In this document: piece by piece, positions 1 to 64,000 of the stretch
How positions within the stretch are numbered: position 1 is the first letter of the stretch
Layout of the letters: every line of letters starts with the position of its first letter
DNA from: Thermodesulfobacteriota bacterium
GTDB taxonomy: Bacteria; Desulfobacterota; WTBG01; CAIYCZ01; CAIRTM01
Direction: 5' to 3'
Assembly: GCA_028278025.1 (NCBI GenBank)
Contig: JANQFE010000094.1
Location: 5,484-69,483 of the forward strand
Length of the DNA stretch: 64,000 bases
The notes under the pieces: model-generated
What the model was told of the DNA's origin: nothing
The model's database searches: none
What the model saw: the letters and a program-made list of their open reading frames with translations, nothing else
Made by a program: the position numbers and the translations under genes

Positions 1-243
1 GTCCCGGATATACTGAATACGAATATCATTGATGAAATTATAAAGGTTAACAGTACTGATGCTGGTGAAATGGCCCGACAGCTTACCAAGAAAGAAGGCA
101 TTCTTGCAGGAATATCTTCCGGTGCAGCTGTACATGCAGCAATTGAGGTTGGCAAACGAAGCGAAAATGAGGATAAACTTATTGTAGTTGTCCTGCCTGA
201 CGCTGGTGATCGCTATCTCAGCACCTGGCTGTTTCAGCAATAA
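1..243 (+). CDS. cysteine synthase (O-acetylserine sulfhydrylase), 3' fragment; 5' end lies outside the window
   Basis: Frame 1 is open from base 1 to TAA at 241-243. The translation ...GILAGISSGAAVHAAIEVGKR...VVVLPDAGDRYLSTWLFQQ parallels the C-terminus of the complete CysK at 2009-2923 ([19 protein letters not shown]...[19 protein letters not shown]). Confidence 0.85.
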   Translation, partial: VPDILNTNIIDEIIKVNSTDAGEMARQLTKKEGILAGISSGAAVHAAIEVGKRSENEDKLIVVVLPDAGDRYLSTWLFQQ

Positions 244-273
244 ACTATAAAATTCAATTTTTTGGAGGATTAT

Positions 274-1485
274 ATGCCAAAAACCATTAAGGAAATTAAC
301 GAGAAAATAAAAAAGGGCAATGCAGTTGTGGTAACTGCAGAAGAAATCATAGATATCGTAGCAGAGAAAGGTACTAAAAAAGCAGCCAAAGAAGTCGATA
401 TAGTCACGACCGGAACATTTGGACCGATGTGTTCATCAGGGGCTTATTTTAATATTGGCCATACCAAGCCCCGTATAAAACTGGGGGGCGGGACCTGTTA
501 CCTGAATGACACGACGTGTTACACCGGTTTGGCAGCGGTTGATATTTATATCGGCGCAACCGCTGTCCAGGAGGATGATCCGAAAAATTCAGTTTTTCCG
601 GGTGTGTTCAAATACGGCGGCGGCCACGTCATTGAGGATCTTGTTGAGGGTAAAAGCGTTGTTTTGAGGGCCTCGACTTATGGAACCGATTGTTACCCTC
701 GAAAAAAACTGGAGACGCTGATTAGTCTTAGGGATATGAACGAGGCTGTGCTGTTTAATCCCAGAAACTGCTATCAAAATTATAATATAGCAGTCAACCT
801 CTCGGACAAGGTTATCTACACCTACATGGGAACTCTCAAGCCCCACCTGGGCAATGCCAATTACTGCAGTGCCGGACAGCTCTCTCCCCTGCTTAACGAT
901 CCCCTGTATAAAACAATCGGTATTGGCACAAGAATTTTTCTGGGTGGCGGAGAAGGATATGTTGTCTGGCAGGGAACTCAGCATAACCCTGGTGTAAAAC
1001 GCAAAAAAAACGGGCTTCCCCAAACTCCTGCCGGCACACTGGCAGTTATGGGAGATCTCAAACAGATGAGCTCAGAGTGGTTAAGAGGTGCCAGCTTCAC
1101 AGGATATGGATCAACCCTGAATGTCGGCATCGGGATACCCATTCCCATTTTAAATGAAGAAATTGTAAAATACACGGCTGTCAAGGATGAGGATATCACT
1201 GCTCCGATTGTTGATTACAGCAAAGCATACCCGGAAGTTGTTCCGGGCAGTGTTGGTGAGGCATCCTATGCCCAGCTAAAAAGCGGCTCTATTAACATTA
1301 GCGGCAAAGAAGTACCGACCGGCGGCATTTCAAGTTACAGCAAAGCAGTAAAAATAGCCCAGCTGCTCAAAAAAAGAATAACATCCAAAAAGTTTTATCT
1401 TACTGAGCCTGTTGCCCTGATCCCGTCAGTTAAGTCGGGGATCAATTTTAAACTCTTGAATGAACGCCCTGTAAAACGAAAATAA
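274..1485 (+). CDS. COG1900/DUF39-type homocysteine biosynthesis protein (MA1821-like)
   Basis: ORF 262-1485. ATG 274 lies 5 nt after GGAGG (264-268). Size (~400 aa) and N-terminus MPKTIKEINEKIKKGNAVVVTAEE fit my memory of the COG1900 family. Its usual NIL-ferredoxin partner follows directly. Confidence 0.7.
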   Translation: MPKTIKEINEKIKKGNAVVVTAEEIIDIVAEKGTKKAAKEVDIVTTGTFGPMCSSGAYFNIGHTKPRIKLGGGTCYLNDTTCYTGLAAVDIYIGATAVQEDDPKNSVFPGVFKYGGGHVIEDLVEGKSVVLRASTYGTDCYPRKKLETLISLRDMNEAVLFNPRNCYQNYNIAVNLSDKVIYTYMGTLKPHLGNANYCSAGQLSPLLNDPLYKTIGIGTRIFLGGGEGYVVWQGTQHNPGVKRKKNGLPQTPAGTLAVMGDLKQMSSEWLRGASFTGYGSTLNVGIGIPIPILNEEIVKYTAVKDEDITAPIVDYSKAYPEVVPGSVGEASYAQLKSGSINISGKEVPTGGISSYSKAVKIAQLLKKRITSKKFYLTEPVALIPSVKSGINFKLLNERPVKRK

Positions 1486-1521
1486 TACTACTGTTTTTTC
1501 AATTCAGAGGAGTACACACGC

Positions 1522-1929
1522 ATGGCAAAAAAAAGAATCGTTTTGACTTTTCCGCCCACCCTGGTGGGTCAGCCGATAACATATCATTTGGTGAAAGACT
1601 ATGATCTTATGATGAACATTTTGCGAGGTGTGGTAACACCAAATGAAAAGGGCCAGCTTGTCGTAGAACTGGTAGGCAAGCAAAAGGCCCTGGCCGAAGG
1701 TATCAATTATTTAAAAAGTCTGGGCGTGGAGACCCAATCTCTTGCCCACGACATTAAATGGCATGAAGATAAATGCACACACTGTACAGCCTGCATACCA
1801 ACATGTCCAACCCAGGCCATGTCAGTAAATAGAGACACCATGGAGGTATCCTTTATAAAGGAGCACTGTATCGCCTGTGAGCTGTGTGTTTCCGTATGCC
1901 CTTTCAAGGCCCTGGAAATTCAGTTCTAA
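1522..1929 (+). CDS. NIL domain fused to a 2x[4Fe-4S] ferredoxin (MA1822-like)
   Basis: The C-terminal half carries CTHCTACIPTCP and CIACELCVSVCP motifs. The N-terminal ~75 aa (LTFPPTLVGQPITYHLVKDY) looks NIL-like. Adjacent to the COG1900 gene. Confidence 0.75.
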   Translation: MAKKRIVLTFPPTLVGQPITYHLVKDYDLMMNILRGVVTPNEKGQLVVELVGKQKALAEGINYLKSLGVETQSLAHDIKWHEDKCTHCTACIPTCPTQAMSVNRDTMEVSFIKEHCIACELCVSVCPFKALEIQF

Positions 1930-2008
1930 AGGAGAACCTGTTGTCTGTTGAAGAAAGCAGGGGCATTCGAAAACTGTTTCGGGCCGCGTTCCTGAGGAGC
2001 AAGAGATA

Positions 2009-2923
2009 ATGAAGATTGCAGACTCGATGACGGACCTGGTAGGCCGAACCCCCCTTGTCTGGCTCAAAAGGATCACTAAGTTCAATATAGCCGCAAAACT
2101 CGAATCCTTCAACCCCGGCGGCAGCCTCAAGGACCGCATTGGTCTCAGCATGATAGAGGATGCAGAGTCAAAAGGGATTTTAAAGCCCGGTATGACAATT
2201 ATCGAGCCGACCAGCGGTAATACCGGTATAGCCCTGGCCTGGGTTGCAGCAATTAAAGGATATGATTTGATCCTGACTATGCCGGAAGAGATGACGCCTG
2301 AACGTAGGATGCTGCTTTCAGCTTTGGGGGCTACAGTCATCTTAACTGATCAATTGGCCGGAATGGGCGGCGCAATTGCCAAAGCCAATAGCCTGGCACA
2401 AGAGCTGGGTAATGCTTTTATTCCCCGGCAGTTTGAAAATGAGGCCAATCCGGAGATACACAGGCGTACAACAGCACCGGAAATCTGGGATGATACAGAC
2501 GGCAGAGTCGACATCTTTATAGCCGGGGTCGGAACAGGGGGAACGATTACCGGGGTTGCCCATGAGTTAAAAACGCGCAATCCGGAGGTAAAAATTATTG
2601 CTGTAGAGCCGCAAACATCAGCAGTGCTTTCCGGTGGCAAGCCGGGATCTCACATGATACAGGGTATAGGCGCCGGTTTTGTTCCCAAGGTGCTTGATCG
2701 TACTGTTATTGACGAAGTTATAACAGTATCCGATACCGACGCATTTCAGATGACCAAGAAACTGCTGCGCAAAGAGGGCATAATCTGCGGTATCTCATCC
2801 GGTGCCGCAACTCATGCTGCATTGCAGGTAGCCCGGCGGTCTGAAAACAAAAACAAGTTCACGGTTGTTGTTCTGCCGGATACAGGCGAAAGGTACCTGA
2901 GCACAACCCTTTTTGAAGATTAG
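2009..2923 (+). CDS. cysK: cysteine synthase A (O-acetylserine sulfhydrylase)
   Basis: 304 aa with [20 protein letters not shown] (PLP lysine), [10 protein letters not shown] and [10 protein letters not shown] motifs typical of PLP fold-type II CysK. Confidence 0.9.
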
Positions 2924-3035
2924 CCGGTGGTCAGCAGTTCGTTGTTAGTTGAAAAAATAATCAAATTGTTCCTGTGGCAACTGACAACGCACAACAAACA
3001 ACTAGCGTATTTTTATTTACATAAACACTTACAAC

Positions 3036-4748
3036 ATGCTGTTTAAAAATATCACCCATATAAAAACAGATATCTTAATCATCGGTGGTGGCACTGCCGG
3101 TTGTATGGCGGCTATCTTTGCCAAGCGCAAAACGCCACACCTTGATATCACTATTATTGAAAAAGCCCATATAAAACGCTCAGGATGTCTGGCTATGGGG
3201 CTGAACGCGGTTAACGCTTACCTGGTTAACACAACACCTCAGGAGTATGTAGAATATGTAAAACGTGACAATTATGATGTGATACGATCTGATCTGGTTC
3301 TCTCTATTGGCGAACGCCTCAACCGTATGACCCATTTTTTGGAAGAGCTGGGCGTACCATTTCCTAAGGGTGAAGACGGAAAATACATTGCACGTTCAGA
3401 ACGTTCAATCGTAATGTATGGCGAACATCTTAAGCCCATACTGGCTGAAGCAGTCGCAGCCCACGGCATACAGGTGTGCAATAGGACGCCGGCATACAGA
3501 CTTTTAAAAGATGCCGGCAGTGATACGGTTGTCGGCGTTGCCGCTTTTAATATCCGCTCAAATGAAATCTATATAGTAAAGGCTAAAGCTGTGCTTATGT
3601 GCACTGGCGGTGCAAGCGGAATATATCGGCCGTCAAACCCGGGTCTTGCCCGCACTAAAACCTGGTACTGCCCCTATAATGCCGGATCAGGCCTTGCCAT
3701 GGGTCTGCGTGCCGGGGCTGAAATGACTTCATTTGAAATGCGCTTCGTAGCACTGCGAACAAAGGATGTAATCGCGCCTACCGGCACTCTGGTTCTGGGC
3801 ACTAAAATGCCTCAATGTAATGCACGCGACGAAAAGTATATCAGAAAAAAACAGGATATGCTGGGCAGAGGTCTGACGACCTGTGAAAGGCTGCAGTTTA
3901 CTATAGCTGAACATGAGAAAGGCAGGGGGCCCTGTTATATTGATGTCAGTGCGCTTAATTCAAAGCAGTATAAGGAGCTGGTTGAGAGTTATCTGAACAT
4001 GGCCCCCTCAATTGTGCTTGACCTGCTTGAAGATCCTGCCCACCCGCGAACCCATATCGAGATATGCGGATCTGAGCCCTATATTAATGGTGGACACGGC
4101 ATGGCCGGATTCTGGGTTGATACATACAGACGTACAACATTGGATGGGCTATATGCAGCCGGAGATGTGGCTGGAGGAGCTCCCAAAAAATACATCTCCG
4201 GCTGTTTTGCAGAAGCAGAAATAGCAATTGAAGATATTCTGCAGAGGTGGTCTTCATTCCAGGAGCCGAAAATTGATCAAGCGGTTATTGAACAGGCTGC
4301 AAATGATATCCGTACCCCCCTTAATTCCGAAGGCTGCATAACCTTTAATGAACTTGAAGACCGGCTGCAGAAAATAATGGAAGAATATGCCGGAGGAAGT
4401 ACCCAGAATTACGAAACAAGCCGGGATAAATTGCTGATTGCCCGCAAGCTTCTTGCCGCACTTTCCCAGAGTGCCGGGGATGTCCGGGCAACAGATGGCC
4501 ACAGTTTAATGCGTGTTCATGCCACCCTGGAGAGAACACTGTTAGCCAGAGTACTGGTTGAACATATGCTGGCCCGGCGCGAGACCCGCTGGCCCTGTTA
4601 TCAAACCCGGCTGGATTTTCCTGTCCGCAATGATCTGGAATATAAACTGTTTATCAATTCACGCATGGTAGGGGAGGAAATTCAGGTGGTTAAAAGAAAC
4701 CTTCAATCCCCCTATGCATTGTTAACGAAGGAAGGCAAAGCAGCATGA
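3036..4748 (+). CDS. adenylylsulfate (APS) reductase alpha-subunit-like flavoprotein
   Basis: FAD motif DILIIGGGTAGC. RSGCLAMGLNAVNAY, AKAVLMCTGGAS, TWYCPYNAGSGLAMGLRAGA and RETRWPCY align by eye with AprA. At 570 aa it is shorter than the dissimilatory AprA I recall (~640-660 aa). Confidence 0.75.
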   Translation: MLFKNITHIKTDILIIGGGTAGCMAAIFAKRKTPHLDITIIEKAHIKRSGCLAMGLNAVNAYLVNTTPQEYVEYVKRDNYDVIRSDLVLSIGERLNRMTHFLEELGVPFPKGEDGKYIARSERSIVMYGEHLKPILAEAVAAHGIQVCNRTPAYRLLKDAGSDTVVGVAAFNIRSNEIYIVKAKAVLMCTGGASGIYRPSNPGLARTKTWYCPYNAGSGLAMGLRAGAEMTSFEMRFVALRTKDVIAPTGTLVLGTKMPQCNARDEKYIRKKQDMLGRGLTTCERLQFTIAEHEKGRGPCYIDVSALNSKQYKELVESYLNMAPSIVLDLLEDPAHPRTHIEICGSEPYINGGHGMAGFWVDTYRRTTLDGLYAAGDVAGGAPKKYISGCFAEAEIAIEDILQRWSSFQEPKIDQAVIEQAANDIRTPLNSEGCITFNELEDRLQKIMEEYAGGSTQNYETSRDKLLIARKLLAALSQSAGDVRATDGHSLMRVHATLERTLLARVLVEHMLARRETRWPCYQTRLDFPVRNDLEYKLFINSRMVGEEIQVVKRNLQSPYALLTKEGKAA

Positions 4749-5119
4749 CTGTCCGCATTAACTATAAGTTATGTAACGGCTGCCCCAAGAAACCCGAAGC
4801 CTTTTGTGAGGAAATTTGTCCGGGCGACCTTTTTTTCAGGCAGCACGGCAAAGCAGCTCTGCGAGAACCGGCAGACTGCTGGGACTGCTTTGCCTGTGTA
4901 AAAGCATGCCCCCGTTCTGCGCTTTCAATTGAACTGCCGTTTCAAATATCAGAGACTAAGAACAGCTTGACCGCCCGATTTAAAAAGGATCATATTATCT
5001 GGAAACTCTGCGACCGTTATGGAAAAAAACTTACTACCCACACTATTCCCAACAGGTCAAAATCAACGGTTAGCAAACCGGCAGATGCCCCCATAAAAAA
5101 AGATAGTCCTCCGGAATAG
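4745..5119 (+). CDS. APS reductase beta-subunit-like ferredoxin
   Basis: Start overlaps the AprA-like stop by 4 nt (ATGA). KLCNGCPKKPEAFCEEICPGDL and CWDCFACVKACP resemble the AprB cluster motifs. Confidence 0.65.
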   Translation: MTVRINYKLCNGCPKKPEAFCEEICPGDLFFRQHGKAALREPADCWDCFACVKACPRSALSIELPFQISETKNSLTARFKKDHIIWKLCDRYGKKLTTHTIPNRSKSTVSKPADAPIKKDSPPE

Positions 5120-5219
5120 TGTGGTGCTGGGAGAATGTTATAGTATAATAGGATAATAACATATTATCATTGCAGTCAATAAAATTCCAACCGAGTTTTT
5201 TGTGTGAAAGACAATAACA

Positions 5220-6572
5220 ATGGACAACACTTACAAACCATACTTTCCTTGTACGGCCTTACCAGACGATCCAACATTATCCAAACTCGCCGGCCTCTAT
5301 CCACAGAGACAGGAGGGGCAGTGGATGCAACGCATAAAGATATTGGGGGGTGAACTCACCAGCGACCAATGGACAGCACTTGCTGAGCTTAATAGTCGCT
5401 TTACACCATCAGCTCCTCTACAACTCACAACCAGACAGGATATCGAGTTTCATAATGTAACCGCAGATAACGTGCCGCTGCTGCAAGATGAACTTGCCAA
5501 AAACGGACTTACTGGACTGGGGGCATGCGGTGACACACTTAGAAACATAACGCTTTGTCCCGGCAACGGCTTATGCCAGGATAAAGTAGACTTCTCCGGT
5601 GCTGCCCGGAGCGTGCAGCAGATATTGAAAAACTATTCTGAGATCTACGATCTGCCCCGTAAATTTAAAATAAGCTTTTCCGCCTGTTCCAAAGCATGCG
5701 CCCAGCCCTGGATCAACGACCTTGGATTTGTTGCTGACATACATAATGGGCAAATCAGCATAAATCTTATAGGGGCTGGTTCTTTGGGAGCTCGTCCTGC
5801 CACCGGGATCATTATTAAAGAAGATATACCGGTTCAGGATATCCCGATCTGGGCTCTGGCAGCAGTACGCCTTTTCAATATACACGGCAATAGAAAAGTC
5901 CGCAGCAAGGCGCGCCTGCGGCATGTGAGAGAGCGTTTAGGCGATGCTGTTTTCTTAGAATCACTCACCAGAGAATTTGAAGACTGTAAAGGGCAGGATA
6001 TGCCCGTCACGGCACCCCTAACCTTGTCAAAACGCGGGTATCAACTCGTCGCGGAGCTCAACTTCCCGCTTGGCCATATTGAACCGCAAGCAGCCGAGGC
6101 CATTGCCACATTGATGGATGATGATCATTCTATTATAGCTCGAATTCAAAACCACCATCGGATTGCCCTTTTTGCAAAAAACCCTGATTCGGCCCTGTAC
6201 AACATTAAGGCTGATTCCCGGGTGTGCGGCTTTGTCTCAGGTCCTGATATAGCAGCCTGTCCGGGAACTGCCTATTGCAAGCATGCACTTGTCAACACCC
6301 ATACGGTAGAAAATGAGCTTCGCAACAGACTGCCGGAAGTTAAAAATAATTCAATTCGTATATCAGGGTGCCCAAACGGGTGTGCCCACTCAGCCGTAGC
6401 CCATATCGGCTTGGCCGGGCGGATTAAAAAGGATAGTTCCGGAAACAGGGTTGAAGGATTTCATGTCTATACCGGTGGCGGAATGGGCATGTCGCCGGTT
6501 TTGGCAGAAAGCCATACCCCTTTTGTTCCTGCAACACAGATAGTTGACAAGATTTTACAGATATATGTATGA
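5220..6572 (+). CDS. assimilatory-type sulfite/nitrite reductase-like hemoprotein (siroheme/[4Fe-4S])
   Basis: 450 aa. ACPGTAYCKHA (CX5C) and SGCPNGCAHS (CX3C) match the siroheme-[4Fe-4S] ligand pattern. LTTRQDIEFHNV looks like a NIR/SIR ferredoxin-like half domain. Confidence 0.7.
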   Translation: MDNTYKPYFPCTALPDDPTLSKLAGLYPQRQEGQWMQRIKILGGELTSDQWTALAELNSRFTPSAPLQLTTRQDIEFHNVTADNVPLLQDELAKNGLTGLGACGDTLRNITLCPGNGLCQDKVDFSGAARSVQQILKNYSEIYDLPRKFKISFSACSKACAQPWINDLGFVADIHNGQISINLIGAGSLGARPATGIIIKEDIPVQDIPIWALAAVRLFNIHGNRKVRSKARLRHVRERLGDAVFLESLTREFEDCKGQDMPVTAPLTLSKRGYQLVAELNFPLGHIEPQAAEAIATLMDDDHSIIARIQNHHRIALFAKNPDSALYNIKADSRVCGFVSGPDIAACPGTAYCKHALVNTHTVENELRNRLPEVKNNSIRISGCPNGCAHSAVAHIGLAGRIKKDSSGNRVEGFHVYTGGGMGMSPVLAESHTPFVPATQIVDKILQIYV

Positions 6573-6627
6573 TAGTATCTACTGACAATAAACAGTTTAG
6601 TTAAAAAATAAAAAGCAGGAACCATCT

Positions 6628-7359
6628 ATGACCCTTTCTGAAAAAGAGCTGACCCGATACCACCGTCAGATGATTATCTCTCACTGGGGGGAGTCCGGCC
6701 AGAAAAAGCTTCGTACTTCAACAGTGTTCATTGCCGGAGCCGGTGGCCTGGGATCACCTGTAGCAATCTATTTAGCAGCCGCAGGAATAGGCACAATCAG
6801 GATTTGTGATTATGGTAAGCCTGAACTTTCAAATTTAAACCGTCAGATTCTTCATGGTGAACAGGATATTGGCATAAACAAAGCACAATCAGCCAATGAA
6901 ACATTGCAGGACATCAATCCTCATGTTACTGTTGAACCGCTCATGAGCAAAATTACAGAAGAAACTGTCGGTGAACTGGTCGGTGAAAGTGATATTATTC
7001 TGGACTGTCTTGACAATTTTCCAACCAGGCATATTCTCAATCGCCATGCAGTTCAATGCAGCATTCCTTTGATACATGCAGGCATCCATGGGCTCTCAGG
7101 CCAGCTTACTTTCATTCATACTCCTGAAACCCCCTGCCTCAACTGTATCTTCCCGGGCTCAACACCAAGTGAAATTTTTCCTGTGGTGGGGGTTACCCCG
7201 GGAGTTATCGGACTTCTGGAAGCAACCGAGGCTATTAAATGGCTCATCGGGATTGGGAAAAACTTAAAAGGCCAGCTTTTAATATGGGATGGGGAGGAGA
7301 TGCTGTTTCAAAAAGTTGCAGTTAAAAAAGACCCGAATTGTCCTATATGTAAACAATAA
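6628..7359 (+). CDS. ThiF/MoeB/HesA-family E1-like adenylyltransferase, copy 1
   Basis: RYHRQM, Rossmann motif IAGAGGLGSPVAIYLAAAGIG, SNLNRQ, and two CxxC pairs (PCLNC, CPIC). Confidence 0.85.
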   Translation: MTLSEKELTRYHRQMIISHWGESGQKKLRTSTVFIAGAGGLGSPVAIYLAAAGIGTIRICDYGKPELSNLNRQILHGEQDIGINKAQSANETLQDINPHVTVEPLMSKITEETVGELVGESDIILDCLDNFPTRHILNRHAVQCSIPLIHAGIHGLSGQLTFIHTPETPCLNCIFPGSTPSEIFPVVGVTPGVIGLLEATEAIKWLIGIGKNLKGQLLIWDGEEMLFQKVAVKKDPNCPICKQ

Positions 7360-7392
7360 GTTTTTTTATTGGATTTCAGGGAGGATATGTAT

Positions 7393-8139
7393 ATGACCAG
7401 CCTAGCCCTTGCTGACAGTGAAAAAGAGCGTTATCATCGCCAGATGATATTTGAAGGTTGGGGAGTAGAGGCCCAGAAACGACTTAAGAATTCCAAAGTT
7501 TTTGTAGCCGGAGCCGGGGGGCTCGGAAGTCCTGTATCTATCTACCTGGCTGTTGCAGGGATCGGAACCATTCGCATCTGTGATTTTGGTGATCCGGAGC
7601 TTTCAAACCTTAACAGGCAGATACTTCACGACGATTCACGCATAGGTATAAACAAAGCGCTGTCAGCACAAAAAACACTTACAAATATCAATCCTGATAT
7701 ACTGGTTGAGGCCCTGCCGGACAAGATTACAGAAGAAACGGTTGGTGAAATGGTCGGCCAGGCCGACCTTATCGTTGATTGTATGGATAATTTTGAAACC
7801 CGTCATATTTTAAATCGGTTTGCAGTAAAAAACAGTATCGCCATGGTGCATGCAGGTGTTTATGGTATGCAGGGTCAAATAACATTTATAAAAACCCCTG
7901 AGACGCCGTGTCTTTGGTGCATACAACCCGGCTCACCACCCCCTGTAATTTTCCCTATTGTAGGAGCTACTGCAGGCATTGCAGGCTGCATTGAAGCTCT
8001 TGAGGCAATTAAGTATCTAAGCGGCGTCGGCTCAACATTGATGGGTACATTGCTTGTATGGGATGGCAGCAGGATGAAGTTTAACCACCTGCCACAGCAG
8101 AAAAATCCTGAGTGTCCGGTATGCGGCGGCACTGCGTAA
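7393..8139 (+). CDS. ThiF/MoeB/HesA-family E1-like adenylyltransferase, copy 2 (tandem paralog)
   Basis: ORF 7369-8139. ATG 7393 lies 8 nt after AGGGAGG (7378-7384). Same motifs as copy 1 (RYHRQM, VAGAGGLGSPV, SNLNRQ, PCLWC, CPVC) and collinear with it over the full length. Confidence 0.85.
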   Translation: MTSLALADSEKERYHRQMIFEGWGVEAQKRLKNSKVFVAGAGGLGSPVSIYLAVAGIGTIRICDFGDPELSNLNRQILHDDSRIGINKALSAQKTLTNINPDILVEALPDKITEETVGEMVGQADLIVDCMDNFETRHILNRFAVKNSIAMVHAGVYGMQGQITFIKTPETPCLWCIQPGSPPPVIFPIVGATAGIAGCIEALEAIKYLSGVGSTLMGTLLVWDGSRMKFNHLPQQKNPECPVCGGTA

Positions 8140-8276
8140 CAACTCACAACCCGAAAAAATAGTGTGCACCCCTGATGTAGTCTATCAGAACCAACTCTAA
8201 AAACCTCTGTCATGTACACAGAGCAGGCAGATTAGCTTATAGTATTTTGCAGCCACTGGCTGCCTTTTTACTTAGT

Positions 8277-9371
8277 ATGAATATAAATAATATCACGGTT
8301 GCTGTCGGTATGAGCGGCGGGGTCGACTCCTCGCTTGCAGCAGTCCTTCTGCAAAGAGAAGGTTACAAGGTAATCGGGATAACAATGGCTATTTACAGCG
8401 GCAATGAATCTCCTGGTCAAGCAGCGGGACACGCCTGCTACGGTCCCGGTGAACAGGATGACATAAAAAAGGCTGAGGACGTTTGTGCTTTTCTGGGCAT
8501 CCCCCATTATGTTGTTGATCTGAAGGAAGAATACAGGAAGTGTGTGCTTGATTATTTTACCCATGAGTATCTTACCGGCAAAACACCCAATCCCTGCACA
8601 CGCTGTAACCCCGTACTGAAATTCGGCTTTATGCTTGATAAAGCACGCCAGGCTGGTATTGCGTTTGACCTTTTTGCAACCGGACACTATGTACGGATTT
8701 ATTATGATGAAAACAGCGGCAGACACATTCTGAAAAGAGCTGTTGATCATAAAAAGGATCAGTCATACTTCCTGTACGGCCTTCAAAAGCAACTGCTTCC
8801 CCGGCTGCTTTTTCCATTGGGGAGGCTTACCAAACAAACAGTGCGGCGGCTTGCAAAAGATTTGGAGCTGCCTGTCTCCAACCGGCCGGAAAGCCAGGAC
8901 TTTGTCGAGGACGGAGATTATGCCGAATTGTTTGACAGGGACCTGATACAGCCGGGCAAAATAGTTGACTCTGACGGCAAAAAACTTGGAAGTCACCGGG
9001 GAATCATTTATTACACAATTGGCCAGCGTCGCGGCCTTGGCATTGCCCATAGCGAACCGCTTTATGTCATTGATATAGATGCAAAAAACAATATCATTAC
9101 AGCTGGTCCCAAACAGAAGCTGTATTCAGACAGCCTGGTTGCAGAGCATACTAATTTTCTTTCAATCCCTCGTCCTCGCAAACCAATGCAGATAAAAGCA
9201 AAAATACGGCATAATCACGTTGCTGCCCATGCCACACTGATTCCCCAGTCAGCCAATGCTGTTACCGTCACTTTTGACAAACCGCAGCTTTCCATTACAC
9301 CGGGCCAGGCAGTTGTTTTCTATCACGATGACATTGTGCTGGGCGGGGGAACCATCACACAGCGATTATAG
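8277..9371 (+). CDS. mnmA: tRNA-specific 2-thiouridylase
   Basis: PP-loop VGMSGGVDSS, NPCTRCN, KDQSYFL and a ~365 aa length typical of MnmA. ATG 8277 is preferred over TTG 8247. Confidence 0.9.
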   Translation: MNINNITVAVGMSGGVDSSLAAVLLQREGYKVIGITMAIYSGNESPGQAAGHACYGPGEQDDIKKAEDVCAFLGIPHYVVDLKEEYRKCVLDYFTHEYLTGKTPNPCTRCNPVLKFGFMLDKARQAGIAFDLFATGHYVRIYYDENSGRHILKRAVDHKKDQSYFLYGLQKQLLPRLLFPLGRLTKQTVRRLAKDLELPVSNRPESQDFVEDGDYAELFDRDLIQPGKIVDSDGKKLGSHRGIIYYTIGQRRGLGIAHSEPLYVIDIDAKNNIITAGPKQKLYSDSLVAEHTNFLSIPRPRKPMQIKAKIRHNHVAAHATLIPQSANAVTVTFDKPQLSITPGQAVVFYHDDIVLGGGTITQRL

Positions 9372-9374
9372 CTT

Positions 9375-10205
9375 ATGAACAACACAACCAAACTTGATTC
9401 ACTAAAACATATTCTGGTTGATCTTAAAAGCGTTCTGGTAGCCTTCTCGGGAGGAGTTGACAGCACACTGCTGCTCAAGGTTGCCAGGGACGTGTTAAAG
9501 GACCATGTTGTAGCAGCCACTGCAGTCTCTGCCCTCACCCCGTCTCATGAGAAAGAGACCGTCAGAGAAATTGCCGAGCTTCTATCTGTACGGCATGTTA
9601 TTGTCAGCGTGGATGCGCTTGCACTGCCCGAGGTAGCAGCCAACACACCTGATCGCTGTTACTGGTGTAAAAAGGCCATCTTTAAGGAATTTACTGCCCT
9701 GCAAAAAAAGTATAAGGCAGCCTGCATTATAGACGGCTCAAACTATGATGACACCGGTGATTACAGGCCCGGCATGCGCGCCCTCAAAGAGCTGGGGATA
9801 CGAAGCCCCTTGCGGGAAGCAGGCCTGAGGAAAGATGAAATACGCAAACTTTCTAAAAGTATGGGGTTGCCCACATGGAATCTTCCCTCGCTTGCCTGCC
9901 TTGCCAGCCGTTTTCCTTATGGAACCAGGATAACCGCAGAGGCCCTCAGGCGCGTCGACCAGGCTGAAGCGTTTCTTCGCAGATTCGGGTTTTCTCAGCT
10001 CAGAGTGAGACACCACGGGGATACAGCCCGCATTGAGGTTCCCCGGGAGGATATGCCAAAATTACTTGACCCCAGAACACATAAAGAAATTATCGATTAT
10101 TTCAAATCCTTAGGCTATACTTATATAACACTTGACCTTGCAGGCTATAGAACCGGCAGCATGAATGAAGTCCTGAACACGCAACAGAAGAAAGAATACA
10201 GTTGA
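9375..10205 (+). CDS. LarE-like PP-loop ATP-dependent sulfur transferase (Cys-trio type)
   Basis: PP-loop FSGGVDSTLL. CYWCKK plus a later LACLASRFPYG give a CxxC...C trio. Starts 3 nt after the mnmA stop. Confidence 0.7.
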   Translation: MNNTTKLDSLKHILVDLKSVLVAFSGGVDSTLLLKVARDVLKDHVVAATAVSALTPSHEKETVREIAELLSVRHVIVSVDALALPEVAANTPDRCYWCKKAIFKEFTALQKKYKAACIIDGSNYDDTGDYRPGMRALKELGIRSPLREAGLRKDEIRKLSKSMGLPTWNLPSLACLASRFPYGTRITAEALRRVDQAEAFLRRFGFSQLRVRHHGDTARIEVPREDMPKLLDPRTHKEIIDYFKSLGYTYITLDLAGYRTGSMNEVLNTQQKKEYS

Positions 10206-10228
10206 ATACGGGAGGAATGTAAGCAACA

Positions 10229-11140
10229 ATGAATACCACGACACTTGTAGAAAAAATTGAAATGCTTAAAAAACAGCGCAATGCAGTTATCCTGGCCCAT
10301 AATTATCAAAGGGATGAAGTACAGGAAATTGCCGACTTTACCGGCGACTCCCTGGGCTTAAGCAGAACGGCCAGCAAAACAGATGCTGATGTAATCGTTT
10401 TTTGCGGTGTCCATTTTATGGCTGAGACGGCCTCAATACTTTCTCCTGAAAAAACCATCCTTATGCCTGACCTTGATGCAGGATGCCCTATGGCAAATAT
10501 GATTACTGTAGATGACCTGCGCGGCCTCAAACAAGAGCACCCTGATGCTAAAGTTCTGGCCTATGTGAATTCGTCTGCTGATGTAAAGGCTGAAACGGAT
10601 ATCTGCTGTACTTCCTCAAATGCCCTGAAAGTGGTAGAAAAATTACAGGATGCAAACGAAATAATTTTCATCCCTGACAAATATCTGGCAACCTATGTAA
10701 GTTCACAGACCGGCAGGAAATTTATCTTGTGGAACGGGTACTGCCCCACGCATGTTAAGATTCGCCCTGAAGATATTCAGCGCCAGCGTGAAGCTCACCC
10801 CCATGCTAAAGTTGTCGTACACCCCGAGTGTATCCCCCAGGTAACCGACCTGGCAGACGCAGTTCTTTCCACAACAGGGATCTGCAATTATGCCAAAGAA
10901 TCAGATGCTGATGAAATAATTGTGGGTACCGAAGTCGGAGTGCTGTATCGACTACGCCAAGAAAACCCTGAAAAAATCTTTTACCCGGCTTCGGAACAGG
11001 CCGTTTGTCCCAACATGAAAAAAACCACCCTTGAGAAGGTCCTCTGGTCGCTGGAAAAAATGCAGCATGAAGTCAGAGTCCCGGAAAACATCCGTACTAA
11101 GGCTAAAGGCGCAGTGGACAGGATGGTTGAAATTTTATGA
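10229..11140 (+). CDS. nadA: quinolinate synthase
   Basis: 303 aa with ILAHNYQ, DFTGDSL, FCGVHFMAETA and VVVHPEC motifs characteristic of NadA. Confidence 0.85.
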   Translation: MNTTTLVEKIEMLKKQRNAVILAHNYQRDEVQEIADFTGDSLGLSRTASKTDADVIVFCGVHFMAETASILSPEKTILMPDLDAGCPMANMITVDDLRGLKQEHPDAKVLAYVNSSADVKAETDICCTSSNALKVVEKLQDANEIIFIPDKYLATYVSSQTGRKFILWNGYCPTHVKIRPEDIQRQREAHPHAKVVVHPECIPQVTDLADAVLSTTGICNYAKESDADEIIVGTEVGVLYRLRQENPEKIFYPASEQAVCPNMKKTTLEKVLWSLEKMQHEVRVPENIRTKAKGAVDRMVEIL

Positions 11141-11234
11141 TATGAAGGTTTCAGGAGGCTGTTGCAGTTTGAATAATGCGTAATACTTTTCAAAAAAATT
11201 CGACGTTTCATTTGCTTACCCTGGCATGGATACA

Positions 11235-14200
11235 CTATTGTTTGAGTTTTAACAATTTAAATTCCTCTATCGTACAATACAGAACCGGAACCACAAGTAT
11301 CGTAATAATAGTAAAGAACATTCCACCAAATGAGGGAATAGCCATAGGCACCATTATGTCTGAGCCCCGGCCGCTTGAGGTGAGCACAGGCAGCAGGGCC
11401 AGCATTGTTGTGGCAGTTGTCATCAAACAGGGCCGTACGCGTCGCAAGCCTGCCTCAATGGTTGCTTGACGGATTTTTTCAATTGAATCCGGCTTGTTTC
11501 TGCCAAAGGACTGATTGAGATAAGTTGCCACGACCACCCCGTTATCTGAGGCTATTCCAAACAGAGCCAGGAAGCCCACCCAGACAGCCACGCTTAGATT
11601 GACAGGATGCACCTGAAAAAGATCGCGCATGTTTGTACCAAACAAGGAAAAATCAAGAAACCCTTGCTGCGCATACAGCCAGATCATAATAAATCCTCCT
11701 GCCCATGCCACAATAATTCCCGAAAAAACCAGCAGGGTTGTCAGGGCTGATCTAAACTGGAAATATAATATGAGAAAGATAATGAAAAGTGCCAGGGGCA
11801 GAATAACTGCCAGCCTCTTTTGGGCCCGCACCTGGTTTTCATAGCTGCCTGCAAACGCAAAACTCACCCCTGCCGGCACCACAAGTTCCCCGTCTGTAAT
11901 TTTTTGCTGCAAAAATTCCTGGGCCTGCTCAACAACATCAACCTCGGCATACTCAGTTTTTTTATCAAAAAGCACATACCCTGTAAGAAAAGTATCTTCA
12001 CTTTTTATCACCTGGGGACCACGAATGTAGCGGATTTCTGCAAGCTGGATAAGCGGAATCTGAGCACCGTTTGCAGCAGGAACCAGGATTCTGCCGAGAT
12101 CTTCGATACTGTCGCGCAGCTCCCGCAGGTAGCGAATTCTTACCGGATAACGCTCACGCCCTTCCACGGTCGTGGTAATACGCCTGCCGCCGATTGCCAC
12201 CTCTATTACTTCCTGGACCTGAGCCAGTTTGATACCATAGCGGGCAATCGCTTTGCGGTTGATGTCTATTTCAAGATACGGTTTGCCCACAATGCGGTCG
12301 GCAATCACTGTTGCCGGCTCAACCATAGGCACTTCTTTCAGCAGTTTCTCCAACTGCAAACCGAAACGCTCAATGGTTTCCAGATCAGGTCCTTTGACCT
12401 TAATGCCCATGGGAGCACGCATCCCGCTTTGAAGCATAACAATACGTGCCGAAATGGGCTGCAGTACCGGGGCAGAAGTAGTTCCGGGAATCTCACCTGC
12501 TGTGACTATTTCATCCCAGATATCATCCGGACTTCTGATGCCCCCCCAGTAATCCCGGTCAGGGTTCAGCTCGGGGTCAAGCTGCGGCCGCCACAAACGA
12601 AACGGCATACCACTATCATCCGGAATAAGCCTGCCTTGATCATCGCGTACAAATGTTCCCTCTACCTTATACGGCAAACCATCCGGTGCCGGAAGCGGAG
12701 TGCCTCCTATACTGCGAACATAGTCTTCCTCATCAGGGTCAAAGCGGAAGGTAAGCCGCTGGCCGCTTTGATCGGCAATGTATTCGGGATAATAGTTTAT
12801 AACAGTCTCAATCATGGAAATCGGAGCAGGGTCAAGGGGTGTTTCAGCACGGCCCAGCTTACCCACTACAGAGCTCACCTCTGGAATATCCTTAAAAGCC
12901 ATATCCTGCTTCTGTAGCACATCCAGGGCTTCCCCAATGGAAGCATGCGGCATAGTTGTAGGCATATAGAGGTATGAGCCCTCGTCCAGCGGCGGCATAA
13001 ATTCCTTGCCCAGACCGGGAAATGTGTGCGCAACAGCAGATACAGGCGCAAACCTTTTGACCGGACCCGGCAGCCAGCCGAAAAATGAGTCAAACCCGAG
13101 CCATATCATACTGCCCAGAAAAGTAACAACTAAAGGTATAGAGATAAACGCGCTTTTGTGTGCCAGGCACCAACGTAAAATCGGTCCGTACCAGCGCTGA
13201 AAGATGTAGAAGGAGCCCAGGATACTGCCGATGAACAGCGTCACAAAAATGAAATTTCTCGTCAGACCTTTTTCAGGGCCCAGCGGCAGCCAGTGGTCAG
13301 ACAAAACCAGCCCCACAAAAAAGACTGCAGCAGCAGTACCTATCCACGGCAGCACACTTGCAATACGCTCCGGCATAAACTGCCTGATTAGATTGTAAAT
13401 ACCGATTCCGGTAATAAGCATACCGGCCCACCAGCTAAAAAAGAATATACAAACGATGCCAAGGCCGACTAAACACCAGAAAAAGAGCCTCCGGATTTTC
13501 GGCCCGTTAACGTGTCCCGAAAAAAGGATATGAGCGCAGGCCGGAAGAATGGTAAGGGCTACAATGACCGATGCAACCAGGGCAAAAGTCTTGGTGAAGG
13601 CCAGGGGTTTGAAAAGCTTGCCTTCGGCGGCCTCCATGGTAAAAACCGGCAGAAAACTGATCACGGTTGTTGCAACAGCAGTCACAACCGCACTGCCCAC
13701 TTCCCGTGATGCCCGATAGATTACTTCAAGACGATCTTCAGCAGGATCTGCCCGGTCAAGATGCTTCAGGATATTCTCACAAATGATGATCCCCATATCA
13801 ACAATTGTCCCGATGGCAATGGCGATTCCTGACAGGGCCACAATATTTGCATCAACTCCAAACACCTTCATGGCAATAAAGCACATCAGCACTGCCAGGG
13901 GCAACACTGCCGAAATAAGCACAGAGCTCCACAGATGCATCACCATAACAAGAATAACGATTATGGTTACCAGGATTTCCTCGGTGAGGGCCGTGTTAAG
14001 TGTTCCCAGGGTTTCATATATCAGGCCCGTGCGATCATAAAAGGGAACGATAGTAACCCGGCTGACAGTTCCATCGGGAAGGGTTTTCTTTGGCAAACCC
14101 GCAGAGATTTCTTCTATTTTATTCTTAATATTATTAATGGCAGCAAGGGGATTGTCACCATAGCGTACAACCACCACACCGCCGACAGCTTCGGCACCAT

Positions 14201-15128
14201 CCTTATCAAGCACACCACGCCGCAGGGCCGGTCCCAGGGTTACGTGACCGATATCTTTTACATACAACGGCACATTATCATTAACCTTGACAACGCTGTC
14301 CTCAATATCACTGAGCTGTTTAACAAAACCCAGTCCGCGTACAACATATTCAACCTTGTTGACCTCTATGGTACGTGCCCCTACATCAAGATTGGACCCC
14401 TTAACGGCCGCAATCACCTCATCAAGCCGCACATTATGAGCACGCATAGCGGCAGGATCAACATCAATCTGATATTCCTGGACAAAGCCGCCGATCGAGG
14501 CTACTTCACTTATTCCTTCGGCTGCAAGCAGACCGTAGCGCACATACCAGTCCTGGATTGATCGCAACTCATGCAGGTCCCAGCCCCCGGTCGGGCTGCC
14601 CTGATCGTCTTGCCCTTCCAGCGTATACCAGAACACCTGTCCCAGTGCGGTTGCATCAGGGCCAAGGGCGGGCTGCACACCGCCCGGCAGCAGGCCGGTC
14701 GGTAGACTGTTCAGCTTTTCAAGCACCCTGGTACGCGACCAGTAAAACTCAATCTCATCTTTGAAAATGATATATATGGTTGAAAAGCCGAACATGGAGA
14801 AACTGCGCACGGTCTTAATTCCCGGAATACCAAGCAGCGAGACCGTCAGAGGATACGAAATTTGATCCTCAATATCCTGGGGAGATCGCCCCGGCCATTC
14901 AGTAAATACAATTTGCTGGTTCTCGCCGATATCAGGTATGGCGTCAACCGGCACCGGACTGCGCGGGAAAAATCCCAGGTCCCAGTCAAAGGGTGCTACC
15001 ATCATCCCCCATCCAACTACCAGTATGACGAACAAAAACACAACTATCTTCATCTCCAGGCAGAACCTGATAAGCCGGTCAAGTATAGAAGGGTTTGTCC
15101 CGGTCCGATTGTTCTGGGCTTCACTCAT
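11235..15128 (-). CDS. cusA: CusA/CzcA-family heavy-metal efflux RND pump (long form, ~1297 aa)
   Basis: ORF 11235-15290. ATG at 15128 forms an ATGAGTGA overlap with the upstream adaptor gene's stop. IDRLIRFCLE..., VDAIPDIGENQ and MTTATT...LPV are typical HME-RND motifs. Confidence 0.9.
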   Translation of the reverse strand: MSEAQNNRTGTNPSILDRLIRFCLEMKIVVFLFVILVVGWGMMVAPFDWDLGFFPRSPVPVDAIPDIGENQQIVFTEWPGRSPQDIEDQISYPLTVSLLGIPGIKTVRSFSMFGFSTIYIIFKDEIEFYWSRTRVLEKLNSLPTGLLPGGVQPALGPDATALGQVFWYTLEGQDDQGSPTGGWDLHELRSIQDWYVRYGLLAAEGISEVASIGGFVQEYQIDVDPAAMRAHNVRLDEVIAAVKGSNLDVGARTIEVNKVEYVVRGLGFVKQLSDIEDSVVKVNDNVPLYVKDIGHVTLGPALRRGVLDKDGAEAVGGVVVVRYGDNPLAAINNIKNKIEEISAGLPKKTLPDGTVSRVTIVPFYDRTGLIYETLGTLNTALTEEILVTIIVILVMVMHLWSSVLISAVLPLAVLMCFIAMKVFGVDANIVALSGIAIAIGTIVDMGIIICENILKHLDRADPAEDRLEVIYRASREVGSAVVTAVATTVISFLPVFTMEAAEGKLFKPLAFTKTFALVASVIVALTILPACAHILFSGHVNGPKIRRLFFWCLVGLGIVCIFFFSWWAGMLITGIGIYNLIRQFMPERIASVLPWIGTAAAVFFVGLVLSDHWLPLGPEKGLTRNFIFVTLFIGSILGSFYIFQRWYGPILRWCLAHKSAFISIPLVVTFLGSMIWLGFDSFFGWLPGPVKRFAPVSAVAHTFPGLGKEFMPPLDEGSYLYMPTTMPHASIGEALDVLQKQDMAFKDIPEVSSVVGKLGRAETPLDPAPISMIETVINYYPEYIADQSGQRLTFRFDPDEEDYVRSIGGTPLPAPDGLPYKVEGTFVRDDQGRLIPDDSGMPFRLWRPQLDPELNPDRDYWGGIRSPDDIWDEIVTAGEIPGTTSAPVLQPISARIVMLQSGMRAPMGIKVKGPDLETIERFGLQLEKLLKEVPMVEPATVIADRIVGKPYLEIDINRKAIARYGIKLAQVQEVIEVAIGGRRITTTVEGRERYPVRIRYLRELRDSIEDLGRILVPAANGAQIPLIQLAEIRYIRGPQVIKSEDTFLTGYVLFDKKTEYAEVDVVEQAQEFLQQKITDGELVVPAGVSFAFAGSYENQVRAQKRLAVILPLALFIIFLILYFQFRSALTTLLVFSGIIVAWAGGFIMIWLYAQQGFLDFSLFGTNMRDLFQVHPVNLSVAVWVGFLALFGIASDNGVVVATYLNQSFGRNKPDSIEKIRQATIEAGLRRVRPCLMTTATTMLALLPVLTSSGRGSDIMVPMAIPSFGGMFFTIITILVVPVLYCTIEEFKLLKLKQ

Positions 15129-17091
15129 GGACAGGCCCTCCCGGCATACCTGCAGACAGCACCTCTTCCTGTGTTCCACACCGGAACATAGCACTCCCAA
15201 AGTAGGGATTTTCTGTTTCCTGTGACTGCTGCAGCCAGTAGGCACCTTTGTTATTAAATGCCATGGGACAATAAAAACGATAAACCGCAACCTTGCCGCT
15301 TACGCCAAACGTTTTTGTAACGGTATACATTTTGTCTGACAGTATTTCAAAATGGGTGCGGGCCTCAGCCAGAGCCTTTGCCCTGGCAATTGCCTGGGCA
15401 TATGTGTGCAGTGTTTTTTGGTCATTCATCCAGGTCATGTGCGCTTTACCGTTTAGAAGCGTCATTTCAACTTTGGTAAGACGTTTAACAAAAGTTTGTG
15501 CCCCGTCACGTGCTTCTTTAAAACTATCCTGACTCAAGGCATTGTGAACCGTGAAGTAAGCCGCCACAAGCGCATCAATCTGCTTTTTGAATATAATGCT
15601 CGTATCAAATACTTCAGGATTATTGCCGACTGCCTGTTTATCGACACCACCCTGATGCTGCTGCCCCGGCGCAGGGCCGCCGCCTTCAGGATTCATCATG
15701 CTGGGTTTTGCCAGGATCTGAACAGCACTGTCAATTTTGAAATTGCCGTTGACGACAACCTGTTCACCTTCCTTGAGACCATCCTTTACCAGGTAATAAT
15801 CTCCTGCTCGTGGACCAAGCGTGACCTCACGCCCTTCAAAAACACCCTGCTTGCCAGCAGCGGCAACATAGACCACAGCCCGCTTACCGGTAATAAGCGG
15901 AGCCGTTGCCGGAATTACAAGCGGGGCCTCTTCCCGGGTTTTATCAGCGGCAACATACCCCAGTGATTCGGTCGTAACCAGCGGCATGCCGCAGATATCA
16001 CAAATATCTTTCGATTCCTTCACAATTTCAGGATGCATAGGACAAATCCATTTGTCGCTCAGCGAAGGATCCATAACCTTACCGCCGGATGCGACCTGAG
16101 GATAGACTCGGGCGCTCACGAACATTTCAGGCTTAAGCTTTCCCTCGGGATTAGGCACATTAACGCGCACCTTGACGGTGCGGGTTTGTGAGTTAAGAAT
16201 TGGGTCAATAAATGTTATCTGACCGTTGAACACTTCACCGGGGTATGCCTTGGTTTCAAATTCAACCTTCTGACCATAGCGGATCCACACCAGATCAGAT
16301 TCATAAGCATCAAGCTTAACCCAGACATGCGAAAGATCGGCAACCGTATATATCCGTGTTCCCGTATCAACATACATCCCTTCAAAGCCGCTTTTTTGAA
16401 TAACAATGCCGCTCATGGGAGAATAAATTGTGGTGTGATCAGAAACTTTTTTGCTTCTCTCGATTTGCTTGATCTGATTTTCCGTTAGCCCCCATAAACG
16501 CAGTTTTTCTCTGGTTGCCTCAACATTTTTTTGTGTGCTCTTCAGAAGCCGCGAAGACTGGTTTTGCATCCTTTTCAGTCCGAGAAGCAGCTCCTGCTGC
16601 GTGGTAACCAGTTCCGGGCTGTAAAGAGAAACCAGATGATCACCTTTACTGACATGTGTTCCGGTATAGTCCACAAAGAGCCGGTCAATACGCCCCGGCA
16701 CCCATGCGGTAATATAAGACAGGCGAGTCTCGTCATACTCAATTTTACCGTCCATTCTAATCTCTGCGGTTACAAACTTTCGTTCAACCGGGGCGGTCTG
16801 AATATCTGCCAGCTTCATCGCCCGCTCAGATAATCTGTGCTCGCGCAGCCCCAGAGCCTCGTTACTATCTCCGCCTGAGACCGGAATCAGATCCATTGCA
16901 CAAATCGGGCATTGCCCGGGGCCGGGCTGCCGTATCTGAGGATGCATAGAACACGTCCAGAATTCAATTTGATTCTCCTGTTGGACAGCATGCTCATGCA
17001 CCCCTGGCTTGTCACCGCCGCCCCGTATGATGAAACCCAGAATAAAAGCAACGATTATGAATCCCGGAACCAGAAATTTCGATTTTTTCAT
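15121..17091 (-). CDS. cusB: RND periplasmic adaptor (CusB-like) with two CxxC heavy-metal-binding inserts
   Basis: MKKSKF signal/anchor start at 17091. WTCSMHPQIRQPGPGQCPICAMDL and WICPMHPEIVKESKDICDICGMPL. Barrel-sandwich hybrid core (TIYSPMSGIV, VVVNGNFKIDS). Confidence 0.8.
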   Translation of the reverse strand: MKKSKFLVPGFIIVAFILGFIIRGGGDKPGVHEHAVQQENQIEFWTCSMHPQIRQPGPGQCPICAMDLIPVSGGDSNEALGLREHRLSERAMKLADIQTAPVERKFVTAEIRMDGKIEYDETRLSYITAWVPGRIDRLFVDYTGTHVSKGDHLVSLYSPELVTTQQELLLGLKRMQNQSSRLLKSTQKNVEATREKLRLWGLTENQIKQIERSKKVSDHTTIYSPMSGIVIQKSGFEGMYVDTGTRIYTVADLSHVWVKLDAYESDLVWIRYGQKVEFETKAYPGEVFNGQITFIDPILNSQTRTVKVRVNVPNPEGKLKPEMFVSARVYPQVASGGKVMDPSLSDKWICPMHPEIVKESKDICDICGMPLVTTESLGYVAADKTREEAPLVIPATAPLITGKRAVVYVAAAGKQGVFEGREVTLGPRAGDYYLVKDGLKEGEQVVVNGNFKIDSAVQILAKPSMMNPEGGGPAPGQQHQGGVDKQAVGNNPEVFDTSIIFKKQIDALVAAYFTVHNALSQDSFKEARDGAQTFVKRLTKVEMTLLNGKAHMTWMNDQKTLHTYAQAIARAKALAEARTHFEILSDKMYTVTKTFGVSGKVAVYRFYCPMAFNNKGAYWLQQSQETENPYFGSAMFRCGTQEEVLSAGMPGGPVHE

Positions 17092-17168
17092 AAAAAACCT
17101 CACATTGTTTACAGAAACAATCATTTGTGAAGCAGAACACTCTCATAGTGCACAGAATTCTTCACCCC

Positions 17169-17441
17169 TTACTTCTTTTCTGCGACCGGCGGTGCTTTTG
17201 GGATATCAACTCCTTCAGCTTTCATCGTTTTGATGTACTTCTCCGGATTTTTCTCAAAAGTGGCTATGCAGCCCGGGCAGCAGAAATAAATCCGTTCGCC
17301 GTTATAATCACTAAAGACTTCCTTATTAATTGTACCGCCCATAACCGGACAGACTGTTTGCTCTTTTGCATAAACCATCTCTGCACCGAGCAGTGTAACT
17401 GAAAAAAAAATAAACATGATCAGAGTTGCTGTTTTTTTCAT
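17169..17441 (-). CDS. secreted YHS/TRASH-type metal-binding protein
   Basis: Signal peptide, then CPVMGGTINKEVFSDYNGERIYFCCPGCIATFEKNPEKY, which matches the YHS pattern. Confidence 0.8.
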   Translation of the reverse strand: MKKTATLIMFIFFSVTLLGAEMVYAKEQTVCPVMGGTINKEVFSDYNGERIYFCCPGCIATFEKNPEKYIKTMKAEGVDIPKAPPVAEKK

Positions 17442-17554
17442 GATAATTCTCCTAGCTTTTTTTATGGTTTTTAGTTTTTATTCATCAGCTATTATTTACT
17501 CTTTCTACACTTTGCTATCATCTTAAACCGTAATCCAAATTCCAAAATCTGCAA

Positions 17555-18901
17555 TTAGAACAGACTTTTCCCCATGACTACTTCCAGAGCAGCCAGGTCT
17601 TTCTCATAATCGGTCATTACCTTGCGATATTGGATCTCATAATTAAAAAGCGTAATTTGGCTGTCAAGCAGTGTCAGAAAATCAATTTTACCGACCCTGT
17701 AAGCTTCAATAGCAGCATCAAGGCTCTGGCCGGCCTGGGGAATGATGCTGTCTTTATACAGTGCGATGAGATCCTTACCCCGGATAATCCTGGCATACAG
17801 ATCACTGGTTTTAAAAAAAATATCATTCCTGACGCTTTCATAGCGTGAGCGTGATTGTGCAATTCGATGGTAGGCCTCAGCAACACCCCGGTTTTGCTTA
17901 CTCTTAAACCACAGGGGAACATTGACCCCCACTAAAAGTGTGAACAAACTCGGTCTCTCGGTGTCAAAATCCAGAGGGCGCGTTGTAACCTCATTCACAT
18001 TGCCCTGAGCATCAGTAATCCGTGATTTGCTTGAAGTTGCATGCGGTCGTTTGTCACGCTGCCCATAGGCGGCTGTAACAGTAAACTTGGGGAAATACAT
18101 CTTTTTCGCCAGAGCATGCTCTGCTTCGGTTTTTTTTATGTCGTGCTGCAGGGCCTGCAGCAGTGCATTTTCAGCCAGGACAATTTCTTCAAGCTCATGT
18201 TTTTCAAACGCAAACTGCGTAACCTGTAAGGCCGGGCTGCCTTCCAAAGCAGCCGACGGCGCACGGTTTAGAAGAGTGTTCAGCTCTGCTTGCAGGGTCT
18301 CCTTTTGCTGTCTGAGGTCTATCAGTTTTTCCTGCATTTTATACAGCTCAACCTGGGCCTTGAGAATATCTTCCTGGAGGCCTTCACCAACTTCATACTT
18401 TGCCTGGCTTATTTCCACAAATTCATTAAGCAGCTTCTCATTAGCCTCAGTTATCTTAAGTGCCTCGTTAACAAAAAAAATCTGGTAGTAAGCTTTTTTA
18501 ACACTGCTGACAATGTTTAACCTAATATCCTCCAATTCGCTTTCTGCGCCCTTGGCAGTTTCAATGGCCGCCTTTTCCCGAAGTGATGTTACGCCGAAAA
18601 AGGGAATATTCTGCTTAATGGCGACATACTTCTGGGTCATATCCTGGGTGTCAAAATCAAAATCATCGGTAGGCACATTGCTCACTCCGAAAGTTAACAG
18701 GGGATCATCCCAGGCTTTAACCTGGGCAGGGCGCTCCCATAGGGCATCCTTTCTTTTCTGGAAGACCATTATTTCAGGATTGTTTGCCAGGGCTTCCTCA
18801 ATGAGAACATTCAGGTTTAAAATATTTTCCGCACAACACTGGCTGTATATAACAAGCAAAGGTATAGTGCAAAACGTAACAAATAAACTAATTTTCTTCA
18901 T
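17555..18901 (-). CDS. TolC-family outer-membrane efflux protein (CusC-like)
   Basis: 448 aa with a signal peptide and two coiled-coil repeats with conserved turn regions. Lies upstream of the YHS-cusB-cusA genes on the same strand. Confidence 0.8.
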   Translation of the reverse strand: MKKISLFVTFCTIPLLVIYSQCCAENILNLNVLIEEALANNPEIMVFQKRKDALWERPAQVKAWDDPLLTFGVSNVPTDDFDFDTQDMTQKYVAIKQNIPFFGVTSLREKAAIETAKGAESELEDIRLNIVSSVKKAYYQIFFVNEALKITEANEKLLNEFVEISQAKYEVGEGLQEDILKAQVELYKMQEKLIDLRQQKETLQAELNTLLNRAPSAALEGSPALQVTQFAFEKHELEEIVLAENALLQALQHDIKKTEAEHALAKKMYFPKFTVTAAYGQRDKRPHATSSKSRITDAQGNVNEVTTRPLDFDTERPSLFTLLVGVNVPLWFKSKQNRGVAEAYHRIAQSRSRYESVRNDIFFKTSDLYARIIRGKDLIALYKDSIIPQAGQSLDAAIEAYRVGKIDFLTLLDSQITLFNYEIQYRKVMTDYEKDLAALEVVMGKSLF

Positions 18902-19226
18902 TGCCCCTTATCCCCCATAAATGGTGTTTACTCTTTTTAGGCTCCCTTCATGAAACGTATTACGCAGTTTTTGCTTTTTCATCATTTTTCTGGTCAGGTA
19001 ATCCCGGTTACCACCATGAAAATCAATCTCGTGTCGAGCACAATATGAGAAATACCTCCAGCAGTAGCTGATTGTAATAGGATATTAAATAGTTATTTTT
19101 TTAATATTCTATTTTCAATCAGCCTACAAGATAAAAAATATTTTAAAGGCTGCTATGGGTTAATAAAACTAATCTTGGATTAGTCTGTTCAACTTTTTAC
19201 AGACATGCGGGTGGTGTTTTTGTGTT

Positions 19227-19631
19227 TTATAGGAGAAAGGAAGAGGTAAACAAAAAAAGGTGAGCATCTACAGAATAGAAATGTTTTACTGAAAATAAAT
19301 TTTGCGTTGATTGCTGATACTTGTTGTTATCATTACAGTTCCGTTTATAAAAGGAGAGCAATTCTTTTTGTACGGGTAACCGATTGCAGGTAAATAATTT
19401 ATAATACTCAATTGGTGCACTGATACTGCAAGTGCAGTGTCTGGCTTTTGAGATATCATCCGGTTCCAGCGGCAGTGCGTCTTCCCGGGTATTCTCTTTG
19501 CAGCCGCAACAGCACTCCATTTTCAAACAGCACGAACAGCTTGTCTGAACCTTCTGTGCCAGAACAGGCGTATGCCAGGCTACTAGCAAAATAATTATTA
19601 TCATTAAGGAAAATGTTTTACAGTTTCGCAT
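19227..19631 (-). CDS. hypothetical secreted Cys-rich protein
   Basis: ATG 19631 gives MRNCKTFSLMIIIILLVAWHTPVLAQ (signal peptide), then SCSCCLKMECCCGCKEN, with 8 Cys in 14 residues. Confidence 0.5.
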   Translation of the reverse strand: MRNCKTFSLMIIIILLVAWHTPVLAQKVQTSCSCCLKMECCCGCKENTREDALPLEPDDISKARHCTCSISAPIEYYKLFTCNRLPVQKELLSFYKRNCNDNNKYQQSTQNLFSVKHFYSVDAHLFLFTSSFLL

Positions 19632-19796
19632 GTCGTATGATGCTTGCAGCATAATATGTTGTTATTTCTTTACTTTACAATATATATTGTAGAACCTTTT
19701 ATCACAATGTCAAGAAGTATCAAAAACGTATCCTAATGGATCCTGCATTTTCATCTTTCGGACAAAGTCACATTATCATTACTTTTTTTAGATGTG

Positions 19797-20699
19797 TTAT
19801 GCAACAGCCCTTCCCAGGGCGATAAAAAGATGCCGCGTATTGACTCCCGGATCACTTTTCTCTTTGGCTATTGTCTCTGTAGAATCGATAATTTTTTGAA
19901 TCCTCGTTTGAGTCATATTTTTATTAAGAAGCAGTGCAGACAGTGCCTGAAGCGTGTGTTCACACCACAGGCTGTGGGTCATTTTATCGACCTGCTCAAC
20001 ACAGTTATTCAGATCTTTTTCTACGGCCTGCTCCTCACACTCAGCCCCAAATACCGGATCGCATTCCAGACAGGCTGCATAGTGAATCATAACGTCCCCG
20101 TCCTCCTTCGGTGTTTTATCTTCAAAAGGGCTATATTCAGGGTTTTTGGCCATTTCTGCTGCAGCAATGTCAATGATGGTTGTAGTTACCCCTTTAAGGC
20201 CCCCTTGTTTGGCCATCTTTTTGCGCAGTGCTTCCGGCCCGACAACCTCTTCACTTTTTGCAGAATTTTTGACGAGTTCTTCAGCCATGGCCTGTATCTT
20301 GAGAGCCGACTCAAGGGGGACAGTGCCGTCTGAAAGTGCCGAGCTTAAATTGAACCGGGCATGACAGCACCAGGGCACTGTCTCGGACTGCCGCAGTTTC
20401 TCACGATGCAAACCGCTCACATACTGATTGGCCTTACACATTTCGCGCAGATCCTTGTTGCACCGACGACACATGTTGATATACATTAACGCCCTTTCCG
20501 GTATCCAGCCCGTGTCGCGCTTCTTCTCAAAAGTAGCTATGGAATCTTTCTGAAACTGCTGTTCACCCGCTTCTTCGCGGTATTTGCTGATACAGGCCGA
20601 TGAACAGTACCTGCGCTCATTGAGCTCGATTGGGTAGTGGGTTGACTGCCCGCATATAACACATATATGCTGTTGGCCGTTTTTTGTATCAGTGCTCAT
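19797..20699 (-). CDS. TRASH/FCS-type zinc-ribbon protein with two CCH/CxH helical modules, paralog B
   Basis: N-terminus CVICG-x15-YCSSAC. Internal PWCCHARFNLSSALSDGTV and LWCEHTLQALSALLL. Collinear with the protein at 22318-23142. Confidence 0.6.
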   Translation of the reverse strand: MSTDTKNGQQHICVICGQSTHYPIELNERRYCSSACISKYREEAGEQQFQKDSIATFEKKRDTGWIPERALMYINMCRRCNKDLREMCKANQYVSGLHREKLRQSETVPWCCHARFNLSSALSDGTVPLESALKIQAMAEELVKNSAKSEEVVGPEALRKKMAKQGGLKGVTTTIIDIAAAEMAKNPEYSPFEDKTPKEDGDVMIHYAACLECDPVFGAECEEQAVEKDLNNCVEQVDKMTHSLWCEHTLQALSALLLNKNMTQTRIQKIIDSTETIAKEKSDPGVNTRHLFIALGRAVA

Positions 20700-20729
20700 G
20701 ACTTCTCCTCCCGTCTTACGCTTTACGTT

Positions 20730-20963
20730 TTACGCTTCACCTTCTATTCTGTATCCATGGGACTCAATGGCTCGTATAAATACGTCCCTCGAATAGTCTG
20801 CAGGAGAATACACTACGGTAACACTTTTACCAGCCAGACTTACCCGGTACTCTATACCATCAAACTTCCTGAATTCATTCTCGAGTGTACGCGCACAACC
20901 AACGCAGGTCATATTACCAATCACAAATGTTTCCTCAATTTTTTCTTCAGCCATCGTACTCAT
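20730..20963 (-). CDS. heavy-metal-associated (HMA) domain metallochaperone
   Basis: 77 aa with GNMTCVGCARTLE (MxCxxC) and a ferredoxin-like fold pattern. Confidence 0.85.
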   Translation of the reverse strand: MSTMAEEKIEETFVIGNMTCVGCARTLENEFRKFDGIEYRVSLAGKSVTVVYSPADYSRDVFIRAIESHGYRIEGEA

Positions 20964-20977
20964 ACCCCCTTACTATC

Positions 20978-21379
20978 TTACCCTTCTACACCACAGAGGA
21001 CCTGATAATCATTTTGTATCCTTTCGATCGTGGCCTCACGCTGCATCCTGCTCCTGGTATTTAAGTACGTATCGCGCAGTTCTGTATCGGCAAGCACCTT
21101 TTCCAGTTCAGCAGCCAGATTGTTCGGGTTTTGAACCGGCACCAGGGAATCAACGGTTTTGAAAGCTTTTACCGAGGGATCATCAGGAGACAGTTGTTTA
21201 ACTTCAGTTGCACCGCCACAGGGGATGCAGCATGGTTTAAGATTCTTACATTCAGCGGCTTTACTGCCAACCACAAAAATAGTGCTTTCCTGAACCCGTA
21301 CAATAGTTGGAATAATCAGGTCAATAAACCAGCCGATCTCAAACATAAAATAATAGCCGTCTTCGATGCGGGCCATCAC
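20978..21379 (-). CDS. hypothetical protein with a KPCCIPCGG motif
   Basis: 133-aa ORF. AGGAG lies upstream of the ATG. Sits inside a co-directional operon. No family recognised. Confidence 0.5.
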   Translation of the reverse strand: MMARIEDGYYFMFEIGWFIDLIIPTIVRVQESTIFVVGSKAAECKNLKPCCIPCGGATEVKQLSPDDPSVKAFKTVDSLVPVQNPNNLAAELEKVLADTELRDTYLNTRSRMQREATIERIQNDYQVLCGVEG

Positions 21380-21391
21380 CTGCTCCTGAGT

Positions 21392-22294
21392 CTACAGTTT
21401 CCCAACATTTTTCAGGTGCTCAAAGATAGGATTGATACCGGTTCGGTTGATCACAAAATTAAAATGGTCTTCATGCCGGTCGCTCCATTCCTTTTTAATC
21501 AGGTCAACACAGGCTTCCAGGATGGGAAAAATCGTGTCAGTATCGGTTATTTTATAAAGTTCTCTACCGTATTGCGCAAAACGACCAAAGGTCCCGCCCA
21601 CCATAATCCGACAGCCCTTTTCCGCAGCAGCAAGGGTACCCGTTGGGCACACCCTGATACAATCACCGCAGACCTTGCAGTAATCTTCGTTAATGACCGG
21701 CTGACCGTCTTGCAGGCTGACAACGCGGTCAAGGCAGGTCTTAACACAGCTTTCACACTGAATGCATTCTTCGTCAGTAACCACCGGTTTGGCAGTCCCA
21801 TGAATACCTACTTCCTTTGATTCGGATGCCGTACAGATATTTGAACACCCCGAGATGGAAACAGTGAAGGTGCTGTGAGGCATGAGCACTTCAGCGGATT
21901 TATCTGCTAAAATCTCGGTTATTTTAAGCTCTTCCATCTTCTGTTTGATCTTTGGGCCCAGCTCCCTGACATTAATCAGGTCGCGGTCACATCCGAAAAA
22001 ACGCGAATGACACAGTTCAATCGTGTAAAGCGCCGGGTCCTTGTTGAGCCCGATCTCGGGGTCAAGCTCTGTGTCGGATTTGCCCTCTTCGCGGGTGGCC
22101 TGAATCTTGGCAATCTTTTCCGGGCCGAAATGTTCAAAATAGTCATCCCTGGTCTGCATCATTTCTTTCATAGTCACCATTTCACTGTTGTTTTGACGGG
22201 CCAGTTTTTCAGCCCATATGATAATCAAATTTTTTATTATGTCATGGATTGGAATGCTGTCCACAATATCTCTGGCATCTTGTTCCCATTTCAT
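21392..22294 (-). CDS. small Dsr/Asr-like Fe-S protein with an N-terminal PCP_red-like helical domain
   Basis: ATG 22294 lies 7 nt after AGGAG. N-terminus WEQDARDIVDSIPIHDIIKNL..AEKLARQ. SISGCSNICTAS, then CIQCESCVKTC and CKVCGDCIRVCP (ferredoxin insert), then VGGTFG, as in sulfite-reductase C-terminal modules. Confidence 0.6.
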   Translation of the reverse strand: MKWEQDARDIVDSIPIHDIIKNLIIIWAEKLARQNNSEMVTMKEMMQTRDDYFEHFGPEKIAKIQATREEGKSDTELDPEIGLNKDPALYTIELCHSRFFGCDRDLINVRELGPKIKQKMEELKITEILADKSAEVLMPHSTFTVSISGCSNICTASESKEVGIHGTAKPVVTDEECIQCESCVKTCLDRVVSLQDGQPVINEDYCKVCGDCIRVCPTGTLAAAEKGCRIMVGGTFGRFAQYGRELYKITDTDTIFPILEACVDLIKKEWSDRHEDHFNFVINRTGINPIFEHLKNVGKL

Positions 22295-22317
22295 ATGCAA
22301 ACTCCTGTAAATTATTT

Positions 22318-23142
22318 TTATTTTTTTACGGAACGTGCAGTAGCCAGATAGTGAATCCGATACTGTCCGCCTTTGAAGTTTTTCTCTCGTGCTACTTTTT
22401 TGCTTTTTTCAATAAGTTTTTTAACTTTTTCTTTGTCAACCTTGGGGTCCAGCAGCATGGCGGCCATGTCATACTTGGCGTGCCCGCAATAGGGAAAATC
22501 AAGCATCTGCTCAATCTCTGGCAAATGTGCTTCAGCCTCTTCAGTGAACTTCAAACATTCATCCTGGAATTTCTTATCACAATTCACACAGGCCAGATAA
22601 TGTTCATGCTCCTGTTTAGGCGGGTCCGGCCTGTTCTCCGGCCCCGGCAAATAGCTGAAATCCTCAATAAGCTCCCCCTCGGCCATTGAGAGCACCGCCG
22701 GACTTATGCCCTTGTAGCCTTTCTCCCGTGAAATATTCTCGGCGCGCGCCATGATTTTTTTTACGGTACCCATACTCACTGACCCGTCGGACAGCATACA
22801 GCTCAAGCCGAAGATGGCATGACAGCACCAGCGCATGGTTATATACTCATGCAGCTCTTCAAAATAAGCGCCGCAGAACTCCCGCACCTTGCGGCATTTC
22901 AGTGGAAAAGGGCATTTCATACAGGTGTTCATAAACCGCCCGATAACATCACCCAGCTCATTAAAATCTATTTTTTCCATATCAAGATTTTCCATACGCT
23001 CCCGGTTGACTTCAGCACAGTAAATTGAACAATACAGATTGCCCATCCGCTTAATGGGTTTTTTAGTAATAACGCCGTTGCAGACAGCACAACGCTGCTC
23101 GTCGTGGTTTAGCTGCTCTTTTTCTTGAGTTTGCTTAGTCAT
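22318..23142 (-). CDS. TRASH/FCS-type zinc-ribbon protein with two CCH/CxH helical modules, paralog A
   Basis: N-terminus CAVCNG-x16-YCSIYC. Internal RWCCHAIFGLSCMLSDGSV and YCGHAKYDMAAMLLD. First gene of the operon divergent from csoR. Confidence 0.6.
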   Translation of the reverse strand: MTKQTQEKEQLNHDEQRCAVCNGVITKKPIKRMGNLYCSIYCAEVNRERMENLDMEKIDFNELGDVIGRFMNTCMKCPFPLKCRKVREFCGAYFEELHEYITMRWCCHAIFGLSCMLSDGSVSMGTVKKIMARAENISREKGYKGISPAVLSMAEGELIEDFSYLPGPENRPDPPKQEHEHYLACVNCDKKFQDECLKFTEEAEAHLPEIEQMLDFPYCGHAKYDMAAMLLDPKVDKEKVKKLIEKSKKVAREKNFKGGQYRIHYLATARSVKK

Positions 23143-23174
23143 GCTGATAAGACCTTCCTTTACAATTTCTCAAG

Positions 23175-23203
23175 TTGACAGATATATGATTTTGATTTAT
23201 AGT
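23175..23203 (+). promoter_or_regulatory. sigma70-type promoter of csoR-copZ-copA
   Basis: TTGACA (23175-23180), a 17-nt spacer, then TATAGT (23198-23203). Confidence 0.6.
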
Positions 23204-23231
23204 ATACATATACTATACCCCTGTAGGGTAT
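23201..23231. promoter_or_regulatory. CsoR-type operator (ATACCC-N5-GGGTAT) plus an adjacent AGTATA-CA-TATACT palindrome
   Basis: ATACCC at 23215-23220 and GGGTAT at 23226-23231 form an inverted repeat just downstream of the -10 box. A second perfect palindrome at 23201-23214 overlaps the -10 box. Confidence 0.6.
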
Positions 23232-23253
23232 GTCAAGAGCTGAAGGAGGAAAA

Positions 23254-23535
23254 ATGATTAACGAGGCGGTTAAAAAAGATGCCCTGTCGAGGCTTAAAAA
23301 AATTGAAGGACAGGTCCGCGGTATCATGAAAATGATAGATGCCGAAAAGTACTGTATTGACATCATAAATCAGATTACCGCGGCGGAAAAGGCCCTTGAC
23401 GGTGTAGCAAAAATTGTGATGAAGCGTCATGTTGAAAGCTGTGTGAGCAATTCAATCAGGCAGGGTGAAGGCCAGGATAAAATTGATGAGCTTATAGAAA
23501 CGGTTTTTAAGGTTTCTAACAGACGCAAAGGTTAG
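23254..23535 (+). CDS. csoR: CsoR-family copper-sensing transcriptional repressor
   Basis: ATG 23254 follows GGAGGA. RLKKIEGQVRGI, YCIDI (Cys) and RHVESC (His, Cys) give the C-H-C ligand pattern of CsoR/DUF156. Confidence 0.85.
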   Translation: MINEAVKKDALSRLKKIEGQVRGIMKMIDAEKYCIDIINQITAAEKALDGVAKIVMKRHVESCVSNSIRQGEGQDKIDELIETVFKVSNRRKG

Positions 23536-23574
23536 CAATGCAGCACATTGCACATACTAGTGAAAGGAGCAAAG

Positions 23575-23787
23575 ATGCAAAAAACATTAAGCGTGGACGG
23601 TATGACCTGCGAACACTGTGTCAAGCGAGTTAAAAAAATTATCGAAAAATTTGACGGGGTGTCTGATGTAACCGTCAGCCTGGACGCCAAAGAGGCTGCT
23701 TTTGCCTGTGATCCGGCCCAAACAGATGTTGGTGTGGTTGTACAGGCAATTAATGATTTTGGGTATGCCGCGGTAGAAAAAACGTAA
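23575..23787 (+). CDS. copZ: copper chaperone, HMA domain
   Basis: ATG 23575 follows AAAGGAG. Contains GMTCEHCVKRV. Confidence 0.85.
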   Translation: MQKTLSVDGMTCEHCVKRVKKIIEKFDGVSDVTVSLDAKEAAFACDPAQTDVGVVVQAINDFGYAAVEKT

Positions 23788-23934
23788 TTATATGTTAGTT
23801 GTTAGTGGTCAGTTGACTATTCTATTCGAAACCGATGCTTCTATCACACACAACGAACTACGGACAACAACAACTGACATCATCTTTTTTCTTATTCAAC
23901 ATTAATTATTACTTTAGATTTTTATTATAAACAT

Positions 23935-26637
23935 ATGCAGCAAACAAAAACCATCCCTGTCTACGGCATGACCTGCGGCCACTGCGTCAAAGCCGTTACC
24001 ATGGCGCTTGAGGATATCGAAGGGGTTAATGAGACCACCGTCTCGCTTGATGAATCTTGTGCTACGGTAACATTTGACGACAGCAAAACAGACCTTGATG
24101 CCCTCAGGGATGCAATTGCTGAAGAGGGCTACAGCTTTGAACCCCGGGATCAAAACACAGAACCATGTGCAACTATGCAGACAGAAGAAGCTGCACTGAC
24201 GGTGCTTCCTGCTGCAACAACTGTTTCCCGCTTTTCCATAGAGGGAATGTCCTGTGTTAACTGTGCTGCTGCCATAGAGAAGGGGTTTACAGACGTTCCG
24301 GGCATAGGAAAAGCCTCCGTCAATTTCCCCCTAGAGTGCCTGGTTGTTGAGCATGATAGTTCCGTAACACCTGAAGACATCTGCAATAAAGTGGCCGATA
24401 TCGGCTATGAAGCCTCAGCGATAGAAGAACAGGAAGAGGACTCAATTGCCTTTAGGATCGAAGGCATGTCATGCGTTAACTGTGCTGCTTCTATTGAAAA
24501 GGCCTTTGCCAAAGCTCCCGGTATAAAAAACGTCTCTATAAATTTTTCCCTGGAAAAAGGTTTTATCACGTTTGACAGGTCCACAACCGACAAGCAGGCG
24601 GTTTTGCATGTGGTAAGCGATGCAGGGTATGTGGCTTTTGAAGAAAAAGAAGAAAAGGCAAAATCTCCACTTGCAAAAAAGGAACGTTTCCGGTTTCTGT
24701 TTGCACTTATTTGTACGATCCCGCTGGTTCTGTTAATGTATACAATGCCCTTTGGACATGTGGGGACCAACTATGCAATGTTTGTGCTGGCTACGCTTGT
24801 TCAGTTTGTTTCCGGACGCTCTTTCTATGAAGGAGCCTATCACTCACTAAAAAACCGTTCAACCAATATGGACGTACTCATCTCCCTGGGAATCTCGGCT
24901 GCTTACTTTTACAGCGTTTTTTCTCTGTTCTTTCTGGATCCCCATGCCCATACCTTCTTTGACAGCTCAGCCATGCTGATTACGTTTATCCTGGTGGGTA
25001 AAATGCTTGAGGCTCGGGCTAAAGGCAAAACCGGCCAAGCCCTTGAAAAAATGTTGTCGCTGCAGGCTGACCGGGCCAGAATCCTGCAGGACGGCACAGA
25101 GCTGATGGTGCCGGCTTCCTCAGTGAAGGTCGGTGACCTGGTTCTGGTACGACCCGGTGAAAAGATACCGGTTGATGGTGAAATTGTTGACGGCACAACA
25201 GCAGTTGATGAATCCATGCTGACCGGAGAGTCGATACCGGTTGAGAAGCAGGCCGGTGCACAGGTTACGGGCGCTACCATTAATACAACCGGTGCAATTA
25301 CCGTCAGAACCGGCCGGGTGGGAAAAGATACGGTGCTTGCCCAGATCATAAAGATGGTTGAAGATGCCCAGGCAGACAAAGCACCCATACAGCGGCTTGC
25401 AGATATTGTCTCCAACTACTTTGTACCGATTGTCGTAACAGTTGCCCTTGTTACGTTCAGCCTGTGGTTTTTTGTTTTTGACGTTACCCCTCCGGCAGGC
25501 TCTACCCGCTTTTTGTTTGCCTTTCAGCTCATGATTGCAGTGCTGGTAATTGCCTGCCCCTGTGCCCTGGGCCTTGCCACTCCCACGGCTATTATGGTAG
25601 GCAGCGGCGTAGGTCTAAACCGCGGTATTCTGTTTAAACGCGCCTCTGTTCTTGAAAATATTTCCAAACTGGAAGTTATATTGTTTGACAAAACCGGCAC
25701 GATTACAGTCGGCAGGCCGGAAGTTGTAGGTGTTTACCCCTATGAAAATTATTCGGAAGATGAAGTGCTCAAAATTGCAGCAGGCGCAGAGGCTCATTCT
25801 ACCCATCCCCTGGCTCAAGCCGTCGTAAGGAAAGCCGGTGTAAAAAATCTTTCCATAGAAAAAGGCCGTGATGTGCATGAGGTCAGCGGTCATGGCATCC
25901 AGTGTGTTGTGCAGGGAGAGGTAATAAAAACAGGCAGTTTGAAGTATGTCAGTGAAAAACAAGATCCGCCCCCGGAGATTATAGACCTGGGCCGCAAACT
26001 TTCTGAAGAAGGCAAGACAACCATCTATGTCGCCCAGAACAATAGTATAATCGGTATACTTGCACTCTCTGATGTGATTAAAACAGATTCACAAGAGGCT
26101 GTCGGCAAGCTTCACCGGTTCGGTATTCGCACCGGCCTCATTTCAGGTGATAACCACGCGGTGGCCCGGACTGTTGCAGCCGAGGTGGGTATTGATGCGG
26201 TAGAGGCCGAGGTGCTGCCCGAGGACAAAATAGATAGTGTTAAGAAATGGCAGCAAAAGGGGTACCGGGTCGGTATGGTCGGGGACGGCATCAATGATGC
26301 ACCGGCACTGGCTCAGGCTGATATGGGCATTGCCATTGGTTCTGGAACTGATGTTGCTAAAGAAACCGGTGATGTGATTTTGGTAAAAAACAGTCTGTTG
26401 GATGTGGAGCGGGCCATACGCTTAGGGAAAAAGACCCTGCGAACCATTAAAGAGAATTTTTTCTGGGCATTTTTCTATAATATCCTTATGATTCCGGTTG
26501 CTGCAGGTGCTTTATATCCTGTTACTGGTTTGACCTTAAAACCTGAGTGGGCCTGTATTGCCATGTGGTTTTCATCTCTAACAGTAGTTGGTAATTCCCT
26601 TTTGCTGAGGCGGTTTGGCAGAAAACTTGCTGAATGA
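23935..26637 (+). CDS. copA: copper-translocating P1B-type ATPase with three N-terminal HMA domains
   Basis: Three GMxCxxC domains (GMTCGHC, GMSCVNC twice), [29 protein letters not shown]. Confidence 0.95.
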
Positions 26638-26662
26638 CGGGACACAAAAAGAAAAGATTGTT

Positions 26663-27589
26663 TTACATCTTCTGCATTACCGATACACAATTTCCACCGG
26701 CAGATTTACTCTGATACATCAGCTCATCAGCCCTTTTAATAACTGATTCAACCGTATCCCCGGAATTCACGAGTGTTGCACCAATGGAAACAGTTATGTG
26801 AACATTTTTTGAATCAATAGCAAAACCGGATTCCCCTACAAGAATACAAAGCTTTTCTGCAATTGCGTGTAACTGATCTTGTTTCACATTTACCAAAACT
26901 GCTACAAATTCTTCACCACCCCACCGGTTTACCGTATCAAAGGAACGCACATTGTTTGACAATGTTTTGGCCACCATCTTAATTGCTTTATCGCCGATAG
27001 CATGACCAAAGGTATCATTGATTCTTTTAAAACCATCAATATCGATAAAAAGAATCCCAAAATTCCAGCCATACCGGTTCAGTTCATCAAGCCTTGAATT
27101 TATGGTTATTTCAGCGTAGCGCCTGTTGCCCAACTCAGTAAGAGGATCGTTTAAGGCCATTTCCTGCAATTCTTCGATCCTTTGCAGAATTGCAGTCTTT
27201 GCAGAGTTATCACTGAACACAACAACGGCTCCCAGGACTTTTCCCCGGGCATCTTTAACAGGTGCAAAATAGGATAATACCGGGATGCGGTGCCCATCTT
27301 TATGATGGATATACAGCTTTTTCTCCCGCTTTTTACCATCAGCGATGGTTTTCTCAGATGGACAAAAATGCTTACAAAGGTGCCGTCCCTTATCGTTTAC
27401 ATGCATAAGAATATTATCCTCACATGACTTACCCATAACTGCAGAGGATTTGTACCCGGTGAGTTTCTCGGCACCATTGTTCCAATAGGTAATCTTTTTA
27501 TTGCGGTCTACCAGATAGACCCCGTCATAGAGGTGGTCAAAAAGTCTTTTATAAAAATCATTATCAAATGCCGTAGGGTTTTCTGTCAT
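26663..27589 (-). CDS. PAS-domain diguanylate cyclase
   Basis: N-terminal PAS (ITYWNNGAEKLTGY) and C-terminal GGDEF domain with RWGGEEF. Confidence 0.85.
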   Translation of the reverse strand: MTENPTAFDNDFYKRLFDHLYDGVYLVDRNKKITYWNNGAEKLTGYKSSAVMGKSCEDNILMHVNDKGRHLCKHFCPSEKTIADGKKREKKLYIHHKDGHRIPVLSYFAPVKDARGKVLGAVVVFSDNSAKTAILQRIEELQEMALNDPLTELGNRRYAEITINSRLDELNRYGWNFGILFIDIDGFKRINDTFGHAIGDKAIKMVAKTLSNNVRSFDTVNRWGGEEFVAVLVNVKQDQLHAIAEKLCILVGESGFAIDSKNVHITVSIGATLVNSGDTVESVIKRADELMYQSKSAGGNCVSVMQKM

Positions 27590-27844
27590 TGTAGGAAACT
27601 CACGAAAAAAATTGTTAGAAAAACCTGCCCCTTATTATTAGAAACAGTATGAAAAAACAGCTTTAATGTCAATACAAAATTATTACAGGAGTTTCCCGGA
27701 TTAAAAAAAACTTTGCCGCTTGAGAATTCCTTGAAACACCTGACTTACATAGGCCTTAAAATTCACGAAAATATGTATCTACTGCCGCTCTTGTTTATGT
27801 TATAGTTTATTAATTGACTATAGCACTCAGAACCAATTTTGACC

Positions 27845-28477
27845 ATGTTCACACGCGAAAAAATAATAAAAGCACTCAATATCCCAGGCTTTGACAGTAT
27901 AGCTGCACAGCGCAAAATGGCCCCGATACCCCGCACCATAATACGCCCCCCAAAACAACCGGGGGAAGCCAGCATAGGCGCTGTTTTACTACTGCTGCTT
28001 CAAAAAGATGGTGCAGTTCATCTATTATTTACAAAAAGACAGGACCACCTGCCAAACCACCCCGGTCAGATCTCATTTCCGGGAGGCCGACGGGAGAAAA
28101 ACGAAGCACTGCAGGAAACCGCGCTGCGGGAAACCCGGGAAGAAATCGGTATCAGCTCTGATGACTTCAGTGTGCTGGGCCGGCTTAAGAACGTTTACAT
28201 ACCCCCGTCTGATTTTATCGTCCATCCCTTTGTTGCCTGGCATGCAGGCATCCCTGTTTACCGGCATGATCCCAAAGAGGTTGCTGAAATTATAGAGAAA
28301 AAACTTTCCTGCCTGTTTGATCCTGCAAACAGGGCCACTGAGGAAAGGCAAGGCACAGAAACAGATCGTATCGTGCCTTATGTTAAGATAGGTAGATATA
28401 AGGTCTGGGGGGCAACCGCCATGATCCTTAGTGAATTTTTGGAAAGATTGAAGGCAATAAAAAGTACTGAGTCCTGA
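27845..28477 (+). CDS. NUDIX hydrolase (CoA pyrophosphatase-like)
   Basis: Nudix box GGRREKNEALQETALRETREEIGI. Confidence 0.85.
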   Translation: MFTREKIIKALNIPGFDSIAAQRKMAPIPRTIIRPPKQPGEASIGAVLLLLLQKDGAVHLLFTKRQDHLPNHPGQISFPGGRREKNEALQETALRETREEIGISSDDFSVLGRLKNVYIPPSDFIVHPFVAWHAGIPVYRHDPKEVAEIIEKKLSCLFDPANRATEERQGTETDRIVPYVKIGRYKVWGATAMILSEFLERLKAIKSTES

Positions 28478-28655
28478 GCAATGAGTGCTGAGATAAATTT
28501 GTAAAATAGTCAGTTGTTAGTTGTCTATTGATTTTTCTATTCACGCATTACAAATTACTAATCACGCTATTTAACCTCGAACCCTCTAATTCTTTTTGCC
28601 TCTTTGCTATTCTCGGTCTTTTCACTAATAATGCAATGAGAATTTTTTTTAATTA

Positions 28656-30107
28656 TTATTCCATCCACTCCTGAGGTGTCTTGGCCACTCCGTCCTGCAC
28701 TGTGTACTGGATGGACCAGAGTGCGCTCAAATCCTCCAAAGGGTCATCTTGCAGGATTACCAGATCGGCCCGTTTGCCGACCTCCACCGTGCCGATTTCA
28801 TCATCAATTCCCAGCATTTCAGCCGCTACCCTTGTCGCTGCCTCGAGGGCTTCCATATTCGTCAGCCCGGCCTGACCCAGCAGCTCAATTTCACGCAGGG
28901 TTGAAGGACCATGAAATGCATATAGCGCCCAAGCTGCATAGGCGGCATCACTACCCGCGACGATATTGATGCCGCCAGCATGCAAGCGGCCGATTGCATC
29001 CAGACTTATTTCCAGCCAGTCAGTATACTGCTGCTCAAAAAAATAATGCATAACAACGAACACCGGCACAAGGAATTCCGGCAGCCCCGGTATTACAGAG
29101 CGCACAAATGCTTTTTTAGCTTCCCTCCTCATGTGAGGATCACGAGCTGCATTAAGCTCATCTTCAGGCACAACCACATCCAGGAAAGAATTATCCAGCC
29201 TTTCCGGATGGTAGAAGGTTAGTTCTGCATCCGCCGGAATTAAGGTAGTAACCTGATAGGTGTCGGTTTGCGCCATGTGCTGAATAAAATCATCTGAAAG
29301 CTTTGCATCCCTGCTGAGAAGGGGATGCATCAGAACGCGGGGTTCCATCTCAAGGGCTAAAAGCATATCAGGCTCGGATGTGGCATGGATATACAGGGGC
29401 ACATTACGTTCTGCGGACGCCTGGGCAATTGTCTGCCTGATCTCAGGAGAGTGAACGGGCAGTTCCTCCTGTGAATTCCATCCCCGCTCGATCATTACTT
29501 TTGCACCGACAGTGCCGAGAGCCTCAAGCTCATCAAAGTGTTTTTCTACATCTGCTGATGATGTGATCGGTTTTATCCAGCCTGAATCCGCATAGCCACC
29601 GGGTGCGGCCATGAAGGGTCCCAGCGGAAGAAATCGCGGTCCGGGATCCCCGGCCGCCAGGTAATTGTAAACCTCTGTTGCAACCTCACCGGGCCCGCCC
29701 GCATCAAGTGTCGTCGTGACTCCGCAAGCCAGGTATGCCCGCAGATAGTGCCTGACGTTTCTACCGATTGTTTGTCGCCATTGTTCTATATCAAAATTGC
29801 CGTTTTCATCTACCAGCTCCAGATCATACTGAAAGCTACCCGGCCCCCAGAAAAAATGGACGTGGGCATCAATAAGTCCCGGCAATACCGTCGCACCATC
29901 TACATCAAGTACCCGAATACTTTCAGCAGAAGCATTATCACCGATTGCGGTGATCCAGCCGTCGCGTACAAGTATCGAAACACCTTCCTGTGGTTCTGCC
30001 CCGCTACCGTCAATAAGCCGGGCATTTGTGATCAGTATATCTTCAGCAGAAACATTCGCACAGACAAAAATCGCTAATAAAGTAGAAACTATACTTAACT
30101 TTTTCAT
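28656..30107 (-). CDS. secreted amidohydrolase-family metallohydrolase
   Basis: Signal peptide. GLIDAHVHF metal-binding motif and a C-terminal GKRADLV motif typical of the amidohydrolase superfamily. Confidence 0.8.
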   Translation of the reverse strand: MKKLSIVSTLLAIFVCANVSAEDILITNARLIDGSGAEPQEGVSILVRDGWITAIGDNASAESIRVLDVDGATVLPGLIDAHVHFFWGPGSFQYDLELVDENGNFDIEQWRQTIGRNVRHYLRAYLACGVTTTLDAGGPGEVATEVYNYLAAGDPGPRFLPLGPFMAAPGGYADSGWIKPITSSADVEKHFDELEALGTVGAKVMIERGWNSQEELPVHSPEIRQTIAQASAERNVPLYIHATSEPDMLLALEMEPRVLMHPLLSRDAKLSDDFIQHMAQTDTYQVTTLIPADAELTFYHPERLDNSFLDVVVPEDELNAARDPHMRREAKKAFVRSVIPGLPEFLVPVFVVMHYFFEQQYTDWLEISLDAIGRLHAGGINIVAGSDAAYAAWALYAFHGPSTLREIELLGQAGLTNMEALEAATRVAAEMLGIDDEIGTVEVGKRADLVILQDDPLEDLSALWSIQYTVQDGVAKTPQEWME

Positions 30108-30225
30108 CGTTCCTCTCCTTTACGTTTGTAGCCATTGAGCTCTTAAGCTGGTAAGCTGATGAGCCGCTAAAAGACACAATATTTTTCTTACGAATTTATG
30201 GGCTAACAGCTCAACAGCTACTTTT

Positions 30226-31401
30226 TTACATCCCCCTCAGCGTTCCGGCAATAGACTGCCGGGCAGCATGCACAGCCGGAAACAGCCCTCCGAAAAACCC
30301 CATAACCAGTGCAAAAACCAGGCCCTGGACCATCAGGTCCGGTGTGATCATAAAAGCAAAGGCGACCTGGGAAAACGTAGACATGCTGAACGTGGAGGCC
30401 GCAAACCCGTTCAGCGGCAGAATGATAAAGCTGCCGAGGATGCCGCCCAGCAGAGCGATACTCATTGACTCCAGTAGAAACGACATGATCACATTCCGGC
30501 CGCTGAAACCGAGTGCACGCAGGGTCGCTATTTCAGAAGCCCGCGCGGATACCGATGCATACATCGTGTTTAGCGCGGCAAACACCGCGCCGATTCCCAT
30601 AACAAAGGCCACCAGGAATCCCAGCGCTTTAATGAGTGTCGTAAGCCCTTTGGATTGATTTTCGTAATAGGTGCTCTCACGTTCCACTTTCACATACAGG
30701 CGGGGATCAGAGGTCAATGTGTCTTTAAACCGACTGAACGCCTCCGGGGAACCAAGCTTTACGGTTACCGACTGAAAAACGTCAAGCCGGCGTTTGAATG
30801 CCTGATTCAGCAGGTTTGCATCACACCAAATTGCCGACTCAGCTGATGTACCGCCGGCATCAAAAATACCGACTACGGTCCAGGTCTGACCGCTGAAGCT
30901 GATTGTTCCTCCAAGGTGCAGATCTTTATAAGCCGTGGAAATACTTTTCCCGACCACAAGTTCTGCCAGCCCCGGCTTGAAAAAGCGCCCCTGTATCACT
31001 TTAATAGTGTCATGTACAGCCAGGGCCTGCTGCGAAACACCGCGCATAAGGACATTATTTTTTTGTCCCGTGTCACGTCTGGTCAAGGGCAACCCCATGA
31101 CCACTTCAATGCTCATAAGGGGGTTGCCGTCTACATCATGTGCCACACCGGCTGCATCTCCCACAATCCGGGCGTGCTCCAGGGGCAAAAAACTCATGAT
31201 CTCGCTGGTAGCGCCGCCCCTGAGCACCAGGGCATTGTCCTCAGCACCTGAGCTCTTCATGGTCTCACGAAACCCCCGGGCCATGGACAAAGTAGCCAGA
31301 AAAACCGCCACAACACCGGCAATCCCCAGCACCGCTACCAGGGTTGAGGACCATCTGACCGTCATACTGCGCAGGTTGTAGATAAACGGTATGCGGATCA
31401 T
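30226..31401 (-). CDS. ABC transporter permease, FtsX/MacB type
   Basis: ATG 31401 (MIRIPFIYNLRSM) lies 1 nt after the upstream permease's stop. Large periplasmic loop plus a C-terminal FtsX 3-TM bundle. Confidence 0.8.
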   Translation of the reverse strand: MIRIPFIYNLRSMTVRWSSTLVAVLGIAGVVAVFLATLSMARGFRETMKSSGAEDNALVLRGGATSEIMSFLPLEHARIVGDAAGVAHDVDGNPLMSIEVVMGLPLTRRDTGQKNNVLMRGVSQQALAVHDTIKVIQGRFFKPGLAELVVGKSISTAYKDLHLGGTISFSGQTWTVVGIFDAGGTSAESAIWCDANLLNQAFKRRLDVFQSVTVKLGSPEAFSRFKDTLTSDPRLYVKVERESTYYENQSKGLTTLIKALGFLVAFVMGIGAVFAALNTMYASVSARASEIATLRALGFSGRNVIMSFLLESMSIALLGGILGSFIILPLNGFAASTFSMSTFSQVAFAFMITPDLMVQGLVFALVMGFFGGLFPAVHAARQSIAGTLRGM

Positions 31402-31402
31402 G

Positions 31403-32536
31403 TTATACCCTCCTGATCGCGTCGACAATGCTGAGCCGCATGGCGTTGAAGGCGGGCATGATGCCTGCGGCAGCACCAACCGCCGCGGCAATTGCCAGGC
31501 CGATACCAATATTTACCGGCGATAAATAAAACAGCCGAAACATTCCGCCGGAAGGATCACCTCCCAGGGTATACAGTTTAGCCAGCCCCAGCCCCAGTCC
31601 CCCGCCCGCAAGGGCCAGTACGATTGATTCGACCAGGACAAGCACCATTATCAGTGTATCGTTAAACCCGACCGTCTTCAGCACCCCGATCTCTCCGGTC
31701 CTCTCCCGCACAGCCATTGCCATGGTGCTGCCGGTAACCAGTAGAAGGGTAATGAACACAACTGCTCCGATGACGGTAAGAATCAGCGAGATATTCCCTA
31801 CCATGGTAACATACCTGGTCTGGGATATATATTCTGTTTCCGAAAGAGTCTCATCCGCAGAATTCGCAAACCGTGCATCAATTGCCCGGGCAACCTGTGC
31901 GGCCGTTTCCGGGTTTTCAACCTTCACAATAAACCAGACCACCCGGTCAAACCCTTCTCTGCGTTCATTAAAATATTTATAGTGAAAAAACATGGCCGCT
32001 GTATCATCTTCCTGCTTTGAATTTTCATAAATTGCCCGAACGGTAAATTCCCAGGGGTCTCGTAAAAAAATCCCCTGCAGGGGCATTCTGTCTCCCGGTT
32101 TAAAGCCGAACCGGTCTGCCAGTTTACGGCCCACAATACAGCCCCGCCGGTCCTGAAGGTAGGCCTGCCACTGATCTTCGGGAATGACATATTCCGGGTA
32201 AATTTCCCTGAAATTGTCCTCTAAAGCAAACTTTACAAAAAAATTCTTGGGATCTTTATACACACCGCTGAACCAGAAACAGGGCGTCGCACTCGCTACC
32301 CCGGGCACCTGCTTTATCTTTTCTTTATAGCTATAGGGGAGCAGCATCCCGACAGATGTTTTGTTTTTCACAATGAGTCGATCAGCCCCCGACATCTCCA
32401 CTCCGGCAAAAAAGGCATCGTTTATAGTGACCAGCACACCGAACAGAAACAGGGCAACCGCAAAGGATCCTATCGTGAGCAGCATCCTGATTTTTTTGCG
32501 GGTAATATTTTTAAGGATTATTTGGAGATACTTCAT
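31403..32536 (-). CDS. ABC transporter permease, FtsX/MacB type
   Basis: MKYLQIILKNITRKK start. Same topology as its neighbour. Its start codon shares one base with the ATPase gene's stop codon. Confidence 0.8.
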   Translation of the reverse strand: MKYLQIILKNITRKKIRMLLTIGSFAVALFLFGVLVTINDAFFAGVEMSGADRLIVKNKTSVGMLLPYSYKEKIKQVPGVASATPCFWFSGVYKDPKNFFVKFALEDNFREIYPEYVIPEDQWQAYLQDRRGCIVGRKLADRFGFKPGDRMPLQGIFLRDPWEFTVRAIYENSKQEDDTAAMFFHYKYFNERREGFDRVVWFIVKVENPETAAQVARAIDARFANSADETLSETEYISQTRYVTMVGNISLILTVIGAVVFITLLLVTGSTMAMAVRERTGEIGVLKTVGFNDTLIMVLVLVESIVLALAGGGLGLGLAKLYTLGGDPSGGMFRLFYLSPVNIGIGLAIAAAVGAAAGIMPAFNAMRLSIVDAIRRV

Positions 32537-33255
32537 CAGGAAACCCCTCCCGCTGCTTCCTGCAAAATACCTTTATCAAGGTGTAAAACCGCCCGGGCCC
32601 GCTGGGCCGCTTCCGGATCATGGGTTACCATCAGCACGGTTTTATTATGCTCGGAAGAGAGCCGTTCGACTATTTCAAGGATTTCATTGCCGCTATCACG
32701 GTCAAGATCCCCGGTGGGTTCATCACACAACAGAAACGTGGGGTCGGTTACAATAGCGCGGGCAATGGCAACTCGCTGCTCCTGGCCGCCCGAGAGCTGC
32801 CGGGGATAATGCATCATACGGTCACCAAGACCCACCAGCGCCATGGCGGTTTCGACCTGCGCTCTGCGCTGCTTTTTAGACAAGCCGGTAAGCAGCAGCG
32901 GCAGCTCCACATTCTGAAAAGCGGTCAGCACCGGAATTAAATTAAACATCTGAAAGACAAAGCCCACCTGCCGGGCCCGCCAGGCAGCCAGATCTTTGCC
33001 CGACATCGCGGTAATTTCTTTTCCGTCCACTATGATGTTGCCCGAAGTCGGTTTGTCCAGTCCACCGATAAGGTTCAAGAGGGTTGTCTTGCCTGAACCG
33101 CTGGGACCCATAAAGGCCACAAACTCACCCTTGCCAATGTCCAGGTTAAGACCGGTGAGCACGGTGATCGTTTCAGTGCCCCGCTGATACTGTTTATCAA
33201 GACTGCTAATCGTGATCAGCGAATCATCATTGCCGCTACCATCTATCTTTACCAT
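32536..33255 (-). CDS. ABC transporter ATP-binding protein (MacB/LolD-like)
   Basis: Walker A GPSGSGKTT, signature LSGGQEQR, Walker B LLCDEPTGDLD. Confidence 0.9.
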   Translation of the reverse strand: MVKIDGSGNDDSLITISSLDKQYQRGTETITVLTGLNLDIGKGEFVAFMGPSGSGKTTLLNLIGGLDKPTSGNIIVDGKEITAMSGKDLAAWRARQVGFVFQMFNLIPVLTAFQNVELPLLLTGLSKKQRRAQVETAMALVGLGDRMMHYPRQLSGGQEQRVAIARAIVTDPTFLLCDEPTGDLDRDSGNEILEIVERLSSEHNKTVLMVTHDPEAAQRARAVLHLDKGILQEAAGGVS

Positions 33256-33339
33256 TGATCCCTCCCCTTAATTGCAGGTTTTTATCTGCTAAAAAATATA
33301 AAAACTTTTAATTTTAAATTTTAGACCCTTTAGGCCCTT

Positions 33340-34563
33340 CTATTTCACAACCACTTCCTGTCCATCTTTAAGTTCTTCAGGCCCGGGAACCACCACCTGT
33401 TCACCGGGGGTGAGTCCGGCTAAAATTTCAACCGTATCTCCGGCTACCCTCCCCGTTTTAACAGCCCGGCGCTCTAAAACGTCTGTTGTGCATACAAAAA
33501 CAATCGACTGATCGGAAAGGTGGCGAACCGTAGATTTCGGCACCACTACCGATGGTACGCTGTTGTGTGCTGACGTGTTTTCAGTCTTAAAGGCTACTTT
33601 TACTCCCATGTCAGGTAAAATTTTAGGGTCAAGCTTATCAAAAGCGATCCGCACTTTAACCGTCGCCTTTTGCCGATCTGCCGTTGGAATCAACGTGAGA
33701 ACAGATGCCGGGATTTTCCATTGGGGGTAGGCATCAAGTGTTGCAATGACCTTCTGCCCCACCTTGACACTGGCAATAGATGACTCGTTCACATCTACTT
33801 CAATCTCAAGTGACTGCATGTCTACAATCGTGGCTATGCCGGTGCGGGTGTAACCGCCGCCGGCAGATATCGGTGACACCATTTCCCCAACCTGGGCATC
33901 TTTTGACACAACGATACCCGCAAAAGGTGCCCGAATGGTACAGTTTTCCAGATCCTGTTCTGCCATCCTTACCCGTGCGTTGGCTGCAAGGACTTCTTCG
34001 TGCACACGGGACAGTTGAGCACGGTACCTGTCGACCAGCATGCGGGCCTTATCTAAATCTTCCTGGCTGGCAATAGCTTTTGCAAACAGACCATCAACTC
34101 GATTTAGATCTCTTTCAGCATCCTTAAGATTTACCTCAAGCTCAGGGATGCGGGCCTGGGAGACTTCCAAGTCAGCGCTGGATGCATTAACTCTTGCTCT
34201 GGCATCGGCATCATCCAGCCGTGCCAGAACCTGTCCTGCGCTCACTGCCATCCCCTCTTCCACAAACAGTTCCATCACCTGGCCGGTGACCTTGGCAGCA
34301 ACCGTAGCGCGTTGTCGCGGCGTTACATAGCCGCTGGCATTAAGAACAGTTAAACCCTGACCAGACTGGTATGCTTGAGCAGTTATAGTTTCAACTTCTA
34401 CTGGACTATCATATAAAACCAGGCTACCAATTAAAAAAGCCAAAACCAGAATAATAATTCCAATGATCCACAGAGTCTGTTTGCTGGTATTACTGCGCTG
34501 TTTCAGGTTCGGGTCTATTTTTAAAGAGCCTAAATCGGGCTTTGCGTTACTGCTTGCAGCCAT
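33340..34563 (-). CDS. HlyD/MacA-family periplasmic adaptor
   Basis: TM anchor, coiled-coil hairpin and beta-barrel motifs (IRAPFAGIV). ATG 34563 is preferred over the longer ORF reaching 34626. Confidence 0.8.
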   Translation of the reverse strand: MAASSNAKPDLGSLKIDPNLKQRSNTSKQTLWIIGIIILVLAFLIGSLVLYDSPVEVETITAQAYQSGQGLTVLNASGYVTPRQRATVAAKVTGQVMELFVEEGMAVSAGQVLARLDDADARARVNASSADLEVSQARIPELEVNLKDAERDLNRVDGLFAKAIASQEDLDKARMLVDRYRAQLSRVHEEVLAANARVRMAEQDLENCTIRAPFAGIVVSKDAQVGEMVSPISAGGGYTRTGIATIVDMQSLEIEVDVNESSIASVKVGQKVIATLDAYPQWKIPASVLTLIPTADRQKATVKVRIAFDKLDPKILPDMGVKVAFKTENTSAHNSVPSVVVPKSTVRHLSDQSIVFVCTTDVLERRAVKTGRVAGDTVEILAGLTPGEQVVVPGPEELKDGQEVVVK

Positions 34564-35007
34564 AGTACAAATCATCCATATTTTTTGATAGCCTACCCTG
34601 CAGTAAACTGCGGAAAATGTATTCAACGAGATTAAAGTTGTTAGTTATAGTTCATTTCAGTGTAGGATGGATAAAACCACTGCAACAGGAAGTTTCTTAA
34701 GTAAAGCATTCCCCCCTATTTATTATCAAAACGGCCCCGAAATTTGTTCTGTATTCTTACCTTATTTCCTTTTACCCAATTTGTCAACACACCGTCAACA
34801 AATATATATTAAAGTAAAGGGATAGAGTGATTATCCTCGCCTAAAGAGGCGAGGCATTAGGAAGCCCCCCATAGTTTATGCCATATGGCACAATTATAGG
34901 GGGGCTTGAAAAACACTACAGATATTCATGCAGCAGTGATTTTATAATGTTTCTCCATTTGCTCAATCACGCTCTTTCTCAATCCCATTGCAACGCAGCC
35001 GAGTGCA

Positions 35008-35105
35008 GCGATTTCAGGCGGATAAAAGGCTTCGGCCGTGATCTCAGCTGAACGGGTCAACATGTCTGAGCCCAGCGAGTTTGTTGACCAGCCGTCTGAA
35101 ATCGC
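35008..35105 (+). ncRNA. candidate structured RNA or DNA element (three-way junction)
   Basis: A 14-bp closing stem 35008-35021/35092-35105 (one G-T pair, read as + strand) encloses GGC-TTCG-GCC (35028-35037) and a perfect 8-bp hairpin 35055-35062/35082-35089. No family recognised. Confidence 0.3.
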
Positions 35106-35431
35106 GCCACGAGGGTATCCGCCTCTGACGGACAAGTTGCAGGGTGCCTTTTCTTTGGTTACTTTTCTTTGGAGCACGCAAAGAAAAGTAAGTTTATATA
35201 TGATAAAGGCTTATCCCGCAGCTCACGGCCCGTTTATTCTCCCCGAATCGCTAAAAGCTATTCGGGTCGCACGACTAAAAGCCGTGGGTTTAGAAATTTA
35301 ACCAATTTGACTGTTTTATGCTGGTAGCAACATGGCAGGATTTCCATTTTTTGAGAATAAAAACAGCGCAAAGGGCTGTAATGATTTGATGTAACTCAAC
35401 TCTTACAATCTCACGAAACGAGACAAGTTTC

Positions 35432-36136
35432 TCACAAGTTGAGAAAATGTGATAGATTAATGTGTTGAGTGGCCAGGTTTGCTAAATAATCTGAATCATT
35501 TCTTTTATCAGGCGCAATAAAAGGCATCTGCCCCAGCAGCCGGACTTCTGAGAACCTCTTTATCACCTGCGGATTTGTCTCTTCGGCTTTACTTGTATCG
35601 GGCAGCAGCTGGTTGAGAATAATTCCTGCCACCTTGATTCCGCTGCTCTGAGCCTGCTTCACGCTGAGAAGCGTATGATTTATAGTACCCAGGGAAAGCC
35701 GTGCGACAATGATAAGCGGCAGGTTGAGCAGTTTGATTACATCAAGGGTCAACATATTTTCTGTGATGGGTACCATCAACCCTCCGGCACCTTCAACCAG
35801 TACCACGTCGTATCGCTCCAGCATCTCACGACAAATCGACGCTATCCTTGCAACGCTAATTTCTACATTTTCAAGCGTTGCAGCAACCCAGGGAGCCAGC
35901 GGATGCTGCATTTTGTAAGGACATACAGTATCAATATCTTCCCGGCACCCGGACATATCTTGTAAAAACACTGCATCTGCAGGAACCAGGCCGTCACCCT
36001 GAATCCTGCAGCCGGTTTCACAAGGTTTCAGCACACCGACTTTTTTACCTGATTGAACCAGTGCTCGGGCAATAGAACCTGTAACCAGCGTTTTACCCAC
36101 CCCGGTATCAGTACCTGAAATAAAATAACCTGACAT
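35432..36136 (-). CDS. bioD: dethiobiotin synthase
   Basis: N-terminus FISGTDTGVGKT, and EGAGG. 234 aa. Confidence 0.85.
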   Translation of the reverse strand: MSGYFISGTDTGVGKTLVTGSIARALVQSGKKVGVLKPCETGCRIQGDGLVPADAVFLQDMSGCREDIDTVCPYKMQHPLAPWVAATLENVEISVARIASICREMLERYDVVLVEGAGGLMVPITENMLTLDVIKLLNLPLIIVARLSLGTINHTLLSVKQAQSSGIKVAGIILNQLLPDTSKAEETNPQVIKRFSEVRLLGQMPFIAPDKRNDSDYLANLATQHINLSHFLNL

Positions 36137-36193
36137 ATGATTCTTATACAGCCATTTTAATAATGTGTACCCACAACAACTTAATGCTACAAA

Positions 36194-36688
36194 CTAATAC
36201 CGTGTGTTTTTCTCTTTTTCGGGGAGATAGAGGTATTCAAAGAAGCCTTCATCCGGCAGCCTGATCGTGATAGCACTACGTGAAACCCCGGCAGCAAGCT
36301 GCTGGGAAGCATCATCATATACGCTAAAAAAGGGTGAGTGTTCGGTGATTTCACGTGCTCGTGACAAATTTTTTAAAAACTCGCCCCTTGTTCTAAAGGG
36401 AAGCCCGTACCACTTCTCCCCCACAAAAACATTAAAAATATCTTTTTTTTCCTTATTTGATATCTTTTTTACAATCCCTTTGCCCATATATAAGGAAATC
36501 TCACTGCTAATCCACTTTACCGCCCATCTGCGCTCTGCGCGGCTGAATTTTGTTCGGGGTATTTTGTCTGTCTGGTTGTCTTGAGCACAGACAGGCCATG
36601 CAGAAAAAAATATAAAAAGGATTATTATGGCTGGGAGATAAAATTTTCCGGTACTGGCTGAAGGATAAGCTGTAATATCAGAAGACAT
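36194..36688 (-). CDS. hypothetical exported protein
   Basis: 164-aa ORF with an N-terminal hydrophobic segment ending WPVCAQ. Confidence 0.5.
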   Translation of the reverse strand: MSSDITAYPSASTGKFYLPAIIILFIFFSAWPVCAQDNQTDKIPRTKFSRAERRWAVKWISSEISLYMGKGIVKKISNKEKKDIFNVFVGEKWYGLPFRTRGEFLKNLSRAREITEHSPFFSVYDDASQQLAAGVSRSAITIRLPDEGFFEYLYLPEKEKNTRY

Positions 36689-36710
36689 GGATTGTGTATG
36701 TAAGCTAAAG

Positions 36711-37187
36711 TTAATGCTCCAGTTTATTGCTAAGCTGCTGGTAGAGTCCTTGGTACCCCTCAGAAGTCATTCTTTTTGATTTCCACCCTGATCCCTGGGT
36801 GCTTTCCTGAATTTTTTCCCGTTCAAACCGGTTAGTTTTTTTTTTCACTGCATCTTTTACCTGAACCTCCTTGTTTATCACAACCCAGACACCTTCTTTT
36901 TTCTCTTTAATCTGGGATCGGATTCTCCATCTCAGGGTCCCTTCCGTGTCAATTCTGTGGACCCATTGTGTTTCAATATAACCCTTATTTTCGATCACTT
37001 TCTTGAGGGTACAATGCAAATCATGTACAATCAGGGATTCCAGAGCATCCCACACCTCGGCGTAGGGTTTATCATATATTCGGGCCGTTGCGCGCACCTC
37101 TTTATTGCCCACAGAGAGGCAACCCTGGACCGGTAAGACTGCAAGGATGAATAAAAGTATATATTCTAAAAAAAATCTTTTTTGCAT
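36711..37187 (-). CDS. hypothetical lipoprotein
   Basis: Signal peptide with a lipobox-like LPVQGC. Confidence 0.55.
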   Translation of the reverse strand: MQKRFFLEYILLFILAVLPVQGCLSVGNKEVRATARIYDKPYAEVWDALESLIVHDLHCTLKKVIENKGYIETQWVHRIDTEGTLRWRIRSQIKEKKEGVWVVINKEVQVKDAVKKKTNRFEREKIQESTQGSGWKSKRMTSEGYQGLYQQLSNKLEH

Positions 37188-37471
37188 AATCTGTGTTCAG
37201 GTAAAAAAACATGTACAGAATTACTGCATCCCTGATAACATTCTTATATTTTCTGCCATAAAACGTTTTAATGTCAAGCAAAAGCTGGTAAAAGGCCGAC
37301 GCATACAAATATTTTACTTGAAATAGACAGTTTATGTTGTAGAATTACCCAGTAAGTTTTGTCCAGACCCCAGAATCCTGTATTTGTTAAAAAGGGTTAA
37401 AACAATTATTTACTAAAGGCCATATACCTGAATCACCACATTAAACAATACTATATAAAGGGGGAAAACGA

Positions 37472-38029
37472 ATGAAAAAAATTGCCACTACCACACTATT
37501 TTATTTTCTGTTTGCTATAATCTTTTCAACATACACGTGGGCATTAGACATTGCCCTCCAAGACGATGCACCACCAGCGTCTGTTGAAAACCGTATACCT
37601 GCTTCCTTAGCAGATTTTTTACTTGATGAAGGTGTAGATATTTCTACGCTCAGGCCGGCATTACCTCAAAGTGATTCTACCACCCTGCAGGTGTTTGCAT
37701 CGGGTGCTTTCAATGAATCATGTCTAGTGCTGGCAGGACCGGACGGCAGGGGCATGGTGCTGCTGGTCGATAGTGCCGAATCAGTCTATAATCAAAACCT
37801 ACTCATCACTTTTGACATAACAAAAGATGAATTTACTATTCAGCAGCGCACCCCGGAATGCATCCGCCACATTTCAGACATAATCCAATCACTTATTTCC
37901 GTAATTTACAGTTGCGGCATTGTGGGGGACGCCCTCGGCTGTGCTTTGAGTGTCATAGATCTGATTACAAATCTGTATCTTTTTCCGATTATTTGTGAAG
38001 AAGAACCTGAAGAGCGCAGCATACTGTAG
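37472..38029 (+). CDS. secreted 4-Cys C-terminal-domain protein, family member 1
   Basis: GGGGGAAAA RBS and a signal peptide. Shares ENxIPAxLAxxLL, ITFD...TIQQ..PEC and the C...C...CALS...C tail with 38087-38647. Confidence 0.6.
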   Translation: MKKIATTTLFYFLFAIIFSTYTWALDIALQDDAPPASVENRIPASLADFLLDEGVDISTLRPALPQSDSTTLQVFASGAFNESCLVLAGPDGRGMVLLVDSAESVYNQNLLITFDITKDEFTIQQRTPECIRHISDIIQSLISVIYSCGIVGDALGCALSVIDLITNLYLFPIICEEEPEERSIL

Positions 38030-38086
38030 ATTACTTGCAGCAAAACAGCGAAATGCTCGGGCTTATGTCAAGGTAGAGGAGAAATA

Positions 38087-38647
38087 ATGCGCATGATTCA
38101 GGGTTGTGCAACAGTGCTCTCACTGGTCTTTATATGTTTCATACCATCCGCTCATTGCGCCAGGACAGCGCCTCAAGGTAGTGCCGGCACATCCCAATCA
38201 CTGGTGTCCATTGAAAACAGTATTCCCGCCACGCTGGCAGAATATCTTCTCGGCAATAGCATAGATATTACCGGACTTACACCGCTCATACCGCAAACAG
38301 AAACACCTGCTCTATGTACATTAGAATCACCGGACCACAATGTCATAGTTTTGATAAGCCCTGACGGCACCGGCATTATCTGCCTGCAAAATGCAAACGG
38401 CCTTCCGGCGGGGAATGGGGAAATTATTACATTCGATACAGCCACACAAGATTATACAATCCAACAGCTGTCCCCTGAATGTACCGAACAGATTGCAACT
38501 GCCTTTCGTTCATTTTTATCAGTGATCGTCGACTGTGTTATCTTTGCTGATGAACTTTATTGTGCTCTCAGTATAATAGAATTTATTACGGATTTTTATC
38601 TGATGCAGCTCCTGTGTAATAGCCCGGATGAAGAAATTGCTTTTTAA
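38087..38647 (+). CDS. secreted 4-Cys C-terminal-domain protein, family member 2 (tandem paralog)
   Basis: AGGAGAAATA RBS and a signal peptide. Collinear with the previous ORF. Confidence 0.6.
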   Translation: MRMIQGCATVLSLVFICFIPSAHCARTAPQGSAGTSQSLVSIENSIPATLAEYLLGNSIDITGLTPLIPQTETPALCTLESPDHNVIVLISPDGTGIICLQNANGLPAGNGEIITFDTATQDYTIQQLSPECTEQIATAFRSFLSVIVDCVIFADELYCALSIIEFITDFYLMQLLCNSPDEEIAF

Positions 38648-38677
38648 TTCACCTTCTTACAGATAACAACAACCGCA

Positions 38678-40117
38678 ATGGCCTTTAATGATTTACAGCA
38701 ATACATTGAAGCACTTGAATCACGGCATGATTTAAAACGAATTACGGCGCAGGTTGACCCTGTGCTTGAAGTCACCGAAATTGCCCATCGTATGGTTACC
38801 TGCGGCGGACCTGCCCTGCTTTTTGAAAACGTACAGGATTCTGGCTATCCCCTGGCAATTAACCTTTTCGGGACAATTGAGCGCACCTGTTTTGCTCTGG
38901 GTGTACAAAAACTGGATGAGATTGCAGATAGAATTCTAGCGATGATTCCCCTGCCCCCGGTCTCATCCTTTACCGAAAAAGTAAAGCTTCTCTGGCAGCT
39001 GAAAGATATAAAAAACTTCCAGCCTAAAGCCGTGCGTTCGGGCAGCTCTCAGGAGGTAGTAGAGCAAAATGGTGATCTAAAAACACTGCCGGTCCTGAAG
39101 TGCTGGCCCAAAGATGCCGGCAGGTTTATCACGCTTCCGCTGGTCTTTACAAAAAATCCTGATACAAGTCAGCAAAATGTCGGGATGTACCGCATACAAA
39201 TCCTTGACGAGCACCATGCCCTTATGCACTGGCATATTCACCATGATGGAGCTCTACACTACCGCATGCACAAAGATAAGGGCCGGGATATGGACATAGC
39301 CATTGTGCTGGGTTGTGATCCGGCAACCATCTATGCGGCGACAGCACCCCTGCCGCCGGGCCTGGATGAAATGATTTTTTCAGGTTTCCTGAGAAACAGT
39401 CCCGTGCCCGTGGTGAAGGGAAAAACAGTTGACCTTATGGTACCGGCCAATGCCGAGTTTATAATCGAAGGAACCGTCTCTGCTACTGAAACCAGGCTGG
39501 AAGGTCCCTTTGGGGATCATACCGGTTTTTATTCAGATATAGAGGAGTATCCCGTTGTCAAGGTAAAAGCCATAACCCGCAAAGACAAACCTGTATATCC
39601 TGCCACCATTGTAGGGCGCCCTCCGATGGAAGACAGCTTTCTGGGTAAAGCAACTGAGAGGATTTTTCTGCCCCTGATAAAACTTCAGATTCCTGAAATC
39701 CGTGATATACATTTTCCCTGCGAGGGGGTTTTTCACAACTGCGTGCTTGTTTCAATCAAGAAGGAATACCCCGGACAGGCCAGAAAAGTCGCTTCATCTT
39801 TGTGGGGTATGGGACAAATGATGTTTACCAAGCTGATTATTATTGTTGATGAAGATGTAGATGTCCAAAACTGCTCTGAGACGGCCTGGGTGGTCTTCAG
39901 CAATATAGATCCTGAACGGGATATATTCTTAACCAAAGGTCCTCTTGATGTGCTTGATCACTCCTCTGCAGAGCCCCTCTACGGTTCAAAAGCAGGCCTT
40001 GACGCTACCCGAAAATGGAAGGAAGAAGGTCACAAGCGCACATGGCCTGAAAAAATTGAAATGGACAGTGCAATTAAACAGTTGGTAACGCAACGCTGGA
40101 AAGAGTATGGGTTTTAG
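38678..40117 (+). CDS. UbiD-family (prenyl-FMN dependent) decarboxylase
   Basis: 479 aa. N-terminus DLQQYIEALESRHDLKRI and MYRIQILDEH...HW. Family-typical length. Confidence 0.85.
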   Translation: MAFNDLQQYIEALESRHDLKRITAQVDPVLEVTEIAHRMVTCGGPALLFENVQDSGYPLAINLFGTIERTCFALGVQKLDEIADRILAMIPLPPVSSFTEKVKLLWQLKDIKNFQPKAVRSGSSQEVVEQNGDLKTLPVLKCWPKDAGRFITLPLVFTKNPDTSQQNVGMYRIQILDEHHALMHWHIHHDGALHYRMHKDKGRDMDIAIVLGCDPATIYAATAPLPPGLDEMIFSGFLRNSPVPVVKGKTVDLMVPANAEFIIEGTVSATETRLEGPFGDHTGFYSDIEEYPVVKVKAITRKDKPVYPATIVGRPPMEDSFLGKATERIFLPLIKLQIPEIRDIHFPCEGVFHNCVLVSIKKEYPGQARKVASSLWGMGQMMFTKLIIIVDEDVDVQNCSETAWVVFSNIDPERDIFLTKGPLDVLDHSSAEPLYGSKAGLDATRKWKEEGHKRTWPEKIEMDSAIKQLVTQRWKEYGF

Positions 40118-40973
40118 CACGAAGACAAAACTGCTCCTTGACATGATAAAATTCGAGCATACTATTTTTGCACTGCCGTTTGCATATCTTGGCATGGTAC
40201 TGGGGGCTGACGGCCTGCCGCGTTTTGCAACATTTGTCTGGATTACCTGTGCTATGGTCGGAGCCCGCACCTATGCCATGGCCCTTAACCGCCTCTTTGA
40301 TCTTGACATAGATAAAAAAAATCCGCGCACATCCTCGTGGGCACTCTCCCAGGGGCTTGTATCCGTTAAAGAAACCGTTGTCTTCGCAATATGTGCCCTC
40401 ATGCTCTTTTCAGTTTCAGTTTATATGCTTCCTTCCTTATGTCACAGGCTCTGGCCGGTGGTGCTTGTGCCCATGACATTTTATTCCCTTGCAAAAAGAT
40501 TCACCTGGGCGTGCCACCTGCTGCTGGGGATCTGTCTCGGGCTGGCCCCCTTGGGTGCCTGGGTGGCAACTACAAATACGCTGCCCCCTGCAGGTATAAG
40601 CACCCTGGGTCTTGCTGTGCTGTTCTGGACTACAGGATTTGATATTATCTATAGCTGCCAGGATTATAACTTTGATAAAAGAGAACACCTTTACTCTGTT
40701 CCAGTACGCTTCGGCATACAAAAAGCCCTTCTCATTACAAAGGCCTGCCATGTTCTTGCCGTTTTTTTTCTTGTTCTGCTTGGCATGAGCTTTTCACTGG
40801 GCACTATCTACTATTTAGGTGTTTTGCTGATAGCGGTTTTTCTGTGGTACGAAAACAGGATTGTCACCCCCGATGATCTTTCCCGCGTGAATGTATCATT
40901 TTTTACCCTAAATGGTTTTGTGAGCATATTTATGTTCATTTTTGCATTCATCTCTATTAATTTTAATTTGTAA
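40107..40973 (+). CDS. UbiA-family aromatic prenyltransferase
   Basis: NRLFDLDIDKKNPRT Asp-rich motif and about 8 predicted TM helices. Overlaps the UbiD-like gene by 11 nt. Confidence 0.85.
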   Translation: MGFSTKTKLLLDMIKFEHTIFALPFAYLGMVLGADGLPRFATFVWITCAMVGARTYAMALNRLFDLDIDKKNPRTSSWALSQGLVSVKETVVFAICALMLFSVSVYMLPSLCHRLWPVVLVPMTFYSLAKRFTWACHLLLGICLGLAPLGAWVATTNTLPPAGISTLGLAVLFWTTGFDIIYSCQDYNFDKREHLYSVPVRFGIQKALLITKACHVLAVFFLVLLGMSFSLGTIYYLGVLLIAVFLWYENRIVTPDDLSRVNVSFFTLNGFVSIFMFIFAFISINFNL

Positions 40974-41063
40974 TTTTTTATTTTCCTATTATAATTAAAA
41001 AAAATGCCGAAAAGTAAGTAAAATATAAACGAAACTTTCTCACCAGACACGGGTTTAATATAT

Positions 41064-41570
41064 ATGAACAGAAATTTATCAAAAGAGGTACTAATGCAAA
41101 AAACCCGTTGCAGATTATGTATAACTTTCATATGTTTTTTAGCTTTTTGCTGTGCCTTTCCGGAAAGCGCACCGGCACAGACAAGTGCCGGTAATGTCCT
41201 GTATGCCAAAGGCCATGGTACGGTTACGTTTCAAGGCACTGCAACTATATCACTAAACGGTGAGGGAACACTTGTTGTCGACGAAAATACGGATGTCATG
41301 TTTATCCGCGAAGAAGAAAGCGATCAACCTGAGCCGGAGTGCTTTCCTACCGAGGAGGGAGACTGTGTCTATGTTGAACTGAACGGTAAGGTTCAGCTTA
41401 CCGGTGAGAACATCGAAATCTCTTTTACAGGTGCCAATATAGGGTTGAATGCCGGCGGGAACGGAACCATGGTACTTACAGGCTATGGTATCTATATTTA
41501 CATAATTGGAGATTCCTTAAAAAGTGGTCGCTGGACTATTACCGGTACAACAATAATTTTTGAAAATTAA
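41064..41570 (+). CDS. hypothetical secreted protein
   Basis: ORF with signal-like CITFICFLAFCCAFPESAPAQ. Alternative start at ATG 41094. Confidence 0.5.
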   Translation: MNRNLSKEVLMQKTRCRLCITFICFLAFCCAFPESAPAQTSAGNVLYAKGHGTVTFQGTATISLNGEGTLVVDENTDVMFIREEESDQPEPECFPTEEGDCVYVELNGKVQLTGENIEISFTGANIGLNAGGNGTMVLTGYGIYIYIIGDSLKSGRWTITGTTIIFEN

Positions 41571-41613
41571 AGCCGTCCACACTATAACAATAAAAAACAT
41601 TGAGGTATAAAAC

Positions 41614-42078
41614 GTGACTGCCAGCAAAAACACAGTAATTCTAGCTTGCATAGTATGTTTTTGTTTGCTTTTTTCATTTCACGGCCAGGCTGCCGGCTTC
41701 AATTCAGAATACCTGAGTACACAAGACAATATTGATAAGGACTACTATATAGTGCTTATTGGATTTGTTTTTTTCCTGCCTGAAATTGTGGAGCTGCATT
41801 TTTCGGACAATGGTACCTTTTCATTAAAATCCGACCTCTGGGATCAGGCTGCAGTCGGCACTTATGAAAATAATATCCTGTTGTTAAAAGGTAACGGCAC
41901 AACAGGTAATTTTTATGATGTCGATTTCGATGAATATATTGAAATGAATTATAACTTTACCAGTCATCCTCTGGGACTGCGTGACTTTTTTATGATGGGT
42001 ATCGGTTCCCGTGAGATAACTCTGGAAAATGGCGATCCCATTCTGGAACCTTTTATCTTTGAGGGCCCGGGCTTCTAA
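41614..42078 (+). CDS. hypothetical secreted protein
   Basis: GTG start after GAGG. Signal peptide ending HGQAA. Confidence 0.5.
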   Translation: MTASKNTVILACIVCFCLLFSFHGQAAGFNSEYLSTQDNIDKDYYIVLIGFVFFLPEIVELHFSDNGTFSLKSDLWDQAAVGTYENNILLLKGNGTTGNFYDVDFDEYIEMNYNFTSHPLGLRDFFMMGIGSREITLENGDPILEPFIFEGPGF

Positions 42079-42550
42079 GGATGTACTTCGCTATTTGGGA
42101 GGGATACCCGTCCCTTGAGACTTGAGTTTTTCCAGGGAAGTTACAAATTTGTCCTTGAGAATAATAACAGGGATTTTATGTTTGAGACATCCTCAGCTAC
42201 AAAGCATTAGTAATCCCCCCAAGCATTCTGATTGCAGAGTATAAAAGCATTACTACTGATGATATTAAAAATGCTCCCTGCAAAAAGGGTGGATGTTCAT
42301 CGCAATCCTGATTAAAACCTTAATACCAGTGCCTGACCCCAGAAAATTTCTAAGCGCTTTCATTTAATTTACCCCCTTTTTATTGCAACTTCTCTTTTAA
42401 GTAAGTGTATATTTTGAATGTCTATATGAATTATCTAGCAATAGTATAACATTTGTTAGCCCTTTTACTTTTCACGATCACTACCTAGCTTTATTTTTAC
42501 CTTAATATAATTATTAATTACAATAAATTGATCTATTTATGTTTTTTTTG

Positions 42551-42589
42551 TTGACACGAATAATTCATAAGAGATATACGATTTTTTAG
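42551..42589 (+). repeat. direct repeat R1a (promoter-like, begins TTGACA) upstream of R-M module 1
   Basis: ttgacacgaataattcataagagatatacgattttttag. About 83 percent identical by hand alignment to 44880-44920. Confidence 0.7.
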
Positions 42590-42700
42590 TGAAACTTTGA
42601 ATGCGATTTAATTTAATAAATATATAAGTTGTGCTTACCTCCATAGTCTTAATGGTGTATACTTAAAAGCAAAAAATGCAGCAAAACATGTTCTGAGAGA

Positions 42701-43579
42701 ATGGAATTGAAATCGACGCTTCCTTGCAAACACGAGAAAAGAGTCACTCAACAGGTTAAGCCCACAATTGACCTTTTGACCAACATGGATACTTTACATC
42801 CAGAGGTCTTACGCCAACACCAAATTCAGCCAATTGATTACAAAGGCGGTTTGGTTTTCCGGTCCGCCATTGAGAGTATCCGAGGTACTTTCATTGCGTC
42901 ATCAACAACTGGTCGTGAGGGGCTAGTCAACGATGTGCTTGAGAATCTGTCGCAACGGGAAAAAATCGTAGAGTTTACAAGGAGCGGTTCGAGTCGTCGT
43001 TATGATTTCTCTGTAGCCTTGGAGCGTAACCCTGATTACTTTGTTGCTGTAGAAGTGAAAGGGGGCGAAGGGAACAGTATAAATATTTCTGAACGCCCAT
43101 TGTGGGCAAAAGAGTTTGCTGTTTGGAGTCATCTGGATGGTGCAATAGTGAATCAACCTGCGCACGGTGCTCATTCTGTGATTAATCGGCTGACAAATGA
43201 ACTTGTAAGACGTCACAAGATAGTGGATGTGCTATTTTTCAAAGACATTTTGTGTGGTACGCGGGCTAGACCATGTCCGAAATACCCGAATCGAAAAGAT
43301 AGTATTGGACTTGAAACATCACCAGACATCTTTCTTTTCCCGACAAGAATCCCGTCTATTGATGACCCTGAACCACCTGTTCATAGTCTTGCTAGTCTCA
43401 GATTGCCCGTACTCATACTTGACTTGTTCAACATTCCTTCAAATCAGCGCAAAAATCATGTTTGGGAGGTACATGTCAAAGTCGAGGAACTTCCCAATAC
43501 TAGAGCAAGACGTATTGTTCAAATCAGACATAAAGGAAAGGTCGTAGATGAAAGTGCATCCCGGTCTTGGCGGATTTAG
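42701..43579 (+). CDS. putative type II restriction endonuclease (PD-(D/E)xK)
   Basis: RRYDFSVAL-x10-YFVAVEVKGG gives a D...E-x-K signature. Its stop lies within the RBS region of the methyltransferase gene. No specific family recognised. Confidence 0.55.
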   Translation: MELKSTLPCKHEKRVTQQVKPTIDLLTNMDTLHPEVLRQHQIQPIDYKGGLVFRSAIESIRGTFIASSTTGREGLVNDVLENLSQREKIVEFTRSGSSRRYDFSVALERNPDYFVAVEVKGGEGNSINISERPLWAKEFAVWSHLDGAIVNQPAHGAHSVINRLTNELVRRHKIVDVLFFKDILCGTRARPCPKYPNRKDSIGLETSPDIFLFPTRIPSIDDPEPPVHSLASLRLPVLILDLFNIPSNQRKNHVWEVHVKVEELPNTRARRIVQIRHKGKVVDESASRSWRI

Positions 43580-43590
43580 AGGTTCCTACT

Positions 43591-44763
43591 ATGGTTAGAG
43601 CAGTAATTGGGGGCCGACAACCCCAACTTTTTGATGATACGCAAACCATCACAGATTTGGATGCCAGCCTTTGGCATGGATCATTCAATGGCCGTGAAAG
43701 TTCGCTACAACAACTGTCTCCATATGTCGGTAAACTCAAATCTGGAATGGTGAAAGTTCTTATATCGTTATATTCCGAACCTGGCAATGTGATACTTGAT
43801 CCATTCTCAGGGTCCGGAGTTGTCCCGCTTGAAGCTGCTCTTGCGAATCGAAGTGCTTGGGCTAATGATTTAAGTCCATATGCTTATGTTTTGACAAGGG
43901 GAAAACTCGAAGCTCCAGGTAGTGAAAAATATGCAATAGAGCAAGCTAAGACACTCATTAGGGCCGCCGAAAACAAAACACGACACATAGATATTGTTGA
44001 CGTACCGAAATGGGTCCAGCAATTTTTTCATCCTGATACATTGAAAGAAACGCTGGCAGCAGTCCAAATACTACTCCAAGATAACAACTACTTTCTGCTC
44101 TCATGTCTGTTGGGTATACTTCACCATGTTCGTCCAGGTTTTCTTTCTTACCCAGCCAGTCATCTTGTTCCATACTTACGGGCATCCAAGTACCCTCCCG
44201 AAGAATACCCACAGATGTACCAATATCGGGACTTACGTTCAAGACTACTTGCCAAAGTAAAACGTGCTTACCGGCGACCTATGCTGCCGGTAAATTGGGA
44301 GCAACGCCAGTACAAGGTCTGGCAGACCAACTCAATGGACTTGCCGGTTGAAGCTAATAGTGTTGATACGATCATCTCAAGCCCACCTTATTTTGGGGCA
44401 CTTGATTATGCGAGAGATAATCGTCTACGACTTTGGTTTTTGGGCTGTGAGAATTGGAAAAAACTCGACTCCTCCCTTACAGCAAATAATAAGGTCTATC
44501 TGCCACAAATGACAGCATGCCTTCAAGAAATGGTACGTGTTCTACGTCCAGGTGGACATTGCGTATTGGTTCTTGGTGACGTCGAAAAGTACGGGAAAAC
44601 ACGACGTACTGCTGAGATATTGTCAGAACTAGCTTCTGAAGGAACTCAAAATACACTTATCACAAAGTTGATTTATGACGATCGTATCCCTGATGAAAGA
44701 CGTTCAAGACGTCTAACTAGTACCACAAAATTTGAGCGTATTCTGGTAATGCAGAAACAATAG
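43591..44763 (+). CDS. N4/N6 DNA methyltransferase, alpha-like motif order
   Basis: ILDPFSGSGVV (motif I) lies about 190 aa before IISSPPYF (motif IV). ATG 43591 lies 8 nt after GAGG. Confidence 0.85.
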   Translation: MVRAVIGGRQPQLFDDTQTITDLDASLWHGSFNGRESSLQQLSPYVGKLKSGMVKVLISLYSEPGNVILDPFSGSGVVPLEAALANRSAWANDLSPYAYVLTRGKLEAPGSEKYAIEQAKTLIRAAENKTRHIDIVDVPKWVQQFFHPDTLKETLAAVQILLQDNNYFLLSCLLGILHHVRPGFLSYPASHLVPYLRASKYPPEEYPQMYQYRDLRSRLLAKVKRAYRRPMLPVNWEQRQYKVWQTNSMDLPVEANSVDTIISSPPYFGALDYARDNRLRLWFLGCENWKKLDSSLTANNKVYLPQMTACLQEMVRVLRPGGHCVLVLGDVEKYGKTRRTAEILSELASEGTQNTLITKLIYDDRIPDERRSRRLTSTTKFERILVMQKQ

Positions 44764-44806
44764 AAAATAGACGGATAAATAGGGACATCCATGATACGTT
44801 TATGTC

Positions 44807-44834
44807 AAGGAGAATCTAGAGATTCTCCTTTTTT
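44807..44834 (+). terminator. rho-independent terminator after methyltransferase 1
   Basis: AAGGAGAATCT/AGATTCTCCTT 11-bp palindrome followed by TTTT. Nested inside an outer ATCCATGAT/ATCATGGAT repeat. Confidence 0.7.
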
Positions 44835-44879
44835 AGATCATGGATATCTCTATTCAATCGATTACGTTCATACCATTTA

Positions 44880-44920
44880 TTGACAGGTATGATTCATAAG
44901 AGAGATATAAGGTTTTTTAG
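44880..44920 (+). repeat. direct repeat R1b upstream of R-M module 2
   Basis: ttgacaggtatgattcataagagagatataaggttttttag. Copy of R1a. Confidence 0.7.
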
Positions 44921-44990
44921 CCTGTAAGTCGGCTAGAACATAGTGAAAGCCGACAAACACGAATACAAAAGAATTGCGATAAAAAATTTT
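44921..44990 (+). repeat. direct repeat R2a (contains a GTCGGCT/AGCCGAC hairpin)
   Basis: About 60 of 70 positions are identical by hand alignment to 46797-46865. Confidence 0.7.
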
Positions 44991-45132
44991 TTTTATTATC
45001 CACATAAGTATCCTATACGAAATAGTAATGTGTACGCTGGATTGAGATTTTTTGGATATGATGTTCCCCTTGATTGATAGATAAATTTTAAAACCAGTTA
45101 TGCCAAGCGTTGGCCTGGAACACTAATCTTAA

Positions 45133-45873
45133 ATGAACGGAGCTATGACGACAAAAGTAATCGATAATTTGGAAAACAATATTTCGAATGCTGTTGCCCA
45201 TTACTGGCAAACTCGCCAGTCGCAAAGGGAAAAGCAAAAAAACAGAGGGATTTCTGATGCCGGGTTGAGAAGTGCGGTAACTGGCGGTGCTCAAATGGAC
45301 GGCTTTATCCGTCTTTTCACTGAAATAATTATTGAGGCAGGAATGAATGAAAGATATGTTTTTAGAAAAAGACTGCTTGAGCTACCCGGGTATTTCAGGT
45401 CGACAAAGGAATGGGATTTGCTCGTCGTCAAGAATGATCAATTGGTTGCAGTAATCGAAGCAAAGTCACAGGTCGGTCCCTCTTTTGGAAACAACTTTAA
45501 TAACAGAACGGAAGAAGCAATGGGCAGCGCTCTTGATCTTTGGACAGCCTATAGGGAGGGTGCATTTACCGCTGGAGTTCAGCCCTTTCTTGGGTATTTT
45601 TTCATGCTTGAGGATTGTGATGCTTCAATTCGTCCTGTCAGGGTTAAGGAGCCCCATTTTAAAGTCTTTCCGGAATTTGTTGGATCATCATATATGAAAA
45701 GATATGAGATCTTTTGCCGTAAACTCGTCCTCGAACGTCATTACACAGCGGCATCATTCATAACCTCCGAAAGCCGGACAGGTCTTAATGGTGTGTACCG
45801 GGAACCTGCAAATGATCTCTCATTGACGATTTTTCTCAAATCTCTTGTAGCCCACATTGGAGCCTTTGCATGA
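45133..45873 (+). CDS. type II restriction endonuclease, possibly XhoI/PaeR7I-like
   Basis: EWDLLVVKNDQLVAVIEAKSQ (D...E-x-K) followed by VGPSFGNNFNNRTEEA, which I recall as XhoI-family-like. Stop overlaps the methyltransferase start (ATGA). Confidence 0.6.
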   Translation: MNGAMTTKVIDNLENNISNAVAHYWQTRQSQREKQKNRGISDAGLRSAVTGGAQMDGFIRLFTEIIIEAGMNERYVFRKRLLELPGYFRSTKEWDLLVVKNDQLVAVIEAKSQVGPSFGNNFNNRTEEAMGSALDLWTAYREGAFTAGVQPFLGYFFMLEDCDASIRPVRVKEPHFKVFPEFVGSSYMKRYEIFCRKLVLERHYTAASFITSESRTGLNGVYREPANDLSLTIFLKSLVAHIGAFA

Positions 45874-46796
45874 AAAGTATTAAACATAAGACTTGTCAGA
45901 GGCTAATTAACGGGGATGCTAGAGATCTGAGGTTCTTAAATGATGAATCCATACATCTCGTTGTTACATCGCCGCCATATTGGAATTTAAAACGCTATAA
46001 TGAACATCCAGACCAATTGGGACATGTCAATGACTATGAGTCCTTTTTAGAGGAACTTGAAAAAGTTTGGAAGGAAGTTTTTCGGGTATTAGTTCCCGGT
46101 GGAAGGCTAGTTTGTGTCGTTGGTGATGTATGTGTTTCAAGAAGGCGGTTTGGACGGCACCTTGTTTTTCCTTTACACGCGGATATCTGCGTATTATGCC
46201 GAAAAATTGGCTTTGATAATCTTAATCCCATTATTTGGCATAAAATCACAAATGCAAGTTTTGAAGTCGAGAACGGATCAAAGTTCTTGGGCAAACCGTA
46301 TGAACCGAATGCAATCATAAAAAATGATATGGAATTTATCTTAATGGAGAGAAAGCCAGGAGGATATCGAAAACCGACTGAAGAGCAAAGAAACTTAAGT
46401 AGAATCGCCAAAAAAGACTTTAATATCTGGTTCCAACAGATATGGAACATCACCGGTGCATCAACCAAAACTCATCCTGCCCCATTTCCTCTGGAACTTG
46501 CAACTCGTTTGATCAGAATGTTTTCCTTTTATGGGGACACAGTTTTAGACCCATTTTGCGGTACCGGCACAACAATGATAGCGGCTTTGAGAAATGGAAG
46601 AAACAGTATAGGAATCGATATTGAACCTGAATATTGTCGTATGGCCGCACGACATCTAAAAAAAGAGCGTAGCAATCTTTTCATAAATATAGACTTGATA
46701 TTTGAGAAAATGGTAGCTGACAATTCAGGTCAAATGCAAGTTTGTGAAGACCAAGCACTTTATGAAGTTAAATCAGCCAGAAAATCACTGGAATAG
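45870..46796 (+). CDS. N4/N6 DNA methyltransferase, beta-class motif order
   Basis: LVVTSPPYWN (motif IV) is near the N-terminus and VLDPFCGTGTT (motif I) near the C-terminus. Confidence 0.9.
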   Translation: MKSIKHKTCQRLINGDARDLRFLNDESIHLVVTSPPYWNLKRYNEHPDQLGHVNDYESFLEELEKVWKEVFRVLVPGGRLVCVVGDVCVSRRRFGRHLVFPLHADICVLCRKIGFDNLNPIIWHKITNASFEVENGSKFLGKPYEPNAIIKNDMEFILMERKPGGYRKPTEEQRNLSRIAKKDFNIWFQQIWNITGASTKTHPAPFPLELATRLIRMFSFYGDTVLDPFCGTGTTMIAALRNGRNSIGIDIEPEYCRMAARHLKKERSNLFINIDLIFEKMVADNSGQMQVCEDQALYEVKSARKSLE

Positions 46797-46865
46797 CCTG
46801 TAGTCAGCTAGAATGGAATGAAAGCCGACGATCACGGATACAAAAGAATTGTGATAAAAAATTTT
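46797..46865 (+). repeat. direct repeat R2b immediately after the methyltransferase 2 stop
   Basis: cctgtagtcagctagaatggaatgaaagccgacgatcacggatacaaaagaattgtgataaaaaatttt. Followed by a GTCGGATTGAGTG...CACTCATTCCGAC inverted repeat starting at about 46869. Confidence 0.7.
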
Positions 46866-47065
46866 AAGTCGGATTGAGTGTCGGCATTCACTGTCACTCA
46901 TTCCGACCTACGAATTGGAAAATATTCGGACCGGATCGAAAAAACAGACAGGATAACAAAATCAAACACATTCAGCTGAAAGTCCAACTCTGCAGGATTG
47001 ATCATTATCCGGGAAAATCAGTTACAGGGGTAATAGTAAGGGCATCTAAAGGATAAAATGAGAGC

Positions 47066-47410
47066 TTACAATAAAAACACACCGTCTTTAAATATGATTG
47101 TACCGGTTTTTACTATATGCCCAATAAAATTAGTGGGTCGTGCTCCTTTAAGAGCTTTGTCAGTAAAGGGATGGATATCAACATCTATACTGCCATTGAT
47201 TTTTGCTTGGGAGAAAATATCTGCCTTAAAGTTCAGGTCTTTATTCTCAAAGTCAGGGGAGATAACAGCAATATCTATATCACTGAATTCATGAGGCATA
47301 CCCGAAGCATATGAGCCGAATAAAATCACTTCGGTTATTCTAATCTGTTCCTGAAGATATTGGATGGTTCTCAATATGGACTTTCTTACAGAGCTTTTAA
47401 CTTTAACCAT
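47066..47410 (-). CDS. minimal nucleotidyltransferase (MNT) of a HEPN-MNT module
   Basis: LFGSYASG...SDIDIAV nucleotidyltransferase motif. 114 aa. Confidence 0.8.
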   Translation of the reverse strand: MVKVKSSVRKSILRTIQYLQEQIRITEVILFGSYASGMPHEFSDIDIAVISPDFENKDLNFKADIFSQAKINGSIDVDIHPFTDKALKGARPTNFIGHIVKTGTIIFKDGVFLL

Positions 47411-47769
47411 TTGAGTATCTTCTTTGTATTTTTATAAAAGTCTAATGCAGTATCTTTTGTTATCTGTTTGGAGATCTCCGACATTTCATCTGGATATCTG
47501 GTTTCCAGATAATAAAAATTCAGTTTTGCAAGGAAAGCTTTCTGTTCTGTATCGATCTCGATTTTGGCAATGTTGATGAGTTTAATCAGGTCGTGAATTC
47601 TTGGCGGAAAATTATTTGTGTTCTGGACAACGAGCGCTTTAAGCAATTTCTCAACAGACTGCTGGCAAGTAAAAAGCACATAGAGATACCTGCCAGTTTC
47701 AAGCATAGCCTTGGCTGTGTCAAAATCATATTTTGATAAGTCGATCCAGTATGTTACGTCCTGATTCAT
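47386..47769 (-). CDS. HEPN domain protein
   Basis: FTCQQSVEKLLKALVV and YYLETRYPD resemble the HEPN (PF05168-type) helices. Overlaps the MNT gene by 25 nt. Confidence 0.8.
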   Translation of the reverse strand: MNQDVTYWIDLSKYDFDTAKAMLETGRYLYVLFTCQQSVEKLLKALVVQNTNNFPPRIHDLIKLINIAKIEIDTEQKAFLAKLNFYYLETRYPDEMSEISKQITKDTALDFYKNTKKILKWLKLKAL

Positions 47770-48070
47770 GGATTCATATAACGTTACATGGCTTACTATT
47801 ATTTAAGATTATCTAATGAATATCAAATATTATAATTGAAGTCAACATAGGCTATCAGCCGGATAAAAAAGGGACAAACTGAACCTCCCCCGGTTATTTC
47901 CGGTTTGGCTTATGGTAAGAGGGATATTGCTATTCTAATAGTAGCAAGGGTATATTGAAATAAAGTTTCACGGGCGGCATACGTTTTTGCTATGAACAGA
48001 AAGGTCAGGCGTACAAGCAGCAGATTTATTTTCTGCGCTGCTGGAAACGGTTTCGTCCCCAGCCAATACT

Positions 48071-49312
48071 TTAGGCTTTTTTCAGCACAAACCTGCTTAT
48101 CTCGCGAGGACAGTTGATGCGCACCGGCGGGCCCACAACTCCCAGCCCCTTATTTACGTAAAGATATGATTTGTGTTTGCGATACAGGCCGTAATCGTGC
48201 TGGTAGGCCATTTTTGCCAAAGACCACCCGTGTCCCCCCAGGGAAGGCATAATAAACTGACCGCCATGGGTATGCCCTGACAGGGTTAGCTGGATGCCGG
48301 AACGGGCAGCATGGTTAAATACATTCGGGCGGTGGCAAAGAAGAATTTTAAAACTTTTTTCAGGTAGGTCTGCAAGCGTTTGGTTCAAATAAGGGAAATC
48401 ATCATTTAAATACCAGCTTCCCCGTGCATCATCAATTCCAAGCAGATAGATGGGGTCCGTGGAATCCTGTCCGGCAATCCGGGTCCATCTGTTTCGCAGC
48501 ACACGGATACCGCCCTTATTCAGCCGGCTGCACAGCTCATCAACATCACAGTAAAAATCATGGTTGCCCAGAATGACAAACACCCCTGACGGAGCCTGAA
48601 TGCCGGAAAGAACATCAGCTGTCTCGCCTACATATGCATTACCCCAGTTAATAAGATCACCGGTAATCACTACGATGTCAGCACCTAACTTATTAATTAT
48701 TCCCACAAAGCCGGCCAGACGGTGCCCATCCATGAAGGGTCCGGTATGAATATCACTTATCTGTACAATCACAAAACCGTCCATGGCCTCGGGAAGATCG
48801 TTAAAAGAAAGGGTTTTCTCTTCAACCTTCAGCCTTTCTTTACCGATGTAGGCCCCGTAAAAAGAACAACCTGCTATCGGCAGTACAATGGTTGAAGTCG
48901 CAAACTTCATCAATGTGCGACGCTGTTCATCCACTCCGCCATGTTCTTTATTCGTACGGAGATCCTGACCCCTCAGTGCAGCCCGTATTCGGCTAAGAAG
49001 CTTTATAATAAGAAAAAGCACTCCGGATATAATAAAAAAAGGCGCCAGGACAAGGCATAAAAGCATATAGATAAAAAACGGATACATGAGGGCATACTCT
49101 ATCAAGGCTTTTACAGCCGGTGCAACCGCAGGCGGAGAAAAAAGAAACAGGTATGCACTGTTGAGCCCGGCAGCATAGATACACAGCAATAGCCGTCGGC
49201 GCGGGTTTTTACAGGGTTTAAAGGTACTAAAACAGCCCAGCCATGTTACCGTCTGCACGGCAAAGAAAAAGAGAAAAAAGCCGAGCAGCATGGGGATTGA
49301 CGGAGTATGCAT
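48071..49312 (-). CDS. membrane-anchored metallophosphoesterase
   Basis: Four or five N-terminal TM helices, then SDIHTG, TGDLINWG, GNHDF and GHTHGGQ calcineurin-like motifs. Confidence 0.8.
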   Translation of the reverse strand: MHTPSIPMLLGFFLFFFAVQTVTWLGCFSTFKPCKNPRRRLLLCIYAAGLNSAYLFLFSPPAVAPAVKALIEYALMYPFFIYMLLCLVLAPFFIISGVLFLIIKLLSRIRAALRGQDLRTNKEHGGVDEQRRTLMKFATSTIVLPIAGCSFYGAYIGKERLKVEEKTLSFNDLPEAMDGFVIVQISDIHTGPFMDGHRLAGFVGIINKLGADIVVITGDLINWGNAYVGETADVLSGIQAPSGVFVILGNHDFYCDVDELCSRLNKGGIRVLRNRWTRIAGQDSTDPIYLLGIDDARGSWYLNDDFPYLNQTLADLPEKSFKILLCHRPNVFNHAARSGIQLTLSGHTHGGQFIMPSLGGHGWSLAKMAYQHDYGLYRKHKSYLYVNKGLGVVGPPVRINCPREISRFVLKKA

Positions 49313-49373
49313 GATGCATGCTTACATGAATAAAGTATTCAACTGGCAACGGACCACTAACGATTGACAAAAC

Positions 49374-49407
49374 AAAAAAAGGGGCAGGTTTTAAAAAACC
49401 ATACCCC
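49374..49407 (-). terminator. probable rho-independent terminator of the redox operon
   Basis: On the - strand: GGGG-TAT-GGTTTT..AAAACC-TG-CCCC hairpin followed by T7, about 40 nt after the stop at 49449. Confidence 0.45.
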
Positions 49408-49448
49408 TCATACTGTATATAACAGCTCTGGAATGGGAGTGCAAGGTA

Positions 49449-50780
49449 CTACGACATACTGTCACTGAGTGTCTTGGACTGCTGCTTGGTGATCTTTTCC
49501 CAGATTTCAGGACGCTCATTTTGGATGCGCTCATCATTTTTGTGAATCTCACGCCACAGCATACGCGGAGAGTCATACTGGCTCCAGCTTCCGTTCATGG
49601 TAACACCGTCAAGCAGTGAAAACAGATAGACGACTTCTTCATCAGTATAATAGGGAATCAGAGCATAGCCGCTGGTAACCTGCATCATTCCGTCGTCGTT
49701 GAACTCAAAAGTCTCAAGCCAGGTCTTGGTATATTCTTCAAAGCCGGGTTTGCCGTCAAGCTCCTTCACAAGCGCATCTGCAGCCCAATACCCGCAGTTG
49801 AGCGCCCCCTGGGCCTGGGTCTCAACAAATGCTGCTGCATCTCCCACCATCAGGCAGTTGCCCTTGTAGGGCTTTTTCATGGGTGAATATGCTTTGGTGG
49901 TACAGCAATGGGATTGCTCGATTTTGGCATTTTCAAACATATAGGCTACCGGGCTTTTCTTGGTAAAAAACTCATACAAAGCCCAGGGCATCTGTTTGGG
50001 GTGACCGATAAGGATTACGTCAGCCCATTCAAAATGCCCTGCAGGTCCGGTCCCCAGCAGCGGGGCAAAATTTGATCCGTAGCAAAGGCCCCAATACCCG
50101 CACCATTCTGCCGGGTTGTAATCTTTTACATTTGACATATACAGGGCCAGGCACAAAGCCGAAGCAAAATAAACACGTCCTTCGTTCATGCCAAGCGACT
50201 GGGCAACCTGGGCAGTGGCACCGTCTGCACCAATCATCTTTTTGGCCTGTATCTTAAACTTTTTACCTTTACTCACACATTTGAGTTCTACTCCCTGGGC
50301 AGTATCGATAGCCTGGTAGCAGGTTGTTTCATTCAGGTACTCAACGCCAAGCGCCAAAACCTCATCAAGAATCTGCTTGAGCAACCCGGCCTTATCATAT
50401 TTCCAGGCAAACGGCCGCTTGTCGGGCCAGGCATAATGAGCATGGTGTGCACGATCGGCAGAGTAATAGAATTTATCCCGCACCGGGCAGAGCGGACCCT
50501 TGTAGTCTACTTCCCAGCCAAATTTTGTAGATTTGATCTTGTTACGGCTGTTCGGGCCGATGAATCCATCCGGTCCGATTTCCTCACCGGTCTGCACCAC
50601 GATCGTATCTCCATTGTAGTTTTCATCCAGGATAATATGTTCGCTGCAGTAGCGGGTCATTTTGGAGATATCCTTGCGTTTTTCTATGATAAGCACTTTA
50701 AGCCCTTTTTTGGCGGCCCATTTTGCCGTATGCAGTCCGCCGGGGCCGGCTCCAACTATGGCTACATCATAAACAGACAT
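49449..50780 (-). CDS. FAD-dependent oxidoreductase (geranylgeranyl-reductase/FixC-like fold)
   Basis: YDVAIVGAGPGGLHTAKWAAKKGLKVLIIEKR dinucleotide fold and later GDAAAF. AAGGAGGAAACA RBS. Confidence 0.7.
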   Translation of the reverse strand: MSVYDVAIVGAGPGGLHTAKWAAKKGLKVLIIEKRKDISKMTRYCSEHIILDENYNGDTIVVQTGEEIGPDGFIGPNSRNKIKSTKFGWEVDYKGPLCPVRDKFYYSADRAHHAHYAWPDKRPFAWKYDKAGLLKQILDEVLALGVEYLNETTCYQAIDTAQGVELKCVSKGKKFKIQAKKMIGADGATAQVAQSLGMNEGRVYFASALCLALYMSNVKDYNPAEWCGYWGLCYGSNFAPLLGTGPAGHFEWADVILIGHPKQMPWALYEFFTKKSPVAYMFENAKIEQSHCCTTKAYSPMKKPYKGNCLMVGDAAAFVETQAQGALNCGYWAADALVKELDGKPGFEEYTKTWLETFEFNDDGMMQVTSGYALIPYYTDEEVVYLFSLLDGVTMNGSWSQYDSPRMLWREIHKNDERIQNERPEIWEKITKQQSKTLSDSMS

Positions 50781-50809
50781 GTCTGTTTCCTCCTTACATT
50801 GGTATGTTA

Positions 50810-51748
50810 TCAGCTAATTGCTCCAACCGGGCAATAAATTTCACAGGTATGGCAGGCCATACAGTTCTGAGGGTACACCTTTGACTTTTTATCATAACCG
50901 CCCCTGTCATCCAGTTCCAGCGCACCGACCGGACAGTTTTCCATACAGGAACCGCACCCCAGGCATTCATCTTCATCAATAACCGGATACTGGCGGCAGG
51001 AAGGACACAGATTAAAAAACTGCGGCAAACTATGAAACTCCTTCGACAGTTTATCCAGATGGGGCACCGGGGCATAGGGATTGCCGCACTTCGTACATTC
51101 CTGTAGCTTGTATTCAACCTGCCAGTTCAAAATTTCTCTTTTGGGCCCTTCCTGCTCACACCCTTCAGGCGTGCATAACGCTGAAGTTTCAAGGTCATTC
51201 TTCTTGATAATTCCGGTGGGGCATACAAATGCACATGAACCGCAGGCAATACAGTCCTCAGCTGACCGGTGAAAGGGACTGTCAACCACTTTCTCGGTAC
51301 CGTTACCGGCAAACTGGATTGCACCGGCCCCTACAACTTCATTACAGACTCGTACGCACAGTCCGCATAAAATGCAGTATTCATTCTCTTTGCGCCATGC
51401 AAAAGCACTGTCGGCAATGCCGTATTCCCGGGCCAACTGCTGGACGATTTTCACATTGGGGCAGCGGTTCAGCAGCAGCTCGATCACCAGCTTCCGGCCC
51501 TCAATAACCTGGGCAGTGTCTGTTTTAACAACAAGGCCTTCCTCAACCGGACAAGTGCATGATCCCTCGATAGTGCTTCTGCCGTTTTTGGTAATTTCAA
51601 CAAGACATAAGCGGCAGGCTCCGTAGCCTTCCAGAGCATCGTTGGAACAGAGTGTCGGTATGTCCACCCCATTGACTCGTGCTGCTTCAAGTACGGTTGA
51701 GCCCTCTACTGCTTTTACTTTCTTGCCATTGATTGTTAGTTTTACCAT
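50810..51748 (-). CDS. NuoG-N-terminal-like [2Fe-2S]/[4Fe-4S] protein with an extra C-terminal 2x[4Fe-4S] ferredoxin
   Basis: MVKLTINGKKV...CRLCLVE (2Fe-2S), CILCGLCVRVC, CIACGSCAFVCP, CLGCGSCMENCP, CMACHTCEIYCP. ATG 51748 follows AGAGGGAA. Confidence 0.8.
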   Translation of the reverse strand: MVKLTINGKKVKAVEGSTVLEAARVNGVDIPTLCSNDALEGYGACRLCLVEITKNGRSTIEGSCTCPVEEGLVVKTDTAQVIEGRKLVIELLLNRCPNVKIVQQLAREYGIADSAFAWRKENEYCILCGLCVRVCNEVVGAGAIQFAGNGTEKVVDSPFHRSAEDCIACGSCAFVCPTGIIKKNDLETSALCTPEGCEQEGPKREILNWQVEYKLQECTKCGNPYAPVPHLDKLSKEFHSLPQFFNLCPSCRQYPVIDEDECLGCGSCMENCPVGALELDDRGGYDKKSKVYPQNCMACHTCEIYCPVGAIS

Positions 51749-51799
51749 AAGTCCATTCCCTCTATTTCTCATTCTGAATTATTGCTCCATATTGCTTTG

Positions 51800-53794
51800 C
51801 TAATTTATTCTCTTAATCATCCGCTTTTCCAGCTCTTTGGGAAAATGCTTCATGACAGATAGAATCGGAGCTGCAGCAGTTTTGCCAAGCGCACAGAAGG
51901 AGGCATCATTCATTGCTTTGCCCATACGCGCAACCAGGCTTACCTGGTCCGGGGTGCCGCGGCCCTCAGCAATGGTAGTAATAATTTCACCAAGTTGCTT
52001 AACACCTTCCCGGCAGGGGGTACACTTGCCGCAGGATTCTTCCAGGAAAAACTGAGTGAGAAATTTGGCCATATCAACCACATCACCATCCTCATCCATT
52101 ACCAGCAGTCCGCCTGAGCCCAGCAGGCTGCCGGCCTTGGTAAGAGACTCATAATCAAGCTTGATTTTGAGAGATTTTGCAGGCAGCAGCCCCCCGGAGG
52201 GACCACCGGTCTGAAAAGCCTTTACCTTTTTTCCGCTGGCAGTGCCCTTACCGAATGTTTTGATGATATCTTCAACCTTAGTACCAAGGGGTACTTCTAC
52301 CCAGCAGATCTGGGCAACATTGCCGGAAAGCGCCACGATTTTTGTGCCTTTGCTTGCGGGAGTCCCAATGCCGGCGAACCATTTCCCGCCGTGCATGACG
52401 ATCAGCGGTATGTTAGCCAGTGTTTCAAGATTATTTATCACGGTTGGTTTGCCGAAAAGACCCTTTTCAACAGGCAGAGGCGGACGGGGACGGGGCTCAC
52501 CAAAAGATCCTTCCAAAGAATTAAGCAAGGCGGTTTCCTCACCACAAATATAAGCACCGCCACCACGCTTGACCTTCAAGGTAAAGGAAAATCCCGACCC
52601 CATAATGTTTTTACCAAGCAGACCCATCTGCTGTGCTTGTTGAATGCCGGTCTCAACCCGCTCAATGGCCAGCAGGTAGCGGTCGTTAAGATATATATAG
52701 CCTTCCTGCGCACCAATGGCATAACCGGCTATGATCATGCCTTCAATAACTGCATGGGGGTCCGATTCAATAAAACTTTTATGCAGCCCGATCTCGGGGT
52801 CGCCCTCACTGCCGTTGCAGACAATATATTTCTCATTATCTTCGGCTTTGCTGCAAGCTTCCCACTTGATACCGGTAGGAAACCCGGCGCCGCCCCGGCC
52901 TCTCAGTTTTGAAGTTTTGACTTCCTGGATAACCTGCCGGGGTGTCATGGAGGTTAAAGCCTTTGCAAGGGCTGTATACCCCCCCAGGGCAATATATTCT
53001 TCAATACGCTCAGGGCTGATAGTACCGGCATTTCTGGTAAGCAGCTTCTTTTGTTTCTTGAAAAAATCTATCTTGCTGTACTCCTTAACACCGGAAGCCG
53101 TTTTGGGCAGCTTGCCTTTGCTGTATTTTATGGGCTCAATACACACAGCCGGTTTTTGTTCATCGTGGCGCATTATCACCAGGTCATCTACTATCTTGCC
53201 GTTTTTAAGGGCCGTAACAATATCCGCAGCACGGTTACTATCTGCATTGCCATAGGTAATGCGGGGTTTGCCGGCCCGGATCACATCTACGATAGGCTCG
53301 GCATAGCTCATACCGTTACTGCCGACCATGACAACATCTGCTTTGATTTTTTGCTTTTTCAGTTCCTGTTCCAGGGCTGCCGCAACACTTTCTGATCCTC
53401 TGGCAAGTCCACAGGATGCCGCTCCAACCGTGATACGGATTTTTTCGGAACACAGCAGCTGCAAACCAAGTTTTTTGATCTTTGCGAGGTCATCAGCTTT
53501 TTTTACTTTGCCCATCACTTTCCACTGCTTTTTGGTGCGTTTGGATGCAGCCTGTGCGGACGAGTCTTGCTTATCAATGCCCAGGGCTGCCATAAGCACG
53601 CTGCGCTGCGGCTCCGGTAAATCCTCAGAGACAAATTTCTCCACAATTTTCTTACTGATCTTCTTTCCGGCTGCCTTACCGGCAAGCATCTCCAATATCT
53701 TCGGCCTCATTCCCTCACGCATCCCTTCAGGAACTGCAGCCATTACCTTGTCAAATGCTTTCTGTCCATCTGGTAACCATTTTATATCTGCCAT
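51800..53794 (-). CDS. NuoF-like NAD(P)H/FMN subunit with an N-terminal PCP_red-like module and a thioredoxin-like domain
   Basis: GRGGAGFPTGIKWE, YICGEETALLNSLEG and ESCGKCTPCREG. N-terminus MADIKWLPDGQKAFDKVMAAVPEGMR. Confidence 0.85.
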   Translation of the reverse strand: MADIKWLPDGQKAFDKVMAAVPEGMREGMRPKILEMLAGKAAGKKISKKIVEKFVSEDLPEPQRSVLMAALGIDKQDSSAQAASKRTKKQWKVMGKVKKADDLAKIKKLGLQLLCSEKIRITVGAASCGLARGSESVAAALEQELKKQKIKADVVMVGSNGMSYAEPIVDVIRAGKPRITYGNADSNRAADIVTALKNGKIVDDLVIMRHDEQKPAVCIEPIKYSKGKLPKTASGVKEYSKIDFFKKQKKLLTRNAGTISPERIEEYIALGGYTALAKALTSMTPRQVIQEVKTSKLRGRGGAGFPTGIKWEACSKAEDNEKYIVCNGSEGDPEIGLHKSFIESDPHAVIEGMIIAGYAIGAQEGYIYLNDRYLLAIERVETGIQQAQQMGLLGKNIMGSGFSFTLKVKRGGGAYICGEETALLNSLEGSFGEPRPRPPLPVEKGLFGKPTVINNLETLANIPLIVMHGGKWFAGIGTPASKGTKIVALSGNVAQICWVEVPLGTKVEDIIKTFGKGTASGKKVKAFQTGGPSGGLLPAKSLKIKLDYESLTKAGSLLGSGGLLVMDEDGDVVDMAKFLTQFFLEESCGKCTPCREGVKQLGEIITTIAEGRGTPDQVSLVARMGKAMNDASFCALGKTAAAPILSVMKHFPKELEKRMIKRIN

Positions 53795-53820
53795 CTTCCC
53801 TTCTCCTTTCAGGGATTAAA

Positions 53821-54744
53821 TCATTCGTTGAAGATTGCTTCTAATTTAGCTTGTGCCTGTACTCCGGAATAAATCTCTCCATCTATCATTATTGCAGGAT
53901 CCATGTTGGGGCATCCAAGATCACGGGCTGTCTCTAGTGTGATATCAGCTCCTGTTTCGGCAATTTTAGTCTTTATCTGTTCCAGCAGGGCACCGCCACC
54001 TCGTGCATGTGCACCGGTAGAGGTGCATACCGTGACGATATGTTTGTTTGGTTTTTCAAGTCTAAAGGCTGCATAGGAGGTAATCAGACGATAAAGAGTG
54101 CTCTGGAATATATTCTTTTGCTGGCTGATAAGCACCAGGGCTTCACGGGGCACATAGCCGAACTCTTCCTGGACCGCATGCAGAATGCCGATTACGGTTT
54201 CCTGGCCTCCCGGGGTATTTGCCAGAATTTCTTCGACTTTGGTCAAGTCAACCCCGCCCATAGTTGCAAAAGCCTTGAGTATATTGGTTTTAAAAGGATC
54301 TGGCACTATTTCCTTGACAATTGCCGTAATGTGTTCTTCCTTAATGGGGCCGCCCTGGGCCTTCTCATTAGCGATGGTCATGAGTTTGCCGCGAAAAACT
54401 TCCCGCATCATTTCAGGAACTTCCTGAAGCATGCGCTCAAACATGGTCTCGCTGTTGCCTTCCCATCCGGCAGCAGCAGGGGCAGGTGCAGGTGCAGCAG
54501 CCTGCTTGTCGCCACCTTCAGCCTTCATACCCAGGGCTGCCATCAGAGCGCTGCGCTGCGGTTCCGGCAGGTCTTCTTTAACCCATGTTTTAACAAGCTC
54601 TGCATCGACCGGCTGACCGGCGGCTTTGCCTGCAAGCATTTCCAGCAGTTTCGGCTTAATAGCGTCCCGCATGGCCTCCGGCACTGCCTGCATCACTTTG
54701 TCAAATGTCTTCTGTCCATCTGGTAACCATTTTATATCTGCCAT
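53821..54744 (-). CDS. NuoE-like thioredoxin-fold subunit with two N-terminal PCP_red-like modules
   Basis: C-terminal half LHAVQEEFGYVPREAL...HIVTVCTSTGAH...LGCPNMDPAIMIDGE resembles NuoE/HoxE. N-terminus MADIKWLPDGQKTFDKVMQAVPEAMR. Confidence 0.7.
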   Translation of the reverse strand: MADIKWLPDGQKTFDKVMQAVPEAMRDAIKPKLLEMLAGKAAGQPVDAELVKTWVKEDLPEPQRSALMAALGMKAEGGDKQAAAPAPAPAAAGWEGNSETMFERMLQEVPEMMREVFRGKLMTIANEKAQGGPIKEEHITAIVKEIVPDPFKTNILKAFATMGGVDLTKVEEILANTPGGQETVIGILHAVQEEFGYVPREALVLISQQKNIFQSTLYRLITSYAAFRLEKPNKHIVTVCTSTGAHARGGGALLEQIKTKIAETGADITLETARDLGCPNMDPAIMIDGEIYSGVQAQAKLEAIFNE

Positions 54745-54846
54745 CTTCCCTTCTCCTTTCAGGGATTACCTAGTGTGTTAACTAAATAAGCCTTATACGC
54801 ACCTATTCTCTACAGGATACTGCCTGTTCTGCAAACTGTTTGCAGC

Positions 54847-55569
54847 TCAATAGACCGCTCCCGTTGTTTCATAGGTATAGGCAATCCCGCTCTGAATATT
54901 TTCAAGCAGTTTGCCGTATTCTTTTTCAACCTGTTTACCTGCTGCTGCGAGCTGCTTTTCAGTAGCTTTGGCAAATCTTGCCTGTGCCGACAGATACTCT
55001 GAGAGCGGCCTTGGTTTGAGGGTCTTAACCGTCATGTTGTAAAAACCGGCGGCAACCTCATATAAAGGAAATGCCAGCGATTCGACTGCCCAGAAGCCGA
55101 CCTTAACCGTGTCCTCAGTCTTATACTGCCATGCTGACGGGCAGGGACACAGAATGTGAAGGTAAGCATTGCCCTGCGATTCGAGGGCTCGCTGCACCTT
55201 TTCAAAAAGATCAAACGGATAGCTGGGACACGCCGTGGCAACGTATTGAAATCCTTCAGCAACCGCAATACCGGGCAGTGTCTTCTTTACAGCACTATCC
55301 AGGCTGTTTTCAGGCTCATCATCAAGGCAAATGATAGTTGTCTGTTTGCCCTGCTTTAACTTTAAAAAAGCTGCATCTGAGGTAACACCAAAAAGCTCTG
55401 CTGCCGATTGCCGCTCACAAACAGCCTTGTGCAGCAGGCCCTCTGCTGCTTTTCCAACCAGCCTTACCGCAAGCGAAACACCGCACCCGATACAAGTCTG
55501 ATTGTGCTTGGGGTCGAAAAACTCTTCACGTGGTAAAAAATTTGGCACATATAAACTGAATTTATCCAT
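54847..55569 (-). CDS. pyruvate/2-oxoacid:ferredoxin oxidoreductase beta-subunit-like protein, TPP motif not evident
   Basis: CIGCGVSLAVRL near the N-terminus. YVATACPSYPFDL, LHILCPCPSAWQY and FPLYEV match PorB landmarks. No GDG...N TPP motif is seen. Confidence 0.65.
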   Translation of the reverse strand: MDKFSLYVPNFLPREEFFDPKHNQTCIGCGVSLAVRLVGKAAEGLLHKAVCERQSAAELFGVTSDAAFLKLKQGKQTTIICLDDEPENSLDSAVKKTLPGIAVAEGFQYVATACPSYPFDLFEKVQRALESQGNAYLHILCPCPSAWQYKTEDTVKVGFWAVESLAFPLYEVAAGFYNMTVKTLKPRPLSEYLSAQARFAKATEKQLAAAGKQVEKEYGKLLENIQSGIAYTYETTGAVY

Positions 55570-55572
55570 GCT

Positions 55573-55854
55573 TTATCCCTCCTCAACCATACTAATAACA
55601 CCGAACCAGCATTCACGATGACAAATTCCGCAACCGCTGCACCGCTTCTGATTAACATCAAAAAACCCGTCATCAAGCCTCTCAACGGCTCCATGAGGGC
55701 AATACACATAACAAATTCCACAGCGAATACACCGGTCCTTATCCCATTCCGGCCTTGCCGCTATAGGGTCGCCCTGTTTGAACGCCTTTGCAGTGCCGTT
55801 TGCAACCGCCGAGCACTGTATAATCTTTTTTGAAACTTTTGCAGTTGCTTCCAA
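55573..55854 (-). CDS. PorD-like 2x[4Fe-4S] ferredoxin subunit
   Basis: TTG start after GAAAGGAGAAGGG. CIRCGICYVYCP and CSGCGICHRECW. Confidence 0.8.
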   Translation of the reverse strand: MEATAKVSKKIIQCSAVANGTAKAFKQGDPIAARPEWDKDRCIRCGICYVYCPHGAVERLDDGFFDVNQKRCSGCGICHRECWFGVISMVEEG

Positions 55855-55927
55855 AACCCTTCTCCTTTCCCTAACAAAAAAATTTGGCCACAGTTAATAA
55901 TGCCAACAAAAAAGGTAAAATAAAAAA

Positions 55928-56098
55928 TTACACTTCTTCGGGGGCTTTCATGGGGCACACTTTTACACAGGTCTGGCACTCCAGGCAGAGGTGGTTATCA
56001 ATAAATGCGCGGTCTTTGACAAAGCGAATAGCTGTTCTGGGACAAAGATCAACGCATCCACCACAACCGACACACTTTTCTCTGTCAATTCTTATCAT
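55928..56098 (-). CDS. small 2x[4Fe-4S] ferredoxin (56 aa, below the ORF-track cutoff)
   Basis: Hand translation: MIRIDREKCVGCGGCVDLCPRTAIRFVKDRAFIDNHLCLECQTCVKVCPMKAPEEV, ending at TAA. AAGGAGG lies 7 nt upstream of the ATG. Confidence 0.75.
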   Translation of the reverse strand: MIRIDREKCVGCGGCVDLCPRTAIRFVKDRAFIDNHLCLECQTCVKVCPMKAPEEV

Positions 56099-56230
56099 TA
56101 TAAGCCTCCTTATATAGCTGAACGATTACCTTACATTGCCGGATAATACTACATGTAACAAAAATATTAGCTGTACGAAATTACTCACTGTAAATAAACT
56201 ATTTGGTAGCTAATCTTTTGCAGGCTATAT

Positions 56231-56260
56231 AATATACAAAGTTTCCTGCGCTGATGTCAA
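56231..56260 (-). promoter_or_regulatory. possible sigma70 promoter of the redox operon
   Basis: On the - strand: TTGACA (56260-56255), 18 nt, TATATT (56236-56231). About 130 nt upstream of the ferredoxin ATG. Confidence 0.4.
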
Positions 56261-56323
56261 GTTTTTTCACTGCTGACATTCATATTTTTGAATAATCGGT
56301 TCTGCAGACATATATCTATCGTT

Positions 56324-57250
56324 CTACTTTTGCTGTATTACATAGCCTTTTTGCCGCAGTAGTGCCAAAACGCCGTCTGTACCCACAAGATGGGCTGCAC
56401 CTACAATTACAAGCACATTGTTTTGCTGCATAATCAATTTTTCAATGTCGGCAACCCACCTTTTATTTCTCTGGACAAGCAGGCTGTCATAAATTTCGGG
56501 GTGTCTCTTGAAGCTTGTCTTCAAAATAGAATTAAGTTTCTGGGCATTACCGGATTTCCAGAAACGCACCATATCAGAAGCCATCGTCTCGACTACAGCG
56601 AGGTCTTTAAGTGTCTGAGTCAGAAAAGATTCCTGCTCACGAATATTCATGCGGGCAAGCATGTTAAACTGGTATTCCAGATCCTCTAAAAACACGAGTT
56701 TTTTTTTATCCTGTTTTGCCCGGTTAAAAAAATGGGCATCAATACCATATTGCGGACTAAACCCCAGACGTACCAACTCCTGTCCGACAAGTGTGACGGC
56801 ACACAACCACGGCTTGAGACTGTCAAACTGTGACATGGACATACCTGCTTTTGCCGCCCTTTGCTTAAGCAGTACGTAAGTTTTTGCTGAAATGTTCTGG
56901 CTAAGGTTCTGTCCCTTCATATAAAAACCCTTAGTGCCGACTTTTTGAAGTGCAGCAAATTGCTGTTTGGGGCTTATATCTGCTTCGAAAACAATAAGTT
57001 TGCTGTCGAGGTAGGCCTTTTCAATTTCACTGCTGAGCGGATATGCATCGGGTTTCATCAGATGAATAGATCCCAGCAGATACACGGTATTCTTAGTCGT
57101 TTCAATTGACCACAGAAAGCTCTTCTGCCCTGAACCCTGATCCGTTGCCTGCCCCTTTACGTGAGTGGCACAAGACAACACAATTAAGAAGAATATAAAA
57201 ACAAACAGCCGGTATGATTTTAATTGATTAGAGAAATATGTTTTAGTCAT
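56324..57250 (-). CDS. TraB/GumN-family protein, exported
   Basis: FLWSIETTKNTVYLLGSIHLMK and a C-terminal VIVGAAHLVG. ATG 57250 gives a signal/anchor N-terminus. Confidence 0.75.
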   Translation of the reverse strand: MTKTYFSNQLKSYRLFVFIFFLIVLSCATHVKGQATDQGSGQKSFLWSIETTKNTVYLLGSIHLMKPDAYPLSSEIEKAYLDSKLIVFEADISPKQQFAALQKVGTKGFYMKGQNLSQNISAKTYVLLKQRAAKAGMSMSQFDSLKPWLCAVTLVGQELVRLGFSPQYGIDAHFFNRAKQDKKKLVFLEDLEYQFNMLARMNIREQESFLTQTLKDLAVVETMASDMVRFWKSGNAQKLNSILKTSFKRHPEIYDSLLVQRNKRWVADIEKLIMQQNNVLVIVGAAHLVGTDGVLALLRQKGYVIQQK

Positions 57251-57376
57251 AAGTAGTATCCTCTGTGACACATGTTGCCCGCAGCAACCAAGCAGGTGCG
57301 AGCCCAGCTTACGCCCAATTTTAATTGTCCTCATGTAATAGTATGTAACCTCACATTTTTTTAGTTAAAAAACACT

Positions 57377-58885
57377 TCAAATCATTTTTAAAGCCTGGTG
57401 CGGCACATCCTGCATTCTCGGCACAGCATAAAATGTCCCACCGCCAACACGAGCAAGCTTGCGTGCCAAGTGTATTCCGTGCGTGTCCTGGCCCCCCATA
57501 TATAAAAATGAGATTTTAATGTTTTTCTTCCAGCTTATTTTAGCTTCTTTCACAGCATAATCAGAAGCCCTAATATTCATAAACATGATTTTGACATCCT
57601 GGCCAAATAAACTGTTTCCGTGGCCGTGCGTCTGTGCGCCGATGCTTAAATTGAACGTGTCCATTTCATTACAGTCAGATGAATAACTGTTTTGATAATA
57701 CTCATCAGCCGAACTTAGGTTTGGTATCCCGTCACTAATAACAATGATATATTTCGTGTTTGAAAAATTGTCCCGCAGAAGAATTTCTCTGCATTTTTTA
57801 ATACCGTCTCCAATATTAGTTAATTTGCCGGCTTTAATACGGACCAGTGCATCAGCAATCCTATGTTGGTCTTTTGTCAGAGAATGTATGACGGCAGCAG
57901 CATTACTAAACACAACCAATCCTGTACGGTCACCTTGCTTACCGGCAGCCTGGGCAATTGCTGCGGCAGCTATCTTCGCAAAGCGCAGCTTACCGTCCCG
58001 GGCCATCGACTCACTCACGTCAATACAGACTGCAATATCTTTGTCTGAAAATGGCATTTTTTCAAAACTCTTCAGGTCATGGACAGTGATTTCAGTCACC
58101 GGTTTACACCGGCGAATGAGCTGTCTGAGGGTATGCCTTTGTGAGACATTACGGTATGTGTCACCTTTTTGATACTTTCTTACGTATGATTTTTCCCGAG
58201 CAGATTCCTTTTTTTGACTGATGGACAGTTTGCTTAAATCTTTGTGCAACATGTGCTCAGCAAGATACAATAGGGCCTGGCCCTGCAGTGCGTATCCTTC
58301 GCCAACCTCGTCAAAACAAAGAATGCCCTGCTCTTCCAGGGCATGCAGCTTGACGGCCAGGGTTTGGCAATCGAGGTTTTCAGGTGATACTGCCTTGCCG
58401 GAATTATGCTGGCGTGTAAAATGTGTTTTTAAATTGGTAAGCCTTGTTATACCGTATTCCTGATCCTGAAAATCAATCAGTTCATCAAGAAACAGCCTGT
58501 CTTGATCTTTTTCACCGGGCATATCTGTTTTTTTTCGTTTTCCGGTCCGGACATACTCATACGAGATAGTCTGGTAGAGAATTTCCCTTGTTATTTCCCT
58601 GACAATTTCATAGGCACTTTTGCCGGTATGCGCAGCAACAACTATCCTGTGAGGCAAAGCAATCAAGGCTGATCTTTCAATTGCATGCCGGTCTAATCTG
58701 CCGGTCGCCTGTTTGAACCCCTTTGCAATACCACCTATAGCCAGAGTGGCTCTCACACCTGCTCCTCTTGTCAGTAGAGGATGGTTGCGTGTGCGGTAAA
58801 CAATCTGCGCAACCAGCTTATCTGCTTCCTCTTGAGAAAGAAGTTCAGCTGAGTCTTTTCTGGTGCTTTTTTGTGTGTGTCCCAT
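57377..58885 (-). CDS. VWA-domain protein with an N-terminal AAA-lid-like segment (ChlD/MoxR-partner-like)
   Basis: VWA MIDAS-like motif CIDVSESM. The N-terminus GAGVRATLAIGGIAKGFKQATGR...ALIALPHRIV resembles the lid helices of MoxR/ChlI ATPases. Confidence 0.65.
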   Translation of the reverse strand: MGHTQKSTRKDSAELLSQEEADKLVAQIVYRTRNHPLLTRGAGVRATLAIGGIAKGFKQATGRLDRHAIERSALIALPHRIVVAAHTGKSAYEIVREITREILYQTISYEYVRTGKRKKTDMPGEKDQDRLFLDELIDFQDQEYGITRLTNLKTHFTRQHNSGKAVSPENLDCQTLAVKLHALEEQGILCFDEVGEGYALQGQALLYLAEHMLHKDLSKLSISQKKESAREKSYVRKYQKGDTYRNVSQRHTLRQLIRRCKPVTEITVHDLKSFEKMPFSDKDIAVCIDVSESMARDGKLRFAKIAAAAIAQAAGKQGDRTGLVVFSNAAAVIHSLTKDQHRIADALVRIKAGKLTNIGDGIKKCREILLRDNFSNTKYIIVISDGIPNLSSADEYYQNSYSSDCNEMDTFNLSIGAQTHGHGNSLFGQDVKIMFMNIRASDYAVKEAKISWKKNIKISFLYMGGQDTHGIHLARKLARVGGGTFYAVPRMQDVPHQALKMI

Positions 58886-58928
58886 AATTTACAGGGGTCT
58901 CTATTAATCTCTTTGGTTTCCGTACCCT

Positions 58929-59780
58929 TTATTTCCAGGCAATCAGCAAGGTTGTATTGGGCAAATCAATTTCTTTCTGGGCTCGTATATCAAACAGAAA
59001 ATGGTCTTTAAAGTGCTGCTCCAGAACGGGTCTAATATCATCGTAAAAAAGCGGCTGTACACCGATCCGTTTGGCAATTTCATCATATGCATACAGCCTG
59101 CCTGTATTATTAAAATAGTCCCCAAACACTACCAGATCCGCAACCCGGGCAAGATTTTCTATTGCAGGAATAGTAGCATACACTATTGAGGCCCGTTCAT
59201 AGAGCAGGCACGGCTGGTGAACCAGTGCGCGCAACTCCTGAGACGGCATATTTCTTATATCCCACAGGAATGTTTCCAGGCTAACTTGAGAATAAGTTTC
59301 CGTCAGTTTTTGCATGTTTTCTAAAACCACCGGATTAGCATCCGTTATTATCAAGTTGGGCTGCCCGCTTGTATCACCCCTCTGATCGAGCATAATACCG
59401 GTCAGATTACCCCTGCCAGCACCAATCTCAATAAGTGTTTGTACCCCGGCAATCCTGGCCAGCCGAAGTGAAATTCTTGCAATCAGCTCACCCCATGTTT
59501 TATAAAATGATGATTGGGCTACCTCCGCAAAAACAGCCCGCAATTTCGGATTAGCCCAGTCAAACGTGCCAGCTGCCTCCATTTCCAGCACTACCTCCAT
59601 AAACCTGTACTCGGTGACAAGTGCTGGGGGGATTTCTGCTTCCTGTACCTGCTCACCGTCTGACATACGCTGCGAAGCCTCTGCCCACAAACGCCAATCG
59701 GCAAAATGCTCCACCATAAAACTACGATACTCCTGTTCCAAATCACTTAATTCGGCCATGATGATATCTTTTGTCAGCAT
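58929..59780 (-). CDS. class I SAM-dependent methyltransferase
   Basis: LIEIGAGRGNLTG motif I. ATG 59780 follows GGGGGTG. Confidence 0.75.
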   Translation of the reverse strand: MLTKDIIMAELSDLEQEYRSFMVEHFADWRLWAEASQRMSDGEQVQEAEIPPALVTEYRFMEVVLEMEAAGTFDWANPKLRAVFAEVAQSSFYKTWGELIARISLRLARIAGVQTLIEIGAGRGNLTGIMLDQRGDTSGQPNLIITDANPVVLENMQKLTETYSQVSLETFLWDIRNMPSQELRALVHQPCLLYERASIVYATIPAIENLARVADLVVFGDYFNNTGRLYAYDEIAKRIGVQPLFYDDIRPVLEQHFKDHFLFDIRAQKEIDLPNTTLLIAWK

Positions 59781-59871
59781 ACTGCACCCCCTTCTGTTGT
59801 GTTGTTTAACGTTACATGTAAAACATAAAGTGTAATGCGTTAAGTGTGAGCAGTAATGGCAAAACAAAAAA

Positions 59872-59893
59872 ATGAATATGAATTCAAATTCAT
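59872..59893. promoter_or_regulatory. second copy of the TetR-type palindrome, upstream of the methyltransferase gene
   Basis: ATGAATATGAATTCAAATTCAT is a near-palindrome centred on GAATTC. It matches 60732-60751 at 19 of 20 positions. Confidence 0.45.
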
Positions 59894-60053
59894 CTCAAAC
59901 GTGTTTTTTTAGGGCGCTTACGCCCTGAAAAAACACTGCACCTGTATACTAACCCTTGTGTTCTTTACTTTTCTTTAATGCCTCTACGGTTGTTTTCATA
60001 AAGGGCTAGGTTACCAAAAAACATAGTAGCCCTCTTTGTAGACAAAATCGACT

Positions 60054-60677
60054 TTATCCCCTAAGCATAAAAGTTTCGATTAGCCTTACTGCTGCTTGAT
60101 GAGCATCATCAGCATTATAGCCGATGTCCTCTCCACTGTAAGCGGTATAAAACAAACCGTATACAACCCGTTCAATTGTGCCGCACAGAACCTGCCGCAT
60201 CACTGCAGGTTTAAGTGTGCAGTCGAACACGCCTTCTTGCTGACCCTGTCGTATAACATCATCAACCAAGCCGATAATTTTTTTATTTTCCATAATAATT
60301 TCGCGGCGTTTTTTTTGGAGTTTCTTGTCCCTGATCATAACAATATGAGGCAGCCCTTCACTTAAAACCTTTACCAGGTAAAGGGTATTTTCATCTGTAA
60401 GCAGCATTGTCTCAAAGTTTTCAAGAATCGCATATATCTTGTCGATTGGCTTGTGCACTGATTGCAGCTTTGTATTATTCAGATGATTGATTTTTTTCCA
60501 GAAAGTAAGTATTATGGATAAAAGCAAGTCCAGCTTATTTTCAAAATACGAATACATAAAGCCTGTTGAAACCCCGGCCTCCCGCGCAATATCCGAGATG
60601 GCGGCATACTGGTAGCTCTTCTCAGCAAAAACCTTAATTGCCGCATCAATTATTCTGTTTTTTTTGGCATCCTCCAT
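60054..60677 (-). CDS. TetR/AcrR-family transcriptional regulator
   Basis: N-terminal HTH IIDAAIKVFAEKSYQYAAISDIAREAGVSTGFMYSYFENKLDL. Confidence 0.85.
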   Translation of the reverse strand: MEDAKKNRIIDAAIKVFAEKSYQYAAISDIAREAGVSTGFMYSYFENKLDLLLSIILTFWKKINHLNNTKLQSVHKPIDKIYAILENFETMLLTDENTLYLVKVLSEGLPHIVMIRDKKLQKKRREIIMENKKIIGLVDDVIRQGQQEGVFDCTLKPAVMRQVLCGTIERVVYGLFYTAYSGEDIGYNADDAHQAAVRLIETFMLRG

Positions 60678-60731
60678 AGTGGCTGTTGTGCTCCACAGTG
60701 TTTAACGGAACGTTTCAAATTGATATTGGTT

Positions 60732-60751
60732 TGAATTTGAATTCAAATTCA
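60732..60751. promoter_or_regulatory. perfect 20-bp palindrome, probable TetR autoregulatory operator
   Basis: TGAATTTGAATTCAAATTCA abuts the -10 box of the tetR promoter. Confidence 0.6.
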
Positions 60752-60779
60752 TTTTAATATTAACTTGTCCCCTTGTCAA
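60751..60779 (-). promoter_or_regulatory. sigma70 promoter of tetR
   Basis: On the - strand: TTGACA (60779-60774), 17 nt, TAAAAT (60756-60751). Confidence 0.55.
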
Positions 60780-61005
60780 GGGAAAATTGAACTACCTTCC
60801 CGGACATTTTGGGAGGGGGCGATAATCCCGACACATCGGGGTTAGATAATATGAAACGGGCTGGCCCGCATTATTCATGACTATTAGCGGCCAGCCTGCG
60901 GCACCGGGTTGGGCTATGCTTTTTTGCGAAATACGCTAAAAGAAAAAACCAGGGCATATACCCATACCCTGGTTTTGTTTTTAGAAAAGTCCTGCAACTG
61001 GTAAT

Positions 61006-62139
61006 TTACTGTTTCTTTTCAGCAGTCTTTTGGTCAAATTTTTGGGGCTTTTTAGTGACGCCCTTTTTTTTAGGAGGCAATTTTTTTCTGGCAAATACAT
61101 TAACCTCTATATTTTGCTGTTCTGTATCATCAGTTTGTATTAGAATTTTTCCCCGTAGAATTGCCTTGTCAAAACCCTGCTTTATAACGGCTTTTACCTT
61201 GTACTCTTTGCCCTCCTGGATTGTCTCCAGTGACGTTTCAACTTCCGGTATCGTGGACGTAACATCGAGAACTTTAAATGCGGCCTCTGAGGCAGCCTTC
61301 AGGGTAATTGTTTTTTCATTTGGTACGCCTTCCCTGAGCATGCCAAAGGAAAGATAGCGGGGGGTAACGGCAATAGTACCGATTATATCACCATATACAT
61401 AAAGGGACAATTTCTTTACTGTTTCATGGTCGGTATGCAGAGTTATACGCTCCCTGAATTTTCCCACCGTAAGGCCGGGGAGTACTTCGATTTTGATTTT
61501 TTTATTTTTGTTGTTTTCAAAACCTGCCGGGTTTACATCTACCTTGATATGCTCATTCTTTGATTCTACTGAGGTTATGGTAACGCTGTCCTTGGCATTG
61601 CCTGTTAGTGCTATATATTTCGCTGTCGGCCGATATGATTTCTGCAAACGCCCAAAGTTTACCCTGGTCGGACTGGTTGACAAAACAATTTCAACATCAG
61701 CACTGACCGTAAGTTTTAAGGTTTTTCGTTCAGGATCATTAGTGGTAACAGTTATATTTTTGCGCCCTTTACCACCTCTGGTACCGGTCTTGAAGGTGAC
61801 GTCAATTTTTCCTTCCCCGCCCGGGGGAATCTCTTTGGCAGATGCCAAAGCTGCTGTACAGCCTCAGCCTGCCTTTATTTTTTCGATATTCAGTACAGCC
61901 GTGCCTACATTCTTAAACACAAATGTATGCTTCAGGCTTTGGTTCTGAAGCGCCTTGCCAAAATCATAGGCCAGCTCATCGAACTGAATTTTGGGAACTC
62001 CTTCAGCCTGCTCAGGCTGCTGCTTTTGTTGTTCAACGTTTTTTTGTTCCTCAGCCCTCAGCGTTCCAGATATAAAAAGGCTGCATACAAAAACAAGCAT
62101 CACACTACAGATGACCATCACATTTCCAAAACATTTCAT
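61006..62139 (-). CDS. exported DUF1573-repeat protein with an in-frame TGA (candidate selenocysteine codon, or a pseudogene)
   Basis: ORFs 61864-62139 and 61006-61848 are in the same frame, separated only by TGA (61866-61864). The read-through junction is LNIEKIKAG-[TGA]-GCTAALASAKEIPPGGEGKIDVTF. The TGA falls where DUF1573 domains carry the first Cys of SCGCT. Confidence 0.6.
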
Positions 62140-62473
62140 TTAATCATTACCTCCCTAATTAACTGTTAAATTTTTAAAATATGTATATACCACATTGTAA
62201 TATTATACAGAATTATAGTTTAGCATTATTTAAAAAATCTGTAAAGCAAATCAATCCATACTGAACATATCAGATACATTGGTCAATCATTCTAATACTT
62301 CCTTACAACATTAATGATTAATTAACGGTTAAAAAAAAGTTTATTAGGACACCCCCTTTTTTCTATTGACAATACTTATCCAAGCACTATATAAAGTTAT
62401 GTTAATATATTAATAAATAGTGCAATAATTCTATGAGTCCAAAAACCCTGCTAGAGTAAAAGGAGATAGTAAT

Positions 62474-62944
62474 ATGAAAGTTAAGACAAAAAAAATTGGT
62501 ATGCTTGCATGTACACTGAGTCTTATAATGATGGTTGTTTGTACGGTCCCGGCCCAGTCTGGAGAAACAAAGCAATGCGGTCTTGTTAAAACAATACTTA
62601 AAGATGTCGGTATCACGGTTGACATGGTCCCGCTACAACGTACGGATGGCTTCACCAGAGCCCTTGTTATTGAAGGCCCCCAGGCAATTCCCATTACAAT
62701 CGGACTTCAGGCAGGGTCGCTTCTTATTGCAGTGGGTGGAGATGAATATATTGCATACATACACAATGACGGATCCTATGAAATTATGCAGGGTGATGGA
62801 ACGGATTTGGAAGAAATCATATGCATAATTTCTGCCGTAATCAATGGGATTAATGCAATTGAACTGTGTGATACAGAGCTGTGTGTTGTTTTAAGTGTTA
62901 TCTCAACGATAATTAATGTAACTCAATGCCTCAATGCCTCATAA
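62474..62944 (+). CDS. secreted 4-Cys C-terminal-domain protein, family member 3
   Basis: AAAGGAGA RBS and a signal peptide. The C-terminus EEIICIISAVINGINAIELCDTELCVVLSVISTIINVTQC parallels the tails of 37472-38029 and 38087-38647. Confidence 0.6.
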   Translation: MKVKTKKIGMLACTLSLIMMVVCTVPAQSGETKQCGLVKTILKDVGITVDMVPLQRTDGFTRALVIEGPQAIPITIGLQAGSLLIAVGGDEYIAYIHNDGSYEIMQGDGTDLEEIICIISAVINGINAIELCDTELCVVLSVISTIINVTQCLNAS

Positions 62945-62970
62945 GCACATAAAAAAACATGTCTACAAAA

Positions 62971-63003
62971 GGCAGGCTGCATACACATGCACCTGTCTTT
63001 TTT
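62971..63003 (+). terminator. rho-independent terminator
   Basis: GGCAGG-C-TGCAT-ACAC-ATGCA-C-CTGTC hairpin followed by T6. Confidence 0.6.
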
Positions 63004-63162
63004 ATATATACAGTAAAATTCCTCTCAGGTTTACAAACGAAAATACATTGCTTCCGGCAAGCTTTTCTATTGACAACCGATAACTTGCACAGCTATATTT
63101 ACACAATAGCATATATATTTTAATACGTTGCCAGATGGATAATAAAACATTTCGGAGGGAAT

Positions 63163-63714
63163 ATGAAAAAAAGATATATTTTCCCGGTTTTGTTTGCAAC
63201 TATGCTCTGCCTTGTCCTTTACCTGACCTCGTGCGGTGATAAAGAATCAACAAAAACTAAAAGAACTAAAATTACCGTCAAAGAAGATGATCAGGGTGTT
63301 GAAGTGCGCAGTGAAGACGGCTCTGTAACAATTCAGGGGAACGAAAAAACCGGTCGAATCAAAATAAAAACAGAAGAGGGTGAAGATTTAGAGGTCAGCT
63401 ACAATAAGAATCAACTTACCGATGACTTCCCCAAAGATGTCCCCGTCTATTCACCTGCTAAGGTTACCATGAGCCAGGTATTAAGAGAGAAAAACGCTAT
63501 GGCATCCCTAAGCACACAGGATGACACCACGAAAGTCGCTACATTCTACAAGGAAGCAATGCCGAAAGAAGGCTGGTCTCTTGAAGGTGAAATGAATATG
63601 GGCGCCATGATTATACTCCAGGGCAAGAAGGGTAAGAATCTCCTCAATATCAGTATAGTAAAAGGGGAGGAGGAAACCAGCATTACCATGGCTGTAACGG
63701 AAGATACTGAATAA
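63163..63714 (+). CDS. hypothetical lipoprotein
   Basis: GGAGGGAATA RBS. Signal peptide with lipobox LTSC. Confidence 0.6.
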   Translation: MKKRYIFPVLFATMLCLVLYLTSCGDKESTKTKRTKITVKEDDQGVEVRSEDGSVTIQGNEKTGRIKIKTEEGEDLEVSYNKNQLTDDFPKDVPVYSPAKVTMSQVLREKNAMASLSTQDDTTKVATFYKEAMPKEGWSLEGEMNMGAMIILQGKKGKNLLNISIVKGEEETSITMAVTEDTE

Positions 63715-63820
63715 AAACAGTGCGCTAAAGTGCCTAAAGTTCAAAGTGCCTGAAATCTACTTTGTTATTAAACATACCCCTTCTACAGCCGGCAAATAAC
63801 TTCCATAATACTGTCTGTTA

Positions 63821-63858
63821 AAAAATGTCCCTGCTTTTTTGCAAACAGGGACATTTTT
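63821..63858. terminator. bidirectional rho-independent terminator
   Basis: AAAAATGTCCCTG / CAGGGACATTTTT arms (13 bp) with a 12-nt loop. An A-tract lies upstream and a T-tract downstream. Confidence 0.6.
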
Positions 63859-64000
63859 ATTGTGTTATTAACAAAAAACTTTTTTAACAGTATTCCACAA
63901 TTGCCAGATAACAGGCAATTAAGCTGAGGGGCAAGGGGAAGAAAAGGCATAGCAGAATCATCACAATACATTCTGTGCTGGCATATGTTTCAAAAAAATC

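Follow-up and report, generated by a model that had tools for sequence, protein, structure and literature searches.

The window analysed here is the whole stretch of 64,000 nucleotides, in which five open reading frames occupy positions 19797-23142 of the minus strand (Table 1). The earlier note had described five tightly spaced genes divergent from csoR, and their coordinates and the 111-bp csoR-A intergenic region (23143-23253) were confirmed; the gaps between the genes are 23, 15, 14 and 30 nt. Each gene is preceded by a Shine-Dalgarno-like sequence, and no signal peptide was found in any of the five proteins (A, NIRSIR, p133, HMA77 and B). The motifs claimed for four of these proteins are likewise present in the translations: C18-x2-C21-x16-YC38S-x2-C42 followed by WCCHA and YCGHA in A; W..DA....IP, SGCSNIC, two CxxCxxCxxxC motifs and GGTFG in the Fe-S protein NIRSIR; KPCCIPCGG in p133; and an MxCxxC motif of the HMA/CopZ metallochaperone type in HMA77 (PF00403, HMA, E 2.7e-11).

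Table 1. Features in and around the five-gene region, in window positions
Feature	Position	Strand	Description
Cus-like efflux genes	11235-18901	-	OEP, periplasmic YHS protein, CusB, CusA
CusA	~11235-15128	-	part of Cus-like efflux genes
CusB	15121-17124	-	part of Cus-like efflux genes
Periplasmic YHS protein	17169-17441	-	90 aa; YHS match E 6.8e-9
OEP	17555-18901	-	part of Cus-like efflux genes
Secreted Cys-rich small protein	19227-19652	-	signal peptide, CSCCLKMECCCGC; precedes outer-membrane factor gene
Paralog B	19797-20699	-	300 aa; architecture as A, ~20-aa insert in module 1
HMA77	20730-20963	-	second CopZ-like chaperone, MTCVGC; B is the usual partner
p133	20978-21376	-	132 aa
Fe-S protein NIRSIR	21392-22294	-	300 aa from ATG; 302 aa if TTG at 22300
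Paralog A	22318-23142	-	274 aa
Sigma-70-like promoter, csoR-copZ-copA	23175-23203	+	TTGACA-17-TATAGT, 11/12 consensus; operator just downstream
Putative promoter, gene A	23208-23236	-	-35 TTGACA 23236-23231, -10 TATATG, operator in 18-nt spacer
CsoR-type operator (predicted)	23215-23231		perfect 17-bp palindrome ATACCCCTGTAGGGTAT, exact match
csoR	23254-23535	+	Cu(I)-type, C-H-C ligand set, 93 aa; PF02583 E 8e-28
copZ	23575-23787	+	HMA, MTCEHC; orthologues adjoin csoR in all related loci
copA	23935-26637	+	P1B-type Cu(I) ATPase with HMA domains; related-locus orthologues 62-73% identical

The start of csoR is ATG 23254, behind the ribosome-binding site GAAGGAGG. On the minus strand, the secreted Cys-rich protein has its own promoter-like site at 19713-19686; weak homologues occupy the equivalent position in the related loci L001, L004, L005 and L018, and L002 encodes a similar protein of 131 aa. 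The gene order of the Cus-like block is common to L001, L002, L004, L005 and L082. A copper-detoxification island, very probably under CsoR control, spans about 11.2-26.6 kb of the window, and the five genes make up its proximal part.

The regulator belongs to the Trns_repr_metal family, with RicR as its top NCBIfam match, and it carries the Cu(I) ligand set Cys...His-x3-Cys (KYC, RHVESC). For its predicted operator, only 0.15 chance matches are expected per window at up to three mismatches. Sites of the TACCC-N5-GGGTA type are found in the equivalent place in L004, L005, L011, L013, L017, L018, L019 and L020, and near-variants in L001, L002, L009 and L010. In L002, a csoR promoter with the operator downstream can be read in a like arrangement. 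The putative promoter of gene A was read from the sequence, having been missed by the promoter scanner because of its weak -10; TTGACA, a spacer of about 18 nt holding the operator and TATAxx directed towards A are kept in L002, L005, L009, L010, L011 and L017. A GC-rich operator palindrome that overlaps a promoter of the regulated genes, as in CsoR-regulated copper operons, is present between the divergent promoters and is kept in orthologous loci.

The five-gene region is copper-linked and very probably controlled by CsoR. The earlier proposal that the genes respond to copper through csoR agrees with the Cu(I)-type sensor, the conserved operator and promoters and the recurrence of the modules beside csoR, copZ, copA and cus genes, and the copper link of the modules is well supported. 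With a single operator between two divergent promoters, Cu(I)-bound CsoR would release both directions, resulting in derepression of csoR-copZ-copA and of the minus-strand genes, and transcription of the minus-strand unit may continue into the Cus-like efflux genes.

The five genes represent three separately conserved modules: A/B, with a further paralog C elsewhere; NIRSIR with p133; and HMA77 followed by B. Each recurs separately in CsoR/CopZ/CopA/Cus islands of uncultured Thermodesulfobacteriota, all relatives compared being from uncultured organisms. Co-occurrence of the paralog family with csoR and copA, raised as a check in the earlier note, was found: csoR, copZ, copA, cus or YHS genes lie within 10 kb of A in 14 of 15 distinct loci. 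In the window and in L001, L002, L005, L009, L010 and L082, A and csoR are immediate divergent neighbours, and A is located inside a cus operon in L004, L011, L013, L015 and L017. HMA77 is directly followed by B in L002/L003, L035, L039, L048, L066, L067 and L082, and the B orthologues 3' of HMA77 in other loci are 71-81% identical. A single five-gene system, as had been suggested, is not upheld; a fixed unit is ruled out by NIRSIR-p133 in copper operons lacking A and B (L018, L019 and L020) and by A without the other four genes (L001 and L005), and among the fetched loci the complete order recurs solely in L082.

In 45 of 46 metagenome loci, the gene immediately upstream of p133 is NIRSIR, and p133 is its obligate downstream neighbour. 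The first downstream gene encodes a CopZ-like protein, HMA77 or CopA in 32 of 51 loci, and a recognisable copper gene was present on 41 of 60 short contigs. In L019, the order on a single strand is csoR-OEP-cusB-cusA-NIRSIR-p133-copZ-copA. As the earlier note had said of the 133-aa protein, p133 could not be assigned to any Pfam or NCBIfam family, and sources label it a hypothetical protein. Its KPCC-x-P-x-GG loop is invariant, including the CC pair. In the AF2 model (pLDDT 73), from which no fold match was found, the CC loop is unstructured and modelled with less confidence (residues 41-50, mean 58).

A and B are genuine paralogs, 26% identical from end to end (E 9e-34), in line with the claim that B shares the architecture of A. 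Each is also internally duplicated, as detected by hhalign (probability 98%, E 3e-14). The architecture consists of a TRASH/SmtA-like Cys4 knuckle and two copies of a unit made of C-x2-C-x5-7-C-x22-[WY]C-x-H and a three-helix module. The invariant residues, counted among the metal-binding features of A/B, are C18, C21, C38, C42, C74, C77, C83, C106, H108, H181, C185, C188, C196, C219 and H221. As the high conservation of A (57-80% identity) is not confined to these ligand positions, a role beyond that of a passive sponge is suggested. In the AF2 model of A (pLDDT 86.6, pTM 0.83), the knuckle comprises strands at residues 30-32 and 35-37, then a helix at 40-51, so that the TRASH/YHS pattern C-x2-C-x(16-22)-C-x3-C with YCS and a beta-hairpin/helix is found in A. 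The earlier TRASH/CCH label therefore holds for the Cys4 motif, but not at the level of the Pfam models, as none of those for TRASH or YHS matched A or B at E up to 0.1.

The paralogs have no Pfam or NCBIfam family, as had been anticipated, and sources label them hypothetical proteins; only 41 representatives of the A/B(/C) family were present among 1.84 billion proteins. Their sole Pfam signal is a sub-threshold match of the N-terminal knuckle to prokaryotic metallothionein (Metallothio_Pro, E 0.007; E 0.02 for the B-subfamily representative P0153), and neither a PDB sequence match nor a fold match to Csp or bacterial metallothionein was found. Foldseek returned no PDB match for the A model with E <0.001. 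Its best-probability local matches were the PCP_red structures 2l09 and 2kru (TM 0.64-0.67 over 54-58 residues), with probabilities of 0.63-0.77 but E >1. By hhalign, the helical modules resemble PCP_red with a probability of 43% over 20 columns; a C-subfamily protein matched the PCP_red Pfam model at E 0.006, below the significance threshold; and A, B and C proteins rank next after the true matches to an HMM of the NIRSIR N-domain (E 0.13-10). The distant relative P0186 is encoded in an SBP_bac_5 ABC-transporter operon and not in a copper operon.

NIRSIR matches the Pfam families NIR_SIR and Fer4 (E 1e-9). It begins with a PCP_red-like domain (residues 5-49, sub-threshold, E 0.022), followed by a linker with invariant C95, H96 and C102, a SiR-type C150-x3-C154 and a 2x[4Fe-4S] ferredoxin insert. 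All 12 cluster cysteines are invariant in 70 homologues, eight of them in the insert, as in group III Dsr-LP, and the protein is predicted to hold three [4Fe-4S] clusters. Its profile matches the C-terminal part of Fsr (7np8) at E 1.6e-35, the alignment being confined to the cluster/ferredoxin part. In siroheme reductases, the coupled-cluster motif is C-x5-C...C-x3-C. In NIRSIR, C150-x3-C154 aligns with Fsr C468/C472, and the upstream C95-x6-C102 is invariant and does not align to Fsr. Relatives of NIRSIR at 46% identity or less are not copper-linked. An Fe-S protein with exposed clusters is a counter-intuitive choice for induction under copper stress.

Sulfite reductases are reported to show perfect conservation of four anion-binding residues, which in Fsr are Arg355, Arg423, Lys460 and Lys462 (bioRxiv 10.1101/2022.04.07.487323). 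In NIRSIR, both Lys positions are Thr, that of Lys462 invariantly so in alignments of 70 and 30 sequences, and the segment with the two Arg residues is unaligned, with the PCP_red-like domain in its place. The NIR_SIR_ferr repeat was undetected by Pfam at E up to 0.1, and all equivalog scores were far under their cut-offs (68 bits against 324 for AsrC). Because the sulfite-binding Lys residues are Thr and the N-terminal siroheme repeat is replaced, NIRSIR is very unlikely to be a sulfite reductase. The earlier description of a Dsr-like protein is thus apt for the C-terminal cluster/ferredoxin part but not for the sulfite-binding residues, which are gone.

The reading we favour, with slightly better than even confidence, is that the modules provide cytoplasmic proteins for Cu(I)-thiolate binding and hand-off, together with an electron-transfer protein that has three clusters and acts on a Cys-Cys carrier, in support of CopA/Cus efflux. 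The structured, Cys/His-rich A and B (C elsewhere) would each use three Cys4(His)-type sites to bind Cu(I) through thiolates, and would buffer it or pass it on, with HMA77 as a dedicated CopZ-like shuttle for B. NIRSIR, which descends from a group-III Dsr-like protein by way of its C-terminal half, has very probably lost sulfite binding, and it could deliver low-potential electrons to the invariant Cys-Cys loop of p133. With this relay, copper-handling thiols (or a species such as a Cu-thiolate, disulfide or persulfide) would stay reduced, so that Cu(I) remains exportable by CopA/Cus. The gene structure, the paralogy, the conserved operator and promoters, the three linkages and the loss of the sulfite-binding residues are shown by the sequences; we infer the biochemistry of this scheme, namely that A/B bind Cu(I) and that electrons flow from NIRSIR to p133, as well as the substrate. 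It is distinctly unlikely, in our estimate, that NIRSIR, p133 and the HMA chaperone form a new kind of ferredoxin-type, Fe-S-dependent reductase relay for anaerobic copper detoxification, functionally analogous to the NmerA/Cys-Cys-tail relay of MerA, with A/B/C as Cu(I)-binding proteins of a new class, assembled from PCP_red-like domains that carry additional Cys residues. In that case NIRSIR would be a degenerate sulfite reductase whose former siroheme pocket, now remodelled, reduces Cu, Cu-thiolate or Cu-persulfide on the mobile p133 loop, for example releasing exportable Cu(I) from Cu-S species or reducing Cu to Cu(0). As separately conserved, undescribed proteins, including a sulfite-reductase look-alike, are present in a copper island, anaerobic copper defence may include a hitherto unrecognised redox step.

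Copper damages solvent-exposed [4Fe-4S] clusters, and Fe-S protection or repair, as the earlier note also suggested, is another reading. NIRSIR and p133, perhaps with A/B, would then not handle copper itself but restore or substitute for a copper-sensitive function that depends on Fe-S or tetrapyrroles. The three predicted clusters of NIRSIR would suit such a role, as would the bilin reductase and coproporphyrinogen oxidase genes that adjoin its distant relatives. Residues 104-126 of the C-subfamily protein P0157, which include the WCCH motif (105-108), also match ScdA_N, the domain with which RIC proteins, which repair iron centres, begin. However, this match is sub-threshold (E 0.029) and was not reproduced against PDB sequences, a di-iron or scaffold domain is absent, and the tight linkage is to CopZ/CopA and not to suf or isc genes, which makes repair an unlikely explanation. 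Sulfide production is a highly improbable one. The earlier note had given sulfide-linked Cu detoxification as an example; here a sulfite (or nitrite) reductase would make sulfide that precipitates copper as CuS. The NIR_SIR match agrees with this, as do names assigned automatically in the sources, "anaerobic sulfite reductase subunit C" among them, but the loss of the sulfite-binding Lys residues and of the Arg-bearing segment, the undetected NIR_SIR_ferr repeat and the low AsrC score all contradict it.

A, B and C could also be redox or adaptor proteins that contain Zn or Fe-S, for instance partnering NIRSIR or the efflux machinery in electron transfer or serving in their assembly. The C-x2-C...C...C(H) sites of A/B resemble treble-clef Zn sites of the structural kind, so that Zn or Fe-S could just as well occupy them, and the well-ordered fold of A, the conservation of its non-ligand residues and the weak resemblance of the helical modules to the N-terminus of NIRSIR are compatible with this. 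We nevertheless regard it as improbable, since many A islands have no NIRSIR nearby (L005, L009 and L004) and the pairing of B with an HMA metallochaperone gene points to metal transfer.

Several parts of this island can be compared with known systems. PCP_red (PF08369) is the C-terminus of BchB/ChlB (PDB 2kru and 2l09); the A/B modules, for which all PCP_red matches were sub-threshold, add the Cys knuckle and [WY]C-x-H. Treble-clef knuckles of the TRASH/YHS/SmtA type, reportedly known from archaeal CopM/CopT through Ettema et al. in 2003, share with A/B the C-x2-C-x16-(Y)CS-x2-C motif, the modelled beta-hairpin and helix and the copper-operon context, but in A/B the knuckle takes up no more than the first ~45 residues, the architecture as a whole being larger and novel. 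With group III Dsr-like proteins, AsrC and the C-terminal half of the F420-dependent sulfite reductase Fsr, NIRSIR shares the siroheme-coupled-cluster C-x3-C, the subsequent 2x[4Fe-4S] ferredoxin insert and GG(T/K)xGR. It differs in having the PCP_red-like domain and C-x6-C linker for an N-terminal repeat, Thr at both anion-binding Lys positions, and a gene located in copper operons with a small CC protein. In DsrAB-DsrC and MerA/NmerA, a redox enzyme works with a small protein or tail bearing a reactive Cys pair on a flexible arm, and in MerA an HMA domain feeds a vicinal Cys-Cys pair. The likeness of NIRSIR-p133 to these relays is one of functional analogy only, as no homology of p133 to DsrC or MerA was found and no flavin or siroheme site is evident.

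A close regulatory parallel is provided by CsoR/RicR copper regulons with cytoplasmic Cu(I)-sequestering proteins (M. tuberculosis RicR-MymT; CopZ; Csp3), in which, as very probably here, a CsoR-family Cu(I) sensor acts with a GC-rich palindromic operator, and Cys-rich cytoplasmic proteins are co-regulated with efflux and a divergent copZ-copA (PMC11672702). Known cytoplasmic Cu(I) sequestration proteins, some of them regulated by Cu sensors, include MymT, CutC, CopZ and Csp3 (PMC11672702). Neither in sequence nor in fold do A and B match MymT, Csp3 or CutC; they differ in being ordered multi-domain proteins of 270-300 aa, with three discrete Cys4(His) sites in place of a thiolate-lined bundle.

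The five ORFs, the motifs quoted for them in the earlier note and the 111-bp region separating them from csoR were all present in the sequence. The genes, designated A, NIRSIR (an Fe-S protein), p133 (the KPCC protein), HMA77 (a second CopZ-like chaperone) and B, are separated by 23, 15, 14 and 30 nt, respectively. Each is preceded by a Shine-Dalgarno-like sequence, and no signal peptide was found in any of the five proteins. The plus strand of the island carries csoR, copZ and copA, while the minus strand, downstream of B, encodes a secreted Cys-rich 141-aa protein, an outer-membrane factor, a periplasmic YHS protein, CusB and CusA. The five genes thus make up the proximal section of a copper island spanning ~15 kb.

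Features of the copper island and related sites (window positions)
Feature	Position	Strand	Description
CusB homologue	15121-17124	minus	ORF, 667 aa
YHS-domain protein	17169-17441	minus	ORF
141-aa protein	19227-19652	minus	ORF
Promoter-like site of the 141-aa protein gene	19713-19686	minus	TTGACA-16-TACAAT
B	19797-20699	minus	ORF, 300 aa
HMA77	20730-20963	minus	ORF
p133	20978-21376	minus	ORF, 132 aa
NIRSIR (Fe-S protein)	21392-22294	minus	ORF; 300 aa from ATG, 302 from upstream TTG
A	22318-23142	minus	ORF, 274 aa
Promoter upstream of csoR	23175-23203	plus	TTGACA-17-TATAGT
Palindrome in the csoR-A intergenic region	23215-23231		ATACCCCTGTAGGGTAT
TTGACA upstream of A	23236-23231	minus
csoR start (most likely)	23254	plus	ATG
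308-aa ORF	26663-27589	minus	ORF
Second operator-like palindrome	32070-32086		ATGCCCCTGCAGGGGAT

The 141-aa protein, which has a signal peptide, contains a CSCCLKMECCCGC cluster and is hydrophobic at its C-terminus. Its gene is directly upstream of the outer-membrane factor gene and has a strong promoter-like site of its own. In the homologous loci fetched for comparison (L numbers), the same slot holds weak homologues in L001, L004, L005 and L018 and a similar protein in L002. The 141-aa protein may act with the Cus-like pump as a periplasmic copper-binding partner that has not been described before. The length of the CusB homologue is unusual, and in related loci its orthologues have two HMBD domains as well as DUF3347 (precomputed Pfam annotation). 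It is preceded by the separate YHS-domain gene, at the place expected for CusF. The 308-aa ORF, convergent with the end of copA, looks like a PAS and GGDEF protein when its translation is read by eye.

CsoR has a Cu(I)-type ligand set (KYC...H-x3-C; PF02583, E 8e-28), and the most likely start of its gene is the ATG behind GAAGGAGG, resulting in a csoR-A intergenic region of 111 bp. This region contains a perfect 17-bp palindrome, for which 0.15 matches per window are expected by chance, allowing up to 3 mismatches. The plus-strand promoter is near-consensus and stops just short of the palindrome. The minus-strand TTGACA abuts it, so the operator occupies the spacer of the promoter pointing at gene A. 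The same layout was found in orthologous loci, where, in the orientation of A, TTGACA is followed by ~18 nt with TACCC-N5-GGGTA or a close variant and then by TATAxx. Taken together, the palindrome, the divergent promoters, the conserved layout and the Cu(I)-type repressor make the predicted control of both divergent transcription units by CsoR well supported in silico. The second operator-like palindrome is imperfect (3 mismatches), lies within an ORF and is probably a chance match.

The earlier note had proposed a copper-responsive five-gene operon and named a lack of conservation as a unit in other genomes as evidence against it. This lack was found by half: the unit is a mosaic, but each piece of it keeps to copper islands. 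The mosaic consists of three modules, A, HMA77-B and NIRSIR-p133. As these occur independently across loci, a fixed five-gene system was rejected. A is divergent from csoR without the other genes in L001, L005 and L009, and is located within cus operons in L004, L011, L013, L015 and L017, while B directly follows HMA77 in L002/L003, L035, L039, L048, L066, L067 and L082. The full order recurs in L082 with an extra C, a third subfamily related to A and B (copA-copZ-csoR <> A-C-NIRSIR-p133-HMA77-B-OEP-YHS-CusB), and part of it in L010 and L025. Neither A nor p133 was found by tblastn in 72,556 plasmids. Copies of csoR, OEP, copA and A appear fragmented or duplicated by frameshifts in L018 (2925-3705), L013 and L017, which could be assembly errors or real pseudogenes.

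Of all results, the linkage of NIRSIR-p133 to copZ/copA stands out as the strongest and the least expected. Scanning metagenomes with a p133 profile gave 60 loci, mostly on contigs of ~2.4 kb, and a recognisable copper gene was present on 41 of these contigs. Of the 46 loci with enough sequence upstream of p133, 45 had NIRSIR immediately before it in the same orientation, and the first gene downstream of p133 was CopZ-like (22), HMA77 (5), CopA (5), a second NIRSIR paralog (5) or unidentified (14). The gene orders were csoR-OEP-cusB-cusA-NIRSIR-p133-copZ-copA in L019, copZ-copA-NIRSIR-p133-NIRSIR2 in L018 and copZ-copA-NIRSIR in L020, with A and B absent from all three within the stretches fetched.

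The p133 proteins form 34 clusters without a family or an informative name, being called hypothetical where named, and share the invariant segments YFMFEIGWF.DL and KPCC.P.GG. The motif KPCCIPCGG, which had been noticed in the window, is present there, but its third Cys is not conserved in the family. The p133 model was moderate (pLDDT 73), with the CC pair on an unstructured, lower-confidence loop, and Foldseek gave no match to it in the PDB with E <0.001.

NIRSIR, previously described as Dsr-like, matched NIR_SIR and a two-cluster ferredoxin in Pfam, with PCP_red sub-threshold on residues 5-49. Its best match among PDB sequences was the C-terminal part of Fsr, the F420-dependent sulfite reductase (single sequence E 2.5e-18, family profile E 1.6e-35), in an alignment starting only at NIRSIR residue ~122-126, equivalent to Fsr 441-443. 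True sulfite reduction is a rival explanation that the residues disfavour. The paper on the Fsr structure describes Arg355, Arg423, Lys460 and Lys462 as the sulfite-binding residues and as fully conserved in sulfite reductases (bioRxiv 10.1101/2022.04.07.487323). Both Lys align to Thr in NIRSIR, at the Lys462-equivalent position a Thr that is invariant across the family, and the segment that would carry the two Arg equivalents is absent. Judged by these residues, sulfite reduction by NIRSIR is very unlikely, and NIRSIR as a true sulfite reductase was rejected; the protein derives from the architecture of group-III Dsr-like proteins (PMC3448663). The invariant residues are C95, H96 (69/70), C102, H140, C150, C154 and the eight ferredoxin Cys. 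NIRSIR most probably holds three [4Fe-4S] clusters. NIRSIR-type proteins carry automatically assigned, wrong database names, such as "anaerobic sulfite reductase subunit C" or "PFOR delta subunit".

A NIRSIR relative at 46% identity has no copper neighbours, while relatives at 39% and 29% identity adjoin ferredoxin-dependent bilin reductase genes. The latter (L006 4497-6128, L022 7001-8635) combine PCP_red, NIR_SIR and ferredoxin, and in L022 a coproporphyrinogen oxidase gene also adjoins, which suggests a tetrapyrrole-linked sister clade. Another homologue, 30% identical (L002 1-1071), adjoins a DUF364/DUF4213 protein, ~7 kb from the copper genes of L002. The paralog NIRSIR2 is 44-49% identical to NIRSIR and was found in L018 (8642-9535), L025, L034, L035, L038, L041, L046 and L068, often next after p133 and, in L025, after HMA77; the window has a single NIRSIR copy. 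By analogy with DsrA/DsrB, this hints at a possible NIRSIR/NIRSIR2 heteromeric pair.

A and B are paralogs (26% identity across their full length, E 9e-34), and C (~276 aa), found in other loci, is 37% identical to B. All three start with a knuckle, C-x2-C-x16-YCS-x2-C, followed by a duplicated module in which C-x2-C-x5-7-C-x22-[WY]C-x-H precedes a helical domain ending AxEKG..G. hhalign supports the duplication at a significant level (probability 98%, E 3e-14), and in the A-subfamily members and B about eleven Cys and three His never vary. No Pfam or NCBIfam family matched, the sole hits being sub-threshold, to prokaryotic metallothionein on the knuckle. The family is rare: a word-indexed search gave 42 clusters, whose members, if named at all, are called hypothetical, a full HMMER profile run against 1.84 billion representatives no more than 41 proteins, often fragmentary, and a scan of 185,579 species genomes 10 loci, in Thermodesulfobacteriota or "delta proteobacteria" MAGs and one Spirochaetota single-cell genome.

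The AlphaFold2 model of A was confident (pLDDT 86.6, pTM 0.83). Foldseek gave no match to it in the PDB with E <0.001, and its highest-probability local hits were 2l09 and 2kru, the two solved PCP_red domains (TM 0.64-0.67 over 54-58 residues). One C-subfamily protein scored E 0.006 for PCP_red in Pfam, the A, B and C proteins rank directly behind the true hits of an HMM of the NIRSIR N-terminal domain, and in two distant relatives, P0185 and P0186, WCCHA is replaced by W-[DE]-x-K-A-E. On this evidence, the modules could plausibly derive from a PCP_red-like domain, although this is unproven. Searching PDB sequences with A gave no match at E up to 10, and the duplicated-module profile picked up nothing there but noise, designed helical repeats included, and neither YtfE nor PCP_red. 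A PCP_red assignment for the C-terminal extension of P0021, the Spirochaetota homologue, was dropped (hhalign probability 0.2%), and a ScdA_N match on one C-subfamily protein (E 0.029) was not reproduced and is a lead only. Among the full-length relatives, P0186 is the farthest from A and B (E 1.5e-6; L023 and L024, 7001-7882). It keeps the TRASH-like knuckle without the CCH motif, and its gene directly adjoins an SBP_bac_5 (Nik/Opp-type) ABC-transporter operon instead of copper genes.

In one possible mechanism, each protein of the A/B/C family would coordinate Cu(I) through three Cys4(His) sites and either buffer the metal or hand it over, with HMA77 serving B. NIRSIR could supply electrons of low potential to p133 at its Cys-Cys loop, by which copper-handling thiols, or Cu-thiolate, disulfide or persulfide species, would be kept reduced and Cu(I) exportable by CopA/Cus. 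Rival explanations are a role in Fe-S repair or replacement and, for A and B, a non-copper structural or adaptor role with Zn or Fe-S.

Bacterial copper defence is usually pictured as sensing, chaperoning, efflux and sometimes sequestration, mostly from aerobes and facultative organisms. In uncultured relatives of sulfate reducers, copper-efflux operons repeatedly hold the undescribed NIRSIR-p133 pair and the rare Cys/His-rich A/B/C family. Since copper has Fe-S clusters among its main targets, induction of an Fe-S protein by copper would imply that copper handling under anaerobic, sulfidic conditions includes a redox step, which is missing from current models. The mis-naming of NIRSIR-type proteins can also distort sulfur-cycle gene counts from metagenomes.

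The cytoplasmic Cu(I)-sequestering proteins known are MymT, CutC, CopZ and Csp (2024 review, PMC11672702). In the literature on CsoR, TRASH, PCP_red, sulfite reductase, copper in sulfate reducers and 4Fe-4S copper resistance, neither A/B/C nor p133 was described, nor was a Dsr-like Fe-S protein as a copper-operon component. The CsoR-controlled copper island is a known type of system, and its accessory modules are new. Their arrangement resembles two known systems without homology to either: NIRSIR and p133 recall DsrAB-DsrC, in which a redox enzyme is paired with a small protein carrying a reactive Cys pair, and MerA likewise combines an HMA domain with two vicinal Cys.

Follow-up and report, generated by a model that had tools for sequence, protein, structure and literature searches.

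A selenoprotein named 'DUF1573 domain-containing protein' (PF07610) with the motif UGC is listed in two reviews on prokaryotic selenoproteomes (PMC9312934, PMC13188914), both of which credit it to Zhang and Gladyshev 2007. In that study of the Olavius algarvensis symbiont metagenome (PMC1976440), the OS_HP2 family was reported from two TGA-containing sequences that belong to the delta1 and delta4 symbionts. The number of Cys homologs given for OS_HP2 in 2007 was zero, and OS_HP2 is not among the examples of the SECIS figure of that paper. 'OS_HP2' appears to be the same catalogue entry as 'DUF1573', a match that was made through the position in the review table and the NCBIfam match, with no explicit source statement. 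No functional study of the family and no 75Se or mass-spectrometry support for it were found in the literature searched, where the basis of the family is computational prediction.

The gene described in this work is located on the minus strand of a 64-kb stretch of DNA (64,000 nucleotides, hereafter the window) from a Thermodesulfobacteriota bacterium. Judged from its sequence and its homologs, the locus is very probably one intact OS_HP2/DUF1573 selenoprotein gene where UGA is decoded as Sec within the U-G-C motif of the first domain. The gene is a further member of this already catalogued family. The score of its protein against the NCBIfam model NF041425 and the listings in the reviews show that neither the family nor its motif nor its interpretation as a selenoprotein is new to the record.

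The gene and its surroundings in the window

The coordinates of the gene and of the features around it are shown in Table 1. A sequence-only reading of the window had described two open reading frames, 61864..62139 and 61006..61848, that share the same frame and are separated by one TGA. The translation agrees with that description, and the two open reading frames encode 91 aa and 280 aa (TTG start), respectively. The frame starts with ATG at 62139 and stops with TAA at 61008-61006, and the TGA at 61866-61864 is the sole internal stop between them. The residues that flank this stop are VLNIEKIKAG-TGA-GCTAALASAKEIPPGGEGKIDVTFKTG. The N-terminus is hydrophobic and signal-peptide-like, as had also been claimed.

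Table 1. Coordinates, strands, and characteristics of the features at and around the OS_HP2/DUF1573 locus.
Feature	Position	Strand	Characteristics
Predicted selenoprotein gene, complete	61006..62139	-	377 codons including UGA = Sec92; from frame translation
In-frame UGA, predicted Sec92	61864..61866	-	Aligns with the first Cys of C-G-C-T; homolog codons TGA/TGC/TGT
Shine-Dalgarno-like AGGGAGG	62150..62156	-	10 nt 5' of ATG 62139; read from the sequence
Predicted N-terminal signal peptide MKCFGNVMVICSVMLVFVCSLFISGTLRA	62053..62139	-	Hydrophobic segment; putative cleavage site
DUF1573 / OS_HP2 domain	61696..61989	-	Residues 51-148; spans the UGA and contains the U-G-C-T motif
Hairpin 1	61833..61850	-	nt 17-34; CUUUGGC-AUCU-GCCAAAG; 20 nt from UGA to loop; loop without G
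Hairpin 2	61813..61829	-	nt 38-54; UUCCCC-CGGGC-GGGGAA; loop starts 40 nt after UGA
Intrinsic-terminator-like hairpin and T run	60945..60976	-	30 nt 3' of the stop codon
TetR-family regulator	60054..60677	-	PF00440; downstream neighbour, separate from the selenoprotein
312-residue protein	58929-59867	-	No Pfam match
183-residue protein, divergent	63163-63714	+	No match in the Pfam scan; PF27226 and AF_1845 in the precomputed contig listing

The profile searches were performed using the query protein with Cys in place of U. The match to Pfam PF07610 (DUF1573) extends over residues 51-148 and across the TGA (E = 1e-31; 109.3 bits, cut-off 26.1). It overlaps with a match to the HYDIN/CFA65/VesB-like Ig model PF22544. 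The model NF041425 'OS_HP2 family (seleno)protein' matches residues 55-150 with 108.8 bits, which is above the curated cut-off of 100.

The AlphaFold2 model of a Cys homolog that is 47% identical to the query (P0004) exhibits three beta-sandwich domains (mean pLDDT 88.9, pTM 0.73). The C-G-C motif of this model is located in a turn that joins two strands of domain 1. The sequence-only reading had placed two more Ig-like repeats after the first domain, and the predicted fold of P0004 agrees with this by proxy. The PDB sequence search detected no solved structure for the family. The matches from the fold search were confined to generic proteins with Ig-like domains in tandem (ciliary central-pair proteins, cadherins, and titin) and gave no functional lead.

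The TetR-family gene lies 3' of the DUF1573 gene on the same strand in 11 Sec-form loci, which hints at ligand-controlled expression. The TetR, 312-residue, and 183-residue genes recur beside the selenoprotein gene in 10-11 related loci and form a small conserved neighbourhood.

The rest of the window contains several other gene groups. A sulfur-handling run at 262-10205 (+) consists of a homocysteine-biosynthesis enzyme (PF01837), a PLP enzyme, an FAD oxidoreductase, a sulfite/nitrite-reductase-like protein, two ThiF-family proteins, a MnmA-like tRNA thiolase, and a PP-loop protein. At 11235-18901 (-) lies a Cus-like heavy-metal efflux set, which comprises an AcrB-family pump, an outer-membrane factor, and a CusB-like fusion protein that carries HMBD domains. 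A P-type ATPase at 23935-26637 (+) has three HMA domains with ordinary CxxC motifs. An XhoI-family restriction endonuclease lies beside an N6/N4 DNA methylase at 43567-46796 (+), with a second methylase just 5' of them. NuoE-like, NuoF-like, 2Fe-2S/4Fe-4S, and FAD/NAD oxidoreductase proteins are encoded in series at 49449-54744 (-), an arrangement that resembles a soluble module for NADH-linked electron transfer. There is no selenoprotein of the molybdopterin or formate-dehydrogenase type beside this module.

Sec and Cys forms among the homologs

The protein search identified about 60 close homologs with 43-60% identity. Most of them are only 210-334 residues long and cover 55-74% of the query. 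Fifteen homolog sequences were inspected. Eight of them start with M/L-ASAKEIPPGGEG or a near variant (for example LASAEQIPPGGEG in P0009), a few codons 3' of the TGA position. Six full-length homologs from the same 15 have S/T-C-G-C-T at the TGA position.

The family is represented in public protein collections (P0002, P0009-P0060) mostly by such fragments, which have a TTG, CTG, or ATG start after the UGA. There are dozens of entries with 250-330 residues that begin at ASAKEIPPGGEG. The signal peptide and one half of the DUF1573 domain are missing from them. These fragment entries are a systematic annotation error where gene callers cut the gene at the UGA.

The DNA survey consisted of 19 loci from GTDB species-representative genomes and 80 metagenome loci that were aligned to the first domain. 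The 19 genome loci are mostly from Thermodesulfobacteriota, "Deltaproteobacteria", and Desulfobacteraceae MAGs, together with CSSED10-310 and unclassified bacteria. The closest relatives of the window gene are Thermodesulfobacteriota MAGs. TGA is present at the aligned codon in 18 of the 19 genome loci and in 41 of the 80 metagenome loci, and the remaining loci have TGC or TGT. The totals are 60 loci with TGA (the window and 59 others; Sec forms) and 40 loci with TGC or TGT (Cys forms). The loci that share the TGA have 27-61% protein identity, and a recurrence of this codon in 59 other loci far exceeds what chance would give.

The sequence on both sides of the codon was also compared. The upstream region is complete in 57 Sec-form loci, and each of them has 71-169 open codons upstream of the TGA. 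A Met followed by a hydrophobic leader precedes the TGA in 56 of the 57 judgeable loci, the exception being L049. Most Sec-form loci have 245-358 codons downstream of the TGA. The region N-terminal to the TGA is approximately as conserved as the remaining protein.

The sequence-only reading had placed the TGA at the first Cys of the DUF1573 motif and had proposed checks on the Cys column and on the orthologs. Both checks came out in favour of a selenoprotein. The full-length homologs have S/T/G-C-G-C-T in the TGA column, the column is Cys in all of the 40 loci without TGA, and no other stop or frameshift was found in the TGA loci. On the aligned codons, the alternation of TGA, TGC, and TGT at this one position is to be read as a true Sec/Cys pair.

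Two kinds of loci depart from the typical forms. L034 (L034:3193-3258, encoding P0004) is a TGC form near the Sec forms that has kept both hairpins described below with one mismatch each (C19·A32 and C41·A51). It looks like a recent Sec-to-Cys conversion with a decaying SECIS. L075 (L075:2635-2700) and L076 (L076:2199-2264) are activated-sludge contigs that carry divergent Sec forms with UGCTGALLSEKEIPAGGEG. Both hairpins are remade from other sequence in these two loci (CUUCUC-UCC-GAGAAG and a G+C-rich second stem), and the architecture is retained.

Two hairpins downstream of the UGA

The RNA alignment consists of the 66 nt from the UGA onwards in 51 distinct Sec-form sequences. The alignment is gap-free and is numbered from the U of the UGA. 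Two conserved hairpins were identified, and both of them are intact in the window copy (7/7 and 6/6 pairs).

The stem of hairpin 1 is formed by nt 17-23 and nt 28-34, and its family loop is N-U-C-N. The folding energy of this hairpin is -8.6 kcal/mol, with z = -3.7 relative to shuffled sequences. Both partners have changed in four of its seven pairs. At pair 18-33, 27 sequences have C-G and 22 have U-A, and both sites are synonymous (Ala GCY and Lys AAR). Pair 21-30 has become A-U in L050 via two synonymous changes. Pair 23-28 is found as C-G, U·G, and U-A. The entire stem is remade from different sequence in L004, L075, and L087. The sequence-only reading had pointed out this hairpin at 61850-61833, starting 13 nt 3' of the UGA, with the caveat that its loop lacks the expected G. 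The hairpin, its position, and the caveat are all borne out, and the alignment of 51 Sec forms and 38 Cys forms shows that it is conserved, covarying, and specific to the Sec forms.

Hairpin 2 is a conserved element that had been overlooked in that reading. It pairs nt 38-43 with nt 49-54, has the family loop C-G-G-G-N with an invariant loop G, and folds with -8.2 kcal/mol. At pair 39-53, 45 sequences have U-A, three have A-U, and one has G-C. Pair 42-50 is C-G in 48 sequences and U-A in two (L016 and L035), where CCC has changed to CCT together with a change of GGG to GAG. L075 exhibits an alternative G+C-rich hairpin in place of hairpin 2. Hairpin 2 is more strictly conserved than hairpin 1, and it is kept in L049, which has lost most of hairpin 1.

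Both helices together have 95.3% of their cells paired, and six pairs show changes in both partners. The observed value was attained by none of 500 column shuffles, whichever of the five measures was used, a count that is not a probability as the sequences are related. This result is supported by two controls. Only 46-68% of the cells are paired when the 3' partners are slid by 1-3 nt. A third hairpin suggested by single-sequence folding (nt 5-17, GCUGY-ACN-GCAGC) was rejected, as it exhibits no covariation and is equalled by 156-178 of 500 shuffles.

The variation at third-codon positions follows the same structure. The stem positions 21, 30, 39, 42, 51, and 54 are nearly frozen, with an entropy of at most 0.44 bits. 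The third-codon positions of the loops and unpaired stretches have 0.9-1.85 bits, and loop position 48 is free. There are two exceptions: the loop G45 is invariant though synonymous, and position 60 (Lys) has 0.55 bits.

The hairpins are distributed according to the codon. At least six of the seven pairs of hairpin 1 are present in 47 of the 51 distinct Sec forms against one of the 38 Cys forms, and at least five of the six pairs of hairpin 2 are present in 50 of 51 against two of 38. L034 is one of the three Cys-form exceptions. The Cys forms that retain the PPGG peptide encode it with different codons.

An antisense open reading frame of 151 codons at 61493-61948 (+) overlaps the SECIS region and is open in 44 Sec-form loci. 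The frame is most likely kept open by the strong local conservation of the sequence, with no evidence for a gene.

Probable decoding of the UGA and comparison with known systems

The tRNA scan of the 64-kb window identified no tRNA and no tRNA-Sec. SelA, SelB, and SelD are absent among the 47 Pfam-scanned open reading frames of the window. All frames with one or two internal TGAs in the window were listed and the candidates were inspected, and no second selenoprotein gene was found. Two of the stretches considered were rejected. The one 5' of the copper ATPase (23806-24180) has no UxxC HMA extension, and the one 5' of the PALP enzyme is not coding-like. We infer Sec decoding in this organism from the intact, family-typical gene and from its relatives being Thermodesulfobacteriota. 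Bacteria under Thermodesulfobacteriota are typically rich in selenoproteins.

The UGA at 61866-61864 would be read as selenocysteine to give the U-G-C motif in the first of three Ig-like domains. By analogy with the bacterial selenoprotein genes that have been studied, this decoding would depend on SelB carrying Sec-tRNA(Sec), and SelB would be recruited by the mRNA structure 3' of the UGA that is formed by the hairpins at nt 17-34 and nt 38-54. The signal peptide is predicted to direct export of the protein to the cell envelope. Sec92 and Cys94 might conceivably act there as a redox-active selenol/thiol pair that forms a reversible selenylsulfide, or as soft-metal ligands.

Other explanations of the locus have to be weighed against this reading. 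The sequence-only reading had offered a fresh pseudogene as its alternative, where a recent TGC- or TGT-to-TGA mutation killed an ordinary Cys-type DUF1573 gene. One base change would suffice for that, and the Sec machinery is absent from the 64-kb window, but the same TGA occurs in 59 other loci with intact flanking frames. A TGA that is shared by 60 loci at 27-61% identity, with both flanks conserved, is therefore no fresh nonsense mutation. The RNA around the codon is also constrained, as both Sec-specific hairpins are perfectly paired in the window and the Cys forms lack them. The pseudogene is thus highly improbable, and it is the selenoprotein reading that is supported by the codon column, the intact orthologs, and the Sec-specific covarying hairpins. 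It is also very unlikely that the gene is a relic, intact-looking and dying, in a lineage that has lately lost its Sec machinery so that the UGA now terminates. Sec-to-Cys turnover occurs in the family, as in the TGC form L034, but hairpins, frame, ribosome-binding site, and terminator exhibit no decay in the window copy, and its closest relatives are MAGs from a group that is typically rich in selenoproteins.

The locus could also be taken for two genes, with a 91-residue peptide that ends at the UGA and an independent 280-residue protein that starts from the TTG at 61848. The dozens of database entries of approximately 280 residues that start with M/L-ASAKEIPPGGEG would agree with that, but such a uniform start is expected from automatic gene callers that meet an in-frame TGA. 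The split would halve one beta-sandwich domain (PF07610, residues 51-148) and leave the large fragment without a signal peptide, and the 13 nt from the UGA to the TTG contain no recognizable ribosome-binding site. Two separate products are therefore scarcely credible. An alternative code where TGA is read genome-wide as Trp or Gly (codes 4 or 25) has no specific evidence in its favour, and its probability is practically negligible. TGA is the ordinary stop of 13 of the 36 Pfam-supported genes in the window, which shows that there is no global TGA reassignment, and the aligned residue of the homologs is Cys, neither Trp nor Gly.

The selenoprotein reading is consistent with what has been reported for the OS_HP2/DUF1573 selenoproteins. 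The window gene shares with them the PF07610 domain, the position of U-G-C, the existence of Sec/Cys pairs, a stem-loop following the UGA, and occurrence in deltaproteobacterial (Thermodesulfobacteriota) hosts. There is no essential difference, and the window gene is another ortholog. The comparison differs in the size of the set, which is now 60 Sec-form and 40 Cys-form loci against two published Sec sequences and no Cys homolog. The survey thus yields a clean Sec/Cys pair and an RNA element that is supported by covariation. The value of these findings is mainly for annotation and their scientific value is modest, since the family, the motif, and the recoding mechanism had been catalogued before. 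The Cys-type DUF1573 proteins (PF07610, PF22544) resemble the window protein in fold, in the S/T-C-G-C-T motif, in having a signal peptide or lipobox, and in the tandem arrangement of Ig-like domains. They differ in having TGC or TGT in place of TGA and in lacking both downstream hairpins.

The one point that is possibly new is the arrangement of two hairpins, neither of which alone fully agrees with the consensus SECIS. The consensus published for bacteria, as given in a review, calls for 4-16 bp in the stem, 3-9 nt in the loop with G in the first two loop positions, a distance of 16-37 nt from UGA to loop, and a minimum free energy of at most -7.5 kcal/mol. According to the same review, a subset of bacterial SECIS elements departs from this model. 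The Rfam scan of the window gave no match at gathering thresholds, and no curated RNA family covers the element.

It is possible, and in our view somewhat doubtful, that the Sec-insertion signal of the family is the conserved tandem itself, with a proximal G-less hairpin at canonical distance and a distal G-rich loop. In a simpler case, one hairpin may be the SECIS and the other may serve, for example, ribosome pausing or mRNA stability. If both hairpins are required, they would represent a distinct bacterial SECIS class that consensus-based searches score poorly.

Compared with the bSECISearch model and the fdhF type of E. coli, the element is likewise a stem-loop within the coding region shortly after the UGA. 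Hairpin 1 resembles the consensus in its 7-bp stem, 4-nt loop, spacing of 20 nt, and folding energy, and departs from it only in the loop, where N-U-C-N lacks the conserved G. Hairpin 2 resembles the consensus in its 6-bp stem, its loop of 5 nt whose second position is G, and its folding energy, and departs from it only in the spacing, where the distance of 40 nt to the loop is 3 nt beyond the range of 16-37 nt. The family exhibits a tandem of two conserved hairpins, whereas the consensus SECIS has one.
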